DNA of 64,000 nucleotides from Geosiphon pyriformis uo1 (lineage: Eukaryota; Fungi; Glomeromycota), in assembly GCA_016748015.1 (NCBI GenBank), contig JAAOMT010000040.1, forward strand, positions 62,001 to 126,000, read 5' to 3'. The notes under the pieces were generated by a model. The model saw nothing but the letters and a program-made list of their open reading frames with translations, searched no databases and had not been told where the DNA came from. Positions 1 to 64,000 of the stretch are shown here, piece by piece (positions within the stretch are counted from its first letter, which is position 1; every line of letters begins with the position of its first letter). The position numbers and the translations under genes were made by a program.

Positions 1-1950
1 ATTGGTTTGGTTCAAGTTCAGTTCAGTTTAATTTAATTAGAACTTTAATACAATATTTTTTTTTAACAAAACTATTTTTTTTTCCAACTTACCAACAATT
101 TTGTTAAAAAAACCCAAATAAATTATAAGTTTATTAATTTTGAGACTAAAAACACTGCTTAAAACCAAATTATCTTTAACAAACTGTTTAAATATATTAA
201 CCAGAAAGCTAACAGGCTTAACAATCAACTCAACTAATACAGAAAGTTTGGCCAGATCAAATTCCAAAGAAAACAACCAAAACAATACCAAAGAGTTACT
301 AATAATAACTAAAGAGAAAACAAAAAGTATTAAAGATAAAAACTCAAAAAAGCTTAAAGAAGCAAAAGCTTTAATATAAAATTTAAAACTTACAAAATAA
401 GAGATAAACATCTTGAAAGGAAAAGATAGAAACACCTTATAATTTACAGCCAAATAGCTTATTTTTTAATATCTAAAACAGTACCAATTTTCAAAAGTTT
501 TCTATTAGATATGGTATTTTTTAGTATATCAGTCTTGATAATTACAGCATCCAAATCAATTTAAGATTCAAACATAATCAGAGCAAACTGAAAATAATAA
601 CCAGAATCAGAAAAGCAAAAAATAAAACACATTTAATTACCAACTTAAAAAATCATATTATTAAGAACAACCAAAAGAAAGATTAACTAACTTGGTCTTA
701 AACCTATCACAAGACAGAATAATCTCATTTTGATTTACCAAAAAAAAAATTTTAACGTTATTTTTATTTATTAAAACTAATCAATGATTCAAAACAAATA
801 CAACAGAGTCCAGTTTTTTAATATAAACAATTACATATTGCCAAATATCAGCAGATTTTAGCACAACACAAATAATTTTACCAAACACACCAAGAACTGT
901 TTTGATATTAGTAATAAATATACCCAAAAGCATATTATATAGTGCAACAGTAGCAGAAAAAGAACCAGACTCAGAAACCACCAAAAACTTGGCAATTTTA
1001 AGAGTTGTTAAACAAACAAAGCTTGTAAACACAACTAAAAAAACAGCTTTCAAAAACTCTTAAAAAGCAAACTTTACATAAAAAAACTTTATATTGTCTT
1101 TTAATACCAATTTTGCATCCAAAAAATCATGTACAGATTGGAAAACAGTCTTAATATAAGTTAATTTGATCTTAAAAATAGTACTAAACACCAGAATAAA
1201 GACTATTTACTTAGCAAATTTTTGATAACTAATAATAGTTTTCCAAACATTATTAATAGCAATACCAAAAACCAGCAGAGAAAATGATTCAGTTTCTATC
1301 TGGTTAGTTCAGTTTTCAAGAACAGGTGACCTTATAAAAGATAGTTGTATTGCTTTTATAATTGGCAAAGATCTACTGGAAAACATCACATTTGGCAATA
1401 TAGTTAGTAATTAATCTTGGCTTATCTTAGATAATATGTCAAATAATATAACAGAAATCTCATTTAAGATCTTATTAACAACCACAAAAAAATTTAGTAT
1501 AATAATAGCAAAAACAAATAACCATTTCCACTTTTTTAAACTTTTGGTTTTTTTGATCATTTTTTTTAAAGAAGAGATATTAGTAGTACTTAGTATAAAA
1601 ACTATGAAAAAAAAACCAATTTGTTAATTAGTCTGTTATTAAAAATTTTTGGCCTCTTTAAAAAGATAGAGACAACATTAGAACTAATTTAAATGTGTTT
1701 CTTTAAGAGAATTTTGACTGATGAAAAACCAGTCAAAGATAAAGAAAATGCTTTAGTAATTACTAAAAGCAGTTTTTCATAATTATTGAATAAAAAAAAG
1801 GCTTCTAAAATGTTTTGTCTAGCTGTATCTACAACAAAAAAAACTTTTCTGGTTGAAACTTTGTAAAATACCAAAGAAAAAAATACTAGTTATAGTTTTT
1901 TTACTCTTTGCTTTGGTTGTAGTCATAAAATTAAAAAAACAAAGAGTTTT
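1..1950 (-). mobile_element. Highly decayed LINE ORF1 (gag-like) relic, cut by the window start
   Basis: Minus-strand ORFs give a coiled-coil-like ORF1 tail (SLEFDLAKLSVLVELIVKPVSFLV...). A 21-nt identity (CTTATAATTTACAGCCAAATA, 436-456 and 22100-22120) links it to another relic. CpG nearly absent. Boundaries approximate. Confidence 0.55.
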
Positions 1951-2518
1951 TTTAAGTTTTTTTCTTTATTTTTGTTATAGTAAAAAAATCTATAAGAGAA
2001 AGTTTTTTTATTTTTAAATTTAAAAATAAATATTATTTATAATTTAATAAAATATTATTTTTATATTATATTATGCAAAGTTTTAAACAAAAAAAATAAC
2101 TGATTTAAAAAGTTTATTAACATTTTTATTTTATTAATATATTTGCTTTGTAAAAATTATGTTAAGTTTAAAAAATAATCAAATCTCACTTTTTACTTCA
2201 AAAACAATTGGAAAATTCAAAACAATTAAAAAAGCAAAAAAGTGTGCTTGGTGATTAATTCCTACTGTTTTGATAACAATGGAAATAACAGCAACAGTGG
2301 TATTTTTAATAATTAAAAAAGAACATGTAAGAAATAACCACCAATTTCATTAGTGTGACGTCATATGTTCACTTTGTTACGCCCCATATGAAGTGAGTGA
2401 GCGGCGGTTGTATTTCTCGACAAAAACAACCAAATATGAAATATTAATTTATTCTCTATTAGATGAAATAATTTTCGATGTTAAGACAGTTTTCAAAATA
2501 AATCAAGAAACTCCAGAG

Positions 2519-4460
2519 TTATGGGTGTTGTTCAAACATTTTCTTGATTGTGTCTGTTGAATATGACTTTGGTCGTTCAATTGGGAATCCCCTAGGAGAG
2601 AGCATTGTATAATAGAGGTTAGAAATTCCTGAGTTGAGCATAGGAAGAACCTCTGAATAAAGTGGATGGTTATAATGACGCATTTGAACTTACAAAGCTC
2701 TGTCCCATATCAATTGGCTCAGGGCTCCAAGAGCTCGTGATACACCAAACAGCACTGTATAATAGTTCTGTTCGACCAATCCATAATATTGTAGCAATGC
2801 ACCAGAATGTGCATCTACGTTTGGCCATGGGTTTTTTGTTTTCCCGTGTTCGGTCAATACTCCAGGCACAATATTATATAACTGTGATACAAGTTTAAAT
2901 AGCGGATCATTTGGAAGATGTTTTTGAGCAAATTCACGTTGGGCTGTATAACGAGGATCCTTTTGTGGAAATATGGAAAAGTAAAAAGGTTAATGAAATG
3001 GAAAAAACCAAACTCAATATTAAGTTATCTTACAGTTTTTCGAAGCACAGCGTGACCATATCCGGGTACCACTCGTCCCGACTTCAATGTAGCCCATACG
3101 TAATCTTTAACAGTTTCATCGGAGGCATTTGAACCAATTTCTTTTTGCATTTTCAGGATCCAACTAATGACTTCCTGATTAGCAAGACTTTAATAATTGA
3201 AAGCAAATTTTGGTCAGTAAAATAATGAAAGCAAAATGGAATGCTCGTGTATTTTCTTACAAAATTTTTAAGAACTGACCCATGTAATGGACCAGCTAAG
3301 CCGTTCAGCGCCGCGGAGAAAGCAAGATATGGATCGGAAAGTGTGCTGCCCACTAAATGCTATAAAGTCAACTTATGATTAATAATTAAATTATTAGATA
3401 AAACCAAAAAATTACGAGTAAAATTTTTACCGCTGTATGGGCAGAAACATTTCCACCTTCATGATCCGAATGAATAGTAAGGTATAACCTTAATAATTCG
3501 ACGAAATCCTTGTTACTTTCGTATCCCAATACCTTTGCCAAATTATAAGAATAATCCTTGTCCTGGTCGATGGCGGGGACCTTGCCATCTCTGAAGGCGT
3601 TTCGGTAAATCCTTCCGGCAATATTAGGAAGTTTCGCAATGAGGTCCATTGTGTCCTCAAAAGTATGTTTCCAATACTCGTTTTTGTTAACACCTGACTG
3701 GTAGGCTTTTGCAAAATCGGAATCATTCTGCAGTGCAATGACAGCTAAAGAAAATTGAGACATAGGATGCAAGGTACTGGGACATCGATCAATTAGTTCC
3801 TCGACAAAAGATGGGATCCCAGAACGAGCAGCCCATTCAGCCGATAGTTGCCTAACTTGCTGTTCTGAAGGAACTTCACCAGTTACAAGGAGCCAAAATA
3901 GCCCTTCAGGTAGAGGTTCATCACCACCCTCAGCTTTTGGAAGAAGTGTTTGACATTCGGCGATTGTAAGTCCCCGGAATTTGATCCCTTCATCTGGATC
4001 AAGTACCGAACCTTCCCAAATCAATCCCTTAATGCCACGCATTCCTCCATAAGCCATATCAACAGTGACATTGCCCAGACTTTTGGCGCCATGTTCTTTT
4101 TTTACTCGTTTAACTTCCTCTTGCTTTTCAGGGATTATTTGCGCAAGTCGTTCTTTTAAGCTCTTAAGCAAAAACTCATGATTCAATATTTTCTGACTAA
4201 AATTGCGAATTAAAATGAAAATGCTATGGTTACCTTTACTTTTGAACCAGTTATAAAACGGGCGTTCCTGATAGCGCTTACAATCGTCGGACTTGCTTGA
4301 CGATTGTAAAGAGAAACGGACTATTGTGTAGAGCCAGATTTATAAAAACTTGATTTTAACGATATTTTCCGCAATGGTTTTAAACAACTTCATAAAAAGT
4401 ATCAAAACTAACCTTTGAGAAAGTGTGAGCAGTACGAGAATAGGCGCGTATAAAAGACAT
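2519..4460 (-). CDS. CIT1: Mitochondrial citrate synthase, 7 exons, 479 aa
   Basis: Exons 4460-4413, 4320-4234, 4162-3431, 3359-3280, 3187-3034, 2959-2694 and 2591-2519 join in frame over GT-AG introns. Motifs [65 protein letters not shown]. Arg/Ser-rich N-terminal presequence ([16 protein letters not shown]). Confidence 0.97.
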
Positions 4461-4516
4461 AATTTAAAAAAGGCGATAAACAGACAACCGGAAAAAAAAT
4501 TTCATTATTGACAAGC

Positions 4517-4523
4517 TGAGTCA
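4517..4523. promoter_or_regulatory. AP-1/Gcn4-type bZIP site TGAGTCA upstream of citrate synthase
   Basis: Exact TGAGTCA about 57 nt upstream of the ATG. Motif match only. Confidence 0.3.
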
Positions 4524-6519
4524 ACGTTTAAATTTGGTTTAACGTGCCACATTCAAGATAGTAGGATACCCGCAATTACCTTATGATGTCATTAATTTTT
4601 TGTAAATCAGAAATAAAAGTAGTAAGAGTCATTATCTCTCAGAAATTACAAAAGCTAAAAAATTCCCGACATGTCCGAAGTTCGAAACGTGGGCATATTA
4701 GACTAACCTTCACTTTACACGCTATTCACCAATCATCCAAACGGGACTAAGCCTATATAATCGCGGCACAATAACTAGATAAACTAAGGGGTATTCATTA
4801 ACATATGTTCCCCAGCATTTACGCCATGTGTATAAAAAAATGCAAAAATAAAAAGTTTAAATTATATCCCGAAAAAGATAATCAACTAAATGGCCGAAAA
4901 CAACCAAAATTCTAGCGAACAAGCTACTTTCTATGCTCGAACGCCTTAAGTAATAGTAAAGAACTTCTCGTTTTTAAAAAAAGACTTGATCATTGAGTTT
5001 TTTATTACCACTAATTTTGTCCAAAAAGATATACATCCTTCCACCCAGCAATCCCAAAAGTTGCGCAAATTTTTCTAATGACAGCCATCAGCCAAACAGA
5101 AAAAGGTTATTCTTCGCAAAGATGAAACTTGGACGAAAATTGGCGTATTTGTCATTTAGTGCCAAGAGATTAAAATTGGAAACTTTCCTTTTTAAAATAG
5201 AATGCTTGTGCTATTGTCCCTTGAATATCTTAAATCATATAATTAACAGGTTAATAATACAAACATTAATTTAAAGTTATTTTTCTTATTTTGCAAATTG
5301 ATCCAGGTTTATAAACAGTTAATCATCTTTAAAAAGTAAATATTTATTTCAAACTTTAAAGATATGTATTAAAAAGATATCATATCTGAAATCACATCTT
5401 TAATGTAAAGAATATAAATTTAATATTATCGCATATATCTTTAGAGATTTTAAATATTTATTAGAATTTTAAAAAAAATTTTACTTATTAAATGTAATTT
5501 ATATTTTATAGTAAATATATAATTAATAAAGTTTAATTGAAAATTTTTAACTTAAAAAGTTAATATTTATATATTTTTATTAAAACCTTTTATTTTATTA
5601 TTACTTAAAAAATATTTATTGTAATTTTTTTTGGTATTATTAAGATCTTTAAACAATAAAACAACATTTTTAACAATATGGTTCAATCTAATTTTAAAAA
5701 ATTTGGGTTTTTATTACAAAAGTAAAATTGTTTTTAACAGTTTAATAAAAAAATAAATCTGAATTATTAAAAAACCAATAGACTTAATTATAAATTCCAA
5801 GAAATTCAGTCTGGAAATAAGCTTTTTATTAAACATAATAAGATAAAACACAGTAATGGCTTTGGAATAAAAAATTGAATTAACAAATCTATTAATAAAA
5901 ACTTTAACCATAATAAGCCAGTTAAATTAATTAATATTTTAAAAGCAATTATAATAATAAATATTTATATTTACAAAAAATAATTTAATAATAAAAATAC
6001 TTGAATAATAAATTTTATTTATTAATATTTAGTAATAATAACTTTAAAAAAATTAATTAAAAACCAATTAATTAACAATTATTAATCTTGTTAAAAAATT
6101 GGCAAAATTTAAAAAATAATTTTTAACTATAACGCGCAAGCATTTTTTGCTATCATTCAATCCCAAATCATTGTTTTACTCACTCAAGTATCATCATCAT
6201 CAAACCCGTCTCTGGTTTTTTTAAAACCAAACACGCGTTCTGGCTTCTTAAAGGTTACCGCTCTACAAATAAAGCTTCCTTTTTTTGACCCACGAACTTT
6301 ATCACGTGATTGCAACGTTTTGCACCCAATATTCGCCACATTTGCTTAGGCGCTTTATGTTTTTACAATGGTACTCCGAAACAACTACCTGGGATCCAAT
6401 TGATCAACAGAATAGACTCTGGGTGAGTTCGCAATTGATCCACTGCAAACCATTTTAATGATAAGAAAATGATTAAATATAAAAAAAAAGTCCACATTTG
6501 TGGTGATTTCAAGTTGAGT

Positions 6520-6655
6520 GGCATCTCATGATGAATTACAGATGTGTATAATAGGGTCAGATTTGTCTGCTAAATTTGAAGATGCTTCGGAACATCCAAA
6601 AGACTACTTATCAGCTGGGTGTTGAACTATTCATTCGCCGTAACTCTGAAGTGCT
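6520..6655 (+). ncRNA. Candidate intronic box C/D snoRNA or structured RNA, copy 1
   Basis: Box C ATGATGA 6528-6534, C'-like GTGTTGA 6619-6625, box D CTGA 6646-6649, terminal stem GGCAT/GTGCT. Lies between a GTGAGT donor (6423) and a TTTCTGCATAG acceptor (6811). Confidence 0.5.
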
Positions 6656-6664
6656 CTTGTACGT

Positions 6665-6785
6665 TGTTGCAATGAAGACAATATACGTGACGGTCAAATT
6701 TGTCTTTGGCTTCCTGTGGCACATCCAAAGAGCTATTTTTCAGCTGGGTGTTGAACTATTCGTTTGCCACAGATTCACATGAATG
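6665..6785 (+). ncRNA. Paralogous second copy of the structured RNA (degenerate C/D boxes)
   Basis: Shares GGTCARATTTGTCT, ACATCCAAA and the 22-mer TCAGCTGGGTGTTGAACTATTC (6611-6632 vs 6740-6761) with copy 1. C-like ATGAAGA 6672-6678 and D-like ATGA 6779-6782. Confidence 0.35.
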
Positions 6786-7405
6786 GGTTGGTCTTATTTG
6801 TTTCTGCATAGTTCTTCGAAGACATTGAATTTTTTTGCTCAAGAGATGGAAAGACAACAAGACAAAGATAGGCTATTTTTACTTTTCTTTCTTTCATGCA
6901 GTAGAATTACAAAAAAGACAATGAACACGCCTAGAGAACAAGCCGAGTTGATGAAGAAATCTTTGTCATAATGAGCACGATGGAGAACTATATTTAGAAT
7001 TTGCTTCGGGATTTGGTTGGTTCTTCTCGATCCTTTATTCTTACAAGATTTGTGGCTAAAAATGAGCCTTAGATTGTAGAAGGCAGCCAATACAATTATT
7101 CAGAAACTCTTAACAATCGGGACTGGCGTCGCGAGGTATCGGAGCATCTTTCTTTCAGAAGCAGATTTGGCAAGCGTCATGAATTAAGCATGAGGTAGTG
7201 TCTTTGGAGCGAGGTTTGTATTGATATTTTTTTGTTTTATATAATTCTACTTGTCTTCATATCTATTATTAGGCAAATCAAATCACTGATAGTAAATAGG
7301 CATCGATGGAAACTTTATGCAGGTCTAAATGAAATTAATTTCAAATTTGACTTACTGGACACCTGCCACCAACACAAATGAGGTAGCTCAAATAAAAACT
7401 GTGAA

Positions 7406-8630
7406 ATGTTTATATATAATAGTAGTGCTGTCGCTGAAGGTAGCACCAGCCAGTCTGGCACTGCAGAACAGGAAAAAGATAGCATCAACGTACCTAAAGC
7501 AAAAGAGCAAGAAATAGAGGATGTAACTAGTATTAAGCCTACTACGACTATCCCTATGACTACTTCTACCACAAACGGTAACTACTTACCTGACTCGAGA
7601 ATAGAAACAACCGTCAGGACGACGAAGACTATGAGTAATTTCTCAGACACCAATGCCACCACAAACTCATCACCTAACTCCGCTTCATTGCCATATAAAC
7701 CAACCCCTAAAATGACCATACACTCCGAGACAGATAATCAAGATAGTTCCCACTCAAACCCCTTAAATTTTCCCAACACTCCAATAACGTATCCTCATTA
7801 TTCAGAAGATCCTGATATCGACCCAAAACATATCTCGGATATAGCTGAGGATGGAATGCTCGCGTTACGACTCTCTGAAATGAACGGGTCGAGCCCTTCA
7901 GGACAAGGGACTCCAAACCATGAAACAATGTCTTCGTCGAACCGGAGCACTTCTGCAATTGTTCCTAACCCGAAACAGTTAATAAGAATAGAGAGAGATT
8001 ATTCACGCGGAGAATTATGTCAGTTCTATACCGCTTTCCCGTTGGAAATTGATGGACGGGTGAGAAAACTTGTCTAGATATCACCATTCAATGAATTATT
8101 TGTTTGAAAATAATCCACAATATTTATTTTGTAATTTTCACCGATTCTTTCATAGATAAATCCCCTTCAATTTCAAGAGACCATCGCAACTTTGAATGAA
8201 CTATTAGAAAGAGCTCATAGTCCTAAATATAATTGGATGGATAATTTGCTTGCTTGCCTCACCTTATACACCTCAACATTCTGTATAAGATCCCATTATG
8301 ATCGAGTAAGGCAAAAAGTATTCTTTCATTCGACAAATTTTAGGAGCTCATCTGAACTAATATTCTTGTACCCTTTTAGATGGTGGAGGAAATATGTAAA
8401 TTTCTGGACAATGAAAACAAAACCACTTATAATGCTCAAGGGCTCAATTTTCGAAATCCGCAAAAGACAGCCTTTCTATTTGTATCCTTTTTCAATTAGC
8501 ATTAAATTGAAGCTGGGAAACTTTTGCAATATTAAGGAGCGGGTGATCATGCCCAACTTACAGACATTTCATTATTAACTTTTGACTCAAAAAATTTTTC
8601 AATTTATAGCTTGAACTGGAAATATATTAA
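7406..8630 (+). CDS. ERF4: ERF4/Golgin subfamily A member 7 family protein (Ras palmitoyltransferase subunit) with a long Ser/Thr-rich N-terminus
   Basis: Exons ...-8059, 8156-8305, 8380-8481 and 8610-8630 give IRIERDYSRGELCQFYTAFPLEIDGR|INPLQFQETIATLNELL...SHYDR|MVEEICKFLDNENKTTYNAQGLNFRNPQKTAFLF|LELEIY*. The start is uncertain: ATG 7406 or a short upstream exon. Confidence 0.88.
8482..8609 (+). other. Candidate U12-type (minor spliceosome) GT-AG intron
   Basis: 5' splice site GTATCCTTT matches the RTATCCTTT U12 consensus. Imperfect branch-like sequences at 8568-8586. Confidence 0.6.
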
Positions 8631-9851
8631 TGAAAAAGGATACAAAAATCCAAAAAAATTCACTCAGTAAAACCCGACATTGATTTTCTGGCATGATCGA
8701 ACAATTTTAGCATTTTATTAATTTTTTCTTTTCCTTTTCACTTTTTGTCTTTATTCTAACACTTGTTTTTTGTTGGTTTACTCTTTTTGTAACAATATAC
8801 AATGTACATTTGAGATCATATCAGTCTACTTTTCACACTCACATATAGAAAATTTTTTCAAGCACTGCACACATCTAAATCTAATTTTAAACAAAACACC
8901 TTCATTTCAATAACAATCAATTTCAATCACACATGACCAAAATCTTTCTTGGGTTTTTCCTTTGATAGAGAACGTTATCATAGGGAATTTAGAATATGAT
9001 CAGATCAAAAACTAAATCTAATCCCATTTCCAAACTCCTGATGTAATCTTGGGACTATGTTTTAACTTGGCTTAAAACTTTCTTTTTGAAAATTAGCTTA
9101 ATATAATATGCATCAGATTCCACATCATTCACTTAATATAGCTTGAAAATTCTGTAATTTGTGTATCTTCAGCCAGGTCAGTTTCTTGGGATGAAAGAGA
9201 AATTTTAATGACTGAGACAATATTTAAATAAGCCTTCAAGTTATATCAGTAGTGCCTTTTTGCTAAATGGTTTACAGAGGTGGCTTTACCATGGTCTTCA
9301 AAACAAAACTATTTTGTATGGACTAGAGAAAAAATCAGAATTGACTAACGCATACATGCAATTAAGAAAGCAAAGAGGGACGTAAAAAAGTGGATATATA
9401 CAAGCAGGACCAAATTATATGTTTTGAGTGTCCACTGGTTTACTCCACTTACATAAAAATATGAAGGGCTTATCCAATCAATATTGCTCACAAAATTACC
9501 ACTGAATAGAAGCTTACGTTATGTTAAATTTGTTACGGACATGTTTCCAAACCAAATCGCATGCGATTTGCGAAAAAGGTGATGGAATATTGTTTTAAAG
9601 GTTGACTACACCTAATATCCATTTTCGAAAATTTTGGATTCCGTCACTGCTTAAAATAAATTAACTGTATTTCCCTTTTTGGCCTAAAAATTCTATTAAT
9701 GTTCAATGAATGATAAAGTGAAGGTAAACAAGGCGCCGGTATTGTGTTGATGGGGCAAAACCGCATGAAATTTATAGCGTTTGCTGTTAAAATTGATTAC
9801 TGATCCAAGATATCATTCTCTATTACTTTGGTTCTCCTCCCCCTTTTATTT

Positions 9852-11880
9852 TTACCATATTAGGGTTTGTGAATTGTGTTTAGCCATATCTTGGAAATTA
9901 ATTTGATCAGGTTAGTCGTTTAGATTTTTAAGAATGCATATGGTCCATACATACCTATAACTCGCCAGCCACTGGTCACTGGATCGGTGAGTCGGTCCTC
10001 CTGTATCGTGAGCACACATGCGTATGTGACTTGCTCAATTTGATCCTCCTTACCATAAACAAGCTCACTCGTTAATCGATCACGAAATACAACAACTTCT
10101 TGAGTGTTAAACGAGATCACCAGTACTGGTACTTCGTTGTCGAGTACTTTGGCAGTGACAAGCTGTCGTTAAAAATAGCTTTAGTTATAATGCAAGGAAG
10201 ACAAATACTTCAAGAGAAAATTTCCTAAAGTACCTCTACGTTTCGGAGATCTAGAATCTTACAATCACTAACCAAACCTTGTTGTGTTTGAGCTTGAAGA
10301 CCATGAGTCAGAACATTGAAAGTCTATCGAATTAAAGGATTCTCATTAGAGTAGAATTGTAATTTACTTGGAAACTATTTTGTTCCCGCTACTTACAGCT
10401 TCCGAACACCATTCTCGCAATGTTTCAACATCACCCTTCAGATAAGCCTCCATAATCTCGGGAACAATATAGGTACGAGCCTCCCTCATAAAATTCTCAA
10501 TATTAAATTGTGGATTTATGAATTTTATTTGCGATATAGCTTTTGCCGTTTCGTTTTCATCAAAAAAGGATCCTGTGAGAAAAATAAAGATCAATAAAAA
10601 ATTAATTGATTTAGATCTTCTAGTTTTAGTAGAGATAAAAGCATACCAAAAGCCTCAGATATCCGATCAGTTACTGCACGCGCATAAGCAACAACAACAT
10701 TATCACTATCCTCGTAATTCCGTTTCAAGCTGAAAATGCCTTTTATATATATAAATGAGGTTTAGTCCTATTTCCAAGAAAAATAGAAATAATAATTGAA
10801 GAAAAATACTCACCTTGCATTACACGGTTTGAATCTCTAAAATTGTTCCAGCTCTCTTTCCATGCAGAATCTTTATGAAGCACTATAGAGGATCCAGCTC
10901 TTTTGAAAAGTGAAACATTCAAAATCGGGACATTTGTTACATATATAATATAAAGCGGTAAATAGAAAAACAAACGTACTCTGGGTCTTCATTCATTTTC
11001 CGAACTTTTGGTCCACCACCATGATCTAGCATCGCTTCTTCCCGTACTTTTCGCCGCGTTTCTTTATCTATAAATCCTCCATAACGTGAGGAACTATCTT
11101 CCACGGTTTCTTTCAAAGTGTTGCGCACCGTACTGTAAACTTTTGTTTGTCTGATGGGTTCAGTGGTGCTAGAGACTTTCTCTGCGAAATCAGAGATCTT
11201 CATTAAATAGACATGTGGTGATTAAGTTTTCTACTTAGTTTATTGAAAAAAATAGAAGATCCAAATGAGGTGAAATGCGTACCTTCTCTTTACTCTCTTT
11301 TACGAATTCAGTTTCTGAGACCTCTTTTAATGTCTCTGATACGGTGGATCCAATCCTTTCTGCTGACTTTTTTAACTCTTCAACGGATTGCTTTATTGCT
11401 TCGGAGCCAATGCTAGTTGTTGTTTCAGCCCCTTCCTTTTAATTTTGAAAATGTAAAGATAGAATGTCCAATTCCCACAAACTTCAGCTTTGGACCTTTC
11501 GCAGGATAGCAACATTGAGCCCATCATTTTAATTCTAATATTTTGTCAAACAAAACACACACCTTAGCCCTTTCATAGACCTTTTTAGCCTTTCTTAAAG
11601 CCTCACTTTCACCCAATGATCCGGCTTGATCTTGCAACAGCTTCATGTTCTGCTGTAGCTCCTTATTCTTTTGAATTTGTGCCTTGAACGTCTCCATGAA
11701 CTTTGCGAAAGCACTTACACTCCTTCTTGGTTGCTCTTTAGCACCAGCAAAGTTACAGCGTTCTATCAGAGGTGAGTTGCGGATGTTGATCGTCATTAAT
11801 AAAGGTTTTAGCCGTGACGGTCTTATGAAGACTGTTGTGTACGAATTCCCCGTCGCAGTCAGTACACGACGGAAAACCAT
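9852..11880 (-). CDS. TIM44: Mitochondrial import inner membrane translocase subunit Tim44, multi-exon
   Basis: Presequence plus FAKFMETFKAQIQKNKELQQNMKLLQDQAGSLGESEALRKAK. SSRYGGFIDKETRR. Tim44 domain FNIENFMREARTYIVPEIMEAYLKGDVETLREWCSEA...ISFNTQEVVVFRD...GWRVI|DMAKHNSQTLIW*. Confidence 0.95.
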
Positions 11881-12005
11881 TAGAAAAGATTGTGCTTTGA
11901 AAGTTTTAATTCGCTAAAAACTGGCTGAAGCTTCGGTGAAGAAGTATAGGTATATTTTGAAGCAATTCAAATGCGCGAAACAATAATTTTTGGCCAGGCA
12001 AATCT

Positions 12006-12023
12006 ATGACTCAGATGAGTCAT
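12006..12023. promoter_or_regulatory. Twin inverted AP-1/Gcn4 sites ATGACTCA-GA-TGAGTCAT upstream of TIM44
   Basis: Two perfect TGA(C/G)TCA cores in an inverted repeat about 125 nt upstream of the TIM44 ATG. Confidence 0.4.
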
Positions 12024-12599
12024 TGTCAGTGTAATTTCACAAAAGATTTATCTTTACTTTTTTAATTATAATTAAATTTGTTTAAATAAAGAAACTAAAT
12101 AATTTATTTTGACTTTAATTAATTTGATTAATTTCATTTATTACTATTCAATTATAATTTGAAAAGTCAAATGAAAGAGTTAAATAATTTACCTATATTC
12201 CAATTAATAAGTTTAACTAAAAACCAAGAAAATCTAAATCATTGTATTTAAACAATCTATGCTCAAATATCAAGTTTACAATATAGCATTGATATAAAAA
12301 ATAGTTAAGAGGAAAAGAGGTTTGGCTTTTTTAATAATATTTACATCATATTCTTCTGCACTTTTTTTAAGTTTTTCGACAATGTCTTTGATTTGTTATA
12401 ATAATGCAAGAAAGAAAGAGTTCAGAATTTTAGCCTATTCTGTTATTAATCTAGTTGTACAAACGGACAAATAAGTAGAGTGCCGTATTTGACGCGTTTC
12501 ATAATCCCAATCCAAAACGCGCTTTGCCTTTGAACCTTTGATTTTCCTTTCGAATCACTAATTAACCACGTCCGAAAAGCCAAGAAAAAATCATCCAAG

Positions 12600-13725
12600 A
12601 TGTACCTTGACGGGTACACATTAGAAGTATTGGTAAACAACCGGCCATTGCAAGAATATCACGAACCAGTTGGCACAAATCCTGTACGTATTTTGATAAT
12701 TTGGTTGAGCTGTTTTTCGATATTCAAGACGACAATGGTATCCTGGTGGGATATCTGATGTTTTTAGTGTGGATTTTGCCATAATAAAGACAACCACCGG
12801 AACTTCTTACGCCCTTGTTGGTCCGAGTTTGATAAAACATGAATGGTAATAAACTGTTTTATTTATCGTATTATTCTTTGATAGTAAACTATTATTTTCA
12901 ATACATACAATTAGCCCTGAAGATATTTATGTGGCGGTACCCGAAGTAGGAGCGCGATTTTCTGTTAGATTTTCCACAAGAATGGCTTCTTGTTCAACTC
13001 CAATCATGGGAGAAATTTTCCTTGATGGAAAAAACGACTATACCAACACAAACATAAGCGATCCAATAATCCCAGCTATTCGTGACGGATTTTGGAATGA
13101 AAGTCGTGACAAAATGGCTTACTTCAAATTCTCAAGATCAATGTGGAGTAACCCGAAGCCTCACAATAATGCCTCAAATAAAAACAAAGACCCAAAAGAA
13201 AATAGAGGTGGACTCGGAGCTGTATCATTATATTTTTATCGTGGCAAATATCAAATTCAAAGTGTGGTTTCCAAAAAATTTTCTTTGGAACAGACCGCGG
13301 TTCCTGAACATAAAAGCAACAAAGGAATCGAGATCTCAATTTCATTCGACCCTGAACCCGCTGAAGCTCCTCCAAATCTCAAAAATAAGGTGGCCACCAT
13401 GGCCAGAATGGAAAATGAACCAATCGCAGTGCTGCATATTCATTATCGCCCGATACCCTGGATGATTGTTCATGGCCTAATTACCTCCAATCGCATTCCA
13501 AGAAATCTTCTGAGGAGGTTTGATGTTGCTTCTGAACAACATGCCGTACAAAAGTATATTCCCTCTACCTTAAACCCTGTAAAACAAGAAGTGATTAATC
13601 AAGAAATTGAAGTTATTGATTTGACAAGTATGAGTCACAAGAGGAAGTTAAATTTAGAGATAATTGAAATCTTGAGTTCAGATGACGAAGGTCCTCCTCA
13701 AAAAATCGTAAAGACTGAACAATAA
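12600..13725 (+). CDS. Uncharacterised fungal protein with a beta-rich N-terminal domain and C-terminal SIM-like motifs
   Basis: Exons 12600-12683 (MYLDGYTLEVLVNNRPLQEYHEPVGTNP), 12790-12845 and 12915-13725 join in frame via GT-AG. Normal GC and CpG content. Tail carries IEVIDLT, HKRK and IIEILSSDDE. Confidence 0.8.
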
Positions 13726-14429
13726 ATGAGTGGTTGAGTCGAAAAGACAGGCTTTTTAGAGGCATTTTAGGAATCTTCTGATGTTAACTCTCTTTCATCC
13801 TTGTTAATATTTCGTGCGGCATATCTCCTTTTTAATCCTATATGTTCTTATATCAATTTTGAAGTTGAAAATTTTAAATATATTGAAAATGGTTTTACAA
13901 TGTGGTTTTAAATGAATTGTAATATTGATTAATAAGCTTTGGCTGATTTTCGAACATTCCACAATAAAATGCACATTTCATATTATTAAAATTAATTTTG
14001 CTTTTTGACATTTTATAATATTAAAAAAAAGTTTAACAAATATTTTATTGTTAGTGCTTTATTTTGTTTAAAAAACACTTATTAATAATAAAAAATATTA
14101 TATAATTGGCTTAAAACAAATTTATTATTACAAAGTAAGAGTTTTGTTAACAAAATTTTGGCTAAGAATAAGATAAAACAAGATTAAAAATAAAAATTTA
14201 TTTTATGTATTTTTGTTTAAAAACAGGTTTTTGGTGAATTAATAAGCTATTTTAAAAAAAATCAAGTATTTAAGTTTAATAATAACTATAAATTTTAAGT
14301 TTTATAAAATGGTTTTAAAATTAATTAAAAAAAATTATGTATTAATTTATAAAATTTCAAGTTTATTGTTATGTACTATTTTTTCAAAAATTTATTATAA
14401 ATAAAACAGTTTATTTTAGTTTTTGTTTT

Positions 14430-17400
14430 TTTATTATTATTAAATGTTTAACAAGTAAAGTTTAACTACTATCTAATACATAAAACCAAACTAAGTGGCT
14501 CAAACTAAATGTAACTTATGCTTTTACTATATGTAATCAACCATTTAAGCCAGATAAGATAACATTAAACATTTATATTAATATATGTATCTTCATTCAA
14601 ATCAAAAAAAAAGACCATTGTTTGCATTTACTAAAACTAACTGCAAAAAACTCTACTAAACTAAGTAATTAAACCATTTTATCTAACAACATAAAGACAA
14701 ACTTGAAATTATACTACTATTCTTAACTAATCCAGTTTTTTCTATGTTTTATTCTATGTTTTGATTTTACAAACCATATTTTAGTCTAATATAATTTTAC
14801 CAAATATTCTACATACTTAATAAGAACAAAAGCTGTTTTTACTTTTTTATTAAAAATTATGACAGCTTTAGCATACTAGTCTTTTAGCATAAATTTTTTA
14901 CAAATTGTTATATACAAATTTACATTTAATAAACATTAAAAAAGCATTTACAAAACAGCAGAGAAAAACAAACAGCAAATATTTATTAATAATATTTATT
15001 TCTTAGAAGCTTCTACCAAAATTTTCTCCTAAATACTACTATTTTTAGCATAAACAAAAACATAATTAAATAATTTTATCTTATTACATAGCAAATACAG
15101 CATATTAAAATATATTTTATTATACAATTTCTTTTTAATTACTATTAATAATTATTTGTATACAATCTCTATTAAGTATATATACTAGTTCATAAACTTT
15201 TTACTAGTAAACCCAAAAAACATATGTGAATCAGAATGCCAGACTCTTATGATAGCTATTTAATCCATCTCTTTAATCAGTACACTCAAAATTATATTAT
15301 AACTAAAGCTAATTTTCTATTAAACATAACAAATAAATCTATATAAATTACAAACAAAATAACAAGTATTACCAAACACAATCATATTTTTAGTTATCAT
15401 AAAACATTTCTAAATTCCAATTGGCAAAGAAAAAGAAGAATAAACAGTTTTATTTACTATTATATCAGTTTGAACATTGTCCAAAATACTTAAATAATCT
15501 TTGACTTTTACCTATATAACAAAAAATTTATTATTCCTAATCAAATTAACAATATGTTTTTTTTTTATTCAGCACTGATTATAAAAGTTTGAAGCAACAG
15601 GCAAAACTTCAAAAATACACACATTAATAGCAAATTAGCTGTTCAGATGTAAAACCACTACATAAAAAAACAGAACATATTTCAAAAACAGTATAATAAC
15701 ATATAACTCAATCATTATAGAAGACAGAAGCTTATGTATTTTAACACCAACATATGTATTTACAGCTGAAAAGTAGGCAGTCACTTTACTAGTAACTCTA
15801 GCAAAACTAACACATTTTAAGAAACTGTTTATATAAACTTTAATAAAATTAGACCAAATTTTAAGCAAGCTTCTCTATACATCAAAGAACTCTTTAGATT
15901 TTAAAATATTAAAACCAAATAACCCATCAGCATTTGCAAAATCAATCATTAAAGAACTCTTATCAATCAAAAATTCAGACATTAACTTAAACCAATAAGG
16001 CACAGAACCCTTTGGATCCAATTTTTTCTATCAATAAAATATTTTTCAATTTAATACATTTTCTTTTTTGTCTAAAAGTCTATTACTAAAAACAATTTTT
16101 AACTGCTTTAAAGAAAAAACAGAGCTATAATATAGGAATTTTCTCAAAATGTTTGATATTGAAAATTTATCAAAATTACAAAACATATTGGACAAATTGT
16201 TTACCAAAGATAGATTATTGTCCAAAAAAATCTTTATTACTTTAACCAAAAAATTGTTTACTGGATTAATATACAACTTAACAAAAAACTACAAAGAGTT
16301 TAAAAAAGACTATTCCAAAATCTACAAATCCAAGAACTTATGTTCAAACAAATGCCCAATACATTAAAAAAAACAATCAATTAAGCCATTTTTTTTTAGA
16401 TTATACTTGTTTAAAAAGCTTTAAACTATACAAAAATAAATAATACAAAGTTTCACTAGAAAAATCACACACCAAACTGGCCTTGGCCTTAAAATTTCTT
16501 CTAATTATTACATCTTATTTATAATACATACTTAGTAAAACAAAACAAAACTGTAACTGATAGCTAATTATAGATTCCAAAACAGCTAAAAATAAATAAA
16601 AAAATTGTTTATCTATAATTGTTTTTTTCAATATCACATTAAAAAAAATCTAACATTAGTATAAACTTAAATCAAACTAAGCTTAAAAAGATTTTTAGTT
16701 AACAAAAAAATCTTAAGTACTTGTGTAATTTATTTTTTTTGGCAATTGAAATTGGCAAATTACTAATTATTAATAAAGCATTCTTAATATTTTGATTGAT
16801 AAAAATAGCCACTGTTTTTTTATTATTAATTAAGATATTATTAACATTAAAAAATTTACTAATAATATTTAAAATATATTTTATAAAAGCTTGGCTATTT
16901 CTAATTCAGATTGTGTTATCAACAAAGACATTAACAGCAAAAAATAATGTTTTTCTCCAACAGTCTTAATTTTGTCAGTTTTGGTCACAAATTTTATATT
17001 AATTTAGTATTTATATAAGTGCTTATATTTTTTGACTTTATACAAAAGTAAATCATAGAAAATTTTTCAAAAAAAAGAAGAGAAAACATTACTTTGATTT
17101 AATTTATCATGTATTTTGTAACTATTTAAAAGCCCAAAGTCAGTTATTACTCTATTGATTCAATTTTTATGTATATTGCCAAAAAACTTAATAAACTGAC
17201 TACATATTTTGATGTGCTACAAGTTAGCTCTCAGATAATATTATCTTACTGAATTATAAGCCTTGATAAAACCAACCAAAGTTTTTTATTTTTCTTTAGA
17301 ACATCTTTAACAACCAATCTAATAACAAAAATATGAGATTAAGTTGAAGTACTTTTTAATACCAAAAAGTTATTACTATAAAAAACATTAAATTTGCTAC

Positions 17401-20400
17401 ATACTAAGAATATCTGATTAGAAAAAATCTTTAACAGAATCTTTCTAGCTGTTTTAATCAGTACAATAGATTAGGTATTTGTTAAAATGTTATTTCATTC
17501 ATAAAATTTGGAAATTATTAAAATTTATGCTTTCTTCTAAGAAACTAGAACTATACTTAAAGTTAAACACAAATTTAATAATTTCAAAAAACAATTTAAC
17601 ATTTTATTACTACAACATTTCTACAGTTCATTTAGAATTCTTGACAACTTAGTGGTCTTACTATTCAGTAAATTATTAATTACCAAAGCTAGCTTTTTTA
17701 TTACACCAAAAAAAACATTATAATCAATATAATCTAAAAGCATATATTAACAGAACTAAAATTCAGGCATTTTCAGGAATATTAAGCACTTTTTTATCTA
17801 TTCTTCTATGATTTGATCAATTTACTTTTTTAGGCTCTACAACCAATTCATTTTCAACCATTAAATAATTCAAAACAACTTTACAAAAAGACTATTTTAG
17901 AATATTTTTTATTATTTGCTTTTTGTTAGAACAGAAATTTTTCATACATTATTCAATTGCTTTCTAAATAGCCATATTTTTAGATGTTTTTAATTCATAA
18001 TACTTGAATTTTTGATATCTTTTCTTAACTATTAACAAATGTTTAATAATTTCTGTTGATCTCATATTATCTTAAATTATATTGACAACTATAGATATTT
18101 TAACACCATCAACAGTTAACCAAACTTTGACAAAATAATCAAATTTTGACAGATTTTTAAAATTCCATTTTTTTACAATCTTAACAATAAACAGTTTCAA
18201 CCTAAAAAATTTTGATAATTGTTTGTTTTTCAAGCAATTATACTTACTATACCAATGTTTAAAAAACACCATATTAACAAATTATATTATAACTTCTTTT
18301 AATGTTTTCCATATTGTATCTAAATTACCATAATACTCTGTTTTCTTAAACATATCTAATACTACCAGCAACTTATTAAAAAAATACTTTTTAAATTGCA
18401 TCCATTTAGCCTACTTGTATCTTTTATCTTAAATTTTTATTGGTTTTTATTAGCTTGCTTACAAATATTATTAAGATAAATATTTAGAAGACTACTCAAA
18501 TCAATTAAGACTAAAATTGTTTTGTAATTCATATCAAAAATTTTTAACACAATATTAATCTTATAGTTTGTGACTGCAAATACCAGGTTTTTATTTACAA
18601 ATATAAAATTTAACACTTTTTTAACACTCCTAAAATTGCTCCAAGTAAAAACTTTGGTTAATAAATATTTATTGAATGTATTAACCAAACTCAGATTCAA
18701 ACAAAACTTAAAACTCATACTTTTTTTCACTCTATTTTTATTGAAATCTCTATCCAAGACCACAAAAGTGCTGAAATTAACTGTCTTAACAATGAAAAAA
18801 TTAATTTTTAATGTCTGTTTAAATCTAACTTCAAAAGAAACACTAGGATACAATTCTAAGATTGTTATTGAAAGTTTATTTTTAAACAAAAGACAAACTG
18901 AAATAATTCTGTCTGAAATTTCATTAACTTTTAAGACATGTCAAACCAAAGAATTGTTCATAATTATAGTCATTCCAATACTAAGAAAATTTTTATCCAA
19001 ACCAGATGTAAAAATTTATATTCTTTTAAACTTATTCATTATTTAAGGCTTAATATTAGGCTTTAATTTAGTTTTTGTGATAATAGAAATCATATTACTT
19101 AAATTAACATATTATTAAACAATATTTGCCTATTTAGCAAGAATATTAATACTCTTAATATTGCATATAGCAATCTTTTATACAAGATCAGTCATCAAAA
19201 AGAAGAAATGTTTAAACCAAGATTAATATTGTCTATCTTGGCTATAAAACCCAAAACTGTATCTAAAAAATTTTGTAAACTGTTTTTTAACTTAAAAATT
19301 ACTAACAAATTCAAAAATACTGCTTTTATAACAGTCTTATTATTAATAAATATACTTGAATTCTTATTTATTATTATATCTGTCTCTTAATTCTATAATG
19401 AAAAAATTACCAATAACTAATATTTAGAACTAAACTGAAAAACTATTGGCCCAAATGCATCCAATTTCTTAGCCAGCTTTTTGACTTATTCTACAAGATT
19501 AATGAGACTATATTCAAGAGTAGCAAACCTATTATTCACTTTTAAAAAAACCAGTAAAAGAGATTTAACATCCAAAAATAAACCAATACTAGAAAAAACC
19601 AAAAACACTACATAAAAAGTAAAATTATCAGCAATTTGAGCCTAAGTTTTCTTGTCAAATAAAACTGGATAAACAATTAGTGTCTGTTTTTTTTATATAT
19701 ATTTGCCAAATAAATTTTATACTAAAAATTGACTACTTATTTATTGTGACTACTTGGATTCTTATTTATTAAACACACACCAAAAACATGACCAAATTGT
19801 TTGTACTAAACACAACTGGCCAAAAAAAAATCAGTTCAACACAAATTCACACTCTTAAAAACTAAAATAAAACCAATAACAGTTTTTTTTGATGTTTTAT
19901 TAGCAAAACAAATTATAACACATCTGTTATGTATATATAAAATTAGATTACAGTCAATAAAACAAGTTTTTCTATCATATAATTTTAACAAACCAAAAAG
20001 ATCATAAACAATAATACCAATTGGCAAAGTATACAACAGTGTCCAATATTAATTTTTAAATACTTATATTTGTTTATTATTAACAGCTTTTGTCACATGA
20101 ACAAAGTTTTTTTTCATGAAAACAGACTATTTAACTGTGTTTAAATTGGTAATATTAGTTAACTTAAACTCCACCAAAACTTTTTGCCAAAAACTAATAA
20201 GTTGTATCTTAATTGATACAATCTTATTAAATTTAGAAAAAACTAATTCTATAGCTAATTTTGAAAGATTAACAGAAATCTTTTTAATAATTACTTCTCA
20301 ATTTGTGTGACTGTTTATTTTTTTATATTATTATTAATTAAGATTTTTTTACAAATAACTATTTTCTTAGTCTTATTCAAGCTAAATTCAGAAGTAAAAA

Positions 20401-21200
20401 ATGATCTAATAATATATGGAAATTTTAAGGAAGTTGACCTTTTCTAAAACCATCAACATAATAAAAAAATTTTTTATATTTAATAACTTATCACCAGCAG
20501 TTTTTCTAGGCACAGCAGAAAACTTAATATCCAACACAAAAAATTTTACTAAATTAAAACTTTGTTTTTCCAAAACACATAATTCTATCAATAGAAATTG
20601 TCTAGAATCATTGAATTTAGGTAGTAAAAGCATTAAAATATTATTGTTATTGCTTAAATTCACAAATAATAGACTTTTGGGAGTTGACTCAAAATGTAAG
20701 TTCAAGTACAAGTTTTTTGTAGTATTGTATCATTTATATTCTTATTAATTATCAAAGCATTTAAATTTGTATAGCTAGTCTTCTTAACAACTATGTTTTT
20801 TATGTTTTTTATATCTAACAAACCACTAATATTACTAGCTTTACTGTCAACTTTGCTTTTTTAAAACACCAGAGGCTTCTTACTTGATTTACCAATATCT
20901 TTAAGTTTTAAAAATTTAACAAACAAGTTAATTATACCAACACTAATATTAGACTTCTTTGGCTTTTTGTAAGATACATTATTAAAATAAACATTCTTTA
21001 TACATTTTTTTTGGTATTTGAACAGGTCTTCAAACCAGTTGAATCTGAATTAGAACTACTAGTAAAAAAGTCTATTAGTTTTATTGCAATAAAATAAGTA
21101 TATTAAAAGAAATAACTAAAAAAAAAAAAAAGAGAAAAAAAAAAGCTATTTTTTTGATAGTTTTATGTTCTTGTTATGACCAGAAAATTAACAAAAAAAA
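14430..21200 (-). mobile_element. Full-length but heavily AT-decayed LINE (ORF1 + ORF2)
   Basis: Family 3' UTR at ~14447-14567, RT motif decayed to AVNVFVDNTI (~16910-16940), ATGA junction at 19195-19192, ORF1 remnants to ~21100. ORF2 span of ~4.6 kb matches the better-preserved copies. Confidence 0.85.
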
Positions 21201-21499
21201 GTTTTTTTATTTATTGTTTTTGTTTTATGTAAAAAAACTTTGTTTTTTATTAAGCTTAAAAGTTTTTAACATAAGTAATTACAATTTATTATTTGTTTTA
21301 AAGTATTAAAAAATATGAATTTTTTGTTAAAAAGTTTTTTTGTAATAATTTAAGTTTGTTTTTATTAAAAATATTTTATTTTTATTTTATTTTTTTAATA
21401 TTAATAAAGTAAAATTTTAAAATTTTAAAAGAATTACTTATATGTTTTTTATATATAATTAGTTATTTAAACTAATTAAAACTAAATTAAATTATAATT

Positions 21500-22200
21500 A
21501 TAAAGAAAAATTTATTTTAAACAAATATTTTATATATAAAACAACCAAAATATGGCTATTATTAATTATTTTACTTAATTATATGGCAGTATTATTTGTA
21601 TTATTTTTAATCTTAAAAAATTAAAGCTTTTAAAAAGCCAATATTTTTTTAAAATTTTATTAAAAATCAAATTATTATAAAAACATATGTTATTATTATT
21701 ATTAATATTATATTTAATCTGATATTTATTATATTTAATACACAATTCACTTATTTTATTATTAAACAAAACCATCTTTTTTTTGAATTTTAACACATTT
21801 TTTATTTAATTTAAAGATATATTAATTAACTTAATAATCAAAAAAACTAAAATATTAATAAACTTAATAATAAATCTAATTAATAAAACTAATATAATTA
21901 ACTTAAATTTTAAAGAAGCCAAATAAAAACCAATTATAAAATTAACAGCAGTAATAACAAAAATTACTAAAAATACAACAATAAAAAAACCAATATAACA
22001 AAAATTCTAACATAAAACTTAATATTAATAATTTAAAAATTAAAAATCTTAAAATTATTAACAAACTTAAATAAAAATTTATAAAAAAAATTGAAAAAAC
22101 TTATAATTTACAGCCAAATAATTAAAATTTTAGTATTTAATATTTAAAATTTTTTTACTAATATTATTAATAAAAAATTAACTTATTAATTAATAATTTA
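21500..22200 (-). mobile_element. Decayed LINE ORF1 relic, same subfamily as 1-1950
   Basis: 21-nt identity with 436-456 and collinear similarity of flanking translations. Confidence 0.5.
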
Positions 22201-22494
22201 ATTTTTTTATTATTAAAACATTTTATTGAGTAAAGTTCAATCACTATTTAATATATAGAATTAGACTAAATAAATAATTTAATTTATATAATATAAAAAT
22301 ATAATTAAATATAATAATTAGATTATATAATATTTTAAATTATATAATATTAAAAAATTTGTTAAAATATTTAATAATTTGTAATTAACTAAAATATATA
22401 TTTAGTTTACTAAAATATTAAAAAAAAATATTTAAGATTATAAAATAGCATTATAATAAGTTATATAAAAAAAAACTTTATTTTTTAAAATTTT

Positions 22495-25400
22495 TATTAT
22501 TATTATTATTATTATTTAACAAGTAAGATCCAAATGCTACCTAGCATTATATATCATACAAATGATCTAAACTAGGTGTGAATCATGTACTTTCTACACG
22601 TAACCAGCCATTCGGGCCAGTCAAGATAACACTACACACCTATATGCACAGAGACTGTGTTCTTAATACCCGAAAAGAACAAACAAAGCTTACAAAACCC
22701 AAAACTAATCCCAAAAGCTTCAGCCACACCCAACAACTTAATCACACCAGCCGAAAACACCGAAAACAAACCAGAAATTGATGCAAGAATGGACCCATTA
22801 CGTAGAATCAAACCATGCCTCTCCATAAATGCCTGGTGTTTGGCACGGACTAACCAAATATCATCCCAAAATGCAAGACAAAACTTATGCACAAAGCTCA
22901 CAATCCTTTTAGTACCTTTCTTAGAATCTTTAAAAACCAAGACAAACTCATGAAACCAGTCATCGAAAACAAATCCTTTACACAGAGCAACACCAATTTC
23001 AATCTCAGAAGTACAAGAAGCCAACATCTACAAGACACATGAAGAAGAGTGAGATAGACCAGAAAGAGCCTCCCAAGTTAAAGCATGAGCATCCAACAAA
23101 CAAGCACAATCAGCGGCATCATGAAGACACAAAAAGACATGATCCGAGATTTCAACATCACTACAGAATAGACAGACCACACTGGAGTATCTCCTATCAT
23201 ATAAGCGCTTGCGCACAGCAACAGAAAGCCGAAAATGAAGAGTCTTCATAAAGTAAGTACAACAGCTTGCCATACATATACTGGTGAAACTGAAGGCCAA
23301 GTGAAAATTAGTGTGCCACACCAAAGAAGACTTAAACCAATTGATATCAGCATACAAACTAGCAGCCACAACGTGAGAACCAATTCCAACCTCCCAACAA
23401 GCATGATTAACTGATCGGAAAACATCATAAACAAAGTGTCTAGAATTACCAGAAACTGCCATATCACCAGCACACAGAAACCATTCACTGACTAAATGAG
23501 GCAGACGCCAAGCAGATAGAGCAGTGTTTTTGGCAAGTGCATCAGCATGCTCATTGCCTGAGACATCTGAATGACCTTTTACCTTAACCCAATTCACATC
23601 CAAATTTTTTTGACAAATGATGGTAGCAATGTGGCGACACTCGATCCAACAGCGGTTCCTGAAATCCGAATAAATCAACAAAGACTCTGACCCACATACA
23701 TCCAAAGTGACTTGGCTATCCAAAAACAAGTCAATTGAATGAGAGAAAAAAACACACTCAAGGGCCAAAGTTATGGCTTGCAGCTCCGTTATAGTAGAAG
23801 AAACCAAATCAGACACCCCAACACCCAAACCCAAGTTAATGTCCTCAAAAAAAATGGCAGCACCTGTTTTCACATCAATAGTACCCAGACCAGACAGAGA
23901 CCCATCCGTATATACAGAAAAGCGGACAGCATTAATGGTCTGCAGAGTGTTACAAACTACACCAAAATCATAAGAAAAACAAACATCTAACACAGCATAA
24001 CCATTCAATGAAGAAGAACTTGAGGAGAGGGGAACAACACCACCAAGAAAGCAAACAGAGAGATCAAACCAGAAAGGGATTGGGCCACGAGGGTCCAGCC
24101 TTTTCCAACGCTTAAAAGTCCCCCAGCTGAAAACATTACCATCTCTGCCACAAAGCTGTTTCATGAAAGCAATTCCATAACGCCTGAGCGAAGAAACACA
24201 CTTGAAAAAACAGGGTTCACCAAGAACCAAGAACATAGATGTACTGTACCAACAGCGAAAAGCACAAGTCAGAGAGCCACCCAAAGACAAATCATACCCA
24301 GAAAAAATATGAACCACACCAGCCAGAAAATTGTTTGAGAGATTGACACCAATACGAGATGGAAATAGCAAAAGATGACATGGGCACCAGCTGAGAACTT
24401 GAAGGTCATGAGATCTATGAAAAAAAAGCTGACCCAAAATACCAGCAGAATTTGCAAAAGTAATAGCGGATGCCAATTTACTTTCAGTCTGAATTTGCTC
24501 AAAAGCCTTTAGACCATATAATGAGGAATGGTGCAGTGCATCGTTGGGGAAATCATGGGGCAACCCAGACTTAGATTTAAAAATCTTGCATACCAGAGCA
24601 TCCCATTTGTTACAAACACCCACAGAAATGAAACTGAACTGAGTCCTATAGCAGATGATAGGAAAAAGAACTGCAGACACCAAATACGCACATTGTTTAT
24701 CAGAAACCGTCTTCCTCAAAACCAAATTCACAAAAAACCTCACATCCGCCTGGGCTTTAGCTAAACTGGGCTTTGAAAGACCCTCAGAAGATAAAAAAAT
24801 GCCTAGATAGTGATGAGATTCCCCTTTCTTGGCAATAAAAATAGGCACACCACTGATAGTTAAATAAGGGTCTGATACCCGGCAATTGATAGGGATGGCC
24901 ACCATTTTGTCATTATTTACAGAAATATTGTTAAACCTAAAAAACTTACGAGCAACATCAAGGATGCATTGTGTAGCAGCTTGGCTGCTACCAACCCAAA
25001 TAATATCATTGACAAAAGTGCCGGCAGCAAAAAATGAAGACAGCCCATCCCGAGGATCCGCCCGGCCAGTTTTGGATATAAAATAAGAATTCAACCTGTA
25101 GCCATACACACTATCCTGTCTTTTGACTTCACACAAGAGTGAATTATAGAATATACACCAGAGAAGAGGAGAGAAAACTTTTCCTTGGTCCAGTTCATTA
25201 TGAACACAATACCCATCAGTCAAGCCGAAGTCAGTCATCACTCTGTTAACGCGCCCATTGTGAATGCTACCAAAAAATCTAATAAACTTATCACACATCT
25301 TAATCCTGACCAGATTCCTCCTAAGATGTTCCCAACCAATTGAGTCATAAGCCTTACGCATGTTCTATAAAACCAACCAGAGTTCTTGGTTTTTCTCCAA

Positions 25401-26446
25401 AGCATCTTCAATCACTGAATCTACAGCAAAAATAGGAGACTGCGTAGATGTACCCCTTAAAACTGAAAAATTGTCCCCATGAAGAACATTAAAAGTGCTG
25501 TAAGCTGAAGAAATCTTATTCGAAAGGATTTTGGAAAGAATCTTGTAGACCATTTCAATCAGAACAATAGGATGAGTGTTCGTAAGAACTTCTTCTCATT
25601 CATATGGTTTAGGAATCATAAAAACCCAAACTTCTCTTCAAGATCCAGGAATAGACTCACTAACTAAACATAGATTCAAAAGCACCAGAAGCATATCCAA
25701 AACTGATTTGTCACAATGCTTCCACAATTCGTTAGAGATACCAGAGAGACCAGCCGCCTTTCCATCAAGAAGATCCTTGATGACTGCCAACATCTCATTA
25801 AAACTAATCAGACACATGACACCTGAGAAAGCACCATCAAAAACATGCTCCAGAGGCCGATATTGGCAAACCCAATCCCCAGAGATGTCAGAAACCACCC
25901 TATGCTTCCTGGTCCACCCCTCCATGATTTTATCCACCTTCGATTTAACAAAGTCAGGCTCCAAAACCAACTCATCTCCCACAACCAAATGATCTAAAAC
26001 TACCTTGCGAAAGAGACGCTCCAAAACACTCCTAATAGTGTGACTTTTGTCTAGTTCAAAACTTTCCATCCTTTTATTAATAGCCTGTTTGATCGAAGAT
26101 TCTTCAGTGCATTTGAATTCTAACAACTTAGAAGCACAGTACAACTTCCTCACTTTGGCCAGCGCAGAACGAATGGGATCAAAACCAGAACCTGAAAGGA
26201 ACAGAGATTTCACCATCAATGCACTAGAGGAATCAAGCTTATCTCATGTCTCCAACAACAAAGCAAAATCCCCACCAGAAACCAAGCAAGAATTCCTAAC
26301 CAGCTTAGACACCAGCAGCTCCAGTTTATGAAATCTAGACAAAACCTTATTAAAAACACCATCAAAACTCTTGAACCATTTTTTTTTGAAATTTCCATTC
26401 ACTGAAAGAACCATAATTTTTTGAACAACGTTTCACATTTCATCCA
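22495..26446 (-). mobile_element. 5'-truncated LINE (copy A): ORF2 RT + RNase H + CCHC, 3' UTR and (TAA)n tail
   Basis: In-frame ORFs 26219-22632: MRKAYDSIGW, QGKVFSPLLW, FVNDII (RT), HYLGI, VYTDGS...ELQAI...WVKVKGHSDVSGNEHADAL (RNase H), CLFCSDVEISDHVFLC. In-frame stops only. Confidence 0.95.
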
Positions 26447-26529
26447 TTAAAAAATATTTTTGTCTTAGATTTAAAATAATAATTAATTAATTATTATAAA
26501 TTAACAAAATAAATCTTTATTTGAAAAAA

Positions 26530-29500
26530 AAATTTATAATATAACTTTATTATTATTTAATATAATACAATTGTTCTAAGTTCTAAATTAAATATAATTT
26601 ACATATATGCTATATATAACTAGTTAAGGCTATATTATATAGCTATAATAACAAAAACATTAAAATTAGCATTAGTAAAAAATAAAAACTTAATTCTAAA
26701 TCTAAAACCAATAGCTTGATTTTTAATTATATTTAACAAATACACCAATTCTTTAAAAGTATAAGTTTGAAGTTTTTAAAAAAAAATCCATTAAAATTAC
26801 TAATAAGTACAAAATCAAATCTCTTTAACAAAGCATAATATTTAAAATTAAGCAATTATATACTTTTTCTATGCCCTATAACTAAATTACAAACAAAATT
26901 AACCAATTATAACAAGACAAATTTGCCATTAGTAAAAACTAGCTTGGTTTTAATAATTTAAAAACTAAACACAAAACTTTTATATAAAACAATATAAAAA
27001 CTATTATTATTAATATTAAAAATTAATAACTAAAAAATAACCAAAAAATTTACAATAATATCTGTTAAAAATTTTTAAAAACTTACTTTTTTAGCCAATA
27101 AACTAACATAAATAAAAATTTCAAAACTATAAACAAAGCTATAATTGGATATTTTTATTTCATCATAGTCTAAACACAAGATTTTGGAATAATATTTATT
27201 ATACAATTGTTTTTTAGTAACAATTAGAAGTTAATTATACAGAATTTTCAATATATAAATATGTAAACATATTAAGTTTTTGCTAATAAATTCCAATATC
27301 ATATGTAAATTAAAATGTTATATTAGAAAAAAAACAGTCTAGTTAATATTATTATAAAAAGATATATTAATTATATTAACATTAAAACTTATTTTTTAAA
27401 AGACTCAATTAATAATATTATTTAATAACTTGATAAAACAATAAGTATTACTTAAAATAACTTTGCTATTTGTGATCAAAAACTGCTTTTTAATATTAAA
27501 AAACAACACCAGTTCAGAAAAAATATAGCACTAGTCAAACTATTGGCATATTTATTATTCTAAATACTAAAATATTTCTTAATTTTATTCTATTTTATAT
27601 AAATATTTCTATTCTTAATAATGTTAATAATATGATAATATTCAATTTAATACAGATTGTAAAAGTTTAAACTGAATAAATTCAACTTGGTTTAATATGT
27701 ATTCAAAGCAGCTTGACTATTTAAACATAACAAAACACTTATAAATAATAAAATATATTTAAGAGCCAATATTATAACTTGTAATTTAACCAAAACTAAA
27801 AACAAAAAACCATAAGTTTTAATTCCAATTTTATTTTTTTTATTTTTAAATTAAATTATAGCATCATTTCAAACTTAAAAAAAATCAAAATCTCTTATTA
27901 TACTATTTATAAAAACTGTAAAATTTAATATTAGTTTTTAATAATTTAGAGTAAATAACCACAAAATCTTTTAAATTTAAAACACTTGATCTAGTTAAAA
28001 AATCATTTAATCTAAGAAAAATCAATAAGATTACTAGTAATAATAAAATTAAAAACCAACAAAAACCAAAAAAAACTAGGTTTTAAAAGTCTAAATATTT
28101 TTAATAATAGAACTTTTTTTATAAAAAACATTTACCATAATAATTTAAAAGCTAATTAACAAAAATTATTCTAAAATGCTTAAGAAATTTGATTGTTTTA
28201 AAATACTCTAATTAACCAAAAATATTCAAAACTAGAATATTACTTTTATACCAAAAAGCATTAAATGTATTAATAATAATAAAAACAGATATTAGAGAAA
28301 AAGAACTTATTATTTAAATTATATGCTTATACTCCTTGTTTTTGAGTTAAAGCCAGAGCTGCTAGACAAAAAAATAAAGGCTTAATTTGTTTTTACCAAT
28401 TTTATAAAGTCGAATTAGTAAAAATAGTACAGCCAGAACATTTTTACCAAGAATTAAAAATCTTATAAAACACAAAAAAGCAAACAATACAGACAAAAAA
28501 ATCATTAATAGAAAAGATTCTAAATTTAACAAAAAAATACAATAGATTGCAAAGAGTTCAATTAAATATTTGTAAGTTCATAAGTCTGTGCCTAAACAGT
28601 CTGTTTAGTATTCTAAAAGTATTTATAAAAAACACAATTAATGTAATTTTTTTTTATTTAAATTTGTTCAAAAAACTTTAAATTATAAAGAAAAAAGTAA
28701 TAAATAATTTTATTAAAAAAATTTCAGAATAAGTTTGTCTTTTATTTAAGACATTTCTTAATTAAACAATTTTACTAGTTGTAATAATTTTTGTTAACAA
28801 AACTGAACTATATTTTATAACTTATGATAGGCTATAATACTATAAAAACCAGATATAAGAATTGTTTATTTGAAACTATCTTACATAGAACCAATAATAT
28901 AAAAAATTTGATGTCTTTATTTGCTTTCTTAAAACTAAAACCAGAAAAACTAGCAGTTAACAAAAATATTCCCAAGTATTTATAAGACTTATTAGACTTT
29001 ATAACAGAAACAAAAAAACCATAAATGCTTAATATAATGTTTTTAATTTTTATATTAATAAATATAACAACAGTTTTGTTTATATTAATAATAATGTTTA
29101 TATTATCAAAAAATTTATTAGCAATATTTAAAATGTTCTAAGTAATAGTATAACTGTTTTTAACTTATATTATATTATTAACAAAAGCACTTGTCATAAA
29201 ATAAAAAGTAAAACTAATATTGAACTCTATTTTGCCAGTTTTTGTCATAAATTTAGAGTTTATATAATAACCAAAAACAAATTTATGCTTCTTAATTTTA
29301 CATAAAAAAAAGCATAAAAAATATACTACAAAAAAAAAGAAAAAACTTTATCTTAATTTAAGCTATTTTATATTATATATATATTAAATAAACTAAAATT
29401 TGTTATTACTTAATTAATATGATTATTGTAAATATAATTAAAAAATTGAATAAATTTGTTATATATCTTGATTTTTTTTAAGCTCTTTTTAAGATGTTTT

Positions 29501-29660
29501 TATCTAACAGAATTATAAGTTTTGTATATGTCTTAAAGCACTAATTAAACTTTTCTGTTTTTTTCCAAAGCATTTTTCATAACTAATTTAATAGTAAAAA
29601 TAAGAAACTATGTAGATATATTTTTTAAAACTAAAAAATTATCTTTTTTGAGCATATTGT
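26530..29660 (-). mobile_element. Heavily decayed, 5'-truncated LINE ORF2 + 3' UTR
   Basis: Remnants of LWLVLQDMRKAYDSV (~29510-29560), SAFVNNII (~29170-29195), YLGIF (~28965-28985), C-terminal AIGFRFRIKFLFF...* (stop ~26635), and a decayed family 3' UTR. Confidence 0.75.
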
Positions 29661-29779
29661 TACCAGTAAAATTTTAGTTAGTAATTAACATGAAATTATC
29701 TTATAATTTCTATTATTAAATTAGTACATACTATTATTATTTCAATTATCATTTATTATTTAATCAAATTATTAAATAT

Positions 29780-30480
29780 TATTATTCAATTAATAATCCA
29801 AACTCTTATAATACTATTTAGAGACTTTTCATTAGACAATATATGTTACAACAAAAAAATATCATAAAAAAAGACAAAATGTTTAGAAAAATTGTAAGTT
29901 AATTGCATAAATGTTTTAACAAATAAGATTGCTATTTTTTTTTATGATTTTTGACCAATCTAATTAGAAAACTGTTCTAGTTTTCTGTAGTAACTGCTAT
30001 TAATATTTATAATAAAAAACTTTGTAACATGTTTACTATTTGGCTTATTAACTATTAGTAAATACTTTTTATAATAAAAAACTTTAAATTAATCAAAATA
30101 TTCTAATATTTGAATCCTATTTCTCAAACTGTTTGTGCCAATACAATTAAGAATAGAGTTATAGAACTCTATATCTTGAGTAGACAAAAATTAAGAGTAA
30201 GCACTATTTTTATTATGAAAAATTTCTTTTTTTTATCTATATTTATAATATAATAAACATATTTAAGTACTATTAAGTTCAAAATTTTTTTTAGATTAAA
30301 TCTTTGAATATTTTTTAATAACAAAGTCTTTGTTTTTGTTATTGCTCATTATATTAATAACAATTGGAACTTTTAATAAACAATAATTGATTTTGGATTA
30401 ATGAATAAATAACATAATAGAATAAATATTGTAAACAAATTTTTTAAAGTATTAAAAGATTATAGAATTACATCAAAGAT
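29780..30480 (+). mobile_element. hAT-like transposase relic
   Basis: Readable decayed motifs at ~30290-30480 (...FVFVIAHYINNNWNF**TIIDFGLMNK*HNRINIVNKFFKVLKDYRITSK) typical of the hAT catalytic region. Confidence 0.55.
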
Positions 30481-30550
30481 ACATATATATATTCTTACAT
30501 AAATTTGGGTTAATTAATGGCCAATAATAAGATTGGCATATTATATAGTA

Positions 30551-30741
30551 TATTAGTATTATCTGAAACTCAGAGTTATTATAATGCCTATATCATTAAA
30601 AATTGCATTTTCTTAATATTGGCTTAAGTTGGTTTTTATTATTGCTCCAAAGCTGAATTTTTGGTATTGATATTATCTAAAGCTTAGAGTTATTATAGTG
30701 TTTATATTATTAAAAACTGTATTTTCTTAATGTTAGCTTAA
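30551..30741. repeat. Two-copy direct repeat, 77-bp unit, 114-bp period
   Basis: 30551-30627 vs 30665-30741 align without gaps. 13 differences, all transitions. Confidence 0.85.
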
Positions 30742-31199
30742 TTTATATATTATAAATATAAGCATAGAAATTTGTGTATTAAGTATAAGCTATAGATTTT
30801 AAAGTATTAAAAACAACAAGTTATGCAAAATTTAATTCTTCAAATTATTCTAAATAATATTTACTTAAATATATTAATTAATACTGTAGTTAATAGTATA
30901 TTGGCAATTTTAAATATAACATTTTATATATTATGTATTATATTAAGATTAATATTTTGGTGTAAATACAGAGCAAAAAAAAATAACCAGTTTATTTTTA
31001 AAAAAGAGTATATATATATGTTTAATAAAAGACCATATATTAAAAAATTAAAATTATTTTTATCTTAATTTAAAATCTATTTCTAATATAGAGCTGGCCA
31101 ATTAACTTTAAAATTACATTAATAAAAACCTATTCCAATTAAGTAATCAAGTATCTATAAATAAAAATAAAATCTTTAGTTATAATTTCAGTCATATTT

Positions 31200-33560
31200 A
31201 GCATCAGATTTTTTTATATTTATTTAGCTGTAAAACTTTGTACTGATTATGTTTTTAAAACATAAAAAGATATTAACATAATTATAAAGACTTATAGTAA
31301 ACAACAAAAATTTGGAGTTATCTAAAAGAAATTAGAATGATATCTAGATGGCAGTATTAAACATCATGTTTTTGAATGTGAATTTAATGGCCAATATAAA
31401 CCAAAAAAAAATCAACATTTAAAATTATCAGAACACCAAATCAAAATATTAAGAATATAGTTAATATGCCAATATTAATTGTACTAAAAACTCATGCAAA
31501 TAAATCTTATTATTTTTGACAATATATATAATTATCTATTATATCTTAATACTAAAAAATATGCTTTAACATATTGAAAAATTTCAGATGACATTCTTTA
31601 AAATATCTAATTTTTTACAGAATGTGTAACTTTATTAATTATTACCCAAAAAAATTATTAAAAGTAAATTTCCAATAGCATTTATTTTTGATTGTGATCT
31701 TACAAATACAATACAAAAATTTAAAATTTATAACAACAAAAAGCACAATACATTTTGCTTGTTAACAATTTTTATAAATTGCAAATCAAATAATTATAAA
31801 TAGATTATAGAGTTTAAAATTGATAAAAATCGGCTTATTTATGTATTTTAGATGTCTTTTATACAAGTTGTTCTTTAGTTAGAGTACCATAATATTGTTT
31901 TAAATGACAATACAACAAAGATTAATCACTATTAAATATTAATTTTTTTTTTATTATAGACAATAATACAAGATTCTATCTTGTTACACAAGTCTTTATA
32001 TTAAATAAAACTGCCAAATTATATAAATAGATTCTAGAATACATAAAAAAAGCAATAATAACAGAACTATTAGTGTTTATTATTAATGCTAATTCTACAG
32101 CAAATACAGTAGTTATTTAAGTATATAAAATAACTTACCAAATTCATTGTATTTTTTATATTAATAAAAACTTATTAAAAATTTTTAAGTTAAAGCTTTA
32201 TAATTAATATGAAAGCTTTGTTTATGATTTTTTTCTATGTCACAATAGTTTATGTAAAAAAATTTTATATAAACAATAATTACAATTTACTAAAACATAT
32301 GTTAATGCTAAAAATTACTTAATAAAAGCTCTTTATTTCAGTCAGCAAGCATAAACTTGTGTATTTACATCAAAAATATTTACTGCAAAAACTCAAACTA
32401 TCTTTCATATTAAAGGCTTTAACAATATTATTAAATATATGTTTTTAGCAAATAACAGTTTTGTAATTTTACTAGTGTATTAGATACAAAACTTAAAAAT
32501 AAGACAGAATAAAACCATTTTTTTGAATATTATATATTCTTATCTTATATAAGAATTATATCAGTTGGCCATAATCTTTTTTTTGGAGTCAATAAACAAA
32601 TAACTCAATATTTCATGCCTTATATTTTATCTATAAAACATTTAAAAATAACACAATATTTATATTTTATTATAAATTAATTATTATTAAATATTAATAT
32701 TTATAATGTGATAAGAGAATTTATTTCTTAGTGTACTTTTTTAAATTATTTATTTAACAATATTTTAATATTTAAAATTTCAGTCTTAATATAATAAGTA
32801 ATTTTATTAAGAATCTGTATAATATAAAACAAATATTATTGAAATCAATAGTTACTGAAGTCAATAGAAAAAACATCAAAGAAATATAGAAAGTTACAAA
32901 CCTATGACCAAAAAACAATAAACATTCATACTTTATTATAATTGTTAATTCTATTACTTATTTTTGTTTATGTTTATTTAATATATCTTATAGTATTGCT
33001 TATTATTATTATTTTTAAGTAATACTACATTCAAATAATATTTTTATAATAGTATATTAATAAAAAAAAACAATAATTTAATCACTAAAGCTTTTTGCTT
33101 TGCAAATTAAAAGGCTGCAAAAAATTTTTCTACCAAAATGGTAATTCTAAATCTTTTAACTATATCTAAAACCATTACCAATGTTTTATGCCTTGCAATA
33201 CAAAGAAAACAAAAATATGGTAAAATATAGGAACTTATATAACAGGCTGTTTAGTTCACTATTAAATATAACAATTATAGTAAAATAATAATATAATTAA
33301 GGCAATTTATTGGCCAACATAAAAAAATAGTGCCTATATTTCAAAATTAAAACCAAATTCTGGAAAACAATCAAGTTAATAATGCTAATAAAAAAAATAA
33401 GCTTAAGCAAGTTGAAAATTTATTAATATCACAACATAAAAAACACTCAAAAACCAAATATTATAAGTTTACTATTGAAAAAAAAAACCATGCACAAAAA
33501 TACATTTGTAATAGATATGATTTTTTAGAACATAATAGTACAAAATATCAAAATTAAATA
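31200..33560 (+). mobile_element. MULE/FAR1-related transposase relic
   Basis: Decayed FAR1-like domain (~31230-31600), catalytic remnants EYHNIVLNDNTTKINHY, VTQVFILNKTAKLYK*ILE and IHCIFYINKNL (~31880-32180), C-terminal knuckle remnant (~33500-33555). Confidence 0.75.
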
Positions 33561-33739
33561 AAATTTAGTTAATTATTTGTTTATTTTTTATTGTGCAATA
33601 ACTAAACATTGTATTTATTTTTAATAAAATTAATAATTCAACTTTAATTTATTCAATAAAAATAAATAATACACATTATTATTACATATTATTTTTTTAA
33701 AATTTAATAAAATTTTTAATTCTAATTAAAGCTATTTTC

Positions 33740-34383
33740 GAGGTTGTTTTATATAACAGGTTGTTACAACTAGATTTATCTTTATATTTTAATTAGTTAA
33801 TATTATATTGATTTCAATAGAATAATTATTTCAGTAAAAGTTTCTATTATAATTATTAAAACTTTAAAGAAATTTAAATGTTTAATAGAATTTTAAAAGT
33901 TTAATGCTAATATTAGTTTATATGATCTAATTTTTAAGATATAAAAAGTATATAAACTTTATTTTGGTTAATAATAGTTTTTAAAACTTGGTATTTAATT
34001 AATAAATATATTAATTTGATAAGTTTTTTAACACTAATTATTTGGATTTGTTAATAAATATTAAATTGAAAAATTTTTTCAATTTTTAGCTTAATTTAAT
34101 ATATAAACAGACCAATAAAAATAAATAAAAATATAAAATTAGTAATATTAATAGAGTAATTTAAAAAAAGTTTAGCAGTTTGTCTTTGAATATTGCTTTA
34201 CAGATTAAAAATAACTTTAAATTTTGTAAAATAAAAACCAATTTCAATAATATGTAAATATTATTTAACAAAATTTTGCTTTTTGTAATTAATATTGTAT
34301 TTTTAAAAATATGGTCTTAATATAATAACTTGGCCAAAAGTATTATATTTTCTAAATTTTTTAAGTTAAAATTACTTTTATTT
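33740..34383 (+). mobile_element. Old host LINE, segment 1 (decayed APE C-terminal part)
   Basis: Remnants of TWSN..IDFILV, FFNT, LIYKQTNKNK*KYKI and SKFFKLKLLL, interrupted by copy B at its target-site duplication. Confidence 0.7.
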
Positions 34384-34482
34384 TACAAAAAAACAAAAAT
34401 AGAAAACTTCTTTCTCTCCTTCATCCCAAATTCCTGAAAAAGAGTCAAATTTTGAAAGAAGTTTTTTTCTGTTTTTTATATA

Positions 34483-36402
34483 TTGTCTTCCATTATTTCA
34501 CAAGAAACAAACTCTTTTGTTGTTGGTTTGGCTGCCACTATGAGTGGTCCTAGTGTTAAGAGAAGGTCAGCCAGAGTTTTGACCACTGGTTCGGTTGGTG
34601 GTGGTTCAGGTTATAAAATTAAGAAACCTTCTGGTGGTGCTAAGCTCTCAAGTAGTGGTACAACTCTTGAAAGTGGTGGGTCTGGTCGTGTGGTTGGGCA
34701 GTTTAATGGCATGGATACTGATGAAAAAGCTTCCGAAGGTGAAGGAGTACCTAATTCCAAGATGAATACGCCTCAAGCCAAGCATTTCAATAATAGTGCA
34801 ATTATTGGCTCTCCTTTCGGCTCTATTAATTATGACATGGAAGAGAAAGAGGAAGTTTTCCTTCTTCTTTGTAAGTCTTTCTCTTTGGATAAGGTGTAAG
34901 TGGATCCCAAAATTATTAAAACTCAAGTGGAAGTGACCGTAAAGAAATCATTCACTTTGGACATTAATCTTTCGGCTGTAGAAAAGAAATCGGCAACAGC
35001 CAAAACTCAGGTCATAAGAAAATTATTTTCAGGAATCAATGGTTTTGGGGGGGCCACTACCTCTTCAAAATTTGAAGGGATTATCTGATCAACGTTTACT
35101 TCATCAGAAAGCATGGAAAAGGCCGTGTCATTGGCCAGAGAAAATAACATCATAGTAAACAGTGATCTCAAGAGACAAGGAATTTACTCAGATCGAGCCA
35201 TAGTAATCAAGGAAATTTCTATGGATACACCAAAAGAAATGATTGTCACCGCAGTATCCAAGTTTGGAGAAATTAAGTCGATCAAAATCCAGTTGATTGG
35301 TTTATGGCAAAAGACTGTGGTAGAATTTGCTAAACTAGAACAGGCTGTGTCTTTGGCTGCTAGGTGGTTCTTTCTGATTAGTAAAGACTCGGTTTGTGTG
35401 GCTATGATGATAGACAATTGTGAAACTTGGGCATCTAGAGATCAGTTTAAGGCACTTTTGTTCACTTTGCCAGTGGAAACTACTGCTCATGATCTTGGGG
35501 ATCTTCTTGAAGGGGGTGATGGAAAAACTTGTGTCATAAATCGGTCATTGGAGACTGGTAATAGGGTCTGCTGTGCTGTTGTTTGTTTTAATTCTGATGA
35601 GGTTTTGGAGTTAGCTTTTCGCACAGAGCCAATCTTTGGTGGTGTGAAACTCTCATGGGCTAGGCTGGATTTGGTTCACTGTGAACAGTATAAGAAGTTC
35701 AGTCATTCTGCCTTGGAATGTAATACTGAGGTTGCGTCAGTTCTTAAACCTTCAAAGTTTTTTATAAAACCTGCCAACCTAGATACTTGTCTCTAGCTGG
35801 CCAAGTTGTATACAAAGAAAAATGTACCAATCTCTCATCCTGTTGTCTTTGGTGGCAAATCTTGGGCCCAAGTGGTCTCAGTTGCTTCAGTTTCTTATGG
35901 TTTTCATGCTGGTTCTGGTTCCGGTTCCCCACTTTCTGGTGCTCTGAGTTCGGGTGGGGCATCTTCTCCTCTACTTGTGGTCAATTCTTCTTTGGATGCT
36001 CACTTAGTGCTTCTGGAACGCTCTGTGAAGCTTTTGTCTGATCAAATTTTGGACATTTTTTCTTGTCTTGACAATATTGGTTCAATACCCTTGGCACCTT
36101 CCTCTTAAATGGTTCCTTCTGTGGTTGTTTTTCAGTCTCCAACTTCTGTTCCTCTTGTGGTTGCAAACTCTGACTTGGATTTTGACATGGCAGTTGATGA
36201 TTTTGTTGTCCAGCCTATTTTTTTCTCTCCAGGTGTTGCCGATTTGCTCTTAGGTCTGAGTAGTTCCAAAGTCCTGACTTCCAAAGTTGGTGGTCTGAAA
36301 TCGAAGTTGGTTGCCCTCGACATCTTCGTTGGTTTGATTTTGGCTAAGTTAGATCAGTTGTGTGCTGGCTCAGGTTCTTCAGTTATCTCTTCGTCCCAAT
36401 GA
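34483..36402 (+). pseudogene. LINE ORF1 (RRM-like x2, CCHC knuckle, coiled coil) with in-frame stops
   Basis: Five ORF pieces in one frame. AIVIKEISMDTPKEMIVTAVSKFGEIKSIKIQLIGLWQKTVVEF. CEQYKKFSHSALEC. Likely ATG at 34540. Confidence 0.88.
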
Positions 36403-39400
36403 CCAGTTTTATTTGGAAAATTGCCATGTGTAATGTTAGGAGAATGAACAATCCTGCAAAACAGGAGGACATTTTTTGTTGGCATAAGGAATCTGGTAGT
36501 TCGATCTCAATTGTTACAGAAACCAAGTTGTGTTCCAGTTCACAACCATAGATCATGAAAAAGTTTAAGAGTGTTCGGGTTTTTACATCTGGTCTGGATG
36601 TTGGGTTTTATGGAACTGGTGTGGCCATTTTTGTGAACAATTCTCTGGCTTGTCATGTTTCTAAAGTTGAAAAGGTAAAGGGCAGAGTTCTTTCAATTTG
36701 TCTTTTGTTCAAGAACAAGCTTTCTGTGTCTGTCATTGGGCTTTATGCCTGTGTGTCTGGTGGTGACTGTTTTGCTCAGGCTTCTGTTATTAATTCATTC
36801 ATTGCTGATACTGTCAACAAAAGTTCTTTTGTTGTTTTGGGTGGGGACTTCAATGAAGACAATTCAGTCAAGGGGGCGAGTCTTAAAAAATGTTTAGGTT
36901 TGGGTCTGGTTAATGTTTTTGGTGGTTATTCTCTAGCTAGGATTCCTACTTGGAGCAATTCAAGAGGCATTAGCAAGGTTTTGGACTATATTCTAGTTAG
37001 TGACTCTTTGATTTCAGCTGTCATGAATCGTGATGTTAGTTCTGTCTCAGAATTTTTTAACACGGATCACTTGGCTGTCTCGATGTCTATTGGACTGGGT
37101 GGTCTTCTGGATGCTCATTTGACCAGCATCCACAAGCATGCTAATAAGGATCACTGAAAATTTAAGATTAAGGATGCTGATGAGAAAAAGTGGGCACATT
37201 TCAAAGAACTTTCTGAGTGTGCACTGTTGGGTTCTCTGAATAGATTCAAGACGGCTGAGGATGGTAGCAACTTGGATGGAATGTGAGAAGTACTAGCTGA
37301 AGCCATAACTGCTTCTGCTGAAAAAAATTTTTCAAAACATTGGTATAGTGAATTTGATTGTGCTAAGAATAAACTTTCTTCTAAATTTTCCAGATTAGAG
37401 CTGTTGGTCGCCAAGTTATTAAAAGTGCTAAGACTGAATGATGCAGTGGGCTTTAATCATCTGGCTGATACTTGGTTTAAAGCTGACCCTTCCAAAGCTT
37501 CCAAAGTTTGTGGCATGATCGGGAATGGTGTGGGTTTTGCTGACTTGATAAGTCATTTTTCAAAGATTAGAAAGCAATATAGAAAGTCCAAATATTATGA
37601 ATCTGAAGTGGCCAAAAGATCTGCTATCAGAGACACAATTGATAAGCGTATAAAAAAGTTTAATATGAACAAAGGTGGGATGATTCGAAGCATCTTGGAG
37701 CAGCCCTTTCACAAGGTTGTTCTGGACTATTTGGTTGTTGGTGATTCTTTTATTTTGGAACCTAATGAAGTGAAGCTCAAGGTGAATGACATCATGGTTA
37801 ATTGGACCAGAAAGCGGAATGCTCTTCCTGTCCTGTTTGGTCCCTGGGCACAACAATATGCCCTTTTGGCCTATGTTAATGATGGTGCTTTTAGTCTGGT
37901 CATGTGTAATATTACCATGTGTGAGATGTCTTCAGTTATAAGCAATCTTCCTAATAGCAAAGCTGTTGGTTTGTCTGGTATCACCAATGAACTTTGAAAA
38001 CATGCTGGCTGTTTAGTTTTGGAGTGTTTGTTGTCTTTGCTGAATTCTTGTTTGTGTTTTGGTGATGTTTCAGTCCATTGGAAAGAGGCCTGGGTGTCCA
38101 TAATTCCTAAGCCTTATGATTGGGATGGCATTTTGTCAAATACATGGCCTATTGCATTAATTGAGACGGCCAGAAAGATTTTGTCAAAAGTTCTTTCAGA
38201 CAGGATCTCTCTTGCCTGTAGTAAGTTTAATGTTCTCCACAGTAACAACTTTTCTGTTCTCAAAAGCACTTCCACTCAGTCACCAATTTCAGCTGTGGGT
38301 TCAATTGTGGAGGATGTTTTGGAAAAAGGCCGTGAACTTTGGCTGGTTCTTCAAGACATGCGCAAAGCATATGACTCTGTTGGTTGGCCTTATTTGAAAG
38401 CTAGTTTACGCCGTATCAAAATGTGTGGCAAGTTCATCAAGTTTTTTGGCAACATTCACAACAATTGCTTTAACAGAGTCATGACAGATTTTGGCCTATC
38501 TGATGGATACAAAATTCTTGATGGTTTGAATCAGGGTAAAGTTTTCTCATCTCTTCTATGGAGAATTTTTTATGACCCCTTGTTATGTGAAGTTGCAAAA
38601 CAAGATCATTTGTGTGGTTATTGGATCAATTCAAACTTTGTGGCAAAGACTGGAAGGATTGAGACTAGTGGGGGTATAACTTCTTTTTTTACGGCTGGTG
38701 CCTTTGTCGATAACACTATTTGGATGGGAAATGGACAAGCCTCTACACAGCACATTCTTAATATGGCCAGCAAGTTTTTCCTCATCAATAATATTAACAT
38801 AAACAATGAAAAAATGGTTGCCATTCCTATCAACAAAAGAGTGGGGGTTCCTGTTTTGTTTATCAATGGCCAGGCTATCGCTGTTGTCAATCCTGATGTG
38901 AGTCATCGATATTTGGGTATTTTCTTGTCTACTGATGGTTTGTCTAAACTGAGTCTTGCCAAAACCAATTCAGATATTAGGTTCTTCTCAAATATGATTC
39001 TCCGGAAAACTGTCTCTGATAAACAATTCTCTTATCTGGTTTTAGCTGGTTTGCAGCCTATAGTCAGTTATCAGACACAGTTTAGTTTTGTTTCCAAAGC
39101 TGTTTGTCTAAAATGGAACGTTCTGATTAGAAAAAGTCTTAGGTTGAAAGCCAATTTGCTGAGAGACTTTCCCAATGAGGCATTGTACCACCCCTTTCTT
39201 TATGGACTGAAATCTTTTGAACAGTTGCAGGCTAAATGCAAGGTAGCTTCTATTGTGCAATTTGCGAATTCTTCTGGAATTCTTGGCTGTCTGTTCGAAC
39301 ATCAATTTTTGGATTTACAGGTTTTGTACTGGACTCTGCTGAATCCTCTTCAATATCCTGTTAAGCTGAGAGTAAACATTTCAAACAATTTTCTAGTGGG

Positions 39401-41084
39401 TGTAGTTCATATATTTCTTGACAACAAGCTGTTTTTGGATAACAGGCTTCCCTGTGTCTTTCGCTCTCCTGTCCATTTCCCAATGTCATTGGTATTGGGT
39501 GATTCTTTGTATTTCAATGTGGTTCACTCCTTGAAAATTGCTGGTGTGGCATATGGTAACCAACTTCTGGACAAAAAGAGTTCTGTTGTCAGTTGGCGTA
39601 TGTTTTGCTGATGGAAAAGACTTGGTTCTAGAGGCTCCATGCCTTTATGGTTTTTGAAAGCCTTTATTCATTTGAATAATTGTTTGCATGCTCCCCTTTC
39701 TGCGAGTTTAGCTTCTGTCTGTGCTAATGTTTTGGATTCAACATCTTTTGCCAATATTCGTGAGGAGATTCATGGATTGTGGGCTGATAAGATTGATGTT
39801 TATACTGATGGTTTTCTTAGAGGCTTGGGTACGTTTCAGGTGACGTGTGGTGCTGACACTTATTTTCCTAGCTTGAACAAAGGTTTAGGGGTGGAGGTAC
39901 ATGGTGTGCTGTCTTTGACCCTGGCTGAATTACAGGCTGTTGCTCTGGCTCTGGAGTGTGTTTCTGCCTCTGTTTTAGTGGCTTTATACACAGATAGTTA
40001 AGCGGCTATTGATGCATGTGTGGCCGAATTGGGTCTCTTATAGCCGGATTGTTGCAATAGTTGCTGGATAGAAAGGCACCATGTGGTTGATTTGATTAAA
40101 TCCAAAGATCTGACTGTCTGCTGGGTTAAAGTCAAAGGTCATGCTGGCATTGCTGGTAATGTTATGGCTGACATTTTTGCTGAACAAGCTGCACACTCTG
40201 GGGTCTTTCTTCCTGTCAGAATTAATTGTAGATATGTGATTGCTGATGGCAGGCCAGTTTTTGGTAATGCCTGCTATTTTGTACATAACATTTTTCATTC
40301 CATTTGCAAGTTTCAATGAGAAGTGGGTCCTGGCCAAGAGGTTTTGTCTTGTTTGTTTGGTCTGGTTGTCAATTGGAATAGTATCACTCTAGTTTGGCAC
40401 CCTGACTCTCATATGCTCTCTGGGAGTACGTGTCAAGCCACTGTTACTCTTCATATGTATTTCATAAAAGCTGTTCATTTCAAGTTGCCTGTTGCTGTTC
40501 GAAAGAGGCTATATAGTAAGGATTACTCTGATGTGGCATGTCTATTTTGTGGTGATGTGGAACTTCCCGATCATGACTTTACTTGTGTTAAGGATGCTTC
40601 TGTGCAGTCAAATATTTTGGGTGACTTTGGTGGTTTGTGGAAAACTCTAATGGGTCCTGATCTACTATTGCCGTCTTTTGTGTTGTGAGATCTCTCTCTG
40701 GAGGTGTTTGATGTTGGTTTGTATTCAGTTTTTTGCAAGGAATTTGTTCTCAAGAGTTGGATGGATGAGGCCATTGCTTCTCTCAGTGACAAAAAGAAAG
40801 CAGTCTCTGTGATAGTGGATTTCATCTGTTGTTTAGCTAAAAGTCATAGGACGAACCTTTGGTTTTTTAGAACTAAGTTCAAATCTGACATGGAGAGAAG
40901 TGGTTTGATTGGTAATGATGTTGTTGTGGCCAGTGCTCTTGGTGTGGGTGTTCTGTCTTTCTCAGCTAGCATGGTCTGTCTTACTGGTGTGTTGGATTCT
41001 CTTGATGTCAGTTTTGGTTTTAGGGATAGGTTTTTGTTTTTGTCTGGTGCTGTTCATAGGGTTAGTGTTTCTATAAGTGTATAG
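36399..41084 (+). pseudogene. LINE ORF2 (APE endonuclease, RT, RNase H, CCHC) with 9 premature stops and no frameshift
   Basis: WKIAMCNVR, VTETKL, GGDFNE, LDY, TDH (APE). LQDMRKAYDSV, GLNQG, AFVDNT, RYLGI (RT). VYTDG, AELQAV, WVKVKGHAGIAGN (RNase H). CLFCGDVELPDHDFTC. Confidence 0.95.
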
Positions 41085-41221
41085 TGTTGTCTTGATTGGC
41101 TTGAGTGGCTAGTCACATGTAGCAAATGTGTGAACCATGTTTAGTTGGCTACTTTTTTTTGTAACTTATTCTAGACTTTGGTTGGGCTGCACTCATTAAT
41201 AAAATAAAATAAAATAAAATA

Positions 41222-42409
41222 AAAATTACTTTTGTTTAAAATTTTGAAAAACTTTGAATTTTAATAAATAAATAAATCAAGTTTAATTTAAATTTAACAA
41301 TAAATTTTTAAAAGCTTTTGTTCTGTAGTTTTAACAATAGTATAATTAAACAATATTTAATATATTTTAAAAAAATTTATAAAGTTTATAAGATATTTAA
41401 ATTTAAAGCTGTTAAAAATTTATGTATTTAGAATACTATTATTAAATACATAAAAACTTTTACTAATAATAAAAATTTGATAATTAAAAACATATTAAAA
41501 CAGTTTATTAAAAAAATTGCTTTAAATTACTTAGTAAATAATAGAAAGTTAATATTAAAATCTAGTATAATTAAAAACAAAATAGATTTAATTATAAAAA
41601 ATTGAATTAAAAAACATATAATTAAAGATATAATTTTTTTTTACTAACAAAAACAATTTGTTTTTTTGGTTTATGTTAATAATAATGTATTTTCTAATAT
41701 TATAAAACAAATTATTTTAAATAAATTCTTGTGAATTATTAAAAGACTTTTTAAAAAAAACTACAGATTTTTTTAAGATTACTAATAAAATGTAAAAACA
41801 TTGCAATAATTTATTTTGGTTTGGCTTTTAAACATGTTAAATATATATTTACTAAAAAAGACAGTTCTTAATACTTGATAAAAAACATAAATCTCAATAA
41901 TTTCAAAGCTATATAAATAAAAAAATCTGATAAAAAATATTAAACCAATTGCTTTAATTAAAATTATAAAAAAAATTTTGTTGAAAATTCTATCTAATTG
42001 GATTTTTATAGTTTGTAACAAGTTTAAAGTTCTAAAAAAAACAACTTTTTAATATTAAAAGATATATTAATTTAATTTTTTATCTTTATTATTAAAATTG
42101 TTGTTAAAAATACTTTAAAAAAAATTAAAATATATAACAAATTTATCAAGTTTTATAAATATATTTACAATAATTGTACAAATAGAGTTATAATTAACAT
42201 TAAATTAATAAAAATTTATATTGTATATAATAATTTAAATTAAGATAAAATATTTTTATCTTTTTTTTAAAGAGTTTTTTATAATTTTTTTTTGTATAAA
42301 ATTAAAAAAATATAAATTTTTATATAAGTACTAAGTAGATTTTAGATTTGTTATAAAAAACTGGCAAAATTAAATCTAATATAAAATTAATATCTTATTT
42401 AACTGTTAA
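41222..42409 (+). mobile_element. Old host LINE, segment 2 (decayed RT N-terminal half)
   Basis: Continues segment 1 across the duplication. Remnants KKIALNYLV...IKNKIDLIIKN*IKK, KPIALIKIIKKILLKILSNWI and KTGKIKS, ending just before the AFVDD motif. Confidence 0.8.
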
Positions 42410-45400
42410 GATAAATTGTGTCAATACACAATTTTTATTATTCTTTTTTTCTCTCTTACTTCCAAAAAAACCCCAATGAGCACTTTTTCTGAGAAAAGAA
42501 GTTTTTTGTTTTTATCTTGTTAATATTATATCAACATTTCTTTAACTAATAACCCTTTTGTCATAAATTTGAAGGCTGTCTCTAGTAGCAGCATGTCTAG
42601 TAAGAAGACTCCTAAAAGTGTGTTTCACAGTTCTGCTGGTGGTTCCTTTTCACAAAGAAAAAAAACTTCTCTTGGAAATATTAAATATTCTGGTGATAAG
42701 AAGGATATCTCTTTGAAGTCTGGTTCTGGTGCTAGTGTATATTTTGATGTAGAGAGCCTATCTGGTGATGATAAAGATATTAGTATGTCTGGTGGTTTTG
42801 ATGGTTCTCTCTTGGATTCGGCTGTTAATACTCTCAAAGTTAAATGGGTGAATACTGGTGCAAATTTTGGTTCTCCTATTGGTTCTTCTAACTTTGAAAT
42901 AGATGAAGAGGTGAAGTCTCTCCCACCACCCCTTAAGAAAAAGATTCCTTTAGATAAGATTTAGATTGATCCCAAGATCATCAAAATTTCTGTAAAAGTG
43001 TCAGTCAAGAAATCATTTGCTTTAGACATCAATCTTTCGGCTGTAGAAAGAAAATTGGCTACATTAAAAACTCAGTTTGTTAGAAAATTTTTTTCAAAAA
43101 TCAATGGTTTTGGAAAGGCCACTACCCTCTCAAAATTTGAAAGAATTATCTGATTGATGTTTATTTCATCAGAAAGCATAAAAAAGGCTGCATCATTGGC
43201 CAGAAAAAATAACATCTTAGTAAACAGTGATCTTAAGAAACAAGAAATTCACTTAGATCGGGCTGTAGTAATTAAAGAAATTCCCATGAATACGCCAAAA
43301 GAAATGATCATCGCTGCAGTATCCGAGTTTGGACAAATTAAGTTGATCAAAATCCAACTTATTGGTTTATGGCAGAAGGCTGTGGTAGAATTTGCCGAAT
43401 TAGAACAGGCTGTGTCTTTGGCTGCTAAGTGGTCCTTCCTAATTGGTAAAAATTCTGTTCATGTTGCTATAGCGGTAAAAGATCGTGATACTTGGGCATC
43501 TAGAGATCAATTCAGAGCACTTTTGTTTACTTTGCCTGTGGGAACAACTGCCCATGATCTCGGTGATTTATTGGATGGAGCTGGTAGGAAAACTTGCATA
43601 ATCAACCATTCCTTGAAGACTGGTAATAGGTTTTGCTGTGCTGTGGTTGGCTTTGAGACTGATGAAATGCTGGAATCTGCTTTTTGCACGGAACTAATCC
43701 TTGGCAGTGTGAAGCTTTCTTGGGCTAGATTGGATTTGGTTCAGTATGGACAGTGTGAGAAATTCAGTTATTCTGTTTTGGAGTGTAATGCTGAGATCAC
43801 TTCTACTTTTAAGTCTTCCAAGTCTTTTAAAAGGGTTGTCTCTGATGAAAACCACCTCCAGTTGGCCCGATTGTATGTGAAAAAAGGTGTGCCTATTTCT
43901 CGACTGGTTGCTTTTGGTGGCAAGTTATGGGCCCAAGTAGTCTTGTTTACACCCTTGTCTAATAATCCTCATTTTGGTTTTAATCCTGGTTTTGGTTCCT
44001 TCTCTTCTAATGCCTCAGGTGTGATTGGTCCCTCTCCTCATATGGTTCCTGTTAGTACATCTTTGGAGGCTTGTTTTGCTTCTTTGGAGCATTCTGTGGA
44101 GCTTCTTGTGGATAAGATGTCTGGTATTGTGAGCAAACTTGAAAATTTGGTCTTGATGCTCCTAGCTCTTGCCTCCTCTTCTCAGAATTTGGTGGTTCCA
44201 GTTGTGGCAAATGTGGAAGTTGATTCAGACATGGCTCTAGATAATCCTAAGCCAGTGCTTCTTCCCTCTTTTTTGGTTTCCTTTAATACTTCAGAATTGG
44301 GTTCAAGTAGTTCAAAAATTTTAACCTCAAAAATGGGCTGTTTGGAGTCAAAGTTGATGGCTCTTGAGGCTTTGGTTTGTTCAGTTTTGGTGAAGTTAGA
44401 TCAGATGTGTATTGGCTCAGGTTCTGCGGTTTCTTCATCATCTCAATGAGTAGTTTTGTGTAGAAAATTGTGACATGCAATGTTAGAAGGATAAACAATC
44501 CTGCTAAGCAAGCTAATATTATTCATTGGCACAAAGATATGAACAATGTGATTTTTATAGTTACAGAGACAAAGTTAAGGTGTAAGGTTCACTCTTAGAT
44601 TGCTAATAGGTTTTCAGGTGTGCGTGTTTTTGTCTTTGGCTTGAATTTGGGTTATCTCGGTTCTGGTGTAGTTATCATTATAAATGTTGCTTTGGCCAAA
44701 CACATGTATAGGATTTCTGAAGTTTTTGGTCATTTTTTTGCTATCAAGCTGCTCTTCAAGAACAAACTTTCTGTTTCTGTTTTAGGTTTGTATGCTGATG
44801 CATTTGTGTCAATGCATTTCTCACAAGCTGATAAAATAAATGCTTTGATTGCTGGTGCTGTAAATGAATCTTCTTTCATAATTTTGGGTGGTAACTTCAA
44901 TAAGGATGGTTCTCGTAAGAGTGCCAGCTTCAAGAAATGTGGTGCATTAGGCCTGGTTAACCCTTTCATCAATAATGTATTTCTGAAAACTCCAACATGG
45001 AGTAATTTACGGGGAGTGGTAAAAACAATTGACTATCTGTTTGTGTCTCTCAATTTGGTCAATGCTATAATGGATCGCAATATTCTGGGTGTGGTCAATT
45101 TCTTTGATACTGATCACCAAGCCGTTTCCGTGTCACTTGGTTTGGGTGGTCTTTTGAACACTCATTTGTGTTTTATTCGCAAACAGACCAATAAGGATCA
45201 TTGAAAATACAATTATAATAATGCTGGTGGTGCTTTGTGGTCAAAGTTTAAGGAAGAGATGATGGCTAATGCTGCCATGTTCTTTGATGAGTTTTTGGAT
45301 GTCAAAAGGCATTCAGATCTGGATGTTATGTGGGATGCTATTCACAAAACCTTGTGTTTTTTAGCAGATGTGGTTTTCAAAAAAAAATGGTTTAAGGAAT

Positions 45401-48400
45401 ATGATGGTGTCTTTACCAAGATCTCATCCAGGTTTCATAGATTGGAGCTCCTGGTGTCTAAATTGGTTAAAGCTTCCCAGTTAATCGATCGTGATGAGTT
45501 TATTTTGCTGCTGGATACTTGGATTCGGCTTAATTTGGTTAATGCTTCATTGGTAAAATTTTTGTTTCTCTCTGGTTCCCCATTGAATGATATATAGTCT
45601 GTTCTTTTCAAGATCAGAAAATTTTATTGTGCTGGTAAGTTATTAAATTCGAAATGTGCTGAAGAATCTTGTATCAGGTCTGCAATCAATAGGAGGATGG
45701 AAAACTTCAAGTTTAACAAAGATCACACTATCAGGAGTGTCTTGGAATGTCTCTTTTGCAAAGTCATTTTAGATCATTTGGTGGTGGGTAAGGAGTTGTT
45801 CTTGGAGCCTGATCCTGTTAAAAATAAAGTGGATGAGATAATGGAGGGTTGGATGCAGAAGCAAGATGTGGTTCTTGATGTGCCTGAAGATTGGTCCTGT
45901 CAGTATCAGCTTTTGGAACATGTTTTTGATGGTGCCTTTGCTAATGTTATGGACTGTGTTAATTTTGTTGAATTATTTGGTGTGGTTTCAAATCTGTCTG
46001 ATAGGAAGGCTGCTGGTCTCTCGAGCATCTCTAATGAACTCTGGAAGCATTGTGACAATTCAGCTCTTGATATGCTCTTGGTGCTCATCAATTCTTGTCT
46101 TTCTTATGAATCTGTTTCCAGTGCTTGGAAAGAGACTTGGGTGTCGATGATTCCTAAGCCTTATGAATGGGAAGGCATGCTCACTAACACTTGTCCTATT
46201 ACTTTGATTGAGACAGCTTGCAAAATTCTTTCCAAGATTCTTTCTAACAGGATTTCATTCACGTGCAGCAAGCATAACGTACTTTGTGATGACAATTTTT
46301 TGGTTTTAAAAGACACTATGACTCAGTTCCCCATTTTTGCAGTTAGTTTGGTAATCGAGAATGCTATAAAAAAGAACCATGAGCTCTGGCTGGTTTTGCA
46401 AGACATGCAAAAGACTTATGATTCTGTTGGTTGGGACCATCTTAGGAATAGTCTGGTTAGAATCAAAATGTGTAGCAAGTTTATTTGGTTTTTTGGGAGT
46501 ATTTATGGTGGTCGGACCAACCAGATTATGACCAATTTCAGGTTGACAAGTGATTATCATGTGCATAATGGTTTGGACCAAAGGGAGGTTTTCTCATCTC
46601 TCTTTTGGCAAATATTTTATGATCCTCTTTTGTGCAAAGTTAAGAGACAGAAGAGTGTGTGTAGATGCTGGTTAAATTCTCATTTTGTTTTTAAGACTGG
46701 TTATGTAGAATCTCAAGCTGGGTTAACTTCTTTCCTTGCTGCCAGTGCTTTTGTGGATGATATGATTTAGGTTGGTAGTAGTCAGATGGTAACACAACAC
46801 ATTCTAAATGTGGCTAGCAAGTTTTTTAGGGTTAATAACATTTCAATTAACAATGATAAAACTGTAGCCATTTTTATTAACTGCCAGGTTACAAATTCCT
46901 CTCTTTTAATAAGTGGATTACCTATCTCTGTAGCCAATAAGGGGGAATCTCATCAGTATTTGGGTATCTTTTTGTCCACTGAGGGCCTTTTTAAACCCAG
47001 TCTGGCCAAAGCTTACTTGGACATCAAGTTTTTTGCCAATCTTGTGTTAAAAAAGACCATCTTTGATAAACAATTTTCGTATTTGGTGTTTTCAGTTCTT
47101 CACTCTATTGTGAATTACAGAACTCAGTTCAGTTTTGTTCTTCCTAGTATGTGTACCAAATGAGATACTATGATTCACAGGGGTTTGAAATCAAAATCTG
47201 GTCTGCCTTTAGATTTTCTCAATGATGTGCTGCATCACCCCTCATTTTATGACTTGAAAACTTTTGAACAAATCCAGGCTGAGCACAAAGTAGCATCTGT
47301 TGTTTGTTTTGCGAATTTGGTTGGCATTTTGGGTCATTTGTTTGCTTATAGATCTCATGACTTGCAAGTTTTGTGTTGGCATCCAATTCATCCCTTAAAT
47401 TTCCCTATTTGTATTGGTATTGGTGTTTCTAATAATTATTTGGTGGGCTTGGTTCGTATTTTTCATGATTATAATCTTTCTCTGGATGGCTTCAGAGCCA
47501 ATGCTTTTTGTCTTCAAAATGGAACCCCTATGGTGTCTGTTCTTGATGAGTCTAAATTTGTTAGATGTTTTCTGTCTCTTTGGCATTATGGTATTGTTTT
47601 TGTGGACCAGTTTCAGAACCACAGGGGAGCTAATTTTACTTGGGCAACTTTTAAACATTGAAAGAGATTGGACCCACATGAACCAGTTTCTGTCTGGTTT
47701 GATCTTTCAGTTGCTTTTATTAATATGGTGGCTCCCATCTCTGTTACATCTTCTTCTGTTAATGGGATTGTCACTCGAAATATCCTGGATTCAATTAAAT
47801 TTAATAAGATTTGTGGTCATCTGCTTAATGTCAGTTCTGATAGTATTTTGGTATTTACTGATAGTTTTTTGGCCAGTTTGGGTACTGTTGGTATGCGGGC
47901 TGGAGTGGCCACTTTTTTTAATGGTGTTGATTTGGGTTTAGGTGTTGTAGTTTCTGGTTTGGTGTCTTCTACTATGGTGGAATTGTAGACTATTGCTTTG
48001 GCTCTTGAGTGTGTTCCCCCTTCCAGTTCTGTTCATTTGTTCTCTAACAGTCAGATGGCTTTGGATGCATGCAGATCTGAGCTGGGTCTAGTGGTTCTGG
48101 ACTTTCGAAATCAATGCTGGTTAGAATGCCATCACATTTCCAACTTGATTTATAATAGGAATTTGAACGTCTGTTGGTTTAAAGTCAAGGGACATTTTAG
48201 TGTTGTGGATAATAAGTGAGCAGATGCTCTTGCTGCAGCTGCTTCTACGTCTGACCTTTTTTTTCCTTTGCATTTGGATGAGTACTATATTTTGGCAGGT
48301 AATATAGCCATTTCTGGAAATTCTAGACATTTTGTTCATAACATTTTCTGTTGTATACATCATGTTGATTGAAAGGTTGGCTCTAGTTCTAAAATCTTGG

Positions 48401-49200
48401 TCTCCAGTTTGCATGGTAACATAGACTGGCGTAGGTCTTCACCCATGTAACATCTTGATATGTACATGACTGCTGGTTTCACTAGTAAACGTTTTGCTGA
48501 TGCTTGTATTATTGGCTGCCTGTGGCTGTTCATAAATGCCTTTATAGTAGGTCTTATCCCAGTGTTTTGTGGTGAAGTTGAATTTTCCGATCACGTTTTC
48601 TCATGTGGCTCTGATACTGCTATCTGCACCCAGCTGTTGAACACACATGCAGCTATCTAGGGAGCCCTCTCTGGTTTATCTTGGTCGTCGTCACGTCTTA
48701 TACAGCTTATGCTTTCTTGTGCCTCTGATGCTTTAGTGTGTTCAGCGTTTTGTAAGGAGTTTATGTTCAAACTTTGTTTTCAGGAAGTGGTTTCAGTTTT
48801 TGGGAACTCCAAAATTGCTTGTTGTAAGGTAATGGAATTTGTGCAAAATTTCTGTCTTGCTTTTAGGAATGAGGTTTGGTTGGTTCGTGCAAGTCACTGT
48901 GTTTTGATGAAAAAACGTGGTCTGATTTCTAGTAATGGTTCGGTTCTTGATCTGGTGCATGGCCTTTCTTCAGTTTTCTCTGCTGGGGTGATAAGGCTGT
49001 TGGGTATTGTGGAGGCTTTTGGTATTCACTTTGGCTTTCGTACACCTTGTTTATTTTTTTCAGACATTGGAGATTCTGTATCAGTTATTATAGATGCTTA
49101 GTGTTGTTCTGATCAGCCTGAGTGACTGGTCACGTATAGAAAATGCATAATTCATGCCTAGTATTTAGACCTCACTCATTAAATAATAATAATAATAAAA
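42410..49200 (+). mobile_element. Full-length LINE copy C
   Basis: Target-site duplication AACTGTTAA at 42401-42409 and 49201-49209. ORF1 ~42569-44449, ORF2 44446-49101 (AFVDDMI retained) and (TAA)n tail. Many in-frame stops and two small compensating deletions near 48510-48570. Confidence 0.95.
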
Positions 49201-49694
49201 AACTGTTAATGTTTTTATTAATAATATAATTTGAATTAAAAAAAATTTTTTAATAACAGATAATAAAATAATTTTTGGTAATATGTATTATTTTATTAGA
49301 TTAATAAATAATATAGTTATGTGTTTTTTATAAAAAGTTAATTTGAATTCTAGAGTTATAGTTTTTTATTTGTTATTAATATTAATTAGTACTATATTGT
49401 TTTAATTTACCATTTTAATTTCTATATGGCTATTTAGTATATAAATAAGTTTACTATTGATTTATACATACATATAATAAAAACTTTTTATAAAAAATTG
49501 TTTATTACTGTTAGAAATAGTTGTATAATAACAAATATATAAATATATTGTGTATATATTATAAAAAATAAAGTTTTTAAATCATATTTTTATTTATAGT
49601 TTAAGTTTTTTTGTTTATTAAAAATTGTTAAATAAGTAGTTTTTTTGTTAAAAATCTTTAATTAGTATAAATTTTACATTATTAATAGTATTAT
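49201..49694 (+). mobile_element. Old host LINE, segment 3 (decayed AFVDD motif, internal deletion, then post-RNase H/CCHC region)
   Basis: TVNVFINNII*I (= AAGAFVDDTIW) followed by remnants of LVWHPDSHM, LPVAVRKRLY and the CCHC finger. Confidence 0.75.
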
Positions 49695-52600
49695 TATTTT
49701 TTTATTAATTTTTAATGAGTGAGACCCAAAAGCCACCTAGTGCAATACATCAAACTAAGTGATCTAAACTAGGTGCTAATCATGCACTTTCTACATGTGA
49801 CCAGTTACTCAGATTGATTAAAGCAACACTACAAATCTATCAGAACAGAAACCATACTATCTATACCAGAAAAAAAGCAGCAATGTTTATGAAAACCAAA
49901 GCAGACACCAACTGTCTTAGCAATCCCAAGCAACCTAATCACTCCAGCAAAAAACATACATGACAAACCACAAGTCACAGGATACACAAAACCATCAAGT
50001 GGAATTAAACTGCCTTTTTTCATTAAAGCCCTATATTTAGCTCTAACCAACCAAATATCCATGTGGTGAGCAGCACCTAATTCTTGAACAAAATCAACAA
50101 TAAATTTTCCCACAACTTTGGCATCACCCAGAATGAATGAAGCTTTCTGAACCCAATCTCTGAACACAAAGTTTTTGCTCATAGTAGTATACAATATATC
50201 ATCAGATGTGCACAGAGAGAGCACCTGTGAGACACGAGATGAATGTAAGCCCAATCCAGAAACACAATACCACTTGGCCAGATAAGACTTGAGAATATCT
50301 ATATGAGCATCAGAATTAAATGTACAAACAAAAAAGTGGTCAGAACTTTCCACTTCACCACAGTGCAGACACAAGACACTTGAGTAGATCTTACTATACA
50401 AACATTTCCATATAGCAATCAGGAGACAGTGGTGGAGAGCCTTTAAAAAATAAAAGTGCAAACTAGCCATAGATTTACTGGTAAAGCTGGTCACCATATG
50501 GAAGTCAGAGTGCTACACCAAAGCAGTATGAAACCAGTCTATATCACCAAGTAAACTGTTATTAATAACATTAAAACCAGGACCAATCTCCTAATGAGCA
50601 TGATTAACAGATCTGAAAATCTTACGAGCAAGATAACAAATGTTCTCAAACACCACCATCCTGTTAGCCTTGATAAATCTCTTCTTAACCAAAACAGGAA
50701 GTGCCAAAAAAGAGTTCACAGCCAGACTGGCTAACTCATCAGCACATTCATTACCTATAACACCTGAATGTTTTTTTACTTTATGCCAAAAAACATCAAG
50801 CTGCTTTCCTTTAACAAAATTGATAATGCTATGCTGCTCCATCCAGCAGTGGTTGTGGAAATTTGAAGACACCAGAGCAGATTCAGTCACACACACATCC
50901 AAGGCAGCCTGACTGTCTGAATAAACCACTACTAAACTGTCAGAGAGAACACACTCCAAAGCCAAAGCAATTGCCTGCAGTTCCACCATAGTTGAAGATA
51001 CCAATCCACCAACCTTAGCACTAATACTCAGATCCAAATCTGAGAAGTAAGCAGCAGCACCACACTTCATTTCACATGAACCTAAATCTCTTAACGATTC
51101 ATTAGTGTAAACACTAACAACCCCCAAATTTGTAGAAGAGAGACACTGGCTCAATCTGGAAACCGTACCCAAGCTGCAAACATCCATAGCCTGCAAATCT
51201 TCAATGCACAAATCATCAGAAATAGAAGATCAATCCAAAAAGTCACAAACCAAAGTGAACCAAAGAGGGACAGAACCCCTTAGATCAAGTTTTTTCCAAT
51301 GACAAAAGTTTTTTCAATCAAAAATCAAACTTTTTTTGGTATATAACTGCTCAGCAAAGACGACCCCAAACTTTTTAAGAGAAAAAGAAACATTATAAAA
51401 CAAAGAAGCTCTCAGAACTATAGATATTGGTGTTCCACCAGAAAAGTGGAATGCAGAAACAGAAAAATTGTCGAGAGACATGTTATAGTCCAAAAAAATT
51501 CTAACAACATCTGCCAAAAAATTATTGACCAGACTAATACACAACCTAATCAAACAACATAGAGGGTGAATAGGTGATCAACCCAAAACCTGAAAATTCA
51601 GAGACCTATGATTGAACAAATAACCAAGAACACCACCAGCATTTGAAAAACACAATACAGAAGCCATTTTGCACTCAGTCTGCAACTGCTCAAAAGATTT
51701 CAAGCCATACAAAAAAGAATGGTAAAGAGCCTTATTCGGAAAGTCTCTTGAAAGACAAGTCTTAAGTCTTAACCTCCTTTTAATCAATGTATCCCATTTT
51801 ATATACACATTCCTAGAAATGAAGTTGAACTGAATCCTATAATTAACAATGAGTTGCAATACAGCTAATACTAGATAAAAAAATTGCTTGTTCAAAATAG
51901 CTTTTTTAAGAGCCAAATTGACAAAAAACTTAACATTCATATACATCTTAACCAAACTGGGTTTGGAAAAACCCTCAGATAACAAATAAATGCCAAGATA
52001 CTGATGAGACTTTTTCCTGTAAGCAATTGAAATCAGCAGACCATTAATTGACAATGATGCATTACTAACTCTCTAATTGATAGGAATAGCCATAGTTTTT
52101 TTGTTATTAATAGAAATGTTGTTTACTCTGAAAAATTCACTTGCTGTGTTCAAGATATACTGAGTGGCAGCCTAACTGCTATCCACCCAAATAGTATCAT
52201 CTACAAAAGCACCAGCAGCCAAAAACAAAGTCAAACTGCCTTGGTTTTCTATCCTACTTGTCCTAACTACAAATTTAGTATCAATTTAGTATTCACACAA
52301 ACTTTTTTGTTTCTTGACCTCACACAAAAGAGGGTCATAAAAGATCTTCTACAACAAAGAAGAGAAAACCTCATCTTAATCAAGACCATCATGTACCTGG
52401 TACCTATTAATTAAACCAAAATCAATTATAACCTAATTAACACAGTCATTGTAAATAGAACCAAAAAATCTAATAAAATGCCCGCACATTTTGATCTGAA
52501 CCAAACTATTATATAAGTGATGTCAATCCACAGAGTCATAGACTTTACACATATTTTGTAGCACAAGCCAAAGTTCATGATCCTTCTCCAAAGTGTTTTC

Positions 52601-55600
52601 AACAACCAAACCAATGGCAAAAATAGGAGATTGAGTAGTAATGCCCTTAAACACAGAAAAATTGTTTCCACAAAGTACATTGAATAGACTATATGTTGAT
52701 GAAATCTTGGCAGACAGCAACTTAGAAAGAATTCTATGAGCAGTCTCAATTAAAGCGATCAGTTTAGTATTTGTTAAAACATCCTCTCACTTATAGGGCT
52801 TGGGAATTATTGATATCCAAGCTTCCTTTTAACAACAGGGAACTGACTCACACACCAAACAAATGTTCAGAAGATCCAGAAGCAAGCTTAGCACAGAACC
52901 ATCACAATGTTTCCAAAGTTCATTTAAAATGCCAAACAAGCCAGCAGCTTTACCATCTGGTAAATCCTTAATCATATGTATCAAGTTATCCAAACTGATA
53001 GCATTTATCACACCAGAAAAAGCATTATCATTAACATAATCCAATGGCAGATATTGATGCTGCCACAAATTAGGAACACTTTTTAGCATGGTCTTTTTTC
53101 TCATCCAGTCCTTCATTATACCATCCACCTTATTCTTAACTTCTACTGAATCCAAAAGCAAACCACCATCAGAAACCAAATAATCCAATACCACTTTGCA
53201 GAATGGACATTCCAAAACACTATGGATTGTGTGGTCTTTGTTAATCACAAAACTCTCTATTCTTCTTTTAATAGCTAATCTAATGCTTGACTTCTCGGCT
53301 TGCAAAGACTCAGCAAGCTTAGAGGCACGATAAGATCTTCTCACACCACAAAGAGCAGAATAGACACAATTCAAACTCACACCAGAACTTACAAGATCCC
53401 AAACAACAAAAGCTTTGTCACTATCTATAGAAACCCAACATCTTAACAGAGACTTAAACCTGTTAAAGTCTGTCTTGTAAGAAGTCTTAACAATTTTCGA
53501 AACCAAAATCTCCAAGTTATGTAACTTGAAAGATTTTTTGGTAAACACCCTATTATAACCTTTAAATCATTTCTTCTTGAAAGCACCATTAGCTGAAAAA
53601 ATCATCACTTTGTGAACAATATCTCACATAGCATCCAGATCAGAGAACTTCATGGCTGTCTCAAACTCGTCCAAGAACATGGCAGTATTGGCTGCAGTAG
53701 TATCCTTAAAATCACTCTATTTTGCTTTATCCGCACTTTTGACATCAAACTTCTAATGATTTTTATTTGCCTGCTTGCATATTAAACTCAAATGAGTATT
53801 AAGCAAACCACTCAGACCCACGAAAGCAGAAACAGCTTTGTGATTGGTATCAAAATAGTTCTCAACATCGGCCACACTACCATCCATTACAGCATTGACC
53901 AAACTTGAAAAAATAAGAATATAATTGAAAGCTTTAGTGATACCATGAGAATTGATCCATGTAGGCATCTTGACAAACTTCCCCTTAGAGAATTAACTAA
54001 ACCCAAATCAAAGCACTTCTTGAAGCTAGCACACTTTCGGGCCCTGTTTTCATTGAAATCACCACCCAAAATAATAAAAGAGAACTTATTTACTGTCTTT
54101 GCAATAAGAGAGTTGATTTTACCAGCCTGAGAGAACCAAACCACTGACAAAGCACCAGCATAGAGTCCCAAAATCAACACAGAAAGATTATTCTTGAAGA
54201 GTAGTTTGAGAGAGAGGAGTCAACCACAAACTTTGGAAACCTTATATATATGTCTTACCAAAGAATTGTCCATGATAATTGCAATACCAAAACCCAAATG
54301 ACTAGAGTCCAAACCAGAAGTGAAAACCTGGACACCATCAAATTTATTCATGATTCATGAGTGGATCTTGCTCCTCAACTTAGTCTCAGTAACAATAGAA
54401 ATCAAATTGTTTATCTCTTTATGCCAACAAATTACATTATCCTGTTTTGTAGGATTATTCATACCCCTAACATTACATGTGGCAATCTTCCAAACTAGAC
54501 TGGTCATTGAGAAGGAGGTTTGGAAAATACACTGCCAGCCAAAACTGAACTTTCAAATCTTGCTGTAAGACTTAGAACTGAAGCAAAAAGTCCTTCTAAC
54601 ATGTTTTCCAATCTTTTTACTTTAGGAGAAGCAGAAAAATCCAAAGTTGTAGCAGTTTTACCACTTGTGGCCTCACCCAAATCCTCTTTCATCACTATAT
54701 TACCCACCCGATCCTGTGATGAGGAGGTTACCAGCAGCTGACATCCAGGACTAGGCTGGAAAACTGTTAGCATAAATGAATCCAATCTCTTAGCCAACTC
54801 ACCAATTTGTCCTACAAGGCTGGCAAGACTGCTTTTCAAAACAGCAAACCTTTTTTCAACATCACTCATATCAGAAAGAGTAGGTTTCATCTCCAAAGAA
54901 GAGCCAAAATTGACTAATACTTTTTGCACAGAGAGAGGAAGAAAAACATTTCCACCAGCAATTTTTACCCAAAAAATCCCACCAAAAGCAACAGAACGAG
55001 CAATTGGAGCTAAACACTTGGCATAGATGGTTGCCAATCTGCTTTTATCTATGTCTGAGAAAGGTCTACGAGAAGGTTTCCCAGAAGAAAGATTCTCACC
55101 CACAGTACAGCCCAAAGATGTATGACCTATTTTCCCATACTCAACACATTTAGAAAAACCCAAAAGAGACCAATACATATTTACACCTCTTAAAACTGGA
55201 TTAGTTCTCATAACAGCATTCAAGAAATTGGCCGATTCAAAACAAACAACAGCATATCTGGCCTGAGCATATATAATAGAATGATGATTTATTGTATATG
55301 TTTTTCCACTCACAGAGCCAATATAATTCCAGATGTCATAAGCAGTCATTTCTATTGGCAGAGTATAAAGCAAAGCCCTATGTTGATTTCTCGTGTTCCA
55401 TAATTCCTTGTCTTGATCAGTTCTGGCCACATGCATAGCATTCTTCCCAATCAGAATAGACCAACAAGCTGTGACTAAATCAGCCTGTTCACTCTTACTA
55501 AATTTAACTATAGCCTTTTGCTACAAACCCACCAACTGTATTTTGATTGACACCACCACACCAAAACCAGATAGTGCAGTGCACACAGCTTCAGTTGATG

Positions 55601-56449
55601 TTTCAACAGAAATTTTTTTTAAAACCACAGTCTAATCTGAATGCCCAGATGATTTTTTAAGATCAGAGTTTACTAAGATCTTTGTCTCTTCAGCTTTTTT
55701 AGAAGCCTGTGCCAAACTCAATTCAGAAGTGAATATTGCTCTGATGATCCCAGCAAATTTTGAGGGGGTAGAAGTCCCCCCAAAACCATTGATTTTTGAA
55801 AACAACTTCCTGACTGCTACAAGTTTTTCTTGAGCAGATTTCTTAACAACATTGTCCAAACTGATATCCAAAGTAAAAGATTTCCTAACAGAAACATTGA
55901 CCAAGTTTTTCAAAAGAGAAGAGAGAACTACAAGTTTGTTTAACAGTATGTTATCATTATCATTGTTCAAGAAGTTAATTTTCTCCAGCAGCTTTCTCAG
56001 TACTCTTTTGGTAATAGTTTTTGAACTTTTAGGCATTTGTTCCAAATTCTTTCCAGTGAAAGCTCTATTATCTTCACAATCAAAGCTGGTTTCTTCAACC
56101 AAACACTTTTCCTCCATGTCCATACTATCAGACTCAATGGTATCACTGGTCTCAGAACTCCAAGAACGACTATTTGACACTTTAGTAGTAGGGAATTTTC
56201 AATTACCAATGTTATCCTCCAAAGCACCATCTCTTTTTTTCTTCTTAGGTTTAGTTGACTTGACACCAATGTTGAAACTAAGTTCCATAATAAACTTGTT
56301 CAGAACAGCAATACTAGGATCAATGGTGGTTTTATAATCAAGCAAAAATGATTTAGATTTAGCATGCTGAATGGTGAAAAACTTCTTTCAGAAAAAAATT
56401 TTTGGCTTTTTTTTTGGGGGATTTGGGATGTACGAAAAAAAAAAGTTTT
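49695..56449 (-). mobile_element. Full-length LINE copy D
   Basis: Target-site duplication TTAATAGTATTAT at 49682-49694 and 56450-56462. ORF1 ~56330-54504, ORF2 54507-49829 (AFVDDT, WHKVKKHSGVIGNECADEL, CLHCGEVESSDHFFVC). One frameshift near 53970. Confidence 0.95.
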
Positions 56450-56950
56450 TTAATAGTATTATAATTGTTAATTTTATGTTTTTTTAATATTAGTTTGTAT
56501 ATAGTTTTATATAAGAAATTTATTTTTGAGAATTAATTAATAAAAACCAAAATAACTTTTAATAATATTAAACCTATTATATTAAAGTTAATTAATTTTA
56601 TGTAGAAGTTAATTATTAGCCATAAAAATTATATATAATTATTTAATTCAAAGTTACAAATAATAATAAAATAAGAAAAAATTTTTAACAGTAATATTAT
56701 ATAATATTGTATATTTGTTACGAATAATTAAAAGTTATACTATTAATTTTGAATTAAAAATTAATTATGTATTTTTTTTTGGTATAGTTATTAATATATT
56801 AGTTAATATAGTTATATAATATTGTTTTAACTGATTGAATAACTAGTTACATATAAAAAATATGTAAATTATATTTAATTTAGAATTCTAAATAGTTGTA
56901 TTGTATTAAATAATAATAAAATTTTACTTATTAAATAAATAAATAAATAA
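56450..56950 (+). mobile_element. Old host LINE, segment 4 (decayed ORF2 C-terminus, 3' UTR, TAAA tail)
   Basis: LYIVLYKKFIFEN and ...FFGIVINILVNIVI*, then a decayed 3' UTR (ACTAGTTACATATA...GTTGTATTGTA...TTACTTATTAAATAAATAAATAA). Confidence 0.75.
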
Positions 56951-57599
56951 AAAACCAATATATCTAAAATTATAATTAAGCAATTGTAAAATTATTAATT
57001 ATAATTTGATTAAAAAAAATAGTTTTAATAAATTGTATTAATTTTAAGTAATAAAATTATTATTCTATTATAAAATACATTTTTTTAAAAATATAAATTT
57101 TTTTTATACAGTTTTTTTTGAAATTATTATTTTATGTTTTAAGAATTTTTTTGTTAAAATATTGGTAAATTTTTTTAAATTTTAGTAAATTATTTATTAT
57201 TTTGGTAAATTTTTACAAATTTCAATTTAACTGATTAAACTTTATTTAAATTACTTAAAATCTATAAATTTTAGCTTGAATTGGTTAAAATTTGTCTATA
57301 CTACTTGAATTTTAGCTTAAACTGCTTGAACTTTTTATTGTTATATCTTTTTGAATTCTGCATAATTTAATTATAATATTGGTTACACTTGTGGATTAAT
57401 GCAAATTATTTGTTTTAATTGATGTGAAATTTGGAACATTGTGCTAATAATAATTAAATAATTTAATTTGTGAAATGTTAGGTTAATAATAAGAATTTAA
57501 GGATAATTTCATAATAATTTCTGATTTAAATTTTGATTGGCAATACTGTCTTTACTAAAAAAGCTTGCAATAATGGTTACTTTTTTTTTCTTTTGTTTT

Positions 57600-58030
57600 A
57601 GTTATGAACATAAAATCGATAAAGTTTGAGATGGAGAACACTGATGAGTATGTGTTTGAAATATAGCAATATTATAATTTTCCAAAAGTTTGTTGGGGCA
57701 CTGCCATGAAAAACATGCCCAAAACATGAGCGAATCACTATAGTTTATTGTTAAAGCAATGAGATTCTTCTCCAAACATGACTTTTGAAATGGATTCATT
57801 AGTATACAATACTTTTTTCCAATTGTCCATTGCCCATTGCCCATTCATTTCGTTCCAAAGCCCCATTTGGTCTTGTGAATTTACTGAAATGAATGGTTTT
57901 TTCTTTGAATGGCAAGAATGAATATTTTCTTTATAAAGAGCTCGTCGGATGATACGCTCTGAAATTTTTTGTTCATTATTAAGTGTAATAAACATTTTTA
58001 ATCATTTCATTAAGTTTTGGCGCCGAGAAT
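57600..58030 (-). mobile_element. Tc1/mariner transposase fragment with internal deletions
   Basis: ISERIIRRALYKENIHSCHSKKKPFIS, W...NWKKVLYTNES (first catalytic D region) and SLMFWACFSW. Confidence 0.75.
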
Positions 58031-58325
58031 CTTGTTTTTACGATTAGTAAGCTGATTGAATTAATGGGCTGTAAAAATACGTGTTATGGCTGAATGCAAT
58101 TTATATTTTTGTTGATCGAGCATTTTTGTGTTCTGATTCCTCTTTTTTTTGTTTGGGTAAAATCTTAAAAATTATATTTAAATATTTAAAAACTATAATT
58201 CACGCGATTTCTTAATAATCTGTCCCCTCCCGGTATATCAATAATTTTATTAGTAATAATAGTTTCTTTACAATCAAGTAAATAATTTATTGTATAAATT
58301 TTTTTTTAAAATCATGTGTAATGTA

Positions 58326-58370
58326 AAAAGGGGGTATTTTGGCAAATGGAGGGCCAAAATACCCCCTTTT
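58326..58370. repeat. Perfect 18-bp inverted repeat with 9-bp spacer
   Basis: AAAAGGGGGTATTTTGGC-aaatggagg-GCCAAAATACCCCCTTTT. Confidence 0.9.
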
Positions 58371-59170
58371 ACCTTGTATAATTACATAATTTGTAAAAAT
58401 TTTTAATAAAAAAACAAATAATTTTATTTTATTTTTTAATCGTGTTAAACAATTTAATTATTATTCATTATTGTTGTTTGTTATTTTTATTAATAAGAGA
58501 TTTTGATAAATACCTATATTTTTAGCTAGCTAATTTTTCAAAGAATAAGTAGACTCTTAATAAATAGCGAGTCAGACAACCATTGAATTAATGAGATTTC
58601 TATTCCAGGCAAGTTCAATTATAAATATTGATTCAAGCGAATCTTGCGAGATTTTTACCTGTAATCCTGAACCAGGCAAAAAAGCTTTTCGTGCATAGAC
58701 ATCATCAGTCCTGACCGCGATCCCAACCTCTTAAAACTAGTAACGGTTAAAAATATTCCTGAAATGAATTCATAACCATATGTTTTACTGAATAAAATTG
58801 ATTTGGGTGTTGACATGACCAAGCCAGTAAATGATAAAAGCTTTGTTACAAGACCACGAGGACTAAGATGAGAAATAACATATTCTGTGGCTTACGACGT
58901 CACGCGTCGCCACGTGATGAGAGATATTTATTCATAATTGAATAAAAGATCGAGTTACATCACAAAATTGGCAAGCGATTTTGATCCTTTCAAATGAGAG
59001 CGCCAACATACGACTTGGAATCGATTAAAACCACTGCTAAAATATGACAAATCCAGATTCATAAAAAAAAAAAAAGGAATATTTGAGGTCACCCTCAAAA
59101 CATAATTACTAAATATAATTCAGATTAGTGATAAATTTTTGCTCCCTGGTGCGTCCATAGCCATTGAATC

Positions 59171-60140
59171 TCAAACGTTGACGTTGGTATTGACAGCACC
59201 TTGATTTCGTCGCAATATTTGGGTTGGCTGTTTTTTTTGTTCAATAAGCTCATTTGGTTCTAAAGAAAGTGTCGATTTTCGAATTTCTCTTTGTTGAGTG
59301 GTAAAAGTTGGCGATAATAAAGACACCTTGTGATTATTGGTAGTTTCTCGTGCCACAGATTTAGCAGCGCTTTTTTTCAAAATTTCTTTTTCTTTATCTC
59401 CTTGACTAATAATAACAGTGCCCTCTAGACTGGAATTAAACAATTTCTTTCCCTTATCCTGAGATGAGTCATAATGACTTCTTCCTTGATCACTGTTCTT
59501 TCCTTTGGTCTTTTTCGGTGAATTAATAGCAAGACTCTTGTCATTTATATCTCGATTTGTCCCAAAAATTTTTTGCCGCGCAGCGTAATAATCAGCCTCA
59601 CGCTTTTCCAAAGATCTTTCTGAGGGATCTAAATGTGATTGAGTTCTCCTCATCGAGTCCGACTCTTTTGGTCGTTTTAATACCTGGAGCTTGTATGAAA
59701 CAGTTCGATGAGGTAGACTCGATTAGGAATAAAATATCTCTTAGAGTAGCAAAGAATAGAGAGTTTCGTTAAAACCTACCTCTGGAACATAAGTTGTTCG
59801 TGCCGTATCAGTTCTTATGATTATAGGTTGAACATGGGTATTTCTAAGTACAAAAAGAAAATAGGTGGAAATCAACTTGAATTTAGCGCGATAAAAAGAA
59901 GTCTAAATATATATACATACGCCTCATTCCAAATTTGCTTGTTCTTAGAATGCTCGTCTACAATTTTTATAGGTTTTGGGTCAAACTGAGTATTGATTAC
60001 AAAGAGTATGGTTTGAAAGAAAGGGTGAAAACGAAATAAACCAAATGATGAGAGTAATAGCCACATATTAATGTGATATAGAAATTTACCCCAGCATCTG
60101 CTGCTGCTTCCCAGTCATCCCATGGATCTTCGTGAGCCAT
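59171..60140 (-). CDS. SUZ-domain RNA-binding protein (SZRD1-like), 4 exons
   Basis: Exons 60140-60090 (MAHEDPWDDWEAAADAG), 59985-59921, 59843-59780 and 59689-59171 join in frame. SUZ motifs VLKRP and SLEKREADYYAARQKIFG. Confidence 0.88.
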
Positions 60141-60999
60141 AACTTATATTAGGGTTGTAATTTTTTAGAGAAAGAGAGAGAGAGGGGTAAAGTATTATGA
60201 TGAAGAAACCGATACTTAATGGTTAGTAAAAGCAAGAGATTGCCTTGTTAGCCAGCGTGATTATTTGTACACACTTTTTTTTCGGCTAAATTCATCAATA
60301 AATGTATGTATCAATTCTAAAAATTTCTAAAAATTAATTGTAATAGTAATAAAAAAGTTTTTACTTGAAATCAGAAAATCAATTATTAAAGTTGTTTTTA
60401 ATTTAAAAAAATAATGATGTTATAAAGAAAATTTTAATTAATTTTTCAAAATTATTTAACATATGTTACAAATATATTAGTTTAATTGAACAAAAAAAAA
60501 CAAATTAACCCAAAATATGTATTTTCAAATAAATTTTAAAATAAAGAATTTATAAGTAAAAATTATATTAAAAACAACAAAAATATTAATAATAGAAAAA
60601 AAACCTAAAAATTAAATTTTTAATTATAAACAATATTGATATTTAAAATATTTTATTAAATTTAAAATTTAATAAAAAAAACCAATAAAAATAAGATTAT
60701 TTTTAAAGTTTAAAATTTATATATATATATATTCAATACATATTATATATAATTAATATAAAAAAACCTTAAATTTAAAAATTTTACTTGATTAAAATTT
60801 TTTAAATTATTATTAAAAACAATAAATTAGTTATAACAGTTATAATTAATGTAAAATAATAAAATTATTATTATTAAAAAAAATCAATAGTAATAATAAA
60901 ATTTATTTTTTAATATTAATTAATTTAAAAGTTTTATTAAGAAATAAATGAATTTTAGCATTCTTCCTTTGCGATATAGTTGGTTTAGAAAAGTTTAGA

Positions 61000-61275
61000 T
61001 TTTTTTTTTATATTTAACGAGTGAAGCCCATCCCTTATCTAGTACAATACAACAACTACGTGTTCCAAACTAGACGCAGATCACGCACTTACTACATATG
61101 ACTAGCCACTCGGGCTGATCAAGGCAACACTATGAATCTATTCTTACATTAACAACATCTCCGACACCAGAGTAAAAAGAACACGGCAAGCGCGTTCTAA
61201 AAAGCACACCGAACGCTTCATAGACACCCAGCAAATGTACCGTCCCATCCGACAGTGAGACAGACAAACCACGAA
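61000..61275 (-). mobile_element. Very short 5'-truncated LINE copy E (last 47 codons of ORF2, 3' UTR, A-rich tail)
   Basis: RGLSVSLSDGTVHLLGVYEAFGVLFRTRLPCSFYSGVGDVVNVRIDS* (stop 61132-61130) followed by the family 3' UTR. CpG-rich. Confidence 0.92.
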
Positions 61276-62111
61276 AAAAATTATAGACTGTATATATAAT
61301 TTATATAATTACAATTAATTGTAACTTATATAATATAATAAAAAATCCAACATAATATAATTTTAAAAATATTTTAACAAAATATTAATAAATTTAAAAA
61401 TAAAGAAAATTATTTATTATATAAATTGTAATTAATTATTTAAAATTATAATTATGTAAAAATTAACAATTATTAAATTTTTTTTCTCTTATATTTTTAT
61501 AATTATAACCAGAATTAAAAATAAAAGAGTTGTAATTCCTTTATTTTCTAAAGCATTTGGTGATATTTTTTTTTATTAATATAATACTTATAATTGTTAA
61601 AACTGCTTAATAGTATTTTATAAAAGTATTTCTTTTAAGTAATATAAAAATAAACCAGTTTTTGCTAATTTTAAACCACTATTTTTGAGTTTAAGTAAAA
61701 GTTTTTTTTATTTAAAGTTTTTTTTTAAGCAATTAATTAAGGCCAGTTCTAATATAATTGTTATTATTGTAAAGAATTTTAGAATTTTTAATAGTAAGCC
61801 AATAATAAAACTATTTTTTCTTTACCATTTTTTTATTTTTGCTTAAATAACCAAAAAAATCTGAAAAACAAAAAAACAAACTTTTCTTTTTCTTTTTTTT
61901 AAAGCAATTAATTTCTTTAAAATACTTAAAAAAAAAATTTTTTTTGATGTTTTTTAAAGTATTACTTGTTTTTTAAAGTTTGTTTCTTCTTTTATAAAAA
62001 GTAAAACATTGATTTTATTTAGTTTTTTTAATATTTTTACCAGTTTTATATAATAACTTTGATTATAATACTTAATTTAAATTTAACTATAAACAATACT
62101 ACTTTTTTTAA

Positions 62112-62153
<42 letters not shown>
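62112..62153. repeat. (TAA)n microsatellite, ~14 units
   Basis: Uninterrupted AAT run. Possibly the tail of a fully decayed LINE. Confidence 0.9.
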
Positions 62154-62154
<1 letters not shown>

Positions 62155-64000
62155 GTAACATATTTATTAAAATTAGTACATGACTAAATTGTTTATTATA
62201 TTAAATTTTGGCTAATATTTACCAATTTTAAAACCAAACCAAATTGTGTTTTTGTATATAATTTTAATTAATTTATTAAATTATTTAATCTTAAAAATTA
62301 AATAAATTAAATAAAAACTAAAGTATTTTTTTTGTTTTTTAATAATATTAATTTTGGTAGTATTTAGAAAACTATTAATAATTATTAAAAAAATTTTAAA
62401 TAAATAATTTTTGTTTTAATATTTAATATTTTTTTTAAAATTAAAGTGACTTTTATTAAAATTATTTTTTAATTTGTGCATAATTTTATTAATTTAAAAT
62501 TAATTTTTAAAAACAATATTAAACAATATTATATAAAATTTGCTTTTTAAATTTTTTTAAATTTTGTTAATTAAATTATGATTGTTAATTTTTAATTTTT
62601 ATTACTTTAAAGATTGTTAAATTTTTTGTAATGTTTATTATTATTGTTATTTTTATTATTGTTTATATAATGTTTTTTTACATTTTTGTTAATAATATTG
62701 TAAATACTTTAAGTATTTTTGGTAAAATTTTCAAGATTAATTTGAATTTTATTAGTTAATAACAATATATTATTTTGTATTTTAAAAGTTTTAAAGCTAT
62801 TAAAACAATTTTTGCTTGTTAATTGATTTTAATAATAAAAAATTGTATTAAAATATATTTTTTAATTAGAAAAAAATTATTATTTTTTATAATATATTTA
62901 AGATTAAATTAATTAATTTTTTTTCTAATTATATTGTATTTAAGATTAATAAATTAAATTTTTAGATTTATAATCACACTTGTTTTATTTTTTATTTTTT
63001 TTACGTTTTTTTAATAATTAAGATATACTAGTATTATTATTATTATTATTTTTGGTTTTTAAAAGAATTTAAATATTAAAAATTATTAAAATTAATACTT
63101 TAAAAAAGAATTATATTTTAAAAAAATTTTAATTATTAATATTGTTTCAAAATATTAAGATTTAAGTTATTTGACTTTAAATTACAAAGCATTTTTATTT
63201 TTATTTTTAAAATTTTTGCTTAAATTTGTAATTAGTTTTAAAATAGAAATAAAATACAACTTAAAATAAAATAAAATAAAATAAAATTTTTTGATTTTAA
63301 TTTAAGTAAGAAAATAATTAATTTTAAGATAGAAATAAAATACAACTTAAAATAATACTTAAAATAATATATAAATTAAAATCATTAAAAACATATTTTT
63401 AAATAAAAAAACTTTTATTAAAATAATAATACTATAAAAATTAAATACAATCTAATATTAGATTTAATCTTTAAAAAACTGTTAATTAAATAGATAACTT
63501 GATTAAAAATAATTATATTTTTTAAAAGTATATGCATAAAATAACTGCTTAATATATAGGTTTTTTTTTAATAAATTCAGAATAATATAGTTTTAATTAA
63601 CTTAATTCAACTGGTTATATATAGCCAAAGGATAAATTACATCTTTTTTATAATATTTTTTTATTGTATGATTTGAAATAATGATTAGATTACACTTTAT
63701 TATAATATAATATAATATAATATAATATAACAATAAAAAATGATAAAAATAATGATAAAAATTATACCATAAGCAATTTAAAAATAAAAACAAAAACATA
63801 TTAATTATTTAAAAAGTAACTAATTTAATAAATAATGTTTATTTGTTTATTTAATTTAGACAAAAAAAAAGGAAAAAAATCCTATTTTACCAATACCGAA
63901 GCCACAAATGCCCAGTAAAGTGGCACTCAGATATTAATATAGTAACTGAAAATTGACACAAACCAAACCACTTATAAATCATGACAACATGCTTCAAATT

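Follow-up and report, generated by a model that had tools for sequence, protein, structure and literature searches.

Does a dead LINE draw further LINEs into itself? The question is raised by a locus of the fungus Geosiphon pyriformis, in a stretch of 64,000 nucleotides that we call the window (all coordinates below are window positions). Along this locus, the GC content goes from 12-14% in four spacers to 36-40% in three blocks of about 6.8 kb each. A sequence-only reading had proposed that the spacers are pieces of one decayed LINE, that the blocks are full-length LINEs of its own family inserted into it at TT|A sites after it had decayed, and that dead, AT-converted LINEs act in this way as a sink for new insertions.

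The nest

We confirm that one decayed host LINE is interrupted by three other LINEs, which we name B, C, and D, and that the nest is real. Its parts are as follows.

33740-34383, plus strand: host ghost piece 1, decayed APE and linker region; 5′-truncated start, left edge approximate; its 3′ end is the left copy of the B duplication (34368-34383)
34384-41221, plus strand: LINE B, 6838 bp, 40% GC; ORF1 and ORF2, both with stops, the latter with APE, RT, RNase H region, and CCHC at 40539; (AATAA)n tail
41222-41237, plus strand: right copy of the 16-bp target-site duplication of B, with one A/G mismatch to the left copy
41238-42409, plus strand: host ghost piece 2, decayed linker and RT, reaching just before the AFVDD motif; its 3′ end is the left copy of the C duplication (42401-42409)
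42410-49200, plus strand: LINE C, 6791 bp, 38% GC; a separate subfamily, stops in both ORFs; (AAT)n tail
49201-49209, plus strand: right copy of the 9-bp duplication of C, identical to the left copy, in decayed form
49210-49694, plus strand: host ghost piece 3, AFVDD region, junction of a deletion of about 1.5 kb at about 49242-49259, then CCHC region; its 3′ end is one copy of the D duplication (49682-49694)
49695-56449, minus strand: LINE D, 6755 bp, 36% GC; a third subfamily, oriented against the host, both ORFs with stops
56450-56462, minus strand: second copy of the 13-bp duplication of D, paired with 49682-49694
56463-56950, plus strand: host ghost piece 4, ORF2 end, 3′ UTR, and (AAAT)n tail

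Joined, the four spacers give a host ghost of about 2.8 kb on the plus strand, with 12% GC and 5′-truncated inside the APE. The spacers were aligned to young copies with a scoring that permits C>T and G>A, using shuffled sequences as control (piece 1 falls outside the span of the truncated copy A described below). They align in the plus orientation only and in order, with scores of 147-662 versus 61-85 for the shuffles, at about positions 2380-3022, 3076-4315, 5832-6290, and 6324-6825 of B. This collinearity with ORF2 bears out the proposed nesting of three LINEs in a decayed plus-strand LINE. The order and the total of about 2.8 kb had been read correctly, but an internal deletion was overlooked and the RNase H of the family went unmentioned: the joined host is missing about 1.5 kb (B coordinates 4348-5862, the end of the RT and the RNase H).

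The duplications lie where they had been placed, 16 bp at B, 9 bp at C, and 13 bp at D, and they are not chance matches, since the host reading frame runs on across them. A target-site deletion at C is also rejected. The break of the host deletion lies 30-50 bp downstream of the C duplication, and the frame first runs on through the AFVDD region, so the C duplication is real. A convincing target-site duplication of the host ghost itself was looked for and not found. The 5′ junction between host and C is bridged with zero differences, and at single-copy depth, by a contig of a public DNA run, which is probably the assembly's own sample. The nest region was not found in the public RNA runs searched.

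The LINEs and their subfamilies

B and C (plus strand) and D (minus strand) carry ORF1, APE, RT, RNase H, and a CCHC motif. The term full-length is right for their size, but all three are broken, with stops in both ORFs. In profile searches of ORF2, RVT_1 is over the cut-off and Exo_endo_phos just below it (E 6e-5), with the APE motifs visible in the alignment. The tails are A-rich, there are no LTRs, and the duplications vary in length from 6 to 16 bp. An ORF2 with APE followed by RT, together with tail and duplications, identifies an APE-type non-LTR retrotransposon (LINE). The nearest solved structure to the RT is L1 ORF2p (E 7e-8) and then R2 (3e-4), both of them weak matches; the APE sequence had no match in the PDB. 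The RT piece of B has at least 120 protein relatives, and all those listed come from Geosiphon pyriformis.

B, C, and D are indeed clearly diverged from one another, as had been noted: their pairwise identity is only 56-60%. The host has a transversion distance of 0.20-0.22 to B, C, and D, equal to all three, and its nearest relative is another ghost in the window, F (26540-29700), at a distance of 0.155. Judging by these distances, the host and its three guests are different subfamilies of one clade. The phrase "own family" then has to be read as own clade, not own subfamily.

Other LINE remains are found in the window. A young LINE, A, at 22470-26420 on the minus strand, is 5′-truncated with 40% GC, and has a 778-codon open piece with RT and RNase H. 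It sits between a tract of 7% GC and the 3′ end of ghost F, and no duplication was called for it. Two LINE ghosts on the minus strand, at 14480-21000 (22% GC) and 26540-29700 (17% GC), have no LINE insertion inside either, and form with the 12% GC host a decay series. A young LINE 3′ stub of 275 bp lies at 61000-61275 (minus strand) in DNA of about 9% GC. At 464-1953 and 62280-63242 there are decayed copies of another repeat, which also interrupts one of the LINE loci that we fetched (L026). The window has four gene pieces as well.

3389-4339, minus strand: citrate synthase gene piece
7382-8074, plus strand: Erf4-like gene piece
12853-13722, plus strand: DUF7918-like gene piece (weak)
59174-59722, minus strand: SUZ domain gene piece

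How dead copies lose C and G

Among 15 copies of the D subfamily, C>T changes occur at 0.19 versus 0.010 for C>A, and G>A at 0.18 versus 0.007 for G>T. Transitions thus exceed transversions at C and G about 15-20 fold, and the CpG observed/expected ratio is 0.07-0.15. The C>T rate depends on context (CG 0.51, CC 0.25, CT 0.22, CA 0.20) and is faster after a pyrimidine. The host is much further along: at columns invariant in young copies it shows C>T at 0.63 and G>A at 0.73, while 88-92% of A/T is retained. Ghosts E and F are intermediate between the young copies and the host. The decay is flat along the elements (0.16-0.22).

RIP, as in Neurospora, erodes both strands of repeats in one direction, by C>T and G>A, with a preference for CpA; its classical form involves a RID/Masc1 methyltransferase and a premeiotic sensing of homology. 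The decay in Geosiphon resembles RIP in its direction, its substitutions, and its effect on both strands of repeats. It differs in that there is no CpA preference (CA is the slowest context and CG the fastest) and in that it is graded, from 40% to 12% GC. Classical RIP is therefore rejected, even though C>T and G>A transitions dominate. No RIP signature has been noted in Gigaspora or Mucoromycotina (bioRxiv 2021.03.30.436303). The cytosine methyltransferase family PF00145 has 10 exon matches in Geosiphon, on six contigs (C657, C702, C371, C666, C646, and C692), with two separate loci on C657.

Insertion after decay

The C duplication has the same decayed pattern on both sides, for which the chance would be 0.01-0.06 had the duplication preceded decay. 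This supports the earlier suggestion, and the decayed letters shared between duplication copies show that the insertions came after the decay of the host. At 7 of the 8 nested sites that can be aligned (B, C, D, L007, L008, L010, and L015, with L013 as the exception), the junction carries T or A in the ghost in place of a C or G of the young copies; the alignments at B and D are weak. Such letters are to be expected given that two thirds of C and G are lost, so they identify the sites as products of decay without showing that these were chosen over older sites.

Could the flanks have decayed faster because of the insertion? The C/G letters within duplications are nearly all concordant between the two copies, with one discordant letter, at B; this and the flat decay along the elements argue that flank decay is no faster after insertion, and we reject that possibility. 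The argument from concordant letters is weakened by the fact that calling a duplication favours matching copies.

Insertion bias across the genome

The genome that we searched has 128.3 Mb in 792 contigs, and the window is positions 62001-126000 of its contig C708. Our sample of sites is the D subfamily plus the window, with 14 other full-length copies that all belong to one subfamily. Short duplications were identified by eye in AT-rich surroundings, and some of these calls could be mistaken. All 14 of these full-length D copies have 200-bp flanks with 4-15% GC; of the old non-genic bins in the window, 36% are this low in GC. Half-decayed ghosts, with 17-23% GC, make up about 64% of those bins, and none of the 14 sites is inside one (P about 6e-7, with the window as background). 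The AT tracts have about 10% GC and are mostly 0.5-3 kb long; median GC in the flanks is 0.07-0.08 next to the junction and has climbed to 0.23-0.28 by 1.3 kb. Seven of the 14 copies lie inside collinear ghosts of the clade and the remainder in AT tracts without detectable LINE origin. The ghost-derived half is close to the fraction that ghosts make up of the AT DNA in the window, and with only 7/14 sites in ghosts, a preference for LINE ghosts over other AT deserts is rejected.

A larger count is obtained from LINE 3′ ends located by a 14-bp motif, which occurs 285 times genome-wide (a control motif, 2 times). A 16-bp run of A/T is found past 59 of the 285 ends at +30 (a few of these are long tails) and past 48 at +150. 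The background is 2.27% of all genome positions, or 5.9% of old non-genic window DNA, the latter taken from one window that was picked for the finding. For the ends of an LTR family, the corresponding count is 16/833, or at most 3.8% if half of the ends face inwards (Fisher P=6e-9 versus LINEs); this control was read at offset +4, differing from the LINEs, and the family is at least partly younger than the LINEs. LINEs are thus about 7-9 times more frequent in AT deserts than the genome average would give, and they exceed the LTR family there at least 4-fold. The LINE bias is real and general, it differs between element types, and the attractor is an AT desert of any origin. What remains of the proposed sink is the excess in AT deserts (17-21% vs. 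2.3%), but not a preference for decayed LINEs.

How unusual is a host hit three times? We estimate roughly 1,500 young LINE ends genome-wide (800-4,000, with a wide error, as the motif captures 5/27). In a rough Poisson model, AT targeting results in about 3-200 triple hits, about 16 of them with 1,500 copies and an assumed 15 Mb of desert, versus 0.2-20 under uniform insertion depending on copy number, or 0.3-1 at about 1,500 copies. With about 16 such hits expected under AT targeting, the host requires no special property, and its triple nest is what the bias to AT deserts ordinarily yields.

Several features of the fetched loci are recorded here as side observations. At L005, L008, L016, L017, L018, and L020, several insertions occur within a few hundred bp of the 5′ or 3′ end of another LINE, in the short AT tracts that separate elements. 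The 5′ junctions of L004, L005, L007, L008, and L010 have 5-17 extra letters between the left duplication and the LINE 5′ end, which fits untemplated additions. L010 and L011, on different contigs, have an almost identical 5′ flank, either a segmental duplicate or an assembly overlap, and were counted once. Young LINE copies are themselves interrupted by other repeats (L020, L024, L025, and L027, also L019, L022, and L026), four of them by the LTR family counted above; many of its 833 end-motif matches come in pairs spaced by about 9.3 kb. LTR elements go into young LINEs that are rich in GC; the fetched loci and the window show no LINE in DNA of this kind.

The signal at the nick site

The nick consensus of human L1 is TT|AAAA, and a TT|A or TT|AAAA-like preference had been proposed for this family from the three junctions in the window. 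We compared the starts of the duplications with random positions in the same flanks (n=14). The duplication starts with A in 14/14 cases (P=0.004), and a T|A step is present in 12/14 (P=0.02). For TT|A we see no significant excess beyond what the local AT content gives (6/14 vs. 3.8 expected, P=0.16), and the same holds for TT|AA in this small sample (5/14 vs. 2.5 expected, P=0.08); nor does GC dip at the junction relative to the rest of the tract (0.090 vs. 0.099, P=0.36). The proposed preference is thus not supported, and we reject a TT|AAAA consensus, since only T|A is significant in these few sites. The three junctions in the window overstate the consensus, given that TT|A is found at only 6/14 of the other copies. 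With TT|A unenriched and no junction minimum, the sequence signal at the nick is weak.

Decay changes the supply of such steps. Relative to young copies, the host has about 3 times the density of TA, 6-8 times that of TTAA, and 9-27 times that of TTAAAA, which is enough to explain a several-fold insertion bias.

Explanations for the bias

We consider it probable that C/G decay into AT tracts combined with a target preference of the LINEs is the best explanation, with ghosts collecting later insertions and selection adding to the effect. Dead Geosiphon repeats lose C and G through C>T and G>A changes whatever the context, as their substitutions show, down to about 10% GC. APE-type LINEs would integrate by target-primed reverse transcription, for which a T at the primer end, pairing with the A-rich tail, would suffice; the T|A step agrees with this, and the enzyme step would be that of known LINE biology. 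The bias to long tracts of about 90% AT would then come from a several-fold higher density of such steps in DNA that is probably more accessible. Ghost LINEs gather later insertions because they are one common kind of AT tract, and the host took its three insertions, from three subfamilies, once it had decayed. Selection against genic insertions presumably contributes to the pattern.

An alternative, tolerance and age alone, has LINEs inserting nearly at random, the genic insertions being removed, at a time when neutral DNA was mostly AT desert and the GC-richer repeats had yet to arrive. This agrees with the fact that other repeats interrupt or cut 7 of the 25 fetched loci, one LTR family accounting for four of these, so that part of the present GC-rich repeat DNA is younger than the LINEs. 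Tolerance has been invoked for AT blocks (Rouxel 2011, PMC3105345), the lack of TT|A enrichment is as expected, and 0.2-20 triple hits could arise genome-wide without targeting. But the ghosts of 17-23% GC predate the insertions, are neutral, and form the larger part of the old non-genic window DNA, and yet they took none of the 14 sites; and both the A start and the T|A step exceed the local background. We regard this alternative as rather unlikely, although it keeps weight given that LTR elements interrupt young LINEs and that the neutral background is one selected window.

Alternatively, the cause could be a chromatin domain instead of the sequence: a silenced or nucleosome-poor domain would draw or keep LINEs and decay fastest, AT content being a marker that may be acquired in part after insertion. 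A choice at the scale of whole tracts (hundreds of bp), with no fine-scale GC minimum and with flank GC rising away from the junction, is compatible with such a domain. The concordant C/G letters of the duplications and the flat decay go against it, less strongly than they might considering the calling bias, and we find this improbable. Least credible, and very unlikely in our estimation, is a host-selected defence in which hypermutation is kept partly for the decoy targets it makes and dead LINEs draw in their own kin in particular. That one 2.8-kb ghost holds three subfamilies, that 7/14 other copies lie in ghosts of the clade, and that decay made the junction letters could all suggest it. 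However, half of the sites are in AT tracts without detectable LINE origin, much like the ghost share of window AT DNA, and about 3-200 triple hits are expected by chance under AT targeting. Returning to decay plus target preference, the loop it produces would most likely be a by-product of the two, and not a purpose-built defence.

Relation to known systems

The idea of such a loop is not new, and has been published for RIP fungi (Winter 2018, Rouxel 2011). The "safe-haven" hypothesis for Epichloe festucae states that later elements prefer RIP-decayed AT-rich blocks, away from genes (Winter et al. 2018, PMC6218096). It was proposed there as an untested alternative to selection, using LTR-type examples, and a test was called for. 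The likeness to Geosiphon is close: C>T decay turns dead transposons into AT-rich insertion targets, and nested repeats are the evidence. Epichloe is a RIP ascomycete with LTR-type elements, whereas Geosiphon offers LINEs, in Glomeromycotina, with all-context decay and with evidence from junctions and counts. We put at about even the chances that a safe-haven loop in Geosiphon acts by targeting, in which all-context, non-RIP C>T decay would make both the deserts and the junction letters that LINEs choose, with LTR elements entering GC-rich young copies.

For the AT blocks of Leptosphaeria maculans, a "positive reinforcement loop" based on tolerance has been described (Rouxel et al. 2011, PMC3105345). 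There too, elements nested in decayed elements build AT-rich, gene-poor blocks; but these are mostly LTR elements with rare self-nests, and the blocks have about 34% GC and span tens of kb, compared with about 10% GC, mostly 0.5-3 kb, and common same-clade nesting in Geosiphon. Hotspots of nested insertion are documented for human transposable elements (Levy et al. 2010, PMC2836564). The Geosiphon LINEs resemble human L1/Alu in being APE-type, with an A-rich tail, 6-16 bp duplications starting with A, AT-rich targets, and nesting in older elements. They differ in that only T|A is significant, the element has an RNase H, and the targets come from genome-wide decay.

Our literature search, which did not include the original genome paper, found no description of a LINE sink for Geosiphon, nor for the LINEs of Glomeromycotina. 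The papers proposing the loop left open the choice between insertion preference and selection for nested repeats in AT-rich fungal DNA. With roughly 1,500 young LINE ends, duplications that can be read, and ghosts across all stages of decay, Geosiphon makes the question countable within one genome, and would also take the loop outside RIP and outside Dikarya. The Geosiphon nest is a real and clear instance of a loop known until now as a hypothesis, seen here in a new lineage and under another mode of decay.
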